This document shows, piece by piece, positions 1 through 64,000 of a DNA stretch of 64,000 bases. The stretch is from positions 88,536,001 through 88,600,000 of the forward strand of contig NC_043003.1 of assembly GCF_006345805.1 (NCBI RefSeq), written 5' to 3'. The position numbers were made by a program, and so were the translations under genes. Source of the DNA: Octopus sinensis. Lineage: Eukaryota. The stretch's first letter is position 1. Each line of letters starts with the position of its first letter. The notes beneath the pieces are model-generated. The model was not told where the DNA came from, did not search any database, and saw only the letters and a list, made by a program, of their open reading frames with translations.

Positions 1-663
1 AGAGAAATGCTGGACATAAGAAGCATCAGATGTGGTGTGCAAGAGCGACGCTTGCGATGGTATGGTCATGTACTGCGGATGGATGAGGAGAGATGTGTGA
101 AGAAGTGCTGCTCCCAAACAGTTGAAGGTATCAGGGGGAGAGGTAGACCCAGGAAGACATGGGATAAGGTAGTCAAGCATGACCTCAGAGCGTTGGGCCT
201 CACAGAGGCAATGGCGAAGGACTGAGATCTCTGGAGATATGCTGTGACTGCAAAGACCCAGGTTGCTTCCTGCACCAGTTCCGCATAGCCCCTGCCCATT
301 CAAAGTACCTTGGATTCCAGAACATCTCGCTGTGCTTCAGGAGACCTATTGAGTCAAGTACATGAACATCGAAATAAATATCAATGGAAATAGTAGTTGT
401 GATACCTGTGCCGGTGGCACATAAAAAGCACCATCCGATCGTGGCCGATGCCACCGCCACCTCGACTGGCTTCTTTGCCGGTGGTACATAAAAAGCACCC
501 ACTACACTCGCGGAGTGGTTGGCGTTAGGAAGGGCATCCAGCTGTAGAAACACTGCCAGATCAGACTGGAGCCTGGTGCAGCCTCCTGGCTTCCCAGACC
601 CCAGTCGAACTCTCCAACCCGTGCTAGCGCGGAAAACAGACGTTAAACAATGATGATGATGAT
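1..663 (+). mobile_element. RTE-clade LINE 3' end (RT C-terminus, 3' UTR and (ATG)n tail)
   Basis: ORF 7-225 IRCGVQERRLRWYGHVLRM...GRGRPRKTW is a typical RTE C-terminus. It is followed by the GTGGTTGGCGTTAGGAAGGGCATCCAGC UTR and a tgatgatgat tail at ~649-663. Confidence 0.85.
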
Positions 664-926
664 AAAAGTATTGGCCCCCGTGCCGGTGGCACGTAAAAAG
701 CACCATCCGACCATGGCCGTTTGCAGCCCCGTCTGGCACCTGTGCCGGTGGCACGTAAAAGCACCCACAACACTCACGGAGTGGTTGGCGTTAGGAAGAG
801 CATCCAGCCGTAGAAACATTGCCAGATCAGACTGGGCCTGGCGCAGCCTTCTGGCTTCCCAGATCCCAGTTGAACCGTCCAACCCATGCTAGCGTGGAAA
901 GCGTACGCTAAATGATGATGATGATA
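664..926 (+). mobile_element. Second short copy of the RTE 3'-tail repeat, in tandem
   Basis: Repeats the UTR motifs of 400-663 and ends in atgatgatgatg. Confidence 0.8.
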
Positions 927-1261
927 TAATGTATATGACAGTTTAAAAGTTTTGAATTAATTATTTAAAGCATCTTATGATCGTTTCACAGAAGAGTTGT
1001 CCCTATAATGAAATCCTATATTGATAAGCATTTATAGACAATGCTTCTGCTCTTCAGAGATATAAAATTTGAATTCTGTATAACATATCGAATGATAGTT
1101 TGTTTTTTTTAATTTGAAGTAAAACTATAGAATGGTGTTTGTTTGAAAGATAAATTAAAAATTACTACTTTTGATGAGTCTTTAAATCCATATATACTTC
1201 CTTGGTTATTCTACTGCAATAATCCATAATATTCATATGTAAGATCCATTATATTATCTTG

Positions 1262-1465
1262 TATATACATGTCTGTATATATACATATATATGTGTGTGT
1301 GCATGTGTATATATGTGTGTATATATATATGTGTGTGTGTGTGTGTGTATATGTGTGTGTATGTGTGTATATATTGATGTGTGTGTGTGTATATGTATAT
1401 AGATGTATGTGTGTGTGTGTATATATATATATATATAGATAGATAGATAGATAGATAGATAGAGA
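1262..1465. repeat. Compound (TA)/(TG)/(TAGA) microsatellite
   Basis: Directly visible. Confidence 0.95.
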
Positions 1466-1639
1466 GAAAAAATAATGAGTGAATGAGAAAAACAACGGAA
1501 GGGTTTAAAAAGCGTCAAAATAACTGGAAATAAAATGAAACAAAATTGAAGCCAAAACATTAAAAATTATTGAAAGTGGGTAGAAATAAACACTACATAG
1601 TGTAGTAGTGCTATGCTAGAGCATCTGTAGAAAGTTCAA

Positions 1640-2060
1640 TGTGATTTCGGAATGGAAAAATTCAGATCGTGGGAGTTTTCTGAAAGTCCTCTCCCCACCT
1701 CAAGATTTTCCCCACAAATTACTTTATAATCGCAATGTATGCTGTTTGAAAAAAAAAACAGACACACATTTTCCTAACAGTTACAAGCAAAAAGCTCAGA
1801 TCTTGTGAATTTTCCTAAGTCTTCTCTCCACTCTCTTGGAAAAGATTTTCCCCACAAATTTCTTTATAATCGTAATGTATGCTGTTTGAAAGGTATTCAT
1901 ATAAAATGTATTTTATATCACATATGAAAAAACCCCATTGTCCTAAAAGTTATGAGGGAAAAACTTGGATCTTGTGAATTTTCTGAGGTCCTCTCCCCAC
2001 CCTACCATCGCTTTGCACACATTTTTTTAAATATTCGTTTCCTATACATTTTTTTACACC
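1640..2060. repeat. Degenerate repeated units related to the foldback element at 5662-5985
   Basis: Recurrent gatcttgtgaattttc..aagtcctctcccc and tttccccacaaat..ctttataatcg motifs, also seen at 5850-5910 and 14340-14520. Confidence 0.6.
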
Positions 2061-2249
2061 CATTGCACTATTTTTTCCTGATTTTCATTTCCAGGTCAAG
2101 TTGTAGACTATATATATTTTTTTTTTAATTTCAACATTAACCATTTATTGTAGTTGTTTGCAAATAGTGGATTAAAACTTGAAATGAAAACATTAAAATA
2201 GAGAGTGAGAGGATTTGGAAATTGGTTCTTTATTAACCACAAAGGGTTG

Positions 2250-2890
2250 ATACATTAATTAAAAATTTATGATAATATATATGAATAACGGATGATCTAA
2301 CAATGATGGAGTGAGAGACAGGTGTGACCCCATGTTTCACCACAGATCCCTTTATGAGGCTTATGTTTTCACTCAAGCAGGCACATTCACTCTCAACATG
2401 CTTGCCACTTTCTTTCATCTTTTCTCATATATACTGAGTGACAAGCGTCTCCTCTCCAACCTTATGGAAAATAAAACAGTTTACCAAACTAAGGCTGGAA
2501 ATGAAGACAACTGTCACCACTCCTTTCATGCGTGTCTTCCATACCACCTCTTTCGCCACAGCCATTACATAGAGAAAACAGACCTTCCCGTCCCTGTTCA
2601 GAGAGGATGTAGAATAATCTTTATTATTGACTTGGTTGACAGTTGTACCCTTCCTAGGCGTGACAGCAGCTGTTTGACATAAACTCACAATTCCGAATCA
2701 GTGGAGGCAAAGATGCCTCTCATTTACTTGACAATTTATGCACCACATTGCAGAAATCCCAACGTAAGTGTATGTCAAAGCAAACTGTTACACTGTTGTA
2801 CCATTGAATTACAAATAATGCTCATCTTGTATGCTCGGGTAACCCTACAGCTTCCAAGAGCACAACTGTATTCGTTTTTGCTTAGATAAA
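2250..2890 (-). mobile_element. Tx1/L1-like non-LTR retrotransposon C-terminal remnant
   Basis: Frameshifted peptides VKQLLSRLGRVQLS, GKVCFLYVMAVAKEVVWKTRMKG and RLERRRLS..EKR*KKVASMLRVN resemble Tx1 ORF2 C-termini. Many stops. Confidence 0.6.
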
Positions 2891-2899
2891 ATGACAAAA

Positions 2900-3659
2900 T
2901 TGTGGGTGTTAAGTCCCCATGGAGGGGTCTTTCTAACTTGTAAGATGATGAAATTTTATAAATATTACTTCATTTGTGTCTAATATCTATGGTTAAAATT
3001 TCGCCAACAGCAAAAATTCATGAATTGTCAATGGGGTTATGGCCCATATGCATAGAATATAATTTTCAAATTTCATAAAAATCCATTCAGTACTTTTGAC
3101 CTAGTTTTGGAACATAAAAGAAATGACTAAAATTTGGGAGCATTAGAGTGATATATATATAGATAGATACATACATACATACACACACACATACAATGAT
3201 AAATTGATAGATACAACTGAGTGGGCAAACAAAAATATTCTATTATTCTATTAGTTTGTTCTTGTGAAACCAGTAAGTTATGGGGATGTAAATAAACGAA
3301 CACCAGTTGAGAAGCAGTGATGAGGGAGAAACAGAAAGGCACAGACATAGACTTACATATATACATACATATATATATATGTATACGATTGATTTCTTTC
3401 AGTTTCTGTCTACAAAATCCACTGACAAGGCTTTGGTTGGTCTGAGGCTATAGCAGAAGACACATGCCAAGTCACCAGACAGTGGGACTGAACTGAGGAC
3501 CATATGTTTTAGAACCAAGTTTGTTACCACACAGCCACACCTGCACCTATGTGTGTGCGTGTCTGGGTGTATATATGTATGCATGTATATATGTGTATAT
3601 ATATATGTGTACATATATATATATATATACGCATCCATATATATATATATATATACATG

Positions 3660-3710
<51 letters not shown>

Positions 3711-4130
3711 GTAAATTTGAATTTAAAATAATAAGGGTGAAAGATTAAATATTAATTTGATTAATATGAATTGAAAACCAGTGGTGTAGCATATAAGACC
3801 ATAGCGGATCTTCTTCTAGCAAAATGGATGTCCACTCTTAATGGTTCAACCCTGTTATATAATAGTTTCACTATTAAACTGAAAGCATCTGACATTACAA
3901 TAGAGAGATGTTTTTCTTTCACTTTTAACACGTAATACTGAAATAGTAGAGAAGATATAATATTGCTGTGGGCTCGCCCTAGGCAAGAAGCTAAAAACAT
4001 TTTTGCCCATGACACTACATGGACCCTAAGTAAGGCATGTGTAAAATTTGAATGAAATTGGTTGTTTAGTTCTCAAGTTTTAGGGATTCACATAGACAGA
4101 CACACATTCTCAGTTTTATATATATATAGA
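2900..4130 (-). mobile_element. Non-autonomous Helitron (3'-truncated) carrying a captured tRNA-SINE
   Basis: 5' end TCTATATATATATAAAACTGAGAATGTGTGTCTG at 4130. Inverted copy of 25336-26390, including the SINE at ~3190-3550. Confidence 0.65.
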
Positions 4131-4235
4131 AGATATATATATATTCACACACACACAAGGTTGTGAACATTTTTAAAAAAGTTATTTCTTCTCAAAGTCG
4201 AAAATGCAGTCTTCATTGTGCACCCCCTGTATATA

Positions 4236-4450
4236 CGAGGGGGGTGCTGAAAAATCCCTGACTTTAAGAGTGTCGCGAAAGGCCTGGATGGCAGCCCAGC
4301 ATTCTGAGTTCTTTTACGGGGCTTAGAAAAACTGAAGGACTGCTGCGGTGTGTAAATCTGAGAGGAGAATGTGTTGCTTAAAATCATAATTAACTGATCC
4401 TCTTGGTATTTTCTTCTACCCCAAACCAGGAACATTTCAGTATCCCCTCG
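4236..4450. mobile_element. Mariner-type MITE
   Basis: TA|CGAGGGGGGTGCTGAAAA left end and TTTCAGTATCCCCTCG right end form imperfect TIRs. Confidence 0.7.
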
Positions 4451-5221
4451 TGTGTGTGTATTCCAAGATGTGATGAGTTCAGAATAAGCTACGTCTGGCC
4501 ACTTAAAACGAGGTGTTCAAAGATAAGTCTGAGAGGGAGTCCTACAAAATATATTTACCCGACTATTGATTATGAAACATTTTTGAAATAGATGTGTGCG
4601 TGTTCAGTTTAAGTTTATAGAATTAGAGAACATTATAACCACCTTCATAGAAAAGCGATGTAGAGAATATAATAAGAAAGTAACGCTTAGCGGCAAGTCG
4701 AGTCCACGTCTCGGTTTGAATAGTTTAAGCCAATTCACTACAATGACGCTGCTAGATTTCGAAAAGGTTCCAAGTTTACACAATCTCACGCAACTGTTGT
4801 CCTTCAACAATAATAAGCCAGTAAAAATGGTTGCATGGTTCTAATGCATGATTGGATGCTATACTCTGCTTATCTCTGTACTCAGCTGTTTACAATTAAA
4901 AAAAAGTGCGGTGTCGATTGAGACATCGATATCAAGTACCTGTAATGTCGTACGAACGATTCAACTGACCATAACTCTCCCCTGCAAAAATTAGCCATAA
5001 CTGTGTTACAAGAAATCACCAAAGCAGCCCTTAGTAATGATGAATATATAAATTATATTTGAGCGAAAATTTAATTAGTTCAAAAGAAAAAAACTTATTG
5101 AGAAATGTATGAAACGAATGCGATAAAAATATCCCATATGATTTGCAAAATTCAGTAATAATAATCACATAACAAGCTTGAATTTAAAGCACCATCGCAC
5201 ATATGATATATCAAACCTTAC

Positions 5222-5317
5222 TTTTTCTTTTTCAGCTTTCTCTGCTTTTAATTTACGCACAATTTCACCTTGTTCTTTGATTGCCTGTTTCACTGCGGCT
5301 TTTTCTTGCTCGGCCAT
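5222..5317 (-). CDS. HARS: First coding exon (WHEP-TRS helix 1) of a probable histidyl-tRNA synthetase; the rest of the gene lies beyond position 1 or was not found
   Basis: Kozak accATGG; MAEQEKAAVKQAIKEQGEIVRKLKAEKAEKEK contains the WHEP motif QG..VR.LK. A phase-0 donor GTAAGG at 5221 lies 15 residues after QG, the intron position I recall for vertebrate HARS1 exon 1. Confidence 0.78.
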
Positions 5318-5520
5318 GGTGATGAGATGAGGGCAACTGAAAGGTCACTTCCGGTAAACGGTGCATTTGATGATGCAATCGGACAGGAAACCGGGAAGCC
5401 CCTGTATATGGGGAGAAGGGGCTTTGCTTACTTTCTTTATGATATTGATAAAATATCAGGATCCCAGTCAAGAATTCGTGTGACGTAAGTGAAATAACGT
5501 TACTATATTTACGGTAAATG
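5318..5520 (-). promoter_or_regulatory. Probable housekeeping promoter / 5' UTR of the HARS-like gene
   Basis: ETS-type ACTTCCGG at 5347-5354 and CRE-like TGACGTAA at 5481-5488. Locally CpG-enriched relative to the flanks. Confidence 0.5.
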
Positions 5521-5661
5521 TTTACATTTGTACCTAACCTAAAACAAGAGTGACACAATTCAGAAGTTGGAATCAATCCGGCGAGAATGCAATTTACAAA
5601 ATTTCGTGTGGGTCGGTTAATATATAGTTTAACTCCCGTTCACCAAATCAAAATTAGAAAC

Positions 5662-5985
5662 ACAGTCAAATAGGTTTTTAAAAAAATGTAGAAAACGAAT
5701 ATGAAAACAAAAATTTGTGCAGACGAACGTGGGGTGAGAGGATCTTCGGAAAATTCACAACATCCGATTTCTCCCTCATAACTTTCAGGAAAATGGATAT
5801 ATGTTGATGAAATGTCATAGATTACTATTATAAAGAAATTTATGGGGAAATGTTTTCCGTAGGGTGGGGAAAGGATTTCGGAAAATCGGATCTTGTGAAT
5901 TTTCCGAAAGTTCCCCCCACGTTCGTCTGCACAAATTTTTGTTTTCATATTCGTTTTCTACATTTTTTTACACCTGTTTGACTGT
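5662..5985. mobile_element. Foldback/MITE-like element with ~110-bp inverted arms
   Basis: 5680-5734 is the reverse complement of 5915-5969; 5746-5770 pairs with 5883-5908. Confidence 0.75.
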
Positions 5986-6519
5986 ATTAGATTGTTAGGT
6001 TAGGTTGTCTGTTTCTCTTGTTATTTAATCGTCCTGGTGTGGCAAAACTATGATCAAATGTGTTCCAGCCAACTTGGTATTTATTTTATTCAGTTCGACT
6101 AGGACAACATAATTCAGCAAATCGTTCAGGCATTATATTTAGGGCGATTTTTATTTTTTTAATATGATGGTGTGGTGAGATTTGGCTACTGTTTGTTGCA
6201 AGCGGAGCGAAACCATGGTAATTAGTTGACGGCATCCAAATGTTCGACCAGATTCCTACGCATGTGTGCACCCCCTTGACTTTGTTTCTGGAGGAGACGT
6301 GGGATAGAGTTACTAAAGAGGTCACAGGATGTGTATTGAAAGAGCTTTAACAAAAAGAAATTAAAATAATAATAAAGTTGAAGTGAAGGCCAAATATATA
6401 GTGCGTGTGTTTAATTAGCAAACAATGACCGTCCCTAAGTATAACAATACCTATCTCAACAGATGATTTCACATCAAGAATCTTGCTAAACAAATGCATG
6501 AATGTGACTGAGATTTATT

Positions 6520-6770
6520 GCAATACACCATGCTTGATAAGAACTGTCAAGCCAAGTGAGATCATAGTCGTGGTGTTTCGTAACTGGCACCCATGCCAAT
6601 GGCACATAAAAAGCACCCACTACACTCTTGGAGTGGTTGGCGTTAGGAAGGGCATCCAGCTTAGAACCCATGACAAATCAGATTGAAACCTGGTACAGCT
6701 CCCTCAGCTTACCAATTTTCAGTCAAACCATCCAAGATGGTAAACAGATGTTAAATGATGATATATTAGA
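6520..6770 (+). mobile_element. RTE-tail SINE-like repeat
   Basis: Same GGAGTGGTTGGCGTTAGGAAGGGCATCCAGC motif and atgatgat tail. Confidence 0.7.
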
Positions 6771-6779
6771 TAAAGATGG

Positions 6780-7370
6780 TTATAGGGGTTATCTAAGGCT
6801 TCGCATCCGTAAAGTACTTAGCTCTTCAGACCAAAATAGCCACTGGCCTATAACCCCTATTCAAAGTGGGGGGAGAAGACTAGTTGTTGAAAACAGACAA
6901 AGGAGAAGGGTTAAATGCAAGGGATTGTCTCCCTTAGACCACTATCTGTAGTGGACCCGGTCAGTCTGTGGGTTCCAGGATTTCAGCAGCAATCTCATGA
7001 AGTGTAAATAGGATCTGAAGACTTCCATCCTTGAATTTAAGATGTTCTCCGAGTTGATGAACTTCTTTAATATACTTGCCCATTCAGCTAAGCACAGCTT
7101 GCAACACTTGTTCCCGTTGATGTAAGGGTCTGGTTTTTCTAGGATCTTCCATGAGATTACCTGTGGAGTCCCTTTGTCCTTCAGGTGCCACACATGGCTG
7201 GCCAAGGACATGGCACATTGTCTCTCTCGGATCTGTTGTTGGAGAGGCGCTGCTTGAAGGTGTTTCCGGAACATCTCGTGTATCTTTGAATACTGCTGCT
7301 TCTGTTGTTGGTTTTGTTAATGCTGGTGTGGGACGTCCTCCCACGCCAGCATTATGACGTCTAGAATGGG
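6780..7370 (-). mobile_element. Penelope-like element 3' remnant (GIY-YIG C-terminus)
   Basis: SLASHVWHLKDKGTPQVISWKILEK...CKLCLAE is a typical PLE endonuclease tail. Confidence 0.7.
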
Positions 7371-7435
7371 GGTAAAATGAGTAACGACTAATTTCAGTTA
7401 TTTCTTCTCTTTAACTACACGGTGTGTAAATATAG

Positions 7436-7797
7436 TGGAGGCACAATGGCCCAGTGGTTAGGGCAGCGGACTCGCGGTTTCGATTCCCAGACCGGGCGTT
7501 GTGAGTGTTTATTGAGCGAAAACACCTAAAGTTCCACGAGGCAGGGATGGTGGTGATCCCTGCTGTACTCTTTCACCACAACTTTCTCTCATTCTTACTT
7601 CCTGTTTCTGTTGTACCTGTATTTCAAAGGGCCGGCCTTGTCACTCTCTGTGTCACGCTGAATATCCCCGAGAACTACGTTGAGGGTACACGTGTCTGTG
7701 GAGTGCTCAGCCACTTACACGTTAATTTCACGAGCAAGCTGTTCGGATCAACCAGAATTCTCGTCGTCGTAACCGACGGAGTGCTTCCATCCATTGT
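7436..7797 (+). mobile_element. tRNA-derived SINE
   Basis: A-box TGGCCCAGTGG and B-box GGTTTCGATTCCC; same family as 22178, 48398 and 48661. Confidence 0.85.
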
Positions 7798-8459
7798 GTA
7801 AATATATCATGAAGGGGACACTCCAGCAGATTGTGAAGAAGCTATAGAGAATATTCTATGTTGAATTTTTTTTTTTTAATCGAGTTTCATTGATTGCATA
7901 TCATGTGCCATTTTCCCCTGATCCTCTTTCATTTGACCTAGGTGTTTAAAATTTATTTTGCATTTCTAATGTTTAGGGATGGATACTGACGAGTTTCAGT
8001 GTCTTTTCAAATGTGATTCTAGAGAATTGAAGTGGCAAATATATATTATCTTGTCTTACTCATTTTGCCCCACCCAAATTTGTCTATTATATGTTGAAAG
8101 AGAACAACGATAATTTTCTGAAATAGTGATCATATTATGTTAAAATACTTTCAAGGCATTTAGGGAAGGCCTTTTGCTTAGCTGATATAGTTTTTGGAAG
8201 GTTATGAACATTTATAAAAAATATATATTTCGTGCCAAGGTAAAAAATGCAGTAAAAACATTCCATTTTGCAACCCCACTCCACATATATGCATACATTT
8301 TTTGTTTTTAAGGAAATATTCTTTTATTGGAACATAACACGTATGTATATGATACATGTATAATGCAAAAATCGCATTAAAAATGCGAATCCAAATCCAG
8401 GGGGAAAACAATGGAAAAAGAGGAACAAAGAAAGAAAAAAGAAAAGAAAAAACACCAAT

Positions 8460-9170
8460 GCAACACCAAGTGCCTCAATTGGTTGCACACCCGAAGTTCA
8501 ACATGCTTGCAGCATTACCATGGTTGATGGTAAGCCAAAGGTGTTGGGACAGCCAAGCACCTGCATTGGCATCGCCTGACGTCTCAGTGAGGCAAGCTGC
8601 CAACAATGACAAGAACTTTGCCATTAGTGGCCCAGCCCATTCAAACGTCTCAAACACTACAGGCTGGAAAAAATGGTTCACTGACAAGTCCCAGTACTTC
8701 AGAATTTTGTTTTGTTTGGCTACAGAAGCAGTGATTCTCCCATTTACTACAGCATCTAGACACCTATATCTTACCTGGGGACAAAGGGTAAGGACCATCT
8801 GATCTCTTCCCATCACTTCTGCATTATCCCACCAGCTTCAAAACTGAGGGGATATTAACCCATGCCAGGGCCTGCTTAATGATTAAGTTTATCTTGGTGT
8901 GACAAGCAAAGCAAGCAGTGTTTTAGGCAGTAAGACAAACCATGAAAACCTGCTGAGTTGTGGAGCCTACAACATGAACATCTCAGTTCCCCACAGACGT
9001 CAGCTCCCATTCTGAGTGCTATGGAGATGCAGAGCTCATCTAGACTGAGTAGACCATCAATGTTAGCCACAGGCAGGGCATCAATCCAGTCCCTTGAGAA
9101 TTTTACATTAGCAGAAGGCAACATCTTGAAAATTGATCAAAGAGAGAGTTGAAAGTGGAACTGAGTGCAG
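8460..9170 (-). mobile_element. CRE-like non-LTR retrotransposon remnant (zinc knuckle and restriction-like endonuclease)
   Basis: CSCCRLHNSAGFHGLSYC knuckle; K.LKYWDL..FQPVVFETFEWAGP...QHLWLTINHGNAASML matches the RLE C-terminal QRGNAA motif. Confidence 0.7.
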
Positions 9171-9299
9171 ATTGTCCCATACTCTCTGCTCCGTCTATCC
9201 TCAACTGTATGTATATGTGCAAACAGAAAGAAAGCAAAGACGGAAAATTTTCAGACAATGAATATTTAAGTATAGGTATGTAGATTACAATATCTTCAC

Positions 9300-10400
9300 A
9301 TCTTTTTCCTTCTGTAGATTCTCTTTCTTTCCTTTATTCCATATTTAATATCCCCCCACCTAGATCATAACTAATAGAATATCCTCTCGGCTGCAACACA
9401 CTAATAATTAATAGAACACTACTCAGCATCTCTCTTGATGGTTTGGAACTATATACGAATTACTAAAATGCATATAATTAATCAATCTTTTCAATTCTCT
9501 TCACTCATTTATTTAATATATTTAGTTCCTTCATTCTTGAGCCCTACAATTTCACTATATCTATATGTCCCTAATCTATTTATTTTTGATTTACCATTTT
9601 AAATCTTTATTTGATTTATCATTTTAAATCTTTATTTTTATCCCTCAGTTCCCAATGAGCATACATTTCATTAACACCACAAATTTTTATATTTTATATT
9701 CAGTATTATGGGCATTTACTTCTAGCATCACTACAACCAGTCCCAAATCTCCCCTCACTTCCATTATTATCGGGCTCCCTTTAGCATGAGATCATTATCT
9801 TTTACAACTACTTTTTTACAATCACTACCTTATCCCTCCCATTTTTGCTAACCCTGGCCAGCCTTGATGGTCATTTGATATGTTATTCTTCATCCCTTTT
9901 CCTGTCTCTATACATGCACTCGCTAACCTCTCTCGACTTGCATACCCCACTATACTGACTGCTATATATTTACTCTACTACATCCACCTGTCTTTCCTCC
10001 TGACTATAGTATAATATCCCTATTCTACTCTCATTCATTCTCTATTTAAAACTGGTACAGGTAACTTTCACTATTCCTCACCATGGATTATCATCGAATA
10101 TTCTCATTTGAAGCTGCTGTTGGATATTACCTATAACTGTATTCTTCATTTGATCATGGATCTACCTAACATATCCTTCCCCCAATTTTGACAAACTGAA
10201 CTACTCTAATATCATCGATTGAGGACTTACCCTCACTTTTACATCTCTCTGATGACAGTATACTCAGCCTATGAAATCCTTACTCAGTATGATGATCCAC
10301 ACACTTGGCTATTCTAGAAACAACTGCACGAGACTCTATATTCTATATATTCTCTATCTAAATTAAATGTCTTTTTCAAGTGATCCCAAACGGTTTGCCT
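9300..10400 (+). mobile_element. Pyrimidine-rich PLE pLTR-like remnant with a degenerate hammerhead motif
   Basis: tctCTGATGAcag at ~10249 ... ctaGAAACAACTGCAcgagac at ~10317-10335; same layout as 21902-21957. Confidence 0.4.
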
Positions 10401-10829
10401 TTTCATTTTTACTTTAATCTTTATCTACCTGCTCAAGGAAAAAAACCACCTATAGCCACTTCTGATAGGCAGTTTTAACATCACATGTTCAGTTGCAGTT
10501 CAAACTGGAGTTTTAGTGGTAAACCAAACAGCACTCATAGTACATACCTTATATATAGATATTCATATATTAATAGATCAAACTTACACAGAGCACAAAT
10601 GACAGAGAATATTAAAGGGGTAGAGATAAGGTGTTATAAATCCAACAGCTTATAACACCTTACATCTGTTATATTTAATTTGTTTATCTGCGTAATTGCT
10701 TCTCTCTCTCCATTTATACATGTATATAGTTGGTGATACACACAGAAAGATAGAACTTAAAACACGAGTAAATATTTTTTATTAAAAATAGACAACACAT
10801 ATATATGTATATGTATTATAATTATTATA

Positions 10830-11400
10830 CACACTGTGATGTGCCAGATGCATTTTTCAAGGAGAGGTGTGAAACTGCATGAAAAAATTTACTCTTGTCT
10901 ATCTCCACAACTATTGGTTGCCCATAAGCATCAATGACCCCAATTTGCATTGGATTTTGTTTGAGCCAAACATCATATATTTCTCAACAGAAATTACTCC
11001 AATCTATGATCGCAGTTTTGGGCACAGGTAAAGAATACGCACACCACCCATTTTCGGCATAACCCTAACTCTAAACACCAGGTGTGCATATTCTTTACCT
11101 TCGCCTTACTTTGTATAGAAGATTCATGCATATCATTTTGTGACATATCACGTGACTAACAATAAATGATTAAAAAGATGCTATACAGGGACACGTGGCT
11201 TTTGTCAAAGAATGACCCATGACGGATTGATTTTCACATTTTACAAAGTTTGCGGTACCAAACTTTCCCGTCAATAATGTCACCACATGGTGAATTGCAA
11301 TAACAATTGAAGAATGTTGTCTTGTCTCGTGATTCTACCAATTTAGTAATATTCCATGATTCTTCAGCATAACTACAGATTTCTGCCCCACTCATTTTGG
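10830..11400 (-). mobile_element. Merlin (IS1016-like) transposase remnant
   Basis: DGKVWYRKLCKM*KSIRHGSFFDKSHVSL and IGVIDAYGQPIVVEIDKSKFF match the Merlin SIR.GSFF and VEIDESKF motifs. Confidence 0.7.
11026..11100. repeat. 20-bp inverted repeat enclosing TAACCCTAACTCTAA, interrupting the Merlin remnant
   Basis: AGGTAAAGAATACGCACACC ... GGTGTGCATATTCTTTACCT. Confidence 0.75.
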
Positions 11401-12261
11401 ATGATCAGAGCTTTCAGGAAAAAAAAAAAAAAAAAAAATTTATTAACTTTCAATTTTTCAAAAGAAATTTTTTTCTTTTTTGGAAATTCATATTTTGAAA
11501 GTTGATCTTTGATTTGGGTGTTGTTTCTAGCTTGTCGGACTTTCTGGTAGGAGTGTACTTAATTGAAGATTTTGAAAACGTAATTCATTTAGCTGCTGTT
11601 TCTAGCATGTCGAATTTTCTGTTTAGATACTTTTTACATCTGCTATTTTAGTATAATTCTACGCATGCATGAAACAGTAGAGAAAACACTTTAATTTTAC
11701 TTTCTGTCATAGATGTGCAGGCAGGGATAGAAGTATTCATTTTTTTTTTATTTTAAATTTTACAAAATTTTTTTTCATAATCATAATCCCTGTATTTTTG
11801 TACATATTTCGTCCCCCACCACCAAAAAACCAAAAGGGGGTCCATGTCCTTTAACTCTGCCAAATTTTTTTTAATTGTAGCATTTAAATACAAAGAAACA
11901 GAAAAAGAGAGATAAAAAAGAAAAGAACGGGGTGGGTTAAAGCAGTATGCATAACTACATCAAAATATTTTTAAGGATAATTTGAAAAACTTTAAGTGGT
12001 TGGAAGAAATTTTACAAGATCCATTAACCCTATGCTTTTATTTTAACACTTTTTCTAAAGCTCCTTTTAAATACTTTCATTTAACAACATTGTCGTTGAT
12101 TGAATGTTTAATTGCAACTTATACTTCTGCTTTCTCATATTTTAGTTTCTTGTACTTTTTTATTAATTTATTTGTGGGGTGGTAATATATATTTTATTCA
12201 AAATATGAAAAAGAATATATTTTACAAAAGGAAAACAAAAAAAAAGGGAGGAAAAAACATT

Positions 12262-12830
12262 AATGCAGCACCAAGTGCCTCAATTGGTTGCACACTACAA
12301 AGTTCATGGAACCTACTGAAGCAAGTCTGTATGCTTGTGGCATTACCACGGGCGATGGCAAGGCTTAAGGCATTGGAGAAGCCAAGCACCCTCATGGGCA
12401 TCACCTGACATTTCAGTGAGGCGAGCTGCCAATGATAACTAGAACTTCACCGTTAGTGGCCTAATTCCTCCAAATGTCTCAAATGCCACAGGCTGGAAGA
12501 GATAGTTCACTGCCACATTACGATACTTCAGGGTTTTGTTAAATTTGGTTACAGAAGCAGCGACCCTCCCATTTACTGCATCATCCAGGATGTAGGCAGG
12601 AGCGAAAGAATCACAGATTATGGTGTCCTAGACGAGGCACCTACCTTTTACTCAGGGACAGAGGTTAAGACCATATAGTCTCTTCTCATCACTTCTGAAT
12701 AATCCTGCAAGCTCCAAAACTGAGGAGATATTAATCCAAGTCAGGCCCACTTAATGAATAAGTTTAGCTCAGTGTGATGAGTGAAACAACCAACATTTAG
12801 GCGGTAAGACAGACCGTTTCTTTGTTTCCT
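12262..12830 (-). mobile_element. Second CRE-like RLE remnant
   Basis: Diverged paralogue of 8460-9050 sharing the 3' end caccaagtgcctcaattggttgcac; IARGNATSI motif. Confidence 0.7.
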
Positions 12831-13163
12831 TCTATCTTCTTTCTAACAGACATCAAATGTTTCACACTAACATCAGTGAACATGCTATGATGCAAATTTC
12901 ACACTCTGCCTCCCAATTTGCTGCAAACCCCTTATTTTTGTTCAGAAAAAGGGTGGGTAGGAAACTGGACCACCCCCATCCCAGAATCATTGGGTAAGTT
13001 GATTTTTTTTTTTCGTTGAATGAATTATGGTGACCTCCTAATATGCCATAAAACTCTTTTTGGGGTCTGGAAAACGGGGTGGTGTGGAATCCTCGGAAAT
13101 TTCACCCCCTCCCCCTTTTCAAATATTTTTTTGCTGTTTCTTTACCCATATTTTTAGATAACA

Positions 13164-14303
13164 TTTTGCAGAAATACGTTTTCAAGTGAGTGTGGATTAC
13201 ATTAGATTGAAAATTCAAAGAAGTTTGAAATGCAGTGAAAATGCAGAGGTTAAGGAAGTTAGTGGTAACAAAGTTTGTGGAACGATAAAGAATAAATAAT
13301 TCATCTAAAAAAACACACTAGAGTTTGTGTGTGTGTGTGAAACAAGTAAAGGTACAATATTAAAACAAAATATCTTTTTCCTACCTCTTAAAATCACTGG
13401 ATATAATATGTATAATATATAATAATCCCAGATTGCAGAATACATTTGAAAAACTAAAGCACTTTTCCTTTGCAATTTTTGGCGCTGAAATCGGGCAAGG
13501 CTTCCACTGCACTCCACACATTCTTCTTACCCCCAACTAGGCTTATACTTTAAAACATTCAATACAGATTTTCCTACACCCATTAGGCTTGTTAACTTAC
13601 TTATTGGTAACTGAGAGATCTTGTAGTAATTAACCGAAAATATTAAAAAAGAAAATTATCAGACAGTCATGAGATATGCTAAATCACCCTTAACTTTTTT
13701 CTATAGTGAAACCATATTCAACACTATATTTATGAATTTGTTTCTCTCACCATGATACATGAGATCTTTTTAAAAACCTTTTTCTATTACTCAAACAAAA
13801 AAAATATATATCCAAGATTTTTCTATTTTAACCAAGTTCTCTGAAAAAACTTGATCTTTTATGACTGCAATATTGCAACGTTAAACAAGACAAACAATTG
13901 TTACCAGATGCACCCAACTTGTTGCTAATGTCTTAATACCATAACTCAATAAAAGAAAACTATCAGACAGGCAATTAAAAGGCCAAATGAAATTGTACAT
14001 AACTCAGAAACATAGACTTCTGAAAAGCATTAAAAAGCAAAGAAATTTAATAGTCATACATATGGTAATTCCCTGAATTCCAGCTTTTGCAGAAATACGT
14101 TTTCAAGAGAGTGTGGATTACATTAGATTGAAAATTCAAAGAAGTTTGAAATGAATAAGTGAAAATGCAGAGGTTAAGGAAGTTAGTGGTAAAAAAGTTT
14201 GTGGAAAGATAAAGAATAAATAATTCATCTAAAAAAACACACTAGAGTTTGTGTGTGTGTGTGAAACAAGTAAAGGTACAATATTAAAACAAAATATCTT
14301 TTC
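13164..14303 (+). repeat. Direct duplication of ~217 bp (13164-13380 and 14085-14303)
   Basis: Near-identical ttttgcagaaatacg...caaaatatctttt copies. Confidence 0.9.
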
Positions 14304-15158
14304 ACGCAAAAAAATAGTCTATAAATTTCTTACTCTTCAAAAGTCCTCTTCCCACCCCGTCAGTAAAATTTTCCTCAGAAATTTCTTTATAACCGTAATG
14401 TATGCTGTGTGAAAGGTATTTATATAAAATTTCATCAAAAGATATCCATTTTCCTCAAAGTTATGAGGGAAAAATATCAGACCTTGTGAATTTTCCGAAA
14501 GTCCTCTCCCCACCCTCCTTTGCTTTGCATGCTTTTTTTTTTTCTGGGTCAATAAATTAAGTACCAGACAAGTACTGGAGTTGATGTGGTCAACTTACCC
14601 CCCACCACCACCACCATCACCAGATTTCAGGCCCTGTCCCTACAGTTTAAAGGATTATTATTATTATTATTATTATTTCCTGATACTTTCATTGCTATTA
14701 TACATGAGTGTTCCTGAAATATCTCTATTATTTGTTTCATATATTTGTTATCAGTGATAAATTTTTAGCACCATTTCCTGTGATATTCATGCCTCTCTCA
14801 ACAGTAACATCTATATAAAGGTATATTCATTTGACAGAAGAATTGTCTACAAATCCGTTAAATATTCCAGGAAATTTGCCAAAATTCATAAAGCCGGAAT
14901 TCAGGGAATTACCATATGTATGACTATTAAATTTCTTTGCTTTTTAATGCTTTTCAGAAGTCTTTGTTTCTGAGTTATGTACAATTTCATTTTGGCCTTT
15001 TAATTGCCTGTCTGATAGTTTTCTTTTATTGAGTTATGGTATTAAGACATTAGCAACAAGTTGGGTGCATCTGGTAACAATTGTTTGTCTTGTTTAACGT
15101 TGCAATATTGCAGTCATAAAAGATCAAGTTTTTTCAGAGAACTTGATTAAAATAGAAA
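13820..15158. repeat. Near-perfect ~270-bp inverted duplication (13820-14088 and 14889-15158)
   Basis: Reverse-complement identity read directly, with few mismatches. Confidence 0.9.
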
Positions 15159-15274
15159 TATGCAGTAATCTATCCATGCATTGCTGAAAATTTAAATAAG
15201 GCATATTTTACTACAAAAAGGCATTGGACTAATTGTCATTAGTGTTATTTCTTAATCTGTGGACATCAGTGTTA

Positions 15275-15530
15275 TCATCATCATTGTTTAACGTCCACTT
15301 TCCATGCTGGCATGGGTTGGATGGCTTGATTGAGGACTGGTGAGCCAGATAGCTGCACCAGGCTCCAATCTGATCTGTGAGAGTTTCTACAGCTGGATGC
15401 CCTTCCTAATGCCAACCACTCCAAGAGTGTACTGGGTGCTTTTACATGCCACCAGCACAAGGGCCAGTCAGGTGGTACTGGCAACAGCAATGCTCAAATG
15501 GTGTTTTTTTATGTGCCACCTGCACAGGAA
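15275..15530 (-). mobile_element. RTE-tail SINE-like repeat
   Basis: catcatcat tail followed by the reverse complement of the UTR motifs. Confidence 0.8.
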
Positions 15531-15544
15531 ATAATAATAATATA

Positions 15545-16140
15545 TCCTTCTGTTGTAGGCACAAGGCCTGAAATTTTTTTTGGGGGGGGGGTGTCGATCA
15601 CATCAACCCCAGTACTTGACTGGTACTTAATTTATCGACCCTGAAAATATGAAAGGCAAAGTCGACCTTGGCAGAATTTGGGGTTAAGAGGCTAATCAAT
15701 TACAACTTTAGTGCTCAACTGGTACTTATTTTATAGCCCCTATATGGATGAAATGAAAAACAAAATTGGCATCAGCAGAATTTGAACTCCAAATAAAAAG
15801 ACAAATGAAATACTGCTAATTATTTTTATCCGTCATACTAATGATTCTGCCAGCTCACAGCCTCAATAATAATAAAAATAAATAATAATGATTATAAGAT
15901 AGTAATTATTATTATTAAGGCAGTGAACTGGCAGAATCCTTAACACAATGGACGAAATGTTTAGCTGTATTTCATCTGCTGCTACAGATACATTCTGACT
16001 TCCGATTCCACCGCAGTCGACTTTGTCTTTCATCCTTTCGGGGTCAATAAACTAGGTACCAGTGAAACACCAGGCTTGATGTAATCAACTAGTCCCCTCC
16101 CCCAAAATTTCAAGGCCTTGTGCCTTCAGTGGAAAGGATT
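15545..16140. mobile_element. Cluster of tRNA-SINEs with a GTCGACTTTG..TTTCATCCTTTCGGGGTC core (one + copy at ~15915-16140, - copies at 15545-15880)
   Basis: Core motif on both strands; (TTA)n tails. Confidence 0.65.
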
Positions 16141-16167
16141 ATTATTATTTTTATTATTATTATTATT

Positions 16168-16730
16168 ATTGAGTGAGAGAGCAGTGCATGCCATCAAAGT
16201 GACACTGGGGTAAAATATATGAAGCCCAGTATACCCGTCTGATAAAGGTACCCTAGGCACATGCATCACAACCATATGTGCACAACATGGTGATCTCATA
16301 TCAAGATAAACAGCACATGACCTTGCAGTTGGGGGCCCAGTTAGAATTTTCTTCTGGTTGAGTAACCCATCCCGCTCAAAAGGTCCCTGAATAAGGGTTG
16401 TTTAAGGATGTTGAACAAAACACCCATGTTTCCAGAGGTGAATTATTCAAACCCCAAAGAATACCTCTCAACACATGGCTATGATGCTGCTCGTGATCAG
16501 AGATGCACTACTTCTGCTCGTGATCAGAGATGTACATATCGTCAGCCACTAAGGGACATGCTCAACTGGTTAAGGTCAAACAACTGACAAGCAAATCTGT
16601 GGTTTTGAGCAGAATATTTGCTGTAGCCCATCTTTTATACCAAGACAAAACAATGTACATAACAACACTTCCAATCAGTTAAGATCAGCAGCCATGAGAG
16701 CCACTGCCTGGTACTGCATCAGGGCATTTG
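16168..16730 (-). mobile_element. Unclassified interspersed repeat flanked by (TTA)n
   Basis: Complex non-coding block between two (TTA)n tracts; assignment as a repeat is by context only. Confidence 0.4.
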
Positions 16731-16764
<34 letters not shown>

Positions 16765-17088
16765 AGCTCAACAGGGGGATTCAAATTCATCTGAGTTTGA
16801 CTTGCATCCTTTTTCAATAAGTACCAGTCAAGAACTGGGGTCATTGTAATTGACTTGCCTCCTCCCCTCAAAATTACTGACCTTTTGTCAAAATTACAGA
16901 ATTATTATTGATATTCTTATTATTTTGTATTAATTTGAGGATGAATGGTCCGTGAATATTAAATATCACTTAAGATTGGAAAAATTCGTAAATCACAATC
17001 ACAATTACACAATAATCTAGAGCTAAAAGTATTATATTATCACATACACACACACATATATAAATTCATTAAAAAAAAAAGACCTTAC

Positions 17089-17184
17089 TTTTTCTTCTCT
17101 GGCATTCTTTCTTTCTAATTGTTGCAAAAATTCAGTTTGGTCTTGCACTGCCTTTTCAAGAGCTGCAATCTCTTCTTCAGCCAT
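17089..17184 (-). CDS. Diverged paralogue of the WHEP first exon (candidate alternative first exon of the HARS-like gene)
   Basis: acaATGG start; MAEEEIAALEKAVQDQTEFLQQLERKNAREEK is 32 codons with 13/32 identity to 5222-5317, and has the same phase-0 GTAAGG donor at 17088. Confidence 0.7.
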
Positions 17185-17269
17185 TGTTGCTTAATAGTTA
17201 GTAATGATCACACGCTAATATATATAGCTTTATGGTTTTTAATGATGCAATATAGGCTGAGAGAAGTCT

Positions 17270-17385
17270 GAGTGAGGTGGGTAACAATTCCAAGAAAAGA
17301 TGATGTAATCAGGACACCCTTTAAAATGAGTGAAGTGGGTAACAATTCCAAGAAAAGATGATGTAATCAGGACACCTATTAAAAT
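17270..17385. repeat. Two-copy ~55-bp tandem repeat
   Basis: gagtga.gtgggtaacaattccaagaaaagatgatgtaatcaggacacc x2. Confidence 0.85.
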
Positions 17386-18688
17386 GCCTTATTTAGTATA
17401 TCCTGTTTATTGAATTGAAATACCTCTCCTATCAACTTCACCTATAACCTTTTAGTATTCCAAGGTTGACAACATAAAGCACAGAGCAAGTCATAGGCAG
17501 AATTGAATTCACTATATCTTCTGTAGACATACAAACATGAATTTAAATTGTGTTATCACACACATTCATTGCTAACCGTAGTTCTGTTTGAAATTGTAAA
17601 TCATGTACTAGAACAGAACATTATGAGATTGGGTTATGCAGTTGGGTGGCAACGAAGACCTGAGGCAGTGAATAATATTTCTAAAGTACTTGATAAAAAC
17701 AGATATCCTGTTATTTTCTCTTGAAATTCCTTTGTTGTCAGCTTAGCTCTTATCTCCATTATTCTGTCATCCACAACATAAGCACAAACCAAGTGCTGGC
17801 ATTAATTCAAATGACAGTATCATCATCACTGTTTTAACAGACACTTTTCCATGCTGCTAGAAATCAGATGGAATTTGTTGAGGCAGATTTTCTATGACCA
17901 GGTGCTTTTCCTATCAGCAACCTTCACTTGTTTCCAACTAAAGTAATATTTTCCTATGCCTGACAAAGAGCACAGGAAACATACACATACATATAAATGC
18001 ATACACACATACATGCATTACAGGTTTCTTTCAGTTTCTGTCTACCAATTCTACTCACAAGGTAAATGACACTTAACCAAGGTACCACACAGCAGGAATC
18101 AAAGCATGTGGATGGAAAGCAAGCTATATCTGCACCTCTTCTCTGCATATCTTGAAACCTTGGGCAAATAAGAATCAGTCACAGATTAGACAATAGTAAG
18201 TTTATTGAAGCAGTGAAAGACTGGATCTATTAGTGTTTAGTTCTTTATTAGTTACTATCATTTTAGTTGATAATAAAAAATATCATTAAAGTACATGGGG
18301 CTGAGTGAAAATATAATGGCCCATTAGTCCCAAATTGGTTTTGTGATTCAGCCACTAGATCCCGTCGGATTGACTCCAAAATTTGCAGGGACATGTAAAA
18401 TGAGGTGAGGATGTTAGTGGGATAGGTTAGAAATCCCCATCTTAAAAGGTGTCGTTGCTAGGGCCAAAAACACACTTTGACAAGTCTACTCTCATTCTTT
18501 TATGTATCTGTCTTCCTCCGTCACTCATTCTCTTTCCTCCCTTCCCATCACTTTCTATATATAACGTTGTTTCATGGCGTCTATCTCCCTTACCTTCACT
18601 TTCTCTTTATGACGTTCTGTCATGGCGTCCTCAGTCTCCCCCTCCTCCCCGCCTTCGACAGCGCTTTCACACACTCTCTCTCTCTCTC

Positions 18689-18865
18689 TCTACGTCTGGC
18701 TGCATTCATAGAGAGAATTATCATCGCCACCACCACCACACAATCATGAGAACAAATATTATGAATCAGATATTCTCTTTCTACGTCTGTCTGCATTCAT
18801 AGAGAGAATTATCATTGCCACCACTACCACACAATCATGAGAACAAATATTATGAATCAGATATT
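18689..18865. repeat. Two-copy ~90-bp tandem repeat
   Basis: ctacgtctg.ctgcattcatagagagaattatcat...aatcagatatt x2. Confidence 0.85.
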
Positions 18866-19119
18866 TATTGGGTTAATTTATATATGTGTGTGTGTGTTCT
18901 ATGTATAAATATGTATATATAATGTATATATACAAAGTGTATATATCTGTATTTATGTATATTAAACTTTTTAATACTTTTTTATAGTTATATATATTTT
19001 TTTATAAAATTATAAATATAAATCAATAATTTTAATTTTAAATTTAAATAATTTTAATTTTTCAATTTTATATTTTATATATTCTGTATATTATATTTTT
19101 ATTTTTATGTTTTAGTTTA

Positions 19120-19230
19120 TGTTTTTCACTGTTTGATTTGCCTAATAGTGGTTTTTATCTCTAATTTAATTTATATATATATATAATATATATATATATA
19201 TATTTGTATACATTTGTATATATAATGCGT

Positions 19231-19300
<70 letters not shown>

Positions 19301-19482
19301 ATGTGTGCATTATGTGGTTGGTTGTGCTGAAAATATGCACACCTATGCTAAAAGTGCTGGCGAGTTTGCATGTTTTGCTTTATGTTTTTCACTGTTTGAT
19401 TTGCCTATTAGTGGTTTTTATCTCTAATTTAATTTATACATATATATATATAATTTGTATACATTTGTATATATAATGCGTG

Positions 19483-19547
<65 letters not shown>

Positions 19548-19625
19548 CGTGTGCATTATGTGGTCGGTTGAGCTGAAAATATGCAGACCTATGTTAAAAG
19601 TGCTGGCAAGTTTGCATGACAACTA
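19120..19625. repeat. Tandem duplication (~250 bp) with embedded (TA)/(CA) microsatellites
   Basis: tttttcactgtttgatttgcct...tatctctaatttaattta and gtgcattatgtgg...gctgaaaatatgca each occur twice. Confidence 0.75.
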
Positions 19626-20339
19626 TTTTTTTCCTCAAATGAAAGGCGTGACCTCTAGGACAAAATTCCTCATCTTATAAAATGTGGCCCCAGTAGACCC
19701 GAATGAAATCGGGTTATATTAACCAAAATGTGATAAGGGGTATAAATGGGGCTGGAAGGGGATTAAAATTTAAAGGAGTGGGTGTTTAGGAATTCTCGGT
19801 TACATCAAGCTAAAAAATTTGCACCAGCCTTTTAATTGTCAATGTGTTGCCGTCCATGATGAAGAAGTTTTGAATGCTTGCCATGGTGAGTCTACTGTTG
19901 TGAGAAAGAATCACTTCAAAACTTGGTGTTTAGGAATTTTCTTTTACATCAAGTTCAAAATTTTACGCCAGCTGTTAAACTGTCAATACATTGCTGTCCG
20001 TCGTTAAGAAATGCCAGCCATGGTGACTCTACTATCCTCAGATTCTATCCCTTCAAACTTTGGTTTCCAATATTTTATTATTTTTATTCAGCTTGCAAGT
20101 TCGTCTGTCCCTTTTAAATGTTAGTGTTTTGCTGTCTGCCTTGAAGCAGACCTTTCCGTTGTCACTGCCTGATATTTATGATTGATCTTTCAAAATATTC
20201 TATTTCTCAACTTACTCAAGATCTTTTGTTGTTTATAAATGGGAGAGAGATAGATAAAGATAGAGAGTAAGAGAAAGCGAGGGAGAGTCCGAGAGAAAAG
20301 AAAAGAGAGTGGGAAAGTGAGAGAGAAACAAAGAGGGAG

Positions 20340-20690
20340 AATCATCATCATCATCATCATCGTTTAACGTTCGTTTTCCGTGCTAGCACGGGTTGGACAG
20401 TTTGACCGGGGTCTGGGAAGCCAGGAGGCTGCACCAGGCTCCAGTCTGATCTGGCATTGTTTCTACAGGTAGATGCCCTTCCTAACGCCAACCACTCTGT
20501 GAGTATAGTGGGTGCTTTTTTCGTGCCGCCGGCACAGGTGCCAGGGAGCTGGCAGCGGCCACAATCGGTTGGTGCTTTTTACGTGCCACCGGCACAGAAG
20601 CCAGTCAAGGCGGCACTGCAATCGGCCACGTTCGGATGGTGCTTTTTACGTGCTGAAAGGAAGCAGCAGAAAATAACTACCACACTCTTA
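20340..20690 (-). mobile_element. RTE-tail SINE-like repeat
   Basis: (CAT)n tail plus reverse-complement UTR motifs. Confidence 0.8.
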
Positions 20691-21019
20691 CCCGCGCATA
20701 GAGCGGGTCACCTTAAGCTAGTATATATATATATATATATATATATATAGCTTAAAGATTCTAAGTGACCACTGTGTAGTGATGAAAAGAAAATGGTCTA
20801 ATATTGGGGTATATAAGCCCTCGACGGATTAAAGTAGGGTTTCCATCCCATGCATACAAAAAAAAAAATCCCTTTTTTCTGTTGAGGATTTATATGCTCC
20901 AATATTAGACAATTTTCTTTAGTCATTACAAGGTGACCACTTATAAGCTTCAAGCTAATAAAATATTATTATTATTATTTACAGAATTGTAAAACTTGAC
21001 ACTGCCTACCAAAAACCAT

Positions 21020-21175
<156 letters not shown>

Positions 21176-21901
21176 TTGTTTGTAAAAAACATAGATCTGA
21201 AAAAAGCACACTCTAACAAAAATTCCTTAATAGCCAACTCTAACTCCCACTCATAAATAAGTTAACATCCAGCTAGCTCTTCCATTCTTGACTACTTATA
21301 CACCCACAACCCCATTGATAAAAATAACTCTACAGCCACTGACCTTAACCAGAATGGACACAAGCAGTTTCTACTAGATTTCCTCCCCAATACCTATAGA
21401 CTTTAAGACTACCACAGACACCTATTACTCTCTCTAAATTCCTTTCATTTTGCTCTGTTTTTTTTACCTTATCTACCTCGCCCTCCTTGTTCTCTGTCTT
21501 ATCTTCTCAGCTACCTTGTACACAATTCTTAGACACCATACACCTTACTTTATCCTATAGCCAAACCTAAAATTTCCTCTCCCCCTCACACTATCTACCT
21601 CTCTTTCTATTTTCTGTACATTCTTTTTACCACTTAATAGCCACCTCCACTACCATTCTGTTATTGAATGTTGACAGGTTCACATCTTTTTTCTCTGAAT
21701 GTCCATTATATCACAATTTTAACCCACATGCATCTACACAGGATTGCACCTAAGGACTTATGCACTTGTTTCTATAACATTGGAAAGTTGAATTATGAGC
21801 TTTTATGCTTCTTTTTTCTTCTTTCTTTCTATCTCCTTATTCTCTTACTCCCTTCCTCTGTGTCATCTTGTTAATATATACCATTCTGTTTTTCCCTATT
21901 T

Positions 21902-21957
21902 GTCTCTGATGATGGAATGTCCCATACTCAGGGATATCCCAGAAACAGCGGTAAGAC
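21902..21957 (+). ncRNA. Type I hammerhead ribozyme motif in a PLE pLTR-like remnant (~21230-22100)
   Basis: Stem I GTCT/AGAC; core CTGATGA; stem II TGG.ATGTCCC/GGGATAT.CCA; GAAAC; cleavage triplet GTA. Confidence 0.7.
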
Positions 21958-22177
21958 TTTGGATTTTTTCCACTAATAATAATGTATACGACTTGAAATG
22001 TTTGCCTTGCCCTAATGTTTATTGTCCTCTTTAACAATTATATATCTGCTGCATCAGAAATCTGCAATGGCTCCATAACTACCATCTTGGCTATAACCTT
22101 GAAGCCCTAGTAATCTGTTAGAGCACTTACCTAGCATACCTAATCATTTAGATCATTTGTGAACTAAACCCCCATAC

Positions 22178-22485
22178 TTGGCGCAATGGCCCAGTGGTTA
22201 GGGCAGCGAACTCGCAGTTATAGGATCGCGGTTTCAATTCCCAGACTGGGCGTTGTGAGTGTTTATTGAGCGAAAACACCTAAAACTCCATGAGGCTTCG
22301 GCAGCTAGTGGTGGTGATCCCTGCTGTACTCTTTCACCACAACTTTCTCTCACTCTTTCTTCTGTTGACTTGCTCGTTTAGCCAGCAGGATGGTGTCATT
22401 TGAAGGCTAAAACAATGCGAAGTGCATTGTGACTGGCGATATGTAGCAACATCTGATAGCCTGGTCAGTCACGGTGATCACAGTG
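22178..22485 (+). mobile_element. tRNA-derived SINE
   Basis: TGGCCCAGTGGTTAGGGCAGCG head and B-box-like GGTTTCAATTCCC. Confidence 0.8.
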
Positions 22486-22504
22486 ATATATATACGTATA
22501 TCTT

Positions 22505-23494
22505 TATATATATAAAACTGTGTGTGTCTGTCTGTCTGTGTGTTTCCCTAAAACTTGAGAACTACACAACCAATTTCATTCAAATTTTACACATGCCTTA
22601 CTTAGGGTCCATGTAGTTTCATGGGCAAAAAAAATGTTCAACTTCTTGCCTAGAGCAAGCCCATAGCAATATCATATCTTCTCCACTATTTCAGTATTAC
22701 GTGTTAAAAGTGAAACAAAAATATTTCTCTATTTTATGTCAGATACTTTCACTTTAACAATAAAAATTAGAGATAACAATTGAATTATATGTAGTAAGTA
22801 ATAATTAAAATCAAACTAAAGTATGATATAATCGTAACATAACAAAAGTAAAAATAGCAATTGGTATAAAATTGCATCAATGATTTGAACTTGAATAAGT
22901 GGTTTCACATGAATAGGAATAAATTAAAAATAAAATCAGCGTGCAGAAATGGAATAGTCCAGATGGATAATAAAAAATTAAATTAAAGAAAAGACTATTG
23001 TCTATAAAGTATACAATGTAGAGAAAAACATATCTAATCAGAGGCGGTAAATTCGCCACAATAGAGGCAAGGTTCGAGTCAATGGAGCATGCAAGGGAGT
23101 ACTCGACTCGAACTTGCAAAGTGGAAATATTTTATTTTTACCTTTATATCTGGGACGTAGGATGTCCCGGAAAAAATTTTAAATGCCCCCCTCCCCCCAA
23201 GAGTAGAGGTAGGCTGGATTGTAGCCACAGTTCTATACAAAAGGGAGGACAAGATACAATTGATCGAAATTACAAGAGATGGGCTAACAATTCCAGTCTG
23301 TTATATATTTTGAGTATTGTTATCACTAGCGATATCAAGATATAACTTTGCATTTTGCATTTTATGTGTAGATGTATATATATATAGATGTACATGTAAT
23401 ATGTACACATATATATACACATACATACATGCACTAGCACTATGACCCGGCAACGACGGGTCTTTAATGCTAGTATATATATAATATATACTTA

Positions 23495-23573
<79 letters not shown>

Positions 23574-23820
23574 ATATATAATATATATGAGAATGTGTGT
23601 CTATCTGTCTGTCTGTGTGTTTCCCTAAAACTTGAGGACTACACAACCAATTTCATTCAAATTTTACACATGCCTTACTTAGGGTCCGGGGAGTGTCATG
23701 GGCAAAAACATGTTTAACTTCTTGCCTAGAGCGAGCCCATAGCAATATCATATCTTCTCCACTATTTCAGTATTACATGTTAAAAGTGAAACAAAAACAT
23801 CTCTCTATTGTATGTGTATG
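22505..23820 (+). mobile_element. Non-autonomous Helitron fragments (heads at ~22505 and ~23585; CTAG-bounded hairpin at 23433-23474)
   Basis: tataaaactg.g..tgtgtgtctgtctg...ccctaaaacttgag heads; GACCCGGCAACGACGGGTC hairpin followed by CTAGT. Confidence 0.6.
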
Positions 23821-24094
23821 GATGTATATATATATATATATTACAAAATATAAAGTTATATCTTGAGATCATTAGTGACAACAACGCTCAAAATATATAA
23901 CAGACTGGAATAGTAGTGCTCAAATGAGCTGTATACACTTTTTAATCCGAGGGGAGGCAATGTGAGCAGCAACTACAAGAGCACTACAAAATCCACAGAA
24001 AGATCAAACACATATATATATTCATATATTCATTTATATCTACAGAACAGACATAAAGCCCGACGTTTAGAAATATATAGTAATATATAAATAT

Positions 24095-24490
24095 AGGTGC
24101 AGGAGTGGCTGTGTGGTAAGTAGCTTGCTAACCAACCACATGGTTCCGGGTTCAGTCCCACTGCATGGCATCTTGGGCAAGTGTCTTCTGCTATAGCCCC
24201 GGGCCAACCAATGCCTTGTGTGTGGATTTGGTAGACGGAAACTGAAAGAAGCCTCTCGTATATATGTATATATATATATGTGTGTGTATGTGTTTGTCCC
24301 CCTAGCATTGCTTGACAACCGATGCTGGTGTGTTTACGTCCCCATCACTTAGCGGTTCGGCAAAAGAACCAATAGAATAAGTACTGGGTTACAAAGAATA
24401 ATTCCCGGGCTTGATTTGCTTGACTAAAGGCGGTGCTCCAGCATGGCCGCAGTCAAATGACTGAAACAAGTAAAAGAGTAAAAGAGTATC
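24095..24490 (+). mobile_element. tRNA-derived SINE (second family, CTTGGGCAAG core)
   Basis: GTGGCTGTGTGGTAAG head and GGTTCAGTCCC B-box; same family at 3400-3550(-), 25990-26170, 45860-46390, 46690-46850 and 58495-58890. Confidence 0.8.
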
Positions 24491-25335
24491 TAAACATCAT
24501 ATAAAAATATATTGTACGCATAAGCTCCACTCGATGTTCCATAAGAAATTTAGAAATAAAAATTGCAATAAAAGTTAGAGGTAATAATAACAATAGAATT
24601 AAATATAGTAAGTAGTAATTAGAATAAAACTAAAGTATTGTAATTAAATCGTAATATAACAATTAAAAGAAAAAATAGCAATTAGTATAAAATGTATCAA
24701 GGACTTGAATTCGAGTATGTGGCTTTGCATGAATGGGAGAAATTAAAAGATAAAAAATTTAATTGAGTGCAAAAGTGAATTAGTCTAGATGGAGCTGTGT
24801 GCATACCATTTACTATAGCTACTAGATTGAATTATATGCTTATAAAGTAGCATTCAGTATCTATGAGAATTTTTGGGAGTACGTAATGTCTGGTCTTTCG
24901 CATGTAGCAGGTATGTAATTGTGCATTTGTTTCCATGTACTATGTGTTGTGTGTAAAAAACATCCTGACGAGGGGAGTGTCAATTTTAAATATATGATAT
25001 GTTACATATTAATTCGTGCATCTATGAACTTCTATGTATTTTTGTAAATTTGTATATTTATCTTCTATGTATTTTTCTCTGGAATTTTCATTCGTCTTTT
25101 TAATGTCATTGTATGTTTTATTACCCCAAATTTTTAATTTAACAAAGTTATACCAAACTAGCACTGTGACCCGGCGTTGCCGGGTCATAATGCTAGTATA
25201 TATATATATATATATATACACATATATTTATACATATATACATACATATATATACATATATATACACACACATATATATAAAATAAATATACATACATAT
25301 ATACATACATATATATACACACACACGTATATATA

Positions 25336-26403
25336 TCTATATATATAAAACTGAGAATGTGTGTCTGTCTGTGTGTTTCCCTAAAACTTGAGAACTACAC
25401 AACCAATTTCATTCAAATTTTACACATGCCTTACTTAGGGTCCAGGGAGTGTCATGGGCAAAAACATTTCCAACTTCTTGCCTAGGGCGAGCCCACAGCA
25501 ATATCGTTTCTTCTCCACTATTTCAGTATTACATGTTAAAAGTGAAACAAAAACATCTCTCTATTGTAATGTCAGATACTTTCACTTTAATACTGAAACT
25601 ATTAAAGTCAGACTATTATATAAGAGGGATGAACCATTAACAGTGGACATCCATTTTGCTAGAAGAACATCCGCTATTGTCTTATATGCTACACCACTGG
25701 TTTTCAATTCATATTAATCAAATTAATATTCAATTTCGCACCCTTATTATTTTAAATTTAAATTTAAACCCAGGACCATGTGTTTTGGAACGAAGTTTGT
25801 TACCACACAGCCACACCTGCACCTATGTATGTGTGTGTGTGTATAGCTGTATATGTATACATTTATTTCTATACATATACATGTATATGTGTAGATGTAT
25901 ATATATATATATATATATAGATGTACATGTAATATGTACACATATATATTCACATATATACATGCATACATCTATACACCCATACACACGTACACACACA
26001 CGTACATAGGTGCAGGTGTGGCTGTGTGGTAACAAACTTGGTTCCAAAACACATGGTCCAGGGTACAGTCCCACTGTGTGGTGACTTGGCATGTGACTTT
26101 TGCTATAGCCTCAGACCAACCAAAGCCTTGTCAGTGGATTTTGTAGACAGAAACTGAAAGAAATCAATCATATATATATGTATGTATATATGTAAGTCTG
26201 TGTGTGTGTCTTTGTGTTTCTCCCTCATCACTGCTTCTCAACTGGTGTTCGTTTATTTACATCCCCATAACTTATTGGTTTCACAAGAAGAAACTGATAG
26301 AATAAGTACCAGGCTTATCAAAATAAAAAAAAACCCCACTAGGCAGTATCTCATATTTTTGTTTGCCCACTCAGTTGTATCTATCAATTTCTCTTTGTGT
26401 GTG

Positions 26404-26474
<71 letters not shown>

Positions 26475-27111
26475 CATGTATGTATATGTGTACATTCATA
26501 TTTATTATATCAAAGACAATGTCTTTATGTGTTTGTGTATTACTTATACATTCGAAAACTGCTGCACCGATCATAATGAAATTTGGAACACAAAATCGAA
26601 GCCTTGGGAGAAGGGTAATGCTGTGTGTTTCATACGATTTCATGGACCAAAATTACTGAATGGATCCTTATGATATTTGAAACTTATATTTGAGCACATA
26701 TATTTGAACATATATTTCCTATTTCAAAGAAATTCAAACAACAGATATAAGACCCAAGTTAAAAAGATTCTCAACAATTCAACTCCTCTGGTTGACATTA
26801 AGATGCCCACCCCCAACAGGGGCCTTAACTCTCACTTTTTAGAGCTCCATGACCTCCATTTTTCAGGAGCAAATTCCTTTTAACAGGTTCAATAAAACTG
26901 GAATTTTGGAATATGCGCATAAAAATCAGTAGTATGGGATACATGTGGCACGATTATAATTTTGCTTGGGTGTGAAAAGAGGGAAATAACCCTCATCTGC
27001 AATTATGGTGAAATTCGAAACATAGGTATTCCAGTTCATTACAGAAAATATAATAGAAAAATCTAACTCTTCAATTGAATGTAACTCGGGCAACACCGGG
27101 TAACTCTACTA

Positions 27112-27112
<1 letters not shown>
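25336..27112 (+). mobile_element. Complete non-autonomous Helitron (~1.78 kb) with a captured SINE
   Basis: A|TC 5' end at 25336; 3' hairpin CTCGGGCAACACCGGG then CTAG|T at 27109-27113. Confidence 0.7.
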
Positions 27113-27169
<57 letters not shown>

Positions 27170-27363
27170 TGTAACTGTCTGAAGTGGTCATGACTTCTGG
27201 TACTTGACTGATGGAAAAAAGCCTAGAATGACCCGTCTTTTTTTTACCTGTCCTTCTAATTGTTGTTTCTCTTGTCCACCTTTGTATCGTCTATCTGTCC
27301 GAATGTTTTAATACTCTCTATTCCGTTTTTGTTCTATTTCTATATTTATATATATATATAAAG

Positions 27364-27570
27364 TTAATCCAAACATGAAAACACAAAGAGACAACACAAC
27401 AACGCGAGGACTTGGAACAAATATAGTATTATTGGACGCTCAGGAAGGAAGGGGCGTTTTACGTTTCGAGCAGAGCTCTTCGTCAGAAACATAGGAAAAG
27501 GAAAGATCCAGAGAAGGGAAGACGGAGGGAAAAAAATCGCCAACGATACACATGCGGTCACATTTTGAAT
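27364..27570 (-). mobile_element. Short non-autonomous repeat with a hammerhead-like core
   Basis: - strand CTGACGA-A-GAGC(TCT)GCTC-GAAACGT...GCGTC at 27486-27435; related copies at 35940-36130, 47150-47450, 54110-54355 and 54850-55050. Confidence 0.55.
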
Positions 27571-27875
27571 ATATATATATATATATCCGTAATAATGAAG
27601 GGTGAAATTAATTAATTTGGAATAATTATCAATTACACCAAGTAGTCTTCGGCATGTAAAAGCCTCATTCGAGGAAAATTTAAGTAATACTAAGCAATAA
27701 AGGGTTTAGCAACGAATTGCCTTACCACATACCGAATTTAGAAATAGCAGTCAAAGAGTTATAGCTATGTCTTCTACTAAAAAGGGAGATCTCAGTAAAA
27801 ACAGCAATTGGAAGGCAGACACAAACAGGTAAGAGAGAATGAATTGACGGCAATCTATCATACAATTTTAAGTTA

Positions 27876-27975
27876 TCTACGGACGCACGTTTCGAAATCA
27901 AGTTTTTAGGAAAGCATAAGAATTAAGTATTAAATAATTCTACCTTACCAAAACTTCTTTTCTCTTCAGCGTAGA
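27876..27975 (-). ncRNA. Type I hammerhead ribozyme (unit 1)
   Basis: TCTACG-CTGAAGA-GAAA..long stem II..TTTC-GAAAC-GTGC-GTC|CGTAGA. The core is fully canonical and stem I is 6 bp. Confidence 0.85.
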
Positions 27976-28468
27976 ATACTATAATCATAAATGATTATAT
28001 ATTGAATTTTGAGATACTAGAAGGCACCAACTCAACTCAGTATCAGAGCGAGCTAGAATCCGCAACTAGTATCACCAAATTCAATGTGTGAATGAAAAGA
28101 TTGTGTCACCAGCCCCTTCCCACCCGCGTGTAGCCAAAACAAGATGCTGTGGTCATCTACTGAGATAAAATATGGTTATCCATAATAATGAAGGGTGAAA
28201 TTAATTAATTTGGAATAATTATCAATTACACCAAGTAGTCTTCAGCATGTAAAAGCCTCATTCGAGGAAAATTTAAGTAATACTAAGCAATAAAGGGTTT
28301 AGCAACGAATTGCCTTACCACATACCGAATTTAGAAATAGCAGTCAAAGAGTTATAGCTATTTCTTCTACTAAAAAGGGAGATCTCAGTAAAAACAGCAA
28401 TTGGAAGGCAGACACAAACAGGTAAGAGAGAATGAATTGACGGCAATCTATCATACAATTTTATGTTA

Positions 28469-28568
28469 TCTACGGACGCACGTTTCGAAATCAAGTTTTT
28501 AGGAAAGCATAAGAATTAAGTATTAAATAATTCTACCTTACCAAAACTTCTTTTCTCTTCAGCGTAGA
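28469..28568 (-). ncRNA. Type I hammerhead ribozyme (unit 2)
   Basis: Identical to the unit 1 motif, 593 nt upstream on the - strand. Confidence 0.85.
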
Positions 28569-28785
28569 ATACTATAATCATAAATGATTATATATTGAAT
28601 TTTGAGATACTAGAAGGCACCAACTCAACTCAGTATCAGAGCGAGCTAGAATCCGCAACTAGTATCACCAAATTCAATGTGTGAATGAAAAGATTGTGTC
28701 ACCAGCCCCTTCCCACCTGCGTGTAGCCAAAACAAGATGCTGTGGTCATCTACTGAGATAAAATATGCTTTATTGCTTAGTATTA

Positions 28786-28849
<64 letters not shown>

Positions 28850-28853
<4 letters not shown>

Positions 28854-29220
28854 AATAAAGTGGAAGGGGTACAGTGAACTTGCCATGTGGAGTGGAATAT
28901 CCAACGTTTTGGATTCAATCCTTCATCAGGGGGCAGAGAAAAAATACATCCTCTCAGCTTGAAAAACTGGATGCAATTGATAATGGGCGCAGAATAACAC
29001 TGGTTGCTAATGTGAAACAAAAGTTATAGGAGAGGACATGCAGAAAGGAGAAGGAAAAGGGTGATGGAGAGAGTAGAGGTAAGTAAATACAGGAATGTTG
29101 CAGAGAGAGTGTGGAAGGAGCATTGAAACAGGTAAAATAGAATTAAGAGGAGGTGAAAGGATGAAAGGAAAAATGTTCATTCATACCTTGCCGACACAGA
29201 ACTATCAGATTATTGCCTGA
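28850..29220 (-). mobile_element. PLE pLTR-like remnant with an inactivated minimal hammerhead
   Basis: - strand CC-CTGATGA-AGGATTGAATCC-AAAAC-GTT-GG at 28931-28901 (G12 changed to A). Confidence 0.45.
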
Positions 29221-29261
29221 TTATTCTACATACATATATATATTATATATATAAATATATG

Positions 29262-30040
29262 ACCTTCGAACTTTAGGTCTCACTGAGGAAATGACTAGAG
29301 ACCGAGTCCTCTGGAAGTGTGCTGTGCACGAGAAGACCCGGCAGGACAAGTGAGTCCATAACCCATGGCCTTCTACTTGGGATGGAGCCAGCCTATGTAT
29401 GCATACCTTCCCTTCTTGGGACACAAAACTCTACTTGTGAAGACCTGTTGAGGCAAGTGAGGATCAGAATCGAAATCGATCAATGGAAATTGCAGATGTG
29501 ATACCAGTGCCGGTGGCATGTCGAAACTCTACTTGTGAAGACCCGTTGAGGCAAGTGAGGATCAGAATGGAAATCGATCAATGGAAATTGCAGATGTGTT
29601 ACCAGTGCCGGTGGCATGTCGAAACTCTACTTGTGAAGACCCGTTGAGGCAAGTGAGGATCAGAATGGAAATCGATCAATGGAAATTGCAGATGTGTTAC
29701 CAGTGCCGGTGGCATGTAAGAGAACCTTCCGTTTCGCGACCGTTGCCAGCACCGCCCCGTTCCGTGTCCGTTGCCAGCCTCGCCTGGCCCTTGTGCCGGT
29801 GGCACATAAAAGCACCATCCGTTCGTGGCCGTTTGCCAGCTCTGTCTGTCACCTGTGCGGGTGGCACGTAAAAAGCACCCACTACACTCACGGAGTGGTT
29901 GGCGTTAGGAAGGGCATCCAGCCGTAGACACACTGCCAGATTTGACTGGGCCTGATGAAGCCTTCTGGCTTCACAGACCCCAGTAGAACCGTCCAACCCA
30001 TGCTAGCATGGAAAGCGGACGCTAAACGATGATGATGTAT
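29262..30040 (+). mobile_element. RTE 3' end/UTR containing a 3 x 98-bp internal tandem repeat (29425-29718)
   Basis: ctacttgtgaagac units at 29431, 29529 and 29627; (GAT)n tail at ~30028. Confidence 0.85.
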
Positions 30041-30437
30041 ATATACATACATATATGTACATACCTACATATATATGTATATATACATACATATATGGGT
30101 ACAGGACATTAAAAAAATATTGAACACAAGAGAAATGAAAACAAAAACAAAAACATAGAAATGAACTTTTTTTTGAACAACGAAAAAAATAAACAGAGAA
30201 ACGAGACACACAACATAAAGAATATTCCCCTTCTGTTTCAACGAAGTCGTGTCTTGTCCTTGCCTTCGAAATGTGGAGTAGTTGAAACAGGGACAACTGA
30301 TAATTGTTTTTTAGAGAATAGAATATTCTGCTGTACATAAGGAACAAATTCTGTCTTAGGGATGGTAAGATTTTGCAATGGTGAATATTTTCCACCAAAT
30401 TTTGAAACTAATATTGCTATCTTTTAATTTCCAAATA

Positions 30438-32251
30438 TTGGGTTGGCAACTAAGTTCCCGCAGTTTTTTAAATTTTTTAATTTATTGTGTTTTTCAATTT
30501 TGGTATCTATTTGTTTCAAGAATTCTATTTTTGAATCATTTTGGAATGTTTTCTTTTTTCTAGTTAATTTTAGTTAAGTTTTGTTTATTTTCAGATGATT
30601 AAAATGGAATGTTAAGTTAAGAAAAATGACCATTTTCGACACCTCCTTCTGTTTGCTTTTAATCAAGGTTCTAAGGCCCCAAAAGCTGCTCACAACATTT
30701 GTGCTGTGTATGGAGAGGGTGCCATAGCTGAAAGAACCACTTGTGATTGGTATGCCAAGTTCAAAAATGGAAATTTTGACCTCAAAGACACACCTCATTC
30801 TGGCTGTCCAGTTGAGTTCGATGAAGAGCGATTAACCCTTTCGTTACTATATTTCTGACCAAAATCATGAATCTAGGCTTGTTTCATTAAATAACTGTAA
30901 CTTTTTTACTTATCAACATATTAATGTGATATTTGGAACATAATTAAAGAAAGGGTTCTTAATCAATTCTATTGCATAACTTTTGTCTCAAAGTGACTTT
31001 AATTACAGGTAAATCCAGGTAAATTGAGCAAAAGGTAAAAATATTAAAATTTTAAATGAGCAAAAGGTAAAAATATTAAAATTTTAAAATGAGCAAAAGG
31101 TAAAAATATTAAAATTTTGTTTAAACATCACCATAGAAAATGAATCATCAGCTAATATTCAAATGGGTATGCAACAAAATTTTGATAAAGAAGAATTGTG
31201 CACATCACTATATCATCAGTTGAATTTAATGCACAACAGGTGTACCATAAAGGTGGAATAAACTGAAATATTGGAATCCACCGTAAGTTTGACCGAACTA
31301 AAGAAATCAGTCAAAAAATAATATACAGCCCTGGTTATGGTATGGAAGTGATAAATTCCATACCACATCATACCCTAGGCCATGCTGACTAACATTATTT
31401 TCCCTGTATAAAAACTAAATCCACGCAGTACCCAGTATTTGCTTCACAAATTTTCCAAAATTTGAACCCCCATTTTGTGTTTGTTTACATTCTGCATAAG
31501 TTTGTTTCCGCATTGATCGCTTCAAACAATAACTTCCAGACCACATCATACCCTAAGCCATGCTGACTAACATTAGTTTCCCTGTATAAAAACTAAATCC
31601 ACAACAGTACCCAGTATTCGTTTCACAAATTTTCCAATTCGGAATCAATGCTTGATAACATGAAACTCCTATCTATTTTCAAAGTTGAAGAAAAATCGAT
31701 GCGAAAAAAATGTGGAAAAAAATCTCCCAAATTTCAGGGAATTAAAATTACACGTCGATCTTTGTACAAAACTGTAGATGAACTGTTTACGAAGCATAAT
31801 CACGTGTTTTCACGAATGTACTAAAGAGATTTGCTCTGATATTCTCATTTAAATATGAATAGGTAAATTCGGGCGGCTTTGGGCGGTTTGGTCACATTAA
31901 CCAAAATTTTTTTCGCGCGTCTTTGGTAACAAAAGGGTTAAACCAACTTTTGCCCGAAAATTCTCATCGAACGACAAGGGAATTGGCAGAGAAAATGGAA
32001 TGCTCCCACACTGCTATAGAGAAGCATCTTCACTCAGTGGGAAATGTTCAGAAGTATGGAGCATGGGTTCTGTATGCTTTAAGTGACAACAATAAAAATC
32101 AACATGACTTATTGAAAATCTTGTTGAACGTTGAGAAGAAGTTGTAAACAACAAGGGTGAATACATTATCGATTAATTAGTTGTTATTTTTTATTAAACC
32201 TTTTAAAAAATTTAAATTTTAAAAAACGGCAGGAACTTAGTTGCTAACCCA
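30438..32251 (+). mobile_element. Internally deleted mariner element interrupted by a piggyBac-type insertion
   Basis: TA-flanked TIRs TTGGGTTGGCAACTAAGTTC / GAACTTAGTTGCTAACCCAA. Transposase N-terminus ...WYAKFKNGNFDLKDTPHSG.PVEFDEERL resumes as LNQLL..RTTRELAEKM after the insert. Confidence 0.85.
30836..31937. mobile_element. Non-autonomous piggyBac element
   Basis: TTAA TSDs at 30832-30835 and 31938-31941; TIRs CCCTTTCGTTAC / GTAACAAAAGGG; internal tandem repeats of ~31 bp and ~178 bp. Confidence 0.9.
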
Positions 32252-32254
32252 ATA

Positions 32255-32700
32255 AATTTGCTAAGGCTTGTAGGATTCTGTTTAATTTTATTTCTAAAAG
32301 AATTCTCATTGTTTGAAATTCTGGTTTTCACAAAACATTCTGTCAAACCAATATAGTAGTGATTTTTCCTCCTGCTTCAATGATAGCTTGGTATATCAGA
32401 TTCTTACGTTTGCAATAATTGTTAAATTTGCATTTTTCTTTAATCTTACAATTGCATTATTTATGAAGATTATCTTTGGAATTCACTAAAATAGGTGGAT
32501 TTTTGGTGGTTATTTCCTCTTGATAAAATTATCTGAAATTATCTGAATTATTTGTGGCAGAAAGATAATGTGTGCTATTTCCAGAAGTATTTTTACGATA
32601 CTTGTAAAAATTATCTAATTTTGCATTATTAATTGAAGATGTATATCTAAATATATTTTTTTAGTTACTGGAAAACCATATCTTAAAATTAGCTATTAAT
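32255..32700 (-). mobile_element. PLE GIY-YIG remnant
   Basis: NLIYQAIIEAGGK..YYIGLTECFVKTRISNNENSF..PTSLSK. Confidence 0.65.
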
Positions 32701-32819
32701 AATTTCACTATACTTATTATAGTGAAGTGCCTGTTTATCAGTCTAGATATATATATTTTGCAAACAACTTGCACATGCAAGTGCTACCAGTCAAAAGTTC
32801 CACATACTGGAATCCAGCA

Positions 32820-33110
32820 AGTGTATGGGTTCATCAGGAGAGAATGTATGTGCACCCCCCACCTCTCTCATATGAGGCCCTGCTTGCTGGATCAACTGGT
32901 TATCAAATAAAGCACAATATTCTTCTAGCTCATCGTCTCTTTTTAACTAAATCCAGTGGCGAGCCTTTTCCACTGTAGTTTGGATATCAGTCATGGTGGT
33001 ATTTACTTTACTATGAGTTAGGCCTAACGATAACAACAGTCGCCTCACACTGTGTCCAACAAATCCTCTACGTCTGACTTCAATTAAATTAGTTTCAATT
33101 TGTTTGGCAA
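32820..33110 (-). mobile_element. HERO/NeSL-like RLE non-LTR 3' remnant
   Basis: IEVRRRGFVGHSVRRLLLSLG...VEKARHWI resembles the EVGCRGF..AE.AS.WIW C-terminus. Confidence 0.6.
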
Positions 33111-33228
33111 AAGGTAAGATTAGCCAAATAATAATCTCATTTATTTTATTATTAGTATGGTAATTCAAAGTTTTTGTTTTGGTGGATTCAATACAAGGTA
33201 TATATTTTCTATTTTTATTCTTTTAGTA

Positions 33229-33700
33229 TTGGGTTGTCCAGAAAGTTCATGCTGATTTATAGTAGCTTACCTTTCAACTTATTTTAGAACATGGTTGAGT
33301 CCATAAAATAGGATTTGACTACACCTCCATTTAGAGCACAGTTTAAGCTGTCTTTTCATGGAAGAAGGTTTATGTTCCTATAACCTGTGTTAATTCTGTA
33401 ACCCTTTAAAATGGAAGATAAGAAAGTTCATTTTCAGCACTTGATGCTTTTCTTTTTCTGTAAAGGGAAAAATACCTCACAAGCAACCAAAGAAATATGC
33501 ACAGTTTATGGTGATATTTCTTTATCCGAAATAACTGTACAGAAGTGGTTCGCAAGGTTCCAAGCTGGGGATTGTAGCCTTATTGATAAAGAGCGATCAG
33601 GCAGACCATCCACTACAGATGATGACTAAATCAAGTCATTAATTGAGAATAACCAACATTGCACAACCCGAGAATTGGCAGAAAGCCTCAACGTTAGGCG
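33229..33700 (+). mobile_element. 5' part of a mariner element
   Basis: TA|TTGGGTTGTCC TIR; MEDKKVHF...KWFARFQAGDCSLIDKERSGRP..TTRELAESL. Confidence 0.8.
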
Positions 33701-34900
33701 CCAGGTATATCTTGCCAAGGAAGAAATTTACCTATGTTCAGTGATGTGAAGACAGTGTGTGAGAGAAAATTGTGATGTCATAGGAAAGAAATGTGTCTGC
33801 ATGGATGATGGTGCACTTGCTTTTAATGATTCTGCAAAGATTAAAGTCTGCTGAATGTGGAGAATGGACAGGAGGAGGAGAGTCTGCCAAATGTTGACCA
33901 GCTACCTGAATTGACAGTACCTTTGTAGATAATAAAGCAATTAAGGATATGAAGACAGGGGAAGCCCCCAGCCCATCAAGAATCACCACTGAGATGTTTA
34001 AAATATCTGGCAGTGTAGGTTATGGTCTAGTCACTTGTATTGTAAATCAGGTGGTTCATTAAGGAGTCATACTCAATGACTGGTGTAGCAGCACCATAAT
34101 CACCTACTATAAAGGTAAAGGTGATGCCTTAGATAGAAATAGTTACAGAGGTATCAAATAATGAAAGTTTCAGAGAGAGTCATAGCCCAACTAATTAGGG
34201 AGAGAGTTAACCTAGATGAGATGCAGTTTGGTTTTGTGCCAGGGAGAAACACCACTGATGCTATATTTCTGGTAAGACAGCTACAGGAGAAATATGTAGC
34301 CAAAGATGAACCTCTGTACTTGACTTTTGTTGACATGGTCCCCCGATCCCTCATCTAGTGGTCAATGAATCACTTATAGCTGAATCACTACCAGAACTAG
34401 AGAAGAAGTTCCTGGTATGGAAGCAAGGTCTAGAATCAAAGTGTCTTAGAGTTAACCTAGCAGAAACTAGTGTTAGTAACTAGAAATGCAGACAAATCAC
34501 AAATCCCTTCAAGTAGATGGCTCTACTTGATCTGTAGTAAAGGCATAGGTAGATGTACCTGGTGTAAGCTTTGGACACATAAAAGGTGCAGCAATATCAG
34601 AGGAAGGTTAACAGGGAAACTAGCTTTTGTATGTGGAAGATGCACAGGTACAATAAACACCAAAAATATACAGAAAGCAGACTCCATCAACTGCCAGGGG
34701 GAAAGCTAAAGGTAGTAGCGGAGGTGGATACCCTGAGAGTGTAGCAGTGAGAATGTTACATGGCAATGAAACATGGGCTGTGACAGCCAAAGACATGCTT
34801 AAGCTTGAAAGAAATGAAGCTAATGCAATGTAAATGTACATACATGACAGAGTTTAAGCATGTTGAGAGAAAAATTAGGCATAAGAGGCATCAGATATCA
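33700..34900 (+). mobile_element. Degenerate RTE LINE RT fragment
   Basis: [34 protein letters not shown]. Confidence 0.85.
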
Positions 34901-36159
34901 GAGGGACCATAGAAATGAGTGATGGTATTCAGTACCTGAAAAGAAGATTACAGTGATTGTTTGATAACAGACATGTCACATCAGTTGTTCTCGTTTTAAC
35001 CTATCATCATTCAAACATGTTAAAATTGTTGTCTCTATTGAAGATGAGTGTAATGTAAGCATTGTAAATATTAGTGTTACTGCTGCAAATCTAAATAGGT
35101 CAATGTTTAAATTAAGTAAGTAAAGGAGCTGCTATTGGTTAGTCCATTATATATAGAGAGAAAGAGGTAGGTGGTTTGTTAATTTACTAAGTAACACATT
35201 CTTTTGGTGCATGCAGTAGTGTGTATGATTGGTGGTGGTGGGGAGGGAGAGATGGAGGTATGCAAATCTTCTGGTACAGAAGTGAGGCAGAGCCCTGTAT
35301 GAATTACCAGTATAAGAGAAGAGACTTCCCATATAGGTGGTGGAGGCAGGAATGGGTGGGCACATCGCAGACAAACAATGGCCACAAGAAACAGAAATTG
35401 CAATAAGATGACATTAATGAGACAGGGAGAGAGAGAGAGAGACTTCAAAGACTTAATCTCTGGAGGAAATCTTGACAGAGGATAAATGAGAAACATGAGC
35501 TATAAGACATGGCGAGAATCATGGCAAAGTATGTGAACACATGAGTTATGAAATGGGGAGAGATTTTGCAAGGATTTAAAGAATTACGATTTGAAAGTTA
35601 TTTGATGAATTAAAGAATTACAAGTTATATATATATATATACATATATATTTATATATATATAAACTTGAAGAAAGTTCAGGGTTGTGGGTCCAACCCAC
35701 TAAGGGATAATATCCATCCAATATACTATTGATATAATACCCAATTATTAATACACAAGTGTTTTTTATTGCATTTCAATTTACCTCATGTATTAAATGG
35801 GTGAAGGTAAAGAGATATTTTACCATTAATTTATATTGCAAATAAGAAAATGGAGGAGCACATTAGTTGGTTCATCAACTTTAGAACCAACTATTGTGCT
35901 CCTCCATTTTCTTATTTGCAATATATATATATATATATCATTCGCCATGATAGATCGCTAGCCACTACACATTCTTTATTTTCTCTCTGTTTCTTTCTGT
36001 GTTCCTTTCTGTGGAAGTGCATAGGCTCGAAATGTTAAAGACTTTTTCATTTCCCGAGCATTATACTAATACATCTGTTTGTTGTCTACACCACCTATCT
36101 TTGTCTTTTGTTTTTTTGTGAATTCTCCCTATATATATATATATATTAATGAGACTCTG

Positions 36160-38800
36160 ACAACATACTTTTTCTTTCTTGATCATAATGCTTATGTCGA
36201 ATGTGACATTTAAGTCCCGCCAACAATTTGCAAAGAAGACCACAAATGCTGCGAGTATGAGGATTACACGTCAGTGCAGGTGGTATATTTGCAGCTGCTT
36301 TTCTCCTTTACCTTTCACCCCAAAGCCTGTTAATGCTGGTTGCAACAAAGTTTTTATACCATTTTGACACAACGATATCCATTTTATTCGTTCCAAGGCT
36401 GTTCACTCAGAGGTGTTGTGAGTTATCTTCATTTCTAAGGGGCTACTCTTCAGCTTGTCCTTATATCTGAGCCATAGTCAACCAACATTCCTGTGCCCAC
36501 TCTCAAGCTGGCCATACATGAGGACTTTGAGTATTCTTTCGTCACTCATTCTGATGACATGGCCAGCCCAGCACAATTGTGATTGCATATGGAAGCTCTC
36601 GATTTCACCAATCTTACACTTGTTAAACAAGTCAGCATTAGAAACTCTATCTTTTAGGGAATAACTGCAGATTGTCTCAGACAGTTTGCAGAAGATGTCT
36701 AGTTGGTTAATGTGTCATCTATAGGGTATCCACGATGCTGAGCCATACAAGAGAGTAGTAAGAATGGTGGCTTTATAGACCTCTACTTTAGCGTCAAGTT
36801 TGATGCCCCTTTTATTCCATAGATGACGGAGTTTGCCAAATGTATTGGTTGCCTTTGCAAGACATCTGACAATTTCATCATCATGGGAATTCACTTTACT
36901 ACCAAGATATGTAAATGACTTTACATAATTTAGGCTTTTCCCATCAACCTGTATAGGAGTGTCAGGAAATTGTGAACCGGTGGCCTTTGCTTGACACCTC
37001 AAATTTGATTAGGAGTTGGGCAAGGTTGGTGGATTACTTCTGTCTTCTTTATACTGATGATCAAGCCAAGGGCTTTACATGCAGCAGAAAACCAGTCTAG
37101 AAGTTCTGAGCTTCCTCTAAGCAGGTCGCTACTAGTGCAGCATCATCTGCAAAAATTAGATGACAACTGATACTGGTGTGGAGCAGTGTTCTGGCTTTGA
37201 AACACTGATGATTGAATAGTCTTGTCTGAAACTTGAATATGACACCACTTTGTCGTTAAAAGCATACCTCAGCTTCACTGAAAAGAAGAGTACAAACAGA
37301 ACAGACCGTAACACAACCTAGCTTTGTGCTGTTTGTAATGTCGAAGGAAGCTGAAGAGTCCTCACCGGACACAACAGCAGCCTTCATTCCCTCATGAAAG
37401 GAGATGATGACATTCAACATCTTGTCAGGTATACAAAGCTTTTTCAGAACTTTACATAGTGCTTGCCAGTTAACAGTGTCTAAGGCCTTAGTAAGGTCAA
37501 CAAATATCAAGAACAACTCTTGATTTTTTTCATGTACTTTCTCTGTGACCTGTTGAAGGGAAAAGATCATGTCGATAGTGCCATAACCAGAGTGAAATCT
37601 GCACTGTGATTTTAGATAGATATCATTTATGTGTTTGATGATCCTGTCAAGCAAGAATCTTTCCAGCAATAGACAAGCAATATTCCATGATTATCACAGA
37701 CACTTCTGTTTCCTTTGTTCTTATAAAGATTTGAATTGAAGTCCTCTGGTTCACGGCCTACCATCCAAATGTTTATGAAGAGGTCATGCAATTTCTTAAA
37801 AAGCTTCTGTCCACCATGCTTGTAAATTTCTGGAGGAACAGCATTCCTTCCAGGCACTTTACTAGAAGAGATTTGTTTAATAGAGTTTACCACTTCCAGG
37901 AAGGCTGGCTCCAGAGACAGTTCTGGTATTTCAGTGTGCTACGGAATAGACATTATAACGTCATCATTAGTGACTGAGGTAGAGTTCAACACAGCTTCGA
38001 AGTGATCTTTCCATCGTTTCAGGACATCAGATTTGTCAGTCAAGTGTCTCTCTATTCAATGAAAAAATAGGAGTAACACCGTGCTCTTGAGGGCCTTACA
38101 CTTTCTTGAGGCCATCATAAAAGGCTTTAGAATCCTTTCTGTCTGCAGCTTCTTGGAGTTCAGTAGCCTTGAAAGACCACCAAGTCTCCTTCATCTGTCT
38201 CAAAGTACATTGAACCTGGCCTCTGCATATCTTGTAGGCATTCTCTTTTCTGGATGAACTCTTATCATTTATCTATGTTCTGTGAGAGCTGTGCATTTTA
38301 TCTATCAATTGTTGGATATCGGTGTTGTTATCATTGAACCAATCTTGTTTACAAACAGGAAATCAAAGAATCTCTACACATGCAGAATGCATTGTATCAT
38401 GCAGAGCCTTCCAAGATGATACTATGTGATCATTGATATTAACAGTGTTGAGTGCAGAGTCCAACTTGATAGAGAGCTCAGCCTGCTTTTCAACAGTTTT
38501 CAAAGGCAGAACATTAATGCACTTAGGTACCGATGACTTTTACAGTCATATGTGTTTCAGATGAACCCTAGCCTTACTACAGAGAAGAGATTGGTCAGAG
38601 AGATAACAGGTGTTACGAAAGGAACATGTAATGTTAAAGTCCCTCATATCTCATTTCTTAGTGATAACATAGTCTATGAGATGCCTATCCTTAGATCTAG
38701 GATGCATCGAGGTTGTCTTGCAACAATTTCACTTTTGAAAATAGGTATTTGTGATACTTAGACTGAATTCCCTGCAGATGGAGAGCACATGCAGACCACT
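36160..38800 (-). mobile_element. Degenerate RTE LINE (second family)
   Basis: SQCRFHSGYGTIDMIFSLQQVTEK..FVDLTKALDTV and FTYLGS..IKLDAKVEVYKATILTTLLYGS. Confidence 0.85.
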
Positions 38801-38809
38801 GGAGTTCAT

Positions 38810-39750
38810 TCAGTCTTCCATAATGGCGTCTCCTAGCCGCTTTCTTTGCATATTCATTAAAAGCAAGGGCACCATCATCCATACAGAAACATTTCTCACC
38901 TATGACATCACAATTTTCTCTAACACACTGTCTTGCAATCTGAAATACTTCAGTTTGTTGGTCATCACGGCACTGAACAAAGGCAAACTTCTTTTCTGCT
39001 TCTTCCTTGGCTAGATATATCTGTCTCCTAGCTTCCCTTCTGGCTATCTGACACAGTTCCTTGCTGTTCCCAAGTCTGTTTCTTTGTTCTAATGGCCCTG
39101 TCTATAGTTTTGTTCCACCACCACGTTACGCTAGGTCTGGAAAGGACTTTGCATCAGTTACAGATTTGGTCTGTGGCACTCAGCAAACTATCCCACAGGA
39201 ATTCCCAGTTGCCCTCTATATCACAAGTTTGTAGCTGCTCCTCCCTCTCATCAAATTTCTCAGTTAGGATGTCCCTAAATCTCAGACCATTTGAAGAGTC
39301 CTTAAGCTTCCAAATCCTTCTTTTCCAAATTAGTCTTCTTTTTGGCTTCCTTCTGGCCTAGAGTCTACAGTCACTAATGACTAGTCTATGCTTGGGGTAC
39401 ATTATTCACCAGGGAGAGTCTTTGCTTTTGAGAGCAACCATGCATACCACTGCCTGGTGAGAATGAAATCAATTTGGCTAGCAGAGTCACCTGATTGATA
39501 AGTTATCAGGTGGCTAGCTGGCTTCCTGAAGTTGGTGTTGACGATCAAAAGATTATTTGCATCACAGATCTCCAGTAGTCTTGTTCCCTCTTCACCTCGG
39601 GAACTGATTCCATGGCCTCCATGTACACCATGGTAGATACTGGACTGCTCAATGAAATCCTCAGCAATGAAGATGAGATCATTGTCACACATATTGGAGG
39701 TAGCCTGCAGAAGAATAGCATAAAAGTGGTTCATGAGGGTTGGCAATGAG
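38810..39750 (-). mobile_element. RTE AP-endonuclease/linker segment, inverted relative to the adjacent RT segment
   Basis: HGGHGISSRGEEGTRLLEICDANNLLIVNTNFRK..LITYQSG..SQIDFIL and TWWWNK motifs. Confidence 0.8.
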
Positions 39751-39754
39751 TACA

Positions 39755-41310
39755 GTGAAGTATTCCTGATAGAGGTAGGGGTCCACTAAGATTCAGTTCT
39801 TAGCCCCCCCCTCCTATTTATCATAGTCCTCCAGGCAATAACAGAGGAATTCAAGACAGGATGCCCCTGGGAGCTCCTCTATGCTGATGACCTTGCTCTA
39901 ATTGCTGAGTCACTATCAGAACTAGAGGAGAAGTTTCAAGTGTGGAAGCAAGGATTAGAATTGAAGGGCCTTAGAGTCAACGTAGCTAAAACCAAAGTCC
40001 TAATAAGTAGGAAAGCAGACAAACCACAAATCCCTTCAGGTAGTTGGCCCTGCTCAATCTGCAGAAAAGGCATAGGTAGAAACTCTAAAAGATGTACCCA
40101 GTGTAAGCAGCAATATCAAAGGAAGGCTAACTGGGAAGATAGTTTTTGTATGTGGCAGATGCTCAGGAGCAATAAACACTGAAAATGTGCAGAGAACAAC
40201 TTCTGCCACATTCCAGGGAGAAAAACTAGTAGTTGATAGCTTCCGTTACCTAGGGGACCAAGTCAGTAGCGGGAGAGGGTGCGCTGAAAGTGTAGCTGCT
40301 GAAATAAGAATAGCTTGAGCAAAGTTCAGAGAGCTCCTACCCCTGCGGTGACAAAGGGCCTCTCGCTCAGAGTAAAAGGTAGACTGTATGACGCATGTGT
40401 ACAAACAGCCATGCTACATGGCAGTGAAATATTGCTGAGGACAGACGTAAGCTTGCAAGGAATGAAGCCAGTATGATCCGATGGATGTGTAATGTCAGTG
40501 TTGATACTCGACAGAGTGAAAGTACCTTGAGAGAAAAGTTGGACCTAAGAAGCATCAGATGTGGTGTGCAAGAGAGACTGTGCTGGTATGGTCATGTGAC
40601 GAGAATGGATGAAAATAGCTGTGTGAAAAAGTGCCACACCCTAGCGGTTGAGGGAACCTGCGGAAGAGGTAGACCTGGGATGAGGTGGTGAAGCACGACC
40701 TTCAAATATTAGGCCTCACCAAGGCCATGATTAGTGACCGAGATCTTTAGAAATATGCAGTGCGTGAGAAGACCCAGCAAGCCAAGTGAGACCATAACCT
40801 CGTGGCCTATGCCAGGGGTGTAACCAGCCCACTTATGCATACCTTTCCTTCATTGGACACTAAACTCTGCTTGCGAAGACCTGTTGAGGCAAGTGAAACT
40901 GAAATCGAATCAAATTCGATGACTGGCATCCATGCTAGTGCAGCGCTAAGAGCACCATCCAAGCGTGTTCGTTGCCAGAGCAGTTGGCTGGCTTCCATAC
41001 TGGTGGCATGTGAAAAAGTATTCGAGTGATGTCATTGCCAGTGCCACTTAACTGGCTCCTGTGCAGGTGGCATGTAAAAGACACAATTTGAGTGTGGCCA
41101 TTGCCAGTACCACCCGACTGGCCCTTGTGCTGGTGGCACATAAAAGCACCCAGTACACTCTCGGAGTGGTTGGCGTTAGGAAGGGCATCCAGCTGTAGAA
41201 ACTCAGCCAGATCAGACTGGAGCCTGGTGCAGCCATCTGGTTCGCAAGTTCTCAGTCAAATCATCCAACCCATGCTAGCATGGAAAGCTGACATTAAACG
41301 ATGATGATGA
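39755..41310 (+). mobile_element. RTE LINE 3' half (RT domains 4-7, C-terminus, UTR, (GAT)n tail)
   Basis: LLFIIVLQAITEEFKTGCPWELLYADDL; IRCGVQERLCWYGHV. Confidence 0.9.
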
Positions 41311-41324
41311 TTCTTCTGTTCATT

Positions 41325-41460
41325 TTGTAGGCCCGCTTGTGGGGCATAGGCAGATATAATTGTAGCTATACTATTCTGCAAGACTAGCCTGAGCTTAAGT
41401 ACTCTATCGCATACTCTAACTACCTCTGTAACCTTATCCACAATGAAATGGGTTATTTCC
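41325..41460 (-). mobile_element. RTE AP-endonuclease N-terminal fragment
   Basis: VVRVCDRVLKLRLV...IISAYAPQAG. Confidence 0.65.
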
Positions 41461-41703
41461 CTTGGGTGTTTAAAAAGAATTAGTTATATACGGTAGATAT
41501 AAAGGTCCCTTCCAGGGGCCTTATTATCGATTTTTCAACAATCTAAGTATGTCATGAGGTTTCCAGATGAGTTCTACTCACATGTCAAGTTTCATCAAAA
41601 TCAATAAAATGATGTAGGAGGAGTTAGCTAACAATGCCACAAACACACACTGATTTTCCACATATGTAGTAGGTATATATCATATATATATTTTGTGTAT
41701 ATA

Positions 41704-42565
41704 CGAGGGGGTACCCAAAAGAAGCCAGAATTTTGCAATACTATTTTATTCCCTTAGTTTTACATGTTTGCACTTTTATCACCTTCAAAGTATTCTCCAT
41801 TTGAAGCAATGCATCAGTCCAGATGTGATTTTCAGTTTGAAACAGTGCTGGAACTCTTGTGAAGTGATGCCTTTTAACACCTCTGTTGTTTTTCTTTTCA
41901 CCTCTTCCACATCTGCAAATTCCATTGCACCAGCTTTTGTCACCAGTGATGGCCTTCAAAAAAGGGTCTGGATCAACTTTCAGCTGTTCTTTCTGTTCAT
42001 AACATACATTCAGTTGTGACTACTTTTGATCTTCTGTGAGCAAGCGAGGCACAAATTTTGCTGCAACTTTTTTCATTTGCAATTCTTCACTCAAAATTCA
42101 AGATACACCAGTCATATCAACAAGTTTGTCAATTGTTCAGTAATGGTCCTCCAAGATCAGTTCATGAATTTTCATGATGTTTTCATTCATTCGGGAGATC
42201 AACAGTTGCCCTGAACAAAGTTTGTCCACAAGCAACAAGTAACCATTCCTAAAGCATGAAAACCACTTGTAAACTTGTGTTTTACGAGGCATAATAGCTA
42301 TTTCAGCCACCGATTTCCCCAGGAGAAAACAGAATTTCATGGAAGCATGTTGTTCCTTCATTTCAGCCATCACAAGAATTGACAAACAAGGGAGAAACAC
42401 TGCAAAACAAAGACACACCACATGGCAGTAGGACTACACCTGATGCCAGAGGATGGCAGACTGATATCTGACAGTCACATCAAGTGGCTTCTAACAATGA
42501 CAGCCTGAACTACAGTGGGCTTGACCCACATAAAACGTTTCCAGTTATTTTTGGGTACCCCCTCA
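41704..42565 (-). mobile_element. Internally deleted mariner element
   Basis: TA-flanked TIRs CGAGGGGGTACCCAAAA / TTTTGGGTACCCCCTCA; MKFCFLLGKS..KTQVYKWFSCF. Confidence 0.8.
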
Positions 42566-44034
42566 TATATTATTTATAAATAACTTGCAGATACAAGTGC
42601 TACAGTTGAAAGCTCCATACTCCAGACACTAGGAGACTTATGAGGATCATCAGGTGAAAATGTGTGCCATTTCAGTGCCTTTCTCTCAGCAACATTATTG
42701 CTCACTAGCTCCCCCCTTACTAAGATCAACTGGTTACTAGACTTCATTCAATATCTTATGTGTATATACATATGTATGTGTGTAATGGACCTCATCGTTT
42801 CCATTTACCAAATCCATTTCACAAAACTTTGTTTGGCCCTTGGCTATAGTGGAAGACACTTGACCAAGGTTTCACATGGTGGAACTGAACCCTAAACCAC
42901 TTGGAAGCAAATTTCTTAATCACCTAACCATGGTGTTCTCCACTTTATGTTAGTAAATGTATTGAAAGTATGTCAATAATACACCCTTTGTGATTTTTAT
43001 TTCTGTTTAGATAACAATGTTAGTGCATTTTTGGTTTTCAAAAACACACCTTACATTACTCTCCATATGTTACCTTAGCAACAATAAATAGGACATCAAT
43101 CCAATATTTTATTTTGCTTTTGTATTAACTGTGGTATAGTTACTGCTGTAATAATCTTTATCAAACACAAAACGCCTCCGTTGTGTAAGTATTTGTAATT
43201 AGTTTTATCTATTTCTGTATAGATAACCCTGCCAGCCTTTGAAGCAAGTAATTGTTATGACTATCATGCCTCTCCTGAACACAGCTGCTATATGTAAGTG
43301 GCATGCCTACAACTCTGAATAGTACCACCACTGTCAAGGCACAGATTTTTTCCATCATTACCATGACATATACTTTTTCATGCTCTCATGGCTCAGACAG
43401 GGTTATTGAGACAGATTTTCTTCGGCCAGACACCCTTCCTATTACCAACCCTTGTTTGTTTCTAAGTAAGCTACATTCTCATAGTGGCATATGTCTTTGC
43501 AGGATACTTGAAATAACTGATACTGATTGTATGACTGCAACACTCATATATGTCCCCACATGATGTCAAGACAAGGAATCACAAAATGCATGCGCGCACA
43601 CTTACACACAGTCCAGGGCTATAGGAGAAGACACTTTTCAAAGATGACATGCAATAGGACTGAATCTGGGAAGCAAACTTCTTAAACACACAGCCATGCC
43701 TGCTCCTATTTTAAAATTTTTATAAATTATATTTTCCCGATTTATTACGTCTATTCTTAGCAGGACCTTCTTCCAAACCCTATTCTCCTGACAACAATTT
43801 TGCTAAAAAGAAGATAAGACAATCAAAAACGTCTCTGATGTACATATTGATTATCAAATTTGTTGTAAGATTGTGAAAAAACCAGTCAAATAAAATAAAA
43901 AGTGAAGCCATCTTGTAACTTGTTCTCTACAAATATTCTGCCAAATGTTGCAAAAGACAAAGAATTCACTTCTGTGAATTTATGAGAAGAATATTCTAGA
44001 AAAATCATTATCTTATAAACAACTCAAACTTTAA

Positions 44035-44255
44035 CCCTTTCATTACCAACCCGGCTGAAACCGGCTCTGGCTCTTTTGTACAAATGTCTGGTTTTCAAAA
44101 GTTCTGAATTAAAACCTTCCACCAAACCTTAGTCACAATTTATGTCCCTAACTCTAGCTTAATGATAACGATGTTATTTTAATTAATTCTTTGTTATATT
44201 TAACATAATTGGAAGAAACACTGAGCATCTCAAAATAAATTCAGTAACGAAAGGG
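44035..44255. mobile_element. piggyBac MITE (221 bp)
   Basis: TTAA at 44031-44034 and 44256-44259; TIRs CCCTTTCATTAC / GTAACGAAAGGG. Confidence 0.9.
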
Positions 44256-44557
44256 TTAAGCATTTTCTACACAGCCAACTGATAAAAGTCATAATAAAAG
44301 AATCATAATTTGTTGTGTACTGTTACCATATTTCTACAGCCATTCATTGATGATTATCTGCCAAAAGATTAAGTACCATTGTTGTTCTCCCATTTGTTGT
44401 CTAGAATCTTGGTGAAATTTTATTTTTTTTTTTTTGTTTTCTATTTTCAGTTATGTTATTTGTTGAATAATCCACTTCCTTAATTGACTTTGATGATTCA
44501 TGTTTGAATATCTCCTGAACTACTCCCATGTCAAGTTGATTGTACTTTTGCCTGCCA

Positions 44558-45382
44558 ATGATAACCTCAAATTGTCAATGGCTTACCAGAAGTAGGTCAT
44601 TTGCAGTTTATATAATACGTTATCATTCTTCTATCAAGAACCCAGAAAATTTAATTTACATTCTACCAGACACTAACCTAGAGAAGATACCATTTATAAC
44701 TCAATATCAACAAGTCTTTGATTTATCAAAATTCAACATTCCAAACTTAAAACAGACTTCAGCCAAACAGCGCAGACCAGAACTAAAAGTAGCAGACTCT
44801 CGCCTATTCTACACACCACAGTTGGCTCTTTCTTTTAATAATAATACTAGGCAATTAGATATTCAGTATTCAATACTGAGAAAAATATTTGAGATCATTT
44901 CTTTAATTTACCATAAGAGTCCATTGTTGTTGTTAGACATTGGCTGTGGTACAGGTGTAAGTACTGAAAGTTTCACTTCAAATAATTGCCATTTTATTGG
45001 CACTGACATTAGTATGTCAATGCTATCTATGGCTGTGAAAAAGAAGTCTTTGAAGAGTTGTGATTACCTCCAACTTGACCATAGTTACAGACTTCCCTTT
45101 CGCCCAAATTGTTTTGATGTTGTCATCAGTACTTCATTTTTACAGTGGTTATTAGTTACAAAAGATTCAAAATGCATTTTAGGAAGATTTTATTCTTTTG
45201 TTTCTCACATTTTAAAACCCAATGGACATTTTTTGCTCCAGTTCTATCCAAGGAACATTTCAGATATTCAGCTAGCCTTGACCTTATCTGTAGAGGTTTT
45301 CCGAGGAGCCTTGTTCTCTTGCAGACCACACCCTAAACGAGGACTGAAACTTTTCTTATTTCTCTATAAAGAAGATAAATAA
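44558..45382 (+). CDS. BUD23: Divergent, intronless BUD23/WBSCR22-family SAM-dependent (m7G rRNA) methyltransferase with an N-terminal extension
   Basis: RRPE..LFY, TRQLDIQ, LLDIGCGTG.S, GTDIS..ML, LPFRPNCFD..IS.SFLQWL and QFYPRN align in order with the BUD23 MTase domain. First in-frame ATG at 44558; strong acceptor at 44450; AATAAA at 45381-45386. Probably a paralogue rather than the orthologue. Confidence 0.8.
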   Translation: MITSNCQWLTRSRSFAVYIIRYHSSIKNPENLIYILPDTNLEKIPFITQYQQVFDLSKFNIPNLKQTSAKQRRPELKVADSRLFYTPQLALSFNNNTRQLDIQYSILRKIFEIISLIYHKSPLLLLDIGCGTGVSTESFTSNNCHFIGTDISMSMLSMAVKKKSLKSCDYLQLDHSYRLPFRPNCFDVVISTSFLQWLLVTKDSKCILGRFYSFVSHILKPNGHFLLQFYPRNISDIQLALTLSVEVFRGALFSCRPHPKRGLKLFLFLYKEDK

Positions 45383-47517
45383 TAAACATATTTTTAAAAC
45401 ATCAAAAATTGTGCTTTTTGTTTTTTTGTCATTGATTTTACATCCATTGACACCAGAAAAGGTTTTTTTTATAATTTCTCACATTTGCATATTAGAGCAA
45501 AATCACTTTGACAGTTTTTCCTACTGCTAACTACTTACAAAGGATGGAACATGTCAAGCCAACAAAACTCAAGCTCGCAAAGTTATTGATCTTACTTAAG
45601 CATACTAAATATATGGAAGCTAGCATATGTTTTGAACTCATGACCCCAGTAGCAGAGAGGTGAGTCCACAGTTTGGTTTTAATTGCCAATTGCACATAAT
45701 CATACTTCACAAAATATGAACATCATCATTTTCTAATTTGATATCTGTTATTTCTGAAAAGTTAATGCCTCTGGAGGAAAAGATGTGATTAGAATTGTGA
45801 ATTCCTGTTTATATTTGTGTCTTTGTATAAACATATGTGTATAACCATTTGTACATGCATGGGCATGGCTGTGTAGTTAAGAAGTTTTCTTCCCAACCAC
45901 ATGGTTTTGAGTTTAGTCTTACTGCATGGCACTTTGATTATTGTTTCAGGCCAACAAAAACCTTGTGAATGGTTTTGGTTGACAAAAGCAAGAAGATGTC
46001 CATTGTATATCTTTTATCTTTTACTTATTTCAGACTACAGCCAGGCTCGGGCACTGCCTTGAACAATTTCAGTCAAACGAATCAGCCCCAGTACGTTTAT
46101 TTTTAACCCCAGTTCTTATTCTCTCAGTCTCTTTTGCCAAACCACTAAGTTACAGGGACGTATATCCACCAACATCAGTTGTCAAGAGGTGGTAGGGGAT
46201 AAACACAGACACAAAGACACACACGTATATACTTACAACAGGTCTCTTGCAATTCCCATCTACCAAATCCACTCACAAGGCTTTAAACAGCCTGAGGATA
46301 TGGCAGAAGACTCCTGCCCAAGATGCTATGCAGTGGGACAGAACCTAAAACCATGTGGTTGGGAAGCAACTCATTTTGACATCATGTGATAGTTCTACAT
46401 AAGCATCACTATCATGCAAGAGTGCCATTCATTTCCAATATTCTGCAAAACATATCTGGTCATGGGAAAATATTATCTTGCTCGAAAATAGGTGAGAGTT
46501 ATCCAACACGAAGGGCATCTGACTAGAAAATCCACCTCTGTCCCATACTAGAATGGAAATATAGATTTTAAAGCAAACATATGGTTCTGTGTGTGCATGT
46601 GTAGACATACATAATGACATCTATGTATATATACACTGATGAAAAAAATTACTATAAAAAATTTTAATATTATTTATAAAGAACTAGGCACAGTTGTGGT
46701 TGTGTGCTAAGATGTTTGCTTCCCAACTTCATAGTTCCATGTTCAGTCCCACTACATGGCAAGTGTCTTCTGCTATAGGCTGAGGCTGACCAAAGCTTTG
46801 TGAGTGGATTTGGGTGACGGAGACTAAAAGAAGCATATCATGTACATATATATATGTGTGTCTCCTCTTCTCCTCTCCTTCCTTCTCCCCTTCTCTCCCC
46901 TCCTCTTCTCCTTTCCTTCCTTCTCCCCCTTCCCCCTCCTCTTCTCCCCTTTCTTTCACTCACCCCTCCCCTCTCTCCCCCTTACCTCCCCCTCTTCCCT
47001 CATCTCCTCTCTCTACACTACACCATACGACTTTACACATCACATCATATATACATACACACGTCCAGACCTCTCATACGCACTAATACTCTCTCATACA
47101 CACACACACACTCTTATGTTGGAGCGAGGTCATTTAACCCTATTATCTCCCCTAATTTCGCTCTTGCGTCTCACGTTTGATCTTTGACTTCTGGCCGAAA
47201 TCAGATCGCCATGTTGATTCGCTAGCCTCTGCACGCATTTTTTTTTCTCTCCTTCTTTCTGTGTTTCTTCTCTGTGTATCTTTCTGTTGAAGAGCGTAGG
47301 CTCGAAATGTTAAAGACTTGTTTTATTTATATTTCCAGAGCGCCATACTAATACAATTGTTTGTTTGTATTCCACCTGCCTTCATCTTTTGTTTATTTCC
47401 GTAAACCTGCCTTCGTCTTTTGTCTATTTTCATAAAGCTTCCCGTTATATATATATATATATACACACGTATATATATATTTATATATATACATGTAAAT
47501 ATATACATGTAAATATA

Positions 47518-47627
<110 letters not shown>

Positions 47628-47676
47628 GTATATATATAATATATATATATATATGTGTATATATATATATATATGT

Positions 47677-48375
47677 ATCATCATCATCATTGTTCGACCG
47701 TGGTCGAGACAATGGAATTTACCATGCTACGCCAGACTTCACGGTCCATCATGGCATTACAGAGGTCCTGTTGCTGGATGCCTGTATCCCTGGAGATTAC
47801 ATCAGGGTAGGGGAGTGTGCGCCCTCTGGTATTGCGAGTAGATGGCTTCCAGAGGAGAAGAGTAGAAATTACCTCTTTTTCAGCTCTACAACAATGTCCA
47901 GCAAACTGGACTCTCTTACCTTTCACAAGAGATGACACAGGTGGTAGTTTCCCATATATTTGCATTTTAGTTGGATGGCGCTTCCACGAGAGATTTTGAC
48001 CCCTCATAAGGAGGCGAGTGTAGGTTCCATCCAACTGCCTCTCAAGCTTCTTTGAGAACGTTCAGGTTTCTGAGCTGTATAGTAGAATTGGTTCGACTGT
48101 GGGTTTGAAGATTTCAAGTTTGAAATCTCTACTTAGATTTGATGACCAGATCTTATGCATGTCATTACAGGCTGACCAGGCCATACCCTTTCTAGTTAGA
48201 AAGTCTTTTCCAGATGATGATATGTATGACCCAAGATATTTGTAATCAGAAACCATATTTAAGGGCGCATTGTTGAGAGTATGGATGATGCAATCACTGT
48301 TGGACAGGCACTTGTTTATGTATTCAGTCTTGGCCTCATTGAGGTAAAGACCTACACAATTTGAGGCTTGTTCAA
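47677..48375 (-). mobile_element. RTE/RTEX-like LINE 3' end with (ATG)n tail
   Basis: YKYLGSYI..TVEPILLYSSET..DGTYTRLLM..VQFAGHCCR. Confidence 0.8.
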
Positions 48376-48397
48376 GAGATATGTATATATATCATGT

Positions 48398-48646
48398 GAT
48401 CACGTGACTGACCAGACCATCAGATGTTGTTACATTAGCCTTCGAATGACGCCACCCCGCTGGCTAAGCGAGCAGGCCAACAGAAGAAAGAGTACAGCAG
48501 GGATCACCACACCCTGCCGGAACCTCGTGGAGCTTTTAGGTGTTTTCGCTCAATAAACACTCACAACGCCCAGTCTGGGAATCAAAACCACGATCCTACG
48601 ACCGCGAGTCCGCTGCCCTAACCACTGGGCCATCGCGCCTCCACAT
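48398..48646 (-). mobile_element. tRNA-SINE (left member of a head-to-head pair)
   Basis: Reverse complement of the SINE head and body. Confidence 0.9.
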
Positions 48647-48660
48647 GTATATATATATAT

Positions 48661-48922
48661 ATGTGGAGGCGCAATGGCCTAGTGGTTAGGGCAGCAGACT
48701 CGCGGTTTCGATTCCCAGACCAGGCGTTGTGTGTGCTTATTGAACGAAAACACCTAAAAGCTCCACGAGGCTCCGGCAGGGGGTGGTGATCCCTGCTGTA
48801 CTCTTTCACCACTCTTTCTTCTGTTGGCCTGCTCGCTTAGCCAGTGGGGTGGCGTCATCCGAAGGCTAAAACAATGCGAACGCATTGTAACAACATCTGA
48901 TGGTCTGGTCGGTCACGTGATC
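48661..48922 (+). mobile_element. tRNA-SINE (right member of the head-to-head pair)
   Basis: GTGGAGGCGCAATGGCCTAGTGG A-box and GGTTTCGATTCCC B-box. Confidence 0.9.
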
Positions 48923-48965
48923 ATGTGATATATATATATGTAAGAACTATGGGGAAAAATCAATT

Positions 48966-51925
48966 ATGAAGACAAAAAAACTACCAAAACAAATGAAAAC
49001 ATACAACAAACCAACACCACGAACATATTGGACTCCCAGACTTCCAAATAAGCCCTACCAAACACAAACCAAAATCCCACTCCTTACACCAATAAACAGA
49101 CACACAAAATATGAAAGACAACCATCAACCCAAAACCCCACAAAGACAAACACACAAGCAGCAAGACGAGCACGATACATACAACCAACAACCTATAACA
49201 CTTGGAGAGAACAAATAGAATATGAACAACCACCAACACATAACACTGGACATCCTAAAAGGACACACACATGGAACAATAAACAAGTGGATAGAAATCA
49301 AAACATAACCTACAACAAACATCGAGGAAATCCAAACCACACAAACACCAACCCCATGCAACCCCACAAATTTACAAGATGTATAAAAAACAACCCCCAC
49401 TATCAATACAATACAAACACAATACATGAACCATCCACCTACCCACAAAGAAACCTGAACCACAGTAATAGAAATTGGCTCAACAAACACAGAAGATGGG
49501 AAGAAAACAACTGCCAAAGACAAAACAACACATACAGACCACACAGAACACCCCTACTACTACAAGAAAACCTAAGAACTGAAAATGGAATTTGGAGACG
49601 CAACAACACAACCCCTTTTTTAGGGAAAGGATACTTCAACCATACTCCAGACTCAATACACCAAAAATTCTGGATGAACACACAAAACACATAGACCCCA
49701 AAATAATAAACCTATCTAAAAGAGAACTTAACGAAAATGAAATGAACCTACTACTAAAAGGCCTCAAATTTACACCTACACCCACTCCAAACCTCATAGA
49801 ACTAAAAACTGATATAGACAACTTCAGCCGCCACCTCCGCCTTATGGAATTCTTTGAAAATAAAGAAACAGAAGATAACTCAATCATAAGAAAAAAATCC
49901 CATTTCACCCCTTACAAAGGAAGTGACAAACACCTTGACGCATACATAGAGACAATATCCAAATTCCCTCTCAACACACACAAACGCAAACAGAATCTCC
50001 GCAGAGGAGAAAAACAAGCCTTACAAAAACTAAAAAATGACAAGTCAATCATTATAAAAGAAGCTGACAAAGGTGGAGCAATAGTTATGGATACAGATTA
50101 CTACAAAGAAAAGATACTGGAGTTACTGAACAACCAGACATACTATAAAGAGGAACCCACACCACCGGAGAAAGCAACAATAAAAAAAATTAGAACTTTA
50201 GTCAATGAATACCAGGACTCCTTTACAGATAAGGAGAAAGACTATCTATGCAACTCAAGAACCAAAGATAGCAACTTTTATGGATTACCTAAAATTCATA
50301 AAAGCTCTGAAATGCAGAGAGCCATAAAGGAACAGAGGAACCACTATATAAGAATACAAAGACCCGCAGACCTCACAATGAGACCAATAGTGGCAGGACC
50401 CCAGGCACCAGCACAACAACTAAGCCACTTCATAGATGTACTCCAAACCTTTATGCCCACAGATACCAAGCTACATATAGGATGATATAGACTTCCTCAC
50501 ACACATTCCAAATACAGTCCCGAAAAACACCATACTTGCAAGCTTCGATGTCACAAATCTATACACAAACATACCACACACCCTAGGTCTGAAAGCAATA
50601 AGACAATCGGTAAAAAAAATACAGGGAACTCATAGACGAACGTTTCAAGACAGACTTTATCACCCAAGCCACCCAATTAATACTCGAAGGAAATACGTTC
50701 TCATTCAACAAGACATACCAACAGATAAAGGGCACGGCTATGGGTACAAAATTCACACCTTCATATACCAACTTGGTGATGGGTTTCCTGGAGAACAAAC
50801 TATACGATGAAATAGGGAAAGTCTTCGAACACGACTTTAGGGAAGACATTAAGAAAAAGTGGAAACGCTACCTCGATGACTGCTTCATCTTTTGGAACAG
50901 ATCAGAAGAAGACCTACAAACATTCCACAACATCCTCAATACGCTGCATCCATCTATCAACTTCACAATAGATACCAGCCACAACGAACTTCCTTCCTAG
51001 ACATCAACATCAAAATACACAACTCCATCATCACAACAGACATCCACTACAAAAAAACTGACACACACCAATATTTAAATTTCCACTCATGCCACCCATC
51101 CCACACAAAAAGAAACATCCCATATAGTATGGCAAGACGCATATACAGCATAGTAACTGACTCACAAACACGACTAATAAGGCTAGATGAACTTAAAACT
51201 TCCAGCTAGAGCAAAAATACGCCCTTAAACTAATAGAAAATGGAATCACAAGAGCAATGAAACTAGACATCGCACAACTCAGGACACCCAAAGCAAAAAA
51301 CAAAGAAAACATTATCCCTTTCATAAACACACACAACCCTGGAGTTTCCAACATGTTCCAAATCATACATTCAAACCTGCCAATAGCCTTAGAAAGCCCC
51401 AAAATGGAAAACATACTAAATAAATATTGCATAAAAAACAGTAGACGACAAGACAAAAACCTAAAGAAACATCTAACAAGAGCGAAATTCTCTTCAGAAA
51501 CTAAAACTGAATTCTTTGTAAAAGAGTGCAGAGATGATAGGTGTGGGATCTGCAGTAACCCCACCTACAAATACATAGAGGGAGACAAAGAAATGAAATT
51601 TAAAAGTGGTCACATATTTAAAATAAATGCAGATATGAACTGCAAAACGCAGAATGTAATATACTGCATAACCTGCCCCATGTGCAAGGAGGATTATATA
51701 GCTGAAACTGGAAATTCTTTATGCCAACGAGCCAGGATTCACTGACAACATGTCCGACAGGAGGAACTGCGCAAGATACCACTGAGTAAACACCTAGATA
51801 CATGTGGACAAGGAAAATTTAAGATCTTTCCCTTCTACAAATGTCCAAAGAATGACTCCTCCTTCAGGAGGAATATGGAAAAATATTTCATAACTAAGTT
51901 CTGCCCCAAATCGAATAGCTGAAAA
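48966..51925 (+). mobile_element. Near-full-length frameshifted Penelope-like element (RT, Cys cluster and GIY-YIG)
   Basis: FYGLPKIHK, MRPIVAG, QIKGTAMGTKFTPSY, RYLDDCF, HYKKTDTHQYL, CRDDRCGIC and NVIYCITCPMCKEDYIAETG, spread over several frames. Confidence 0.92.
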
Positions 51926-53224
51926 TATCTCTATAATAAGCTGTACCAGATGAAGGACCAAATTTGTTAAGTAAACTGTATTAAACACACACACAGTTCT
52001 ACACATATGTTTTGGTTTTTGAAAATGCAACATTGAACAAAGGATATTCTAATATTTCAATGAAACCATTTCACTTTAATTTGTGGAACCAGTTGCTCCT
52101 GTATGATAAAACTTAATATTTATTTAATCAGTGAGATATTAGACTAAATCAATTGAAGATCAGACAACAGACTCAGTAGTTGTCAGTTTGTATTCTGTCA
52201 TTTGTAACTTCAACACAAGAGAGTCTCTTTTTCAAGCATGGACTTTATGAAATTTTACTCATCATACATTGAAGGACAAATCTTTCAATTTACAATTTAA
52301 TATAGTGGAGCATTTAGTATATGCATGTATATATATATATATATATTTGACCTATTATATACATTATATTATTTTTGTAATTTACTTAATCTTTACTTTT
52401 TAATTGTCATTTTAATTTTAACCTTTCTAAGATATGTAATTTTCTAGATGGTGTAATCTAATTATTCATTTTGAATTGATAAAAGGTGTTTTTTTCTAAT
52501 ATTTTATGTATATGTATGTATATATATATAGTGGTATAAATATCAACACAATTATTTCTCCTTCCTTTTTTTCCTCTTCTCCTTTCTTCCCTTCTCAGGC
52601 ACACAGACACACACACACTCACACACACACACACACACACACACACCTCCACAAAACAATCATAAAAAGAATTCTTCTTCTCTAAACCCCAAAAAACCAT
52701 TTGACCATCCCTCATTTAACACACACACACACACACTCTCTCACAATGATAAAAATAAATACAATTTATGGTCTACCTCCCGCCACCACACACTCAATAA
52801 CACTATGAAATGGTCAAAACTGAAATTCTTTTTCCCCAAGATCTTAGACCCCCCTTGGAGTAAGCATGCTGTCCAACAGAGCAAAAAAAAATTCTGTTCT
52901 TCTTCTTCCCTCTCCCTTTCCCTCTTTTTCTTTAACACCTCTTCCATATACAAAAACACACACACATGCTCTCTCTCTCTTCCTCCTCATTCATCACCCT
53001 CTTGTACTGTCTTATATCCCTCCCCACCACTACAAACTCAATACCACTATAAAATGGTCAAAACTTTTCACAGGGGAACTTAGGTTGATTTGAAAACCCC
53101 ACTAGAATAAGAGAAAGCACTAATACATGATCTAAGTTATATGATGTATAAAAAATGTAATATACAAATAAATATCTGTAAATATAAACCATCTGATTTT
53201 CTGAGTACCTTATTTCTTCTAATA

Positions 53225-53279
53225 TACATATATATATATACATACATGTATATATATGTATATACATATATATATGTAC

Positions 53280-53313
<34 letters not shown>

Positions 53314-53900
53314 ATATATATACACACACATATATACATACATACACACACGCATACATACACACATACACACACACATACATACATACACACACGCATA
53401 CATATACATACATACATACACATACACACACATACACACATACATACACACACACATATAAACACACATATAAGCCCCTACATTGTACACACACGCACAC
53501 ATATATACATACATTCACTCGCACGCACATACACACACGCACACACACACACACACACATTTACATATATATATACTATACACTCACACACACATACACA
53601 CGTACAAACACACACAAACTCACATACACACCCACAGATATACATACACAATATACACCTATCTGCGCACGCACACATACACACAAACACATACAAACAC
53701 ACACATACATGCACACACATACACGTACATACATACACTCTCACACAAATGAACCCACATATACATCCCTACACACACACACGCACGTACAAGCACACAC
53801 ATACTAGGTTAAACAGTTACTCACCACACACCCACACTCTACACATACACACACGAACACACACATGCACACACACACACACACACACTACAAACAACAC
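53225..53900. repeat. Long compound (TA)/(CA)/(CATA) microsatellite
   Basis: Directly visible; similar tracts at 47450-47680, 54355-54540 and 55050-55360. Confidence 0.95.
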
Positions 53901-54352
53901 ACACACATGATACATATAGCCCTTTGTTTTTCTGACCTGGCTGGACACAAACAGCTAGTAGTCATCATGACAGCTGGCTTGGTCATTGCCTTTATTCACC
54001 AAAAATACACACACACACACGCACACACAAACACACTTGTCATCTTGCACACACGCACACACACACAGGCATTCCTTTTTTTGGAACTCTCTTGCATTAT
54101 AAAACCATATTTCAACTACCTTCAAATTCTGTTCTTTCAACATGTGATCTCTTAAGCACCACCAGCTCCAATATTTTCTCCTCTGTCTTCCCTCCTTGGG
54201 ATCTTTCCTCCTCCTTGTTTCCGACGAAGAGCTCTGCTCGAAACATCAAACCCTCCTTCCCTTCTTTCCTGAGCGTCAATAATACTTTAATTGTTCCACG
54301 TCCTGCGTTGCTGTGTTTTTTCTCTTTTTTTCTGTGTTTTCTTGTTGGATTA

Positions 54353-54435
<83 letters not shown>

Positions 54436-54437
54436 TA

Positions 54438-54505
<68 letters not shown>

Positions 54506-54547
54506 TTACATATATATATATATATATGTGTATATATATGTGTGTTG

Positions 54548-54830
54548 GATCAGGTAATAAAGGTTACGGAGAGGGTCATAGCCCAACTGATTAGGGAGAG
54601 AGTCAGGATGGATGAGATGCAGTTTGGTTTCCTGACAGGAAAAAGCACCACTGATGCCATATTTCTGGTGAGACAGCCGCAGGAGGAAGTTGTGTATTTT
54701 GATGTTGATGTCTAGGAAGGGAAGTTCGTTGTGGCTGATATTTATTGAGAAGTTGATAGATGGGTGCAGCGTATTGAGGATGTTGTGGAATGTTCATAGG
54801 TCCTCTTCTGATCTGTTCCAAACCTTCCAA
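54548..54830. mobile_element. Fused RTE RT fragment (+, 54548-54688) and PLE RT fragment (-, 54689-54830)
   Basis: [27 protein letters not shown]; the - segment closely matches 50890-51030. Confidence 0.8.
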
Positions 54831-55134
54831 TATATATATATATATATATATGACGGGAAGCTTTATGAAAATAAACAAAAGACGAAGGCAGGTGGAGTAC
54901 AAACAAACAATTGTATTAGTATGGCGCTCAGGAATATAAATTAAACAAGTCTTTTACGTTTCGAGCCTACGCTCTTCAACAGAAAGGTACATAGAAAAGA
55001 AACACGGAGAGAGACAAGGAGAGAAAAAAATGCGTGAAGAAGCTAAGGATTCAACATATATATATATATATATATATATGTGTATAAATATATGTATGTA
55101 TATATATGTATAAATATATATATGTATATATACA

Positions 55135-55173
<39 letters not shown>

Positions 55174-55222
55174 ATATATGCATATATATATATACACATA
55201 TATGCATATATATATATATATT

Positions 55223-55257
<35 letters not shown>

Positions 55258-55323
55258 ATATATGCATATATATATATTTTTTTATATAGTATTATTAATT
55301 GAATGCCACGCATCCATTTACAA

Positions 55324-55360
<37 letters not shown>

Positions 55361-55419
55361 CAGAAAATGAAGAAAGCAAATCAATTGGACCACATCTGTA
55401 GCTTATTTAATACAAAACA

Positions 55420-56330
55420 TGGCATAACATTTATGTGACATAACTATTCTTACAGCCATTTCCGTTTCTGATGTCAGCCAGTGCCTACGAAAGAATTGCA
55501 AAAATAATATTCTTCATCTTCATAGGATATTTGAACTAGAACATGGAGCTCCATCAGAGTGAATACAAAAGCGTCCAAAACAATAATCAAAAGGAAGAGA
55601 GAATAGGAAAGAAAACATGGCCTAAGGAAGAAACCTGGAAGCCTAATATATTAAAATCATATTCAACATCCATGAACTCAGACATCCCAAATTAAAGAAG
55701 GATTTACAACCAAAAGCCCAACTATACATCTCCACACACAACTCTCTTAACAATGAAGCCTTCGACACCATCCTTCAAAACATTCCACGGCTAAAAAAGG
55801 ACCACAGAATGAACTCAATCTTCCAAACAGACACCATCATAAAAGGCAAGAGACAACCCAAATCTATGAAAAGTCTCCTAGCACAAGCCTGAATACGCTC
55901 AACAACAACACAGAAGCCGTCAGTAAAAAAATGCAGAATACCCAACTGTGGAATATGCGTCAATTTAATTGAGGGATCAGAGTTCTTCAAACTGGGACAA
56001 CGTTTCACAGTGAAAAGCAGCTTCACATGTGCTTTGGAGAACCTGATATACACACTAACCTGTTCTGGGTGTCAAGAGCAATACATAGGCCAAACAAAAA
56101 ACAGTCTATGTAAAAGGATGGCTCTGCACAGATCCCAGATCAAAATTCCCCAAAACAGAAAAATAGCATTCAGCCAATACATCGACATTTGTGCCAATAA
56201 CAAAATTCCAAGCTTCAGAATTTTTCCCCTCTACCAATTCAGGGACGATACAATCTGTAGCTAATGAATTAGTAAAGATACTCTCTTTATTACAAAATAC
56301 AGACCCCTTTTGAATGCATCTACTAGAAAC
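55420..56330 (+). mobile_element. PLE 3' fragment (GIY-YIG)
   Basis: NLIYTLTCSGCQEQYIGQTKNSLCKRMALHRSQI. Confidence 0.85.
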
Positions 56331-56689
56331 AACATATCCACCACGGCCTAAGAATAACACAAACACACGCGCAAATATTAAAAATGATATACTCAAGAGA
56401 TTCCCAAGAATTCATTAAAAAACAGTCCCAATCACTGTTATAATCTATAACACACTACTTTTAGGTCACTTGATCATTTAATATTCTACTACTATCATAC
56501 CACCTGCATTCCTTTATTATTCTCCCTTCTCTTTCTCCTTCTTCTTTGTCTTCTTCCTCTCCACCACCTCCTTCCTAACTTTACTACTATTGCTGTGTAG
56601 AATAACACATACGCAAATTTTATAAACAATGCATTCAAAGAAGATGACTCAAGAATTCAATCAATACTACCATCCACAACAAGTCACTT

Positions 56690-57050
56690 TCAGGGCACTT
56701 GACCATTTAACTTCCTACTACTATCATGGCACTCTCACATTCTTCTTCTCCTCCTCCTCTTCCATCCGAATGTGGCCAATGCCAGCGCTGCCTTGACTGG
56801 CTTCCGTGCCGGTGGCACATAAAAAGTACCAACCGAACATAGCCGTTGCCAGCCTCCCCTAGCATCTGTGCCAGTGGCACGTAAAAAGCACCCACTACAT
56901 TCACAGAGTGGTTGGCATTAGGAAGGGCATCCAGCTGTAGAAACACTGCCAGATCAGACTGGAGCCTGGTGCAGCCTTCTGGCTTTCCAGACCCCAGTCA
57001 AACAATCCAACCCATGCTAGCATGGAAAACGGACGTTAAACGATGATGAT
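56690..57050 (+). mobile_element. RTE-tail SINE-like repeat
   Basis: UTR motifs and gatgatgat tail; a decayed - copy follows at 57340-57560. Confidence 0.8.
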
Positions 57051-58245
57051 ATACACACACACACACACATGTAATTTGTATTTAGCTTCTTATCTGACCT
57101 ACAAACTTTTCCAAGAAATCAAGAGAAAGTGAAATTCACACACATCAACTCCTTCATAAATAATGAAACATCAAGAATTTATTTCCTTTCTAGGAAAGAG
57201 AGTGAAAGAATTCTTACAAAGGGAGAGACTGGAAGTTAGAAATACACAGCTAATTATATTACAAAATTCAGCAGAAACATAACACTCAAGGCTGTTTGTC
57301 ACATTTGCTTGTAGGAATGGTTGTAATAAACATTTCTGCCTTATCATCATCATCATCATCATCATTTAATGTCTGTTTTCCATGCTGAAATAGATTAGAC
57401 AGTTTGACATGTGATGGCGAGGCCAGGAGCCATACCTGACTCTATTTGGTAAGGTTTACACAGCTGGATTCCCTTTTCTAATCCTAGCCACTTTACGGAG
57501 TGCACTGGGTGCTTTTTACATGGTACCAACACCAGTGTTTTTTACATGGTATGATCACAAACAGAGTCACCTTGCAAGACAAAAGAGATGAAAATGGTAA
57601 AAATCCTCTCAATTAGGAGGAGGAATCAATATTGAGTGGGAAATAGTATGAAGTGGTGGGGTGGCTTTGTGCCAATTGAGAGATTAAAGGTATAAAAAGA
57701 CAAAGATAGGTGTCTAGCTGTAGATACATAGATACTCCAGTTGGAAAGGAAAGGAGAGTGAGTTAGAGAGTAAGATAAGGAGAGCGATGGTGAGAGAGAT
57801 GATGGCAAAGAACAGTCAGGACATGCCCTTGAGACACTTTGAATGTGGTGGGAATAGGTGAAGTGAAACTGAGGTTGTATGAGTGGGTATTATAAATTAA
57901 CGGTAAAATATTTCTTCACCCATTTAATATAATAAATAAGTTAATTGCATTGCAATTAAAAACATTTATGTATTAAGAATCTGGGTACTTTACCAACAGT
58001 ATATTGGATAAATACTATCCCTTAGTGGGTTACACCCATAACCCCTAACTTACTTTGTGCTATATATATATATATATGTAATATATGTATTTATTTATCA
58101 CCTGACAGGATACATCTGCACCACCGGATGCTCCTGAACCAGTTGGTGAATGTCCTACCCATGAGGGTTGATACTAGACGTGTCAATGCAATTGTTGTGA
58201 TTAATGATAAATTATTCTTGTATATTATATCTTCTGTCTTTCATT

Positions 58246-58280
<35 letters not shown>

Positions 58281-58442
58281 TGAGAATATGTGTGTCTGTC
58301 TGTGTGAATCCCTAAAACTCGAGAACCGCCCAACCAATTTCATTCAAATTTTACACGTGCCTGAGACATGTAATACTGAAATAGTGTAAGAGATAAGACA
58401 TTGCTCTGGGCTCACATTAGGCAAGAAGTCGAAAATTTTATT

Positions 58443-58473
<31 letters not shown>

Positions 58474-58950
58474 GTATATATATATATATATAATAGGTGC
58501 AGGAGTGGCTGTGTGGTAAGTGGCTTACTTACCAACCACAATGGTTCTGGGTTCAGTCCCACTGCATGGCACCTTTGGCAAACGTCTCCTACTATAGCCT
58601 CAGCTGACTAAAGCCTTGTGAGTGGATTTGGTAGGCAGAAACTGAAAGAAGCCCGTCGTATATGTGTGAGTGTGTGTGTGTGTATGTGTGTGTGTGCGCG
58701 TGCGTGTGTCTGTATTTGTGTATCTCTTTTGTCCTCCCAACATCACTTGACAACCAATGCTGGTGTGTTTATGCCCCTGTAACCTAGCAGTTCAGCAAAA
58801 TAAACTCAAACAATAAGTCTTGGGATTGATTTGCTCGACTAAAGGCAGTGTTCCAGCATGGCTGCAGGCAAATAACTGAAACAAATAAAAAAATAAAAGA
58901 ATATATATATATATGTATACATCTGTACATATGTTTGTATGTATATATAT

Positions 58951-60228
58951 ATATTGTTATATTTCGGAATGGTCATATTGCCAGTTTAGCCAATAAAAAC
59001 ACACACACTATATATTTGGTGTTATTTTGCTTCAGTGATATTTATTTTTTACATTAATCTTAATCTTATTTCGCCCAGAGTTCTTTCGTCACACTCCTGT
59101 GACCGCATCAGTGGTCCTTTGTTTTCTTCTTTCGTATTTGTGTCTCTCCTTACTAACCGTCAGCCATTTTGTATTTCTATTGTATGTCTTCATTTGTGCA
59201 TGCTTATATCTCTATGTGCGTCTATGTTTATTTAGTGTGTGTGTGGGGGGGATGCCTGTAATATTTGTACCTTCTGTTTATATACATTCATGTAATTTGT
59301 ACTTTGTTTTTGTTGTTGTTGCTTTTGTTCTAATTTTGTTCATGTGTTTACATCCACCCATTATTATCATTACATATGCTTGTATGTATGTATGTATGTA
59401 TAACAACAATATTAGTAATAATAATAATAAATCTAATCGAAAAAAAGAAAAAAAAAGAAAATCTAATCGAAAAAAAATATATATGTATATATACACATAC
59501 ATATACACATATATATATATATATATATACATATATATAGTTATTCATTTCTATTTGTTTATTTAGCTATGTATTTATTATGTTTTCGGGATCCTCTATC
59601 GTCATATGTTGTGGTGTGTGCTATTGCTCCATTCTAGTTTTCTATTCAGGCTAGGTTTATTTTCTATTATATGTGTAGCTTCTGTAATTTGTCTAATTGT
59701 TGCATCTATTCTATGTGTGGACAATATCTTAATCTCTATGTTATTGATTGATCCCCCGTGTTCCTGTTCGGCGTGTTGGTACAGAATCGATGAGCTTTTA
59801 CCTTCCTTGAGTTGTCTCCAATGTTCATTCACCCGCTCTCCTATGCTTCTTGCCGTTTCCCCTACGTATGTTATTGTCTTGTTACTGCATCGTCCCTCTA
59901 TACATCTTATACTATAGACTACATTTCTGGCTTTACAGTTTGTATGTGGGCTAAATCTACATACAGTGCAATACTTATCCGTACAGGGGGTTCTACTAAA
60001 AGGATAGGTTCTACCAATTATAGATTTGATAGGGCTGCCTGGCTTTTCAACAACCTTAATTCTTAGTTTAAGTTTATCTAGGGTCCTTCCACACATAGAA
60101 CAGATGCAACAATTAGACAAATTACAGAAGCCACACATATAATAGAAAATAAAACTAGCCTGAATAGAAAACTAGAGTGTTTTTATTGGCTAAACTGGCA
60201 ATATGACCATTCCGAAATATAACAATAT
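58951..60228 (-). mobile_element. 5'-truncated PLE (GIY-YIG ORF and pLTR) capped by an inverted pLTR fragment
   Basis: NVVYSIRC..TYVGETARSIGERVNEH ORF. 60090-60176 is the reverse complement of 59631-59720, and 60177-60228 is the reverse complement of 58951-59002. Confidence 0.85.
59075..59114 (-). ncRNA. Minimal hammerhead-like motif in the PLE pLTR (core altered)
   Basis: CCA-CTGATGC-G-GTCAC(AGGAGT)GTGAC-GAAAG-AA-CTC|TGG; A9 is replaced by C. Confidence 0.5.
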
Positions 60229-60479
60229 CTGTTTCAACACATGACTTCACATAAAAAATCTTGCACAACAAATATTTAAACGTACTATATATATATATAT
60301 TTATATATATATATATTCCCTCTCTCTCTTTCGGAGAGGCACAAGCACCTACACGCATAATAACTGCATTGCTTCTTTCCAGGTAAACTGGCATCTGACT
60401 ATTTAGAAATCACTTCAAAAGTAACTAGCAGTGAGCTCTTGAGAATCAACAAAATTTGGCACTTTTGCAGAAAAATGGT

Positions 60480-61470
60480 TTAGCTACCAAGCACATCTAT
60501 GTTGACATGGTTGCTATATAAGGGGATGATACTTACCTTTATCAACAGTGACAAAATTGAACAGCTGAATTTAGGTGGGGAAAGGAGAGTCTTGAAGAAA
60601 ACTCAAGATCTGATTGCCCTGAAACTACCACAACCAAGGGAAACATTGATCGTATTCACTACATGGTGATGGATGACAGACAATTAACTGTAAATCAAAT
60701 AGTCAATGCTATTAGTACATCCTGTGAGAGAGTTGAGAATATTCTGCTCAATGAACTTGGTATGACAAAGGTTTCTGCTTGGTGGGTGCTGTCTTCTCAC
60801 ACCTGATCAAAAGTGTACCGGGTTGATCACATCACAGGAAAATCTGACACTGTTTGGAGCAGATCCTGTTAATTTCCTAACCTGGGATGAATATTAGGTT
60901 CATCACTTTGAGCCAGAGACAAAGAGACAACCTATGCAGTAGAAATACTCCTCTTTACCTACTCCAAAGAAGGTCATTTCATCCACAGGGAAGGTGATGT
61001 CTCAATTTTTGGGATGTAAAAGGCATTGTGTTTATTGATTATCTTCAAAAGGGCCACACCATCAATGGTAAGTACTATGTCAATTTGCTGAGGCAGTTAT
61101 GAAAGGCTCTCAAGACCAAACACCCAGGAAAACTGATGAAAGGACACTTTTTTCATCAGGACATTACTCCAGCATACAAGTCCTTGATTTCCCTATTCTC
61201 CTGATTTGGCCCCATCTGACTATCATCTGTTCTCCAACATGAAAAAACACATGGCTGAGAACCAGTATCACAGTGATGATGTCATATCTGCTGTTGATGA
61301 CATTTTTGACCAGGATGAAAGGTTCGTCATCAATGGTATCCAAGCATTGCAACACCAATGGAATAAGTGTGTCAACCGCAAGTGGGACTATGTTAAAAAA
61401 TAAACCTTATTTAGTCCCATTCCATGAGAGTAACTTGGTCAGCCTATGAACTTTACAGTCATCCTTTGTA
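60480..61470 (+). mobile_element. Degenerate mariner transposase
   Basis: DYLQKGHTING.YY..LL and PYSPDLAPSDYHLF motifs. Confidence 0.85.
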
Positions 61471-61589
61471 TGATTATTTATACAAATGATGGAAGATTTG
61501 ATCTGCCACAGTTCATATTTTGATCTCCAAGGAACAAACCTGTGTCTGTGCATGTCTATGCACAGTGTGTGTGTGTGTGTGTAGGCATG

Positions 61590-63110
61590 TGTACATAAGA
61601 AAAGGTATATTTACTGAGGCGCCGTTGAGGCTGTACAACATCCGTCTTTCAAATGAGTGTGTATCCCTGAACTCCAAGGATGCCCTGACAGTCACCATTT
61701 ACAAAAAGAAGTGGGATTGAGCAGTATGTGGGAACAACCGGGGCATCTCTCTGTAGGCCATAGCCAACATCTCAGAGCAGGTCTTATCAAAGAGTCAATG
61801 ATGCTTCAAACCAAGGAGATCAATCAGGGACATAATCTTCAGACTGTGACAGCTACAGGAGAAAGCGGTGGAGCCACATCAACCCCTTTTTGTGATGTTT
61901 GTGGACTTTCCCAAAGTATTTGACATGGCGGACAGAGACACTCTTTGGAAAGTGCTAGAGATTTATATGTACCTGAGGAGCTTGTTAATATTATCAAGCA
62001 GTTCTGCACAGAAATGAAAGATGAGACTCAGTTGGTGGAGAATTTAGTGAAACGTTTGCAGTGAAGCATGGTGTGCAGCAGAGGTGTATGTTTACCCTTA
62101 CACTCTTCTCTCTTTACATCACAGTTTTGCTTTGACACCATGAGGGTCAATCTGCACAAGGGGTTTCATCTGCATCAGAACAGATGGGAAGCTCTTCAAC
62201 TTGGCCTATCTTCATGTTTCCACCAAATTCACCGAATTGTGTGTCAAAGAGCTGCTCTACGTAAACGACTCAGTGCTCGTGGCCAGCAGCATTGAAAACA
62301 TGCACCACATTGTGGATCTGTTTTCTTGTGCAGCAAACATGTCTTGTCTCAAGATCAACACTACCAATTTCCAACAAGATGTCCTAATAGATCACGAGAG
62401 CCAAAACCAGTGACAGTACAAGGAAAGCCCCTAAAGTACACAGAAACTTTTGCCTATCTTGGCAGTGCATTGACTTGTATTAACTCTTCTGACCTTGAAG
62501 ATGAGAGGTGAATGCACTCTGCCACAAAGGCTTTTGGCTCTCTCAAGAAGCAGCTATGGAGCTGCCATGAGATTGCTTGCCACATGAAAATAAAAGTGTC
62601 TCCTCTACATCATGGAATGTATGACCATCTACCACAGGCACATCAAAGCCTTGATGTGAGTCCAACTTCATTATCTGTGCTCTATCTTGCATATCAAATG
62701 ATGGGATCTCATTCCTGATGTAGAGGTCCTGCACTGTACTGGTTCAGTTAGTGTAGAGGCCATCATTACCTCATTGCAGCTGTGTTGGGTGGGCCATGTT
62801 TGTAGGGTGGGTGGTGGCAGGCTCCCAAAGACAGTTTGAACTGCATCAGGGCATGAGGAGCTGTGGTGGCCAGAAGTTGCAAAACAAGAATATGTTGAAG
62901 AGACATATGAAGAACTCCAGCATCTCCACAGACAACTAGGAGAAGGCCCTATGATGCAAAGAATGGCAACAGTTGCTGTGCAGATGTTCATAATTCCAGC
63001 CATTGAGAACAACAAAGAGAATGCAAATGAGCACATGAAAGGCATCATTTCTTCATTGTGATAAGTAAATTCACCTGTAGCAGATGTTATCACCGACACA
63101 GTTCAAGAGC
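61590..63110 (+). mobile_element. Degenerate RTE LINE
   Basis: ELLYVNDSVLVA..., ETFAYLGS..., IITSLQLCWVGHVCRV remnants with many stops. Confidence 0.75.
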
Positions 63111-64000
63111 AGGCTTTGTGGCCCACATGCCAGTCAGAGATAACCTCTGAACAAAACAGTTAACATCGACTTATGATGAAGAGCCACTGTGTTGACATCA
63201 CATAATGCTTATAGGAAATGACAAGATATTTCTGTTGTCACACACACACATACAGAGGATCGTTACAGATCACCATGGTTTGTGGCTGGTTAAATTTTCC
63301 ATAATTTGTATAAAAACACATAATCAACAAAGTTTTTAGTATTTACTATTTACTATTTCTATATAAACTCAACCTATAAATAATTCGTAGCATGGTATGA
63401 AATAGACTTGGAAAGCTGATATTTAGAAAAAAAAAATTCATCAGAAATTGTTTCTACACAAGCAAAATTATAGTTCAACTTCAATTGAAATTATGATCAG
63501 CTTTTTTTTATTTTGCAATTCATGAGAGGATGAAAATAAAGTAAAATAAATAAATAGCATCAAGAGGTTAAGCTTTTATTAAAGTTAAATTTTATTTTTT
63601 CAGAATTCATACAATACAATTAAATCCCTTAAAAATTTGAGGATTTTAGCAACTGATTACATTGTTTATCTTTCATAAATCCTATGACAAGAGTTGAAAA
63701 TGATTTTTTTTTGTAACAAAAATTTGCCTGTACTCTTTTCATTTGTCACAAGTCCACCTTGTTCTGTAAGCCGAGTAGATTGTAATTAAAAAAAAAAGAA
63801 AAATTTATATTTGACAGGAAAAATACCTTTTTTTACTTGATTTCAAAATTTAAAAATCTGTGACACCAACAGAAAAAATATTTAAAAAAAAACAAACTTA
63901 GGTAATTTCGTATTTGACGTTCATAAAATCATAGTTATGCCCAAAGTTTATTTCAATAAAGCATTTAGTAGTCATAAGTGGTACACATTGCAAACAGCGA

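What the first reader, a model, noticed from the sequence alone, without database searches (positions are those of the whole stretch)
5222..17184. Duplicated and charge-reversed WHEP first exon: two alternative N-termini for an aminoacyl-tRNA synthetase
Seen: two - strand exons (5222-5317 and 17089-17184), each exactly 32 codons from a good-context ATG to a phase-0 GTAAGG donor, with 13/32 identity. The proximal exon keeps the WHEP QG..VR.LK motif (net charge about +2). The distal exon changes it to QT..LQ.LE (net about -4) but keeps length, frame and donor. I found no HARS catalytic exons (for example LKTPKG) between them, so the distal exon is more likely an alternative first exon splicing over >17 kb than a separate gene. 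Known: WHEP basic residues bind RNA and mediate non-canonical synthetase functions, and the HARS WHEP is the Jo-1 epitope. Inference: a promoter-switched isoform with an acidic, RNA-binding-deficient WHEP, possibly tissue-specific.
Basis: partly seen in the sequence, partly recalled or inferred. Interest (0 to 1): 0.75.

Follow-up and report, generated by a model that had tools for sequence, protein, structure and literature searches.

The report
Octopus HisRS duplicated first-exon modules
Upstream of the normal first exon of the octopus histidyl-tRNA synthetase gene lie three extra copies of that exon with its promoter; two are dead, but one is intact and has replaced its conserved basic residues with neutral or acidic ones, so it may give the enzyme a second N-terminus, although no transcript evidence could be obtained here.

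Summary
Both 32-codon minus-strand exons exist as described and are true paralogues. The window is Octopus sinensis chromosome DNA.

The proximal exon (5222-5317) is exon 1 of the histidyl-tRNA synthetase (HARS) gene. Orthologous exons in other animals are followed by full HisRS exons, and a divergent methyltransferase neighbour is conserved. All other HARS exons lie beyond the window's left end.

New findings:
- The duplicated unit is a module: an ATF4-type CARE element (ATTGCATCAT), the promoter, exon 1 and about 130 nt of intron.
- The module occurs four times: canonical, distal, and two dead copies at 14.8-15.1 kb (-) and 13.9-14.1 kb (+).
- The dead copies lost the ATG, reading frame, donor and CARE. 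The distal copy, their sister, changed at about the same nucleotide rate yet kept all four, plus its hydrophobic helix face.
- The distal copy lost 8 of the 9 basic residues of the proximal exon.

The best reading (about 0.6) is an alternative, CARE-bearing first exon that swaps helix 1 of the WHEP domain. This is not shown. There is no transcript, no annotation and no orthologue of the distal exon. Nucleotide divergence is near neutral, so a lucky relic remains a real rival. It would be a new variant of a known kind, of moderate interest.

The parts
5222..5317 (-). Canonical HARS (HisRS) exon 1 coding part: Met plus the first half (helix 1) of the WHEP domain, 32 codons, ending in phase 0
   Evidence: WHEP-TRS E 3.2e-7. 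It is 96% identical in the related octopod contig L001. Orthologous exons in L004 and L005 are followed by HisRS exons. More than 70 orthologous read-through ORFs from other animals were recovered.
5216..5221 (-). Splice donor GTAAGG of canonical exon 1
   Evidence: The intron position is shared by all orthologues, in which the read-through ORF continues with V (from GT).
5370..5379 (-). CARE/AARE-type element ATTGCATCAT (reverse complement TGATGCAAT), 62 nt upstream of the ATG
   Evidence: It is conserved in L001 and L002. It fits the consensus TGATGxAAx and matches the functional human SARS CARE TGATGCAAT described in PMC5175342.
5346..5354 (-). ETS-type motif CCGGAAGTG in the proximal core promoter
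   Evidence: It is identical in L001 and L002, and CCGGAAGT is also present upstream of exon 1 in L003 and L004. Assigning it to ETS factors is from general knowledge.
4972..5215 (-). Conserved intronic element directly after exon 1
   Evidence: It is 88-98% identical to L001 in 50-nt bins, against 70-85% further away. Its first ~130 nt are still alignable to the distal copy.
17089..17184 (-). Distal, intact paralogue of exon 1: 32 codons, ATG in good context, open frame, phase-0 end. Hydrophobic positions are kept and 8 of 9 basic residues are replaced (net charge -4)
17083..17088 (-). Splice donor GTAAGG of the distal exon. The 15-nt junction AAGAAAAAGTAAGGT is identical to the canonical one
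17242..17251 (-). CARE element ATTGCATCAT of the distal copy, 67 nt upstream of its ATG
   Evidence: The 10-mer occurs 3 times in the window against 0.4 expected, and the third occurrence lies inside a retrotransposon ORF.
17269..17384 (-). Two 58-bp tandem repeat units, each carrying a CARE-consensus site TGATGTAAT (17301-17309 and 17359-17367), in exact 58-bp register with the distal CARE
17216..17226 (-). TATA-like TATATATATTA where the proximal and dead copies have the ETS-type motif
   Evidence: Its function is inferred only.
16930..17082 (-). Start of the distal intron, homologous to the canonical intron start
   Evidence: 61% identity over 119 aligned columns with 4 gap events, including poly-T and (TG)n insertions.
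14833..15111 (-). Dead copy 1 of the module: ATG changed to ATA (15035-15037), four in-frame stops, indels (-3, +5, +1), donor GT changed to GC (14935-14940), CARE changed to ATTGCAACGT (15097-15106)
   Evidence: (E 4e-57).
13867..14088 (+). Dead copy 2 of the module: a recent inverted duplicate of dead copy 1
   Evidence: 272 bp at 98.2% identity (13817-14087 against 14890-15161) (at E 4e-44, 74, 75).
44558..45382 (+). Intronless class I SAM-dependent methyltransferase gene, the conserved divergent neighbour that marks the upstream limit of the HARS 5' region
   Evidence: Pfam Methyltransf_11 at E 2.8e-15. It is an annotated gene in the O. sinensis and O. vulgaris assemblies. Its homologue lies head-to-head 1.4 kb from HARS exon 1 in L005.

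Best explanation
In the octopus lineage, the 5' module of the single-copy HisRS (HARS) gene was duplicated locally several times. The module consists of a CARE enhancer, the core promoter, exon 1 and the start of intron 1. It now lies in the enlarged gap between HARS and its divergent methyltransferase neighbour. One duplicate lineage died and left the two dead copies.

Its sister, the distal copy at 17089-17184, most likely survives as an alternative first exon with its own promoter. That promoter keeps the CARE, has two extra CARE-consensus sites in a 58-bp repeat, and has a TATA-like element where the ancestral promoter has an ETS-type motif. Transcripts starting there would splice from the unchanged phase-0 GTAAGG donor, over more than 17 kb, to HARS exon 2, which lies outside the window.

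The product would be a HisRS in which only helix 1 of the N-terminal WHEP helix-turn-helix is exchanged. The hydrophobic face that should pack on helix 2 is kept. The conserved basic surface (K14, R21, K22, K24, K27, K30) and G17 are replaced, turning net charge from +2 to -4.

Shown: paralogy, gene identity, module structure, the dead sister copies, and the intactness of the distal copy.
Inferred: transcription, splicing to exon 2, ATF4-type control, and altered RNA or partner binding.
For: Gene identity:
- Orthologous first exons in L004 and L005 are followed by exon 2 (ITEEVAKLLALKAQLG..KKFVLKTPK) and, in L004, by the whole HisRS body (tblastn down to 3e-30).
- The divergent methyltransferase neighbour is conserved.

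Paralogy of a whole module:
- Exon E 4e-11 and profile E 5e-63.
- The shared CARE 10-mer sits at -62 and -67.
- Intron homology is visible.

Internal control:
- The dead copies share 10 derived exon substitutions with the distal copy, so they are sister lineages.
- The dead copies lost the ATG, frame (3 indels, 4 stops), donor and CARE.
- The distal copy, with a similar number of private substitutions (14 against 17), has 0 indels and 0 stops, and keeps ATG, GT and a 10/10 CARE.

Neutral simulations:
- ATG, open frame and GT are all kept in 3.4% of runs.
- At the indel rate of its own intron, no indel is expected in 4% of cases and no frameshift in 12%.
- Among intact runs, a second-codon-position count as low as observed occurs in 3%, and all six hydrophobic positions stay hydrophobic in 20%.

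Pattern of change:
- All six strongly hydrophobic positions change conservatively or not at all (V9L, I13V, I19F, V20L, L23, M1).
- Both peptides are amphipathic with similar hydrophobic faces (shuffle P 0.01).
- On the distal branch, codon changes are 15 non-synonymous to 1 synonymous, and 11 of 19 nt changes are at first codon positions. These give K-to-E/Q and hydrophobic-to-hydrophobic swaps without ever creating TAA.

Background: 16 of 20 cytoplasmic synthetase genes in mammals are ATF4-induced through CAREs of this consensus (PMC5175342).

No other exon-like partner (exon 2-like or catalytic) lies between 17088 and 5318.
Against: - No transcript, cap site or gene model could be obtained, so use of the 17088 donor is untested.
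- At nucleotide level the distal exon (67% identity to the canonical exon) is no better conserved than the adjacent intron (61%). It has changed about as fast as its dead sister.
- dN/dS against the canonical exon is 0.5-0.7, compared with 0.07 between orthologues. Classical purifying selection is therefore not demonstrated, and the branch tests rest on very few sites.
- Pfam does not recognise the distal exon as WHEP.
- Several invariant residues (G17, R21, K24, K27) were already lost in the common ancestor of the distal and dead copies. This fits early relaxation as well as it fits new function.
- No distal-like ORF was found in the protein collection, nor among the best 120 hits of the exon-1 profile search, all of which keep QG..VRKLK.
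- No second copy occurs within 6-10 kb upstream in three more distant species.
- The region is evidently prone to local duplication, which raises the prior for a relic.
Confidence: 0.6

Rival explanations
1. The distal copy is an unused relic. It is a dead duplicate of the promoter and exon 1 module, like the two dead copies, that by luck has not yet suffered a stop, an indel, or loss of its ATG or donor. The canonical exon is the only first exon with a WHEP half.
For: - The nucleotide divergence of the distal exon equals that of neighbouring intron and of the dead sister copy.
- dN/dS is 0.5-0.7.
- All invariant basic WHEP residues are lost and there is no Pfam match.
- The region carries other dead copies, so duplication followed by decay is the local norm.
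- No homologue of the distal peptide was found anywhere.
Against: - The joint chance of keeping ATG, open frame and GT is about 3%. Multiplied by 4-12% for no indel or frameshift, this gives about 0.1-0.4%.
- The CARE is 10/10 intact, while the dead copy changed 2 of 10 positions.
- The 15-nt exon-donor junction is identical.
- Second codon positions and all hydrophobic positions are spared.
- Seven first-position changes in K/Q/E codons never produced TAA.
Confidence: 0.27
2. The distal module is active DNA but does not code. Its CARE cluster acts as a distal ATF4-type enhancer, or as the start of an enhancer or upstream non-coding RNA, for the canonical HARS promoter or for the divergent methyltransferase. 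The donor is kept only because a 5' splice site near a start site favours productive transcription.
For: - Three CARE-consensus sites lie in 58-bp register upstream of the distal exon.
- Mammalian synthetase genes can use CAREs away from the start site that recruit Pol II without producing the mRNA (PMC5175342).
- An annotated multi-exon plus-strand gene starts somewhere left of 34558.
Against: An enhancer or non-coding role does not explain the retained ATG in Kozak context, the open 32-codon frame of unchanged length, or the codon-position and hydrophobicity pattern.
Confidence: 0.11
3. The similarity is chance resemblance between two lysine/glutamate-rich helical ORFs.
For: Both peptides are of low complexity. 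'MAE' starts and GTAAG donors are common.
Against: - The score gap is 70 against 29 among 27,477 windows.
- DNA-level E values are 4e-11 and 5e-63.
- The shared CARE sits at the same offset, and collinear intron homology is present.
- Intermediate dead copies link the two.
Confidence: 0.01

Closest known systems
Canonical metazoan HARS exon 1 and WHEP-TRS domain (Pfam PF00458)
   Same: - Same position (N-terminus).
- Same length and same intron position and phase as in the fish, insect-like, mollusc-like and other orthologues recovered.
- The proximal exon is a plain member.
- The distal exon keeps the helix-forming, amphipathic pattern.
   Different: The distal exon lacks the QG..VR.LK signature and 9 of the 16 positions that are invariant in the 7 aligned orthologues. 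None of the roughly 120 listed homologues shows such a variant.
Single-gene HARS with alternative 5' exons for cytoplasmic and mitochondrial forms (zebrafish hars, PMC5608375; predicted for invertebrates)
   Same: One HARS gene yields proteins that differ only at the N-terminus through alternative use of 5' exons. Exon 1 carries the start of the WHEP domain.
   Different: In zebrafish the alternative is an unrelated cassette exon with a mitochondrial presequence and a second ATG. Here the alternative would be a duplicated, diverged copy of exon 1 with its own promoter. It is acidic, so it is not a presequence.
Arrays of duplicated variable first exons, each with its own promoter, spliced to common exons (UGT1A, clustered protocadherins), and tandem exon duplication as a source of alternative exons (from general knowledge, not checked here)
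   Same: - Promoter and first exon are duplicated together.
- The phase and donor are conserved.
- Dead members lie among live ones (birth and death).
   Different: Here there are only two potentially live members. The exon codes half of a small helix-turn-helix rather than a whole domain. Usage is unproven.
ATF4/CARE control of aminoacyl-tRNA synthetase genes (PMC5175342)
   Same: The element is identical to the functional human SARS CARE (TGATGCAAT) and fits TGATGxAAx. It is promoter-proximal, as in CARS-type genes.
   Different: ATF4 binding in a mollusc is untested. The element was not found upstream of exon 1 in L003 or L005. L004 has only a consensus-type TGATGTAAT 261 nt upstream of its ATG. 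The promoter-proximal element therefore looks like an octopod-lineage acquisition.
Human HARS splice variants that redeploy the WHEP domain (WHEP-only and catalytic-domain-deleted forms; cited in PMC7646482, ref. 26)
   Same: Isoform diversity centred on the N-terminal WHEP domain of HisRS, which is linked to non-canonical roles.
   Different: Those variants keep the canonical WHEP and drop other domains. The octopus variant would keep the enzyme and alter the WHEP itself.

Membership tests
HARS (HisRS) gene, exon 1: proximal exon | Orthology to a first exon that is spliced to HisRS exon 2 and the catalytic exons | tested here: met
   It is 69-75% identical to the first exons in L003-L005. L004 and L005 carry exon 2, and L004 carries the full HisRS body downstream. 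The methyltransferase neighbour is conserved. The window's own exon 2 lies outside the window.
WHEP-TRS domain (PF00458): proximal exon | Match to the family profile, including the QG..VR.LK signature | tested here: met
   E 3.2e-7 at 30.7 bits, on profile positions 2-23 of 53. It falls below the 32.5-bit gathering score only because half a domain is encoded. The signature is present.
WHEP-TRS domain (PF00458): distal exon | Match to the family profile, including the QG..VR.LK signature | tested here: not met
   There is no WHEP hit at E up to 10. The signature reads QT..LQ.LE. Nine of the 16 positions invariant in orthologues are changed. Descent from a WHEP exon is nevertheless shown.
WHEP-TRS domain: distal exon | Forms helix 1 of a helix-turn-helix packed on helix 2 (encoded by exon 2) | not testable with these tools
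   Exon 2 of this gene is outside the window, and chimeric sequences are not accepted by the structure tool. Only indirect support exists: hydrophobic positions are kept, and the peptide is amphipathic with a hydrophobic face within 45 degrees of the canonical one.
Alternative first exon of HARS: distal exon | Sequence requirements: own start codon, open frame, and the same phase and a functional-looking donor as the canonical exon | tested here: met
Alternative first exon of HARS: distal exon | Own transcription start, and splicing to the common exon 2 | not testable with these tools
   No transcript data are available, and the gene table for this part of the chromosome could not be reached. 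Only promoter-like motifs are seen: the CARE, a TATA-like element, and no upstream ATG.
Alternative first exon of HARS: distal exon | Evolutionary constraint as coding sequence | tested here: inconclusive
   For: intactness is unlikely under neutrality (about 0.1-0.4%), and the sister copy is dead. Against: the nucleotide rate is about neutral, and dN/dS is 0.5-0.7 on 32 codons. No orthologue was available.
[quoted passage not shown] | Sequence fits TGATGxAAx close to the start of a synthetase gene | tested here: met
   TGATGCAAT at 5371-5379 and 17243-17251, and TGATGTAAT at 17301-17309 and 17359-17367. The consensus is from PMC5175342.
[quoted passage not shown] | ATF4 binding and induction on amino-acid limitation | not testable with these tools
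   This needs ChIP or reporter assays.

The most novel reading that the evidence does not exclude
Octopods evolved, by duplication of the promoter and exon 1 module and rapid, possibly adaptive, charge-changing substitution, a stress-inducible (ATF4/CARE-driven, TATA-type promoter) HisRS isoform. Its WHEP helix 1 has lost the ancestral basic surface. This natural 'WHEP-swapped' synthetase would have altered tRNA or partner binding, or a non-canonical role, and could form heterodimers with the canonical subunit.
Probability: 0.25. Interest if true: 0.7.

Novelty: new variant of a known kind. Interest (0 to 1): 0.5.

Why it matters
The WHEP domain is the metazoan add-on through which several synthetases gained functions outside translation. 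In human HisRS it is an autoantigenic and signalling-active part of the protein. All of the roughly 120 animal HARS first exons listed here keep the same basic motif.

A naturally occurring isoform that keeps the enzyme but rewrites that motif would be a ready-made experiment on what the HisRS WHEP surface does. It would also be a clean example of how duplicating a promoter together with its first exon creates N-terminal protein diversity, because dead sister copies sit alongside it as an internal control.

If the exon is unused, the locus is still a neat record of birth and death of first-exon modules, but only of local interest.

Tried and rejected
- **Exon 2 or any HisRS/TrpRS exon in the window.** Only the canonical exon 1 hit. 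The recalled HARS query was good enough to find every exon in L004.
- **Protein-collection search with the proximal exon.** It found only one read-through ORF from a related octopod.
- **Protein-collection search with the distal exon.** It found nothing. This negative result is weak, because the same word index missed obvious relatives that the exhaustive search later found.
- **Finding the octopus HARS protein or gene model.** It was not among the profile hits. The methyltransferase look-up gave the chromosome and two annotated genes, but its 10-kb flank stops at 34558. An attempt to reconstruct the neighbouring 87-aa gene as a two-exon model, in order to walk leftwards, gave no candidate.
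- **Argument that the flanks are randomised while the exon is conserved.** Global alignments of the spacer, intron and upstream region looked no better than shuffles. A more sensitive search showed real intron homology at 61-68%, so I withdrew this argument.
- **A mitochondrial-presequence exon in intron 1.** A crude scan found nothing convincing.
- **Pfam on the largest ORFs between the exons.** No domains were found, so there is no sign of another gene. About 31% of the interval is repeated elsewhere in the window.
- **Rfam and tRNA scans of the window.** Nothing was found.
- **CpG or GC island at either promoter.** None is evident.
- **Structure prediction of the two WHEP variants.** Not run. 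Exon 2 is unknown for this gene, and chimeras are not accepted by the tool.

Full report
**Observation**

On the minus strand, 5222-5317 reads MAEQEKAAVKQAIKEQGEIVRKLKAEKAEKEK and 17089-17184 reads MAEEEIAALEKAVQDQTEFLQQLERKNAREEK. Each starts at an ATG with A at -3 and G at +4, and each is followed by GTAAGG in phase 0. Identity is 13/32 residues and 64/96 nt, with net charge +2 against -4.

The resemblance is not chance. Among all 27,477 open 32-codon windows of the window, the distal exon scores 70 against the proximal one and the next best scores 29. At DNA level the pair gives E = 4e-11 over 106 ungapped nt. Pfam recognises the proximal exon as the first half of a WHEP-TRS domain (E 3.2e-7) but does not recognise the distal exon.

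**Source and gene**

A methyltransferase ORF of the window (44558-45382, +) is an annotated gene in two NCBI assemblies. The window is 100% identical to Octopus sinensis CM016865.1 (about 88,536,001-88,600,000) and 99.1% identical to O. vulgaris.

No HisRS or TrpRS exon other than the proximal first exon occurs anywhere in the window. The rest of the gene therefore lies beyond the left end, and intron 1 is longer than 5.2 kb.

The gene's identity comes from relatives. An exhaustive protein search and a profile search recovered more than a hundred read-through ORFs of the same first exon from many animals. All have M-A-x... QG[ED].VRKLKA.KA.K... followed by V, which is the GT of the same intron.

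- On contig L004, the orthologous exon is followed by exon 2 (ITEEVAKLLALKAQLG..KKFVLKTPK) and by all further HisRS exons (tblastn down to 3e-30).
- On L005, exon 2 lies 9.5 kb downstream.
- In L005, an intronless methyltransferase lies head-to-head 1.4 kb upstream of exon 1. The window's methyltransferase is its homologue (30% identity, E 4e-35).

The proximal exon is therefore HARS exon 1. Both exons sit in the expanded, transposon-filled gap between HARS and its ancestral divergent neighbour.

**What was duplicated**

Aligning the two regions with the related octopod contigs L001 and L002 (roughly 79-84% identical to the window overall) shows a shared upstream 10-mer, ATTGCATCAT. It lies 62 nt before the proximal ATG and 67 nt before the distal ATG, and is conserved in L001 and L002. 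The 10-mer occurs three times in the window against 0.4 expected, and the third occurrence lies inside a retrotransposon ORF.

[quoted passage not shown] It fits the consensus TGATGxAAx and equals the functional CARE of human SARS. Sixteen of 20 mammalian cytoplasmic synthetase genes are ATF4-induced through such elements (PMC5175342).

Upstream of the distal CARE, a 58-bp tandem repeat (95% identity) adds two more consensus sites (TGATGTAAT) in exact 58-bp register.

The two promoters differ between the CARE and the ATG. The proximal one has a conserved ETS-type CCGGAAGTG. The distal one has TATATATATTA at that place.

Downstream, homology continues about 130 nt into the intron (61% over 119 columns, 4 gap events). 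In the canonical copy, this intron start is a strongly conserved element, 88-98% identical to L001. The last 8 exon nt plus GTAAGGT are identical in both copies.

**Two more copies**

A profile of the module finds four hits in the window:
- the canonical copy;
- the distal copy (E 5e-63);
- a copy at 14833-15111 (-), E 4e-57;
- a copy at 13867-14088 (+), E 4e-44.

The last two are a recent 272-bp inverted duplicate pair, 98.2% identical. They are dead. The ATG has become ATA. There are four in-frame stops and indels of -3, +5 and +1. The donor GT has become GC, and the CARE has become ATTGCAACGT.

They share 10 derived exon substitutions with the distal copy, including changes at G17, R21, K24, A25, E26 and K27. 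They are therefore its sister lineage. No extra copy is seen within 6-10 kb upstream of exon 1 in the three more distant species.

**Is the distal exon alive?**

*Against a simple 'conserved exon' argument:*
- Its nucleotide identity to the canonical exon (67%) is about that of the adjacent intron (61%).
- It has about as many private substitutions as its dead sister (14 against 17).
- dN/dS against the canonical exon is 0.5-0.7, while the canonical exon has 0.07 between species.

*For function:*
- After 29-32 substitutions the distal copy has no stop, no indel, an intact ATG and donor, and a 10/10 CARE. The sister lost all of these.
- In neutral simulations, ATG, open frame and GT all survive in 3.4% of runs. 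At the indel rate of its own intron, no indel is expected in 4% of cases (no frameshift in 12%). Jointly this is about 0.1-0.4%.
- Among intact simulated sequences, a second-codon-position count as low as observed (5 changes) occurs in 3%. Retention of all six hydrophobic positions occurs in 20%.
- On the distal branch, parsimony gives 15 non-synonymous against 1 synonymous codon change, and 11 of 19 nt changes fall at first codon positions. The changes are either hydrophobic-to-hydrophobic (V9L, I13V, I19F, V20L) or charge-changing (K10E, K14Q, K22Q, K30E, Q4E, Q11K, E29R, T25R). None created TAA.
- Both peptides are amphipathic, with hydrophobic faces 45 degrees apart (shuffle P 0.01). The proximal peptide has a strong positive charge vector, which is gone in the distal peptide.

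The pattern is that of a helix kept for packing while its surface is rewritten. The numbers are small, and some of the criteria were chosen after seeing the data.

**Most likely mechanism**

The distal module is most likely an alternative promoter plus first exon of HARS. A transcript starting some tens of nt upstream of 17184 would use the unchanged phase-0 donor at 17088 and skip the dead copies and the canonical exon. The canonical exon has no good in-frame acceptor. The only nearby AG, 19 nt before its ATG, would shift the frame into a stop (read directly). The transcript would then join exon 2 in frame.

The protein would be HisRS with helix 1 of the WHEP helix-turn-helix exchanged. Compared with the 16 positions invariant in the 7 aligned orthologues, it keeps M1, A2, A12, Q16, E18, L23 and A28. 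It changes K14, G17, V20, R21, K22, K24, A25, K27 and K30.

The CARE cluster suggests induction by the amino-acid or integrated stress response. The replacement of the ETS-type motif by a TATA-like one suggests a different promoter class. All steps from transcription onwards are inference. I put this reading at about 0.6.

**Rivals**

1. A relic that is intact by luck (about 0.27). It fits the near-neutral rate and the loss of every family-defining residue, but is strained by the joint retention of four independent features next to a sister that lost them all.
2. A non-coding role for the CARE cluster, as an enhancer or as the start of a non-coding RNA (about 0.1). It does not explain the retained ATG, frame and codon pattern.
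3. Chance similarity, which is excluded.

**Comparison with known systems**

- The proximal exon is an ordinary member of the HARS exon 1 / WHEP family.
- The distal exon descends from that family but fails its profile and signature. I therefore do not file it as a WHEP domain, only as a WHEP-derived helix.
- Single-gene HARS with alternative 5' exons is known. In zebrafish an unrelated cassette exon gives the mitochondrial form (PMC5608375).
- Duplicated variable first exons with their own promoters are known from UGT1A and the protocadherins (general knowledge).
- WHEP-centred splice variants of human HARS are known (cited in PMC7646482).
- A duplicated, charge-altered exon 1 of HARS was not seen in any of the roughly 120 homologues listed. 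If used, this is a new variant of a known kind.

**Limits**

- The collection evidently lacks octopus transcripts and the canonical HARS N-terminus.
- The negative result for the distal exon is weak.
- The only close relative available (L001 and L002) covers just 1.3 kb around the canonical exon.
- Expression and cross-species conservation of the distal exon remain untested. Both can be settled quickly with public octopus RNA-seq, gene models and genomes.

Noticed in passing
window 1-64000: The window is 100% identical to Octopus sinensis GCA_006345805.1 chromosome CM016865.1 (about 88,536,001-88,600,000). It is 99.1% identical to O. vulgaris OX597820.1 over the 20.8 kb compared.
   Followed up: yes
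window 44558-45382 (+); L005 7668-8558 (-): An intronless class I SAM-dependent methyltransferase (Pfam Methyltransf_11) with BUD23/WBSCR22-like motifs by eye. It is annotated in both octopus assemblies. It is the conserved divergent neighbour of HARS: 1.4 kb away in L005, and 27-39 kb away in octopus after LINE and SINE insertions.
   Followed up: partly
window <34558-44466 (+): The annotation holds an 87-aa multi-exon gene on the plus strand. Its tiny last coding exon (..YVIC*) ends 92 nt before the methyltransferase ATG. It may represent upstream exons of the methyltransferase transcript, or a divergent transcript from the HARS promoter region. Its start could not be located.
   Followed up: partly
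window 17269-17384: A 58-bp tandem repeat (95% identical), each unit with TGATGTAAT, in exact 58-bp register with the distal CARE. This gives three CARE-consensus sites, about 65, 123 and 181 nt upstream of the distal ATG. It recalls tandem CARE repeats in stress-gene promoters (from memory).
   Followed up: partly
window 4972-5215 (-): The first ~250 nt of HARS intron 1 are 88-98% identical to the related octopod contig, more conserved than the surrounding non-coding DNA. This is a conserved intronic element of unknown role.
   Followed up: no
window 13164-13378 / 14085-14302 and 13817-14087 / 14890-15161: A patchwork of recent local duplications (96.8% direct, 98.2% inverted) surrounds the dead exon copies. 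This part of the HARS upstream region is structurally unstable.
   Followed up: partly
window 203-790, 6583-6766, 15273-15530, 20341-20653, 29539-30002, 40938-41311, 56710-57050 and others: A short interspersed repeat, whose frames read ..LDALPNANHS.SVVGAFYVPPA.., is present in about 9-12 copies. Retrotransposon reverse-transcriptase fragments lie at about 36.7-40.2 kb and 47.7-51.7 kb. About 36% of the window is repeated within itself.
   Followed up: no
window 1-5221 (-): No exon with a mitochondrial presequence was recognised in the part of intron 1 inside the window. A single-gene HARS would be expected to have one, as zebrafish does. The collection's 'longest product' for octopus HARS starts with neither the proximal nor the distal exon, if it is present at all. 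This hints at a third N-terminus elsewhere.
   Followed up: partly
proximal exon, codons 2, 9, 15 and 28: At all four sites where the O. sinensis canonical exon differs from the related octopod (L001), the L001 codon is identical or closer to the distal one. The O. sinensis states (including E15) therefore look derived, and D15 looks ancestral.
   Followed up: yes
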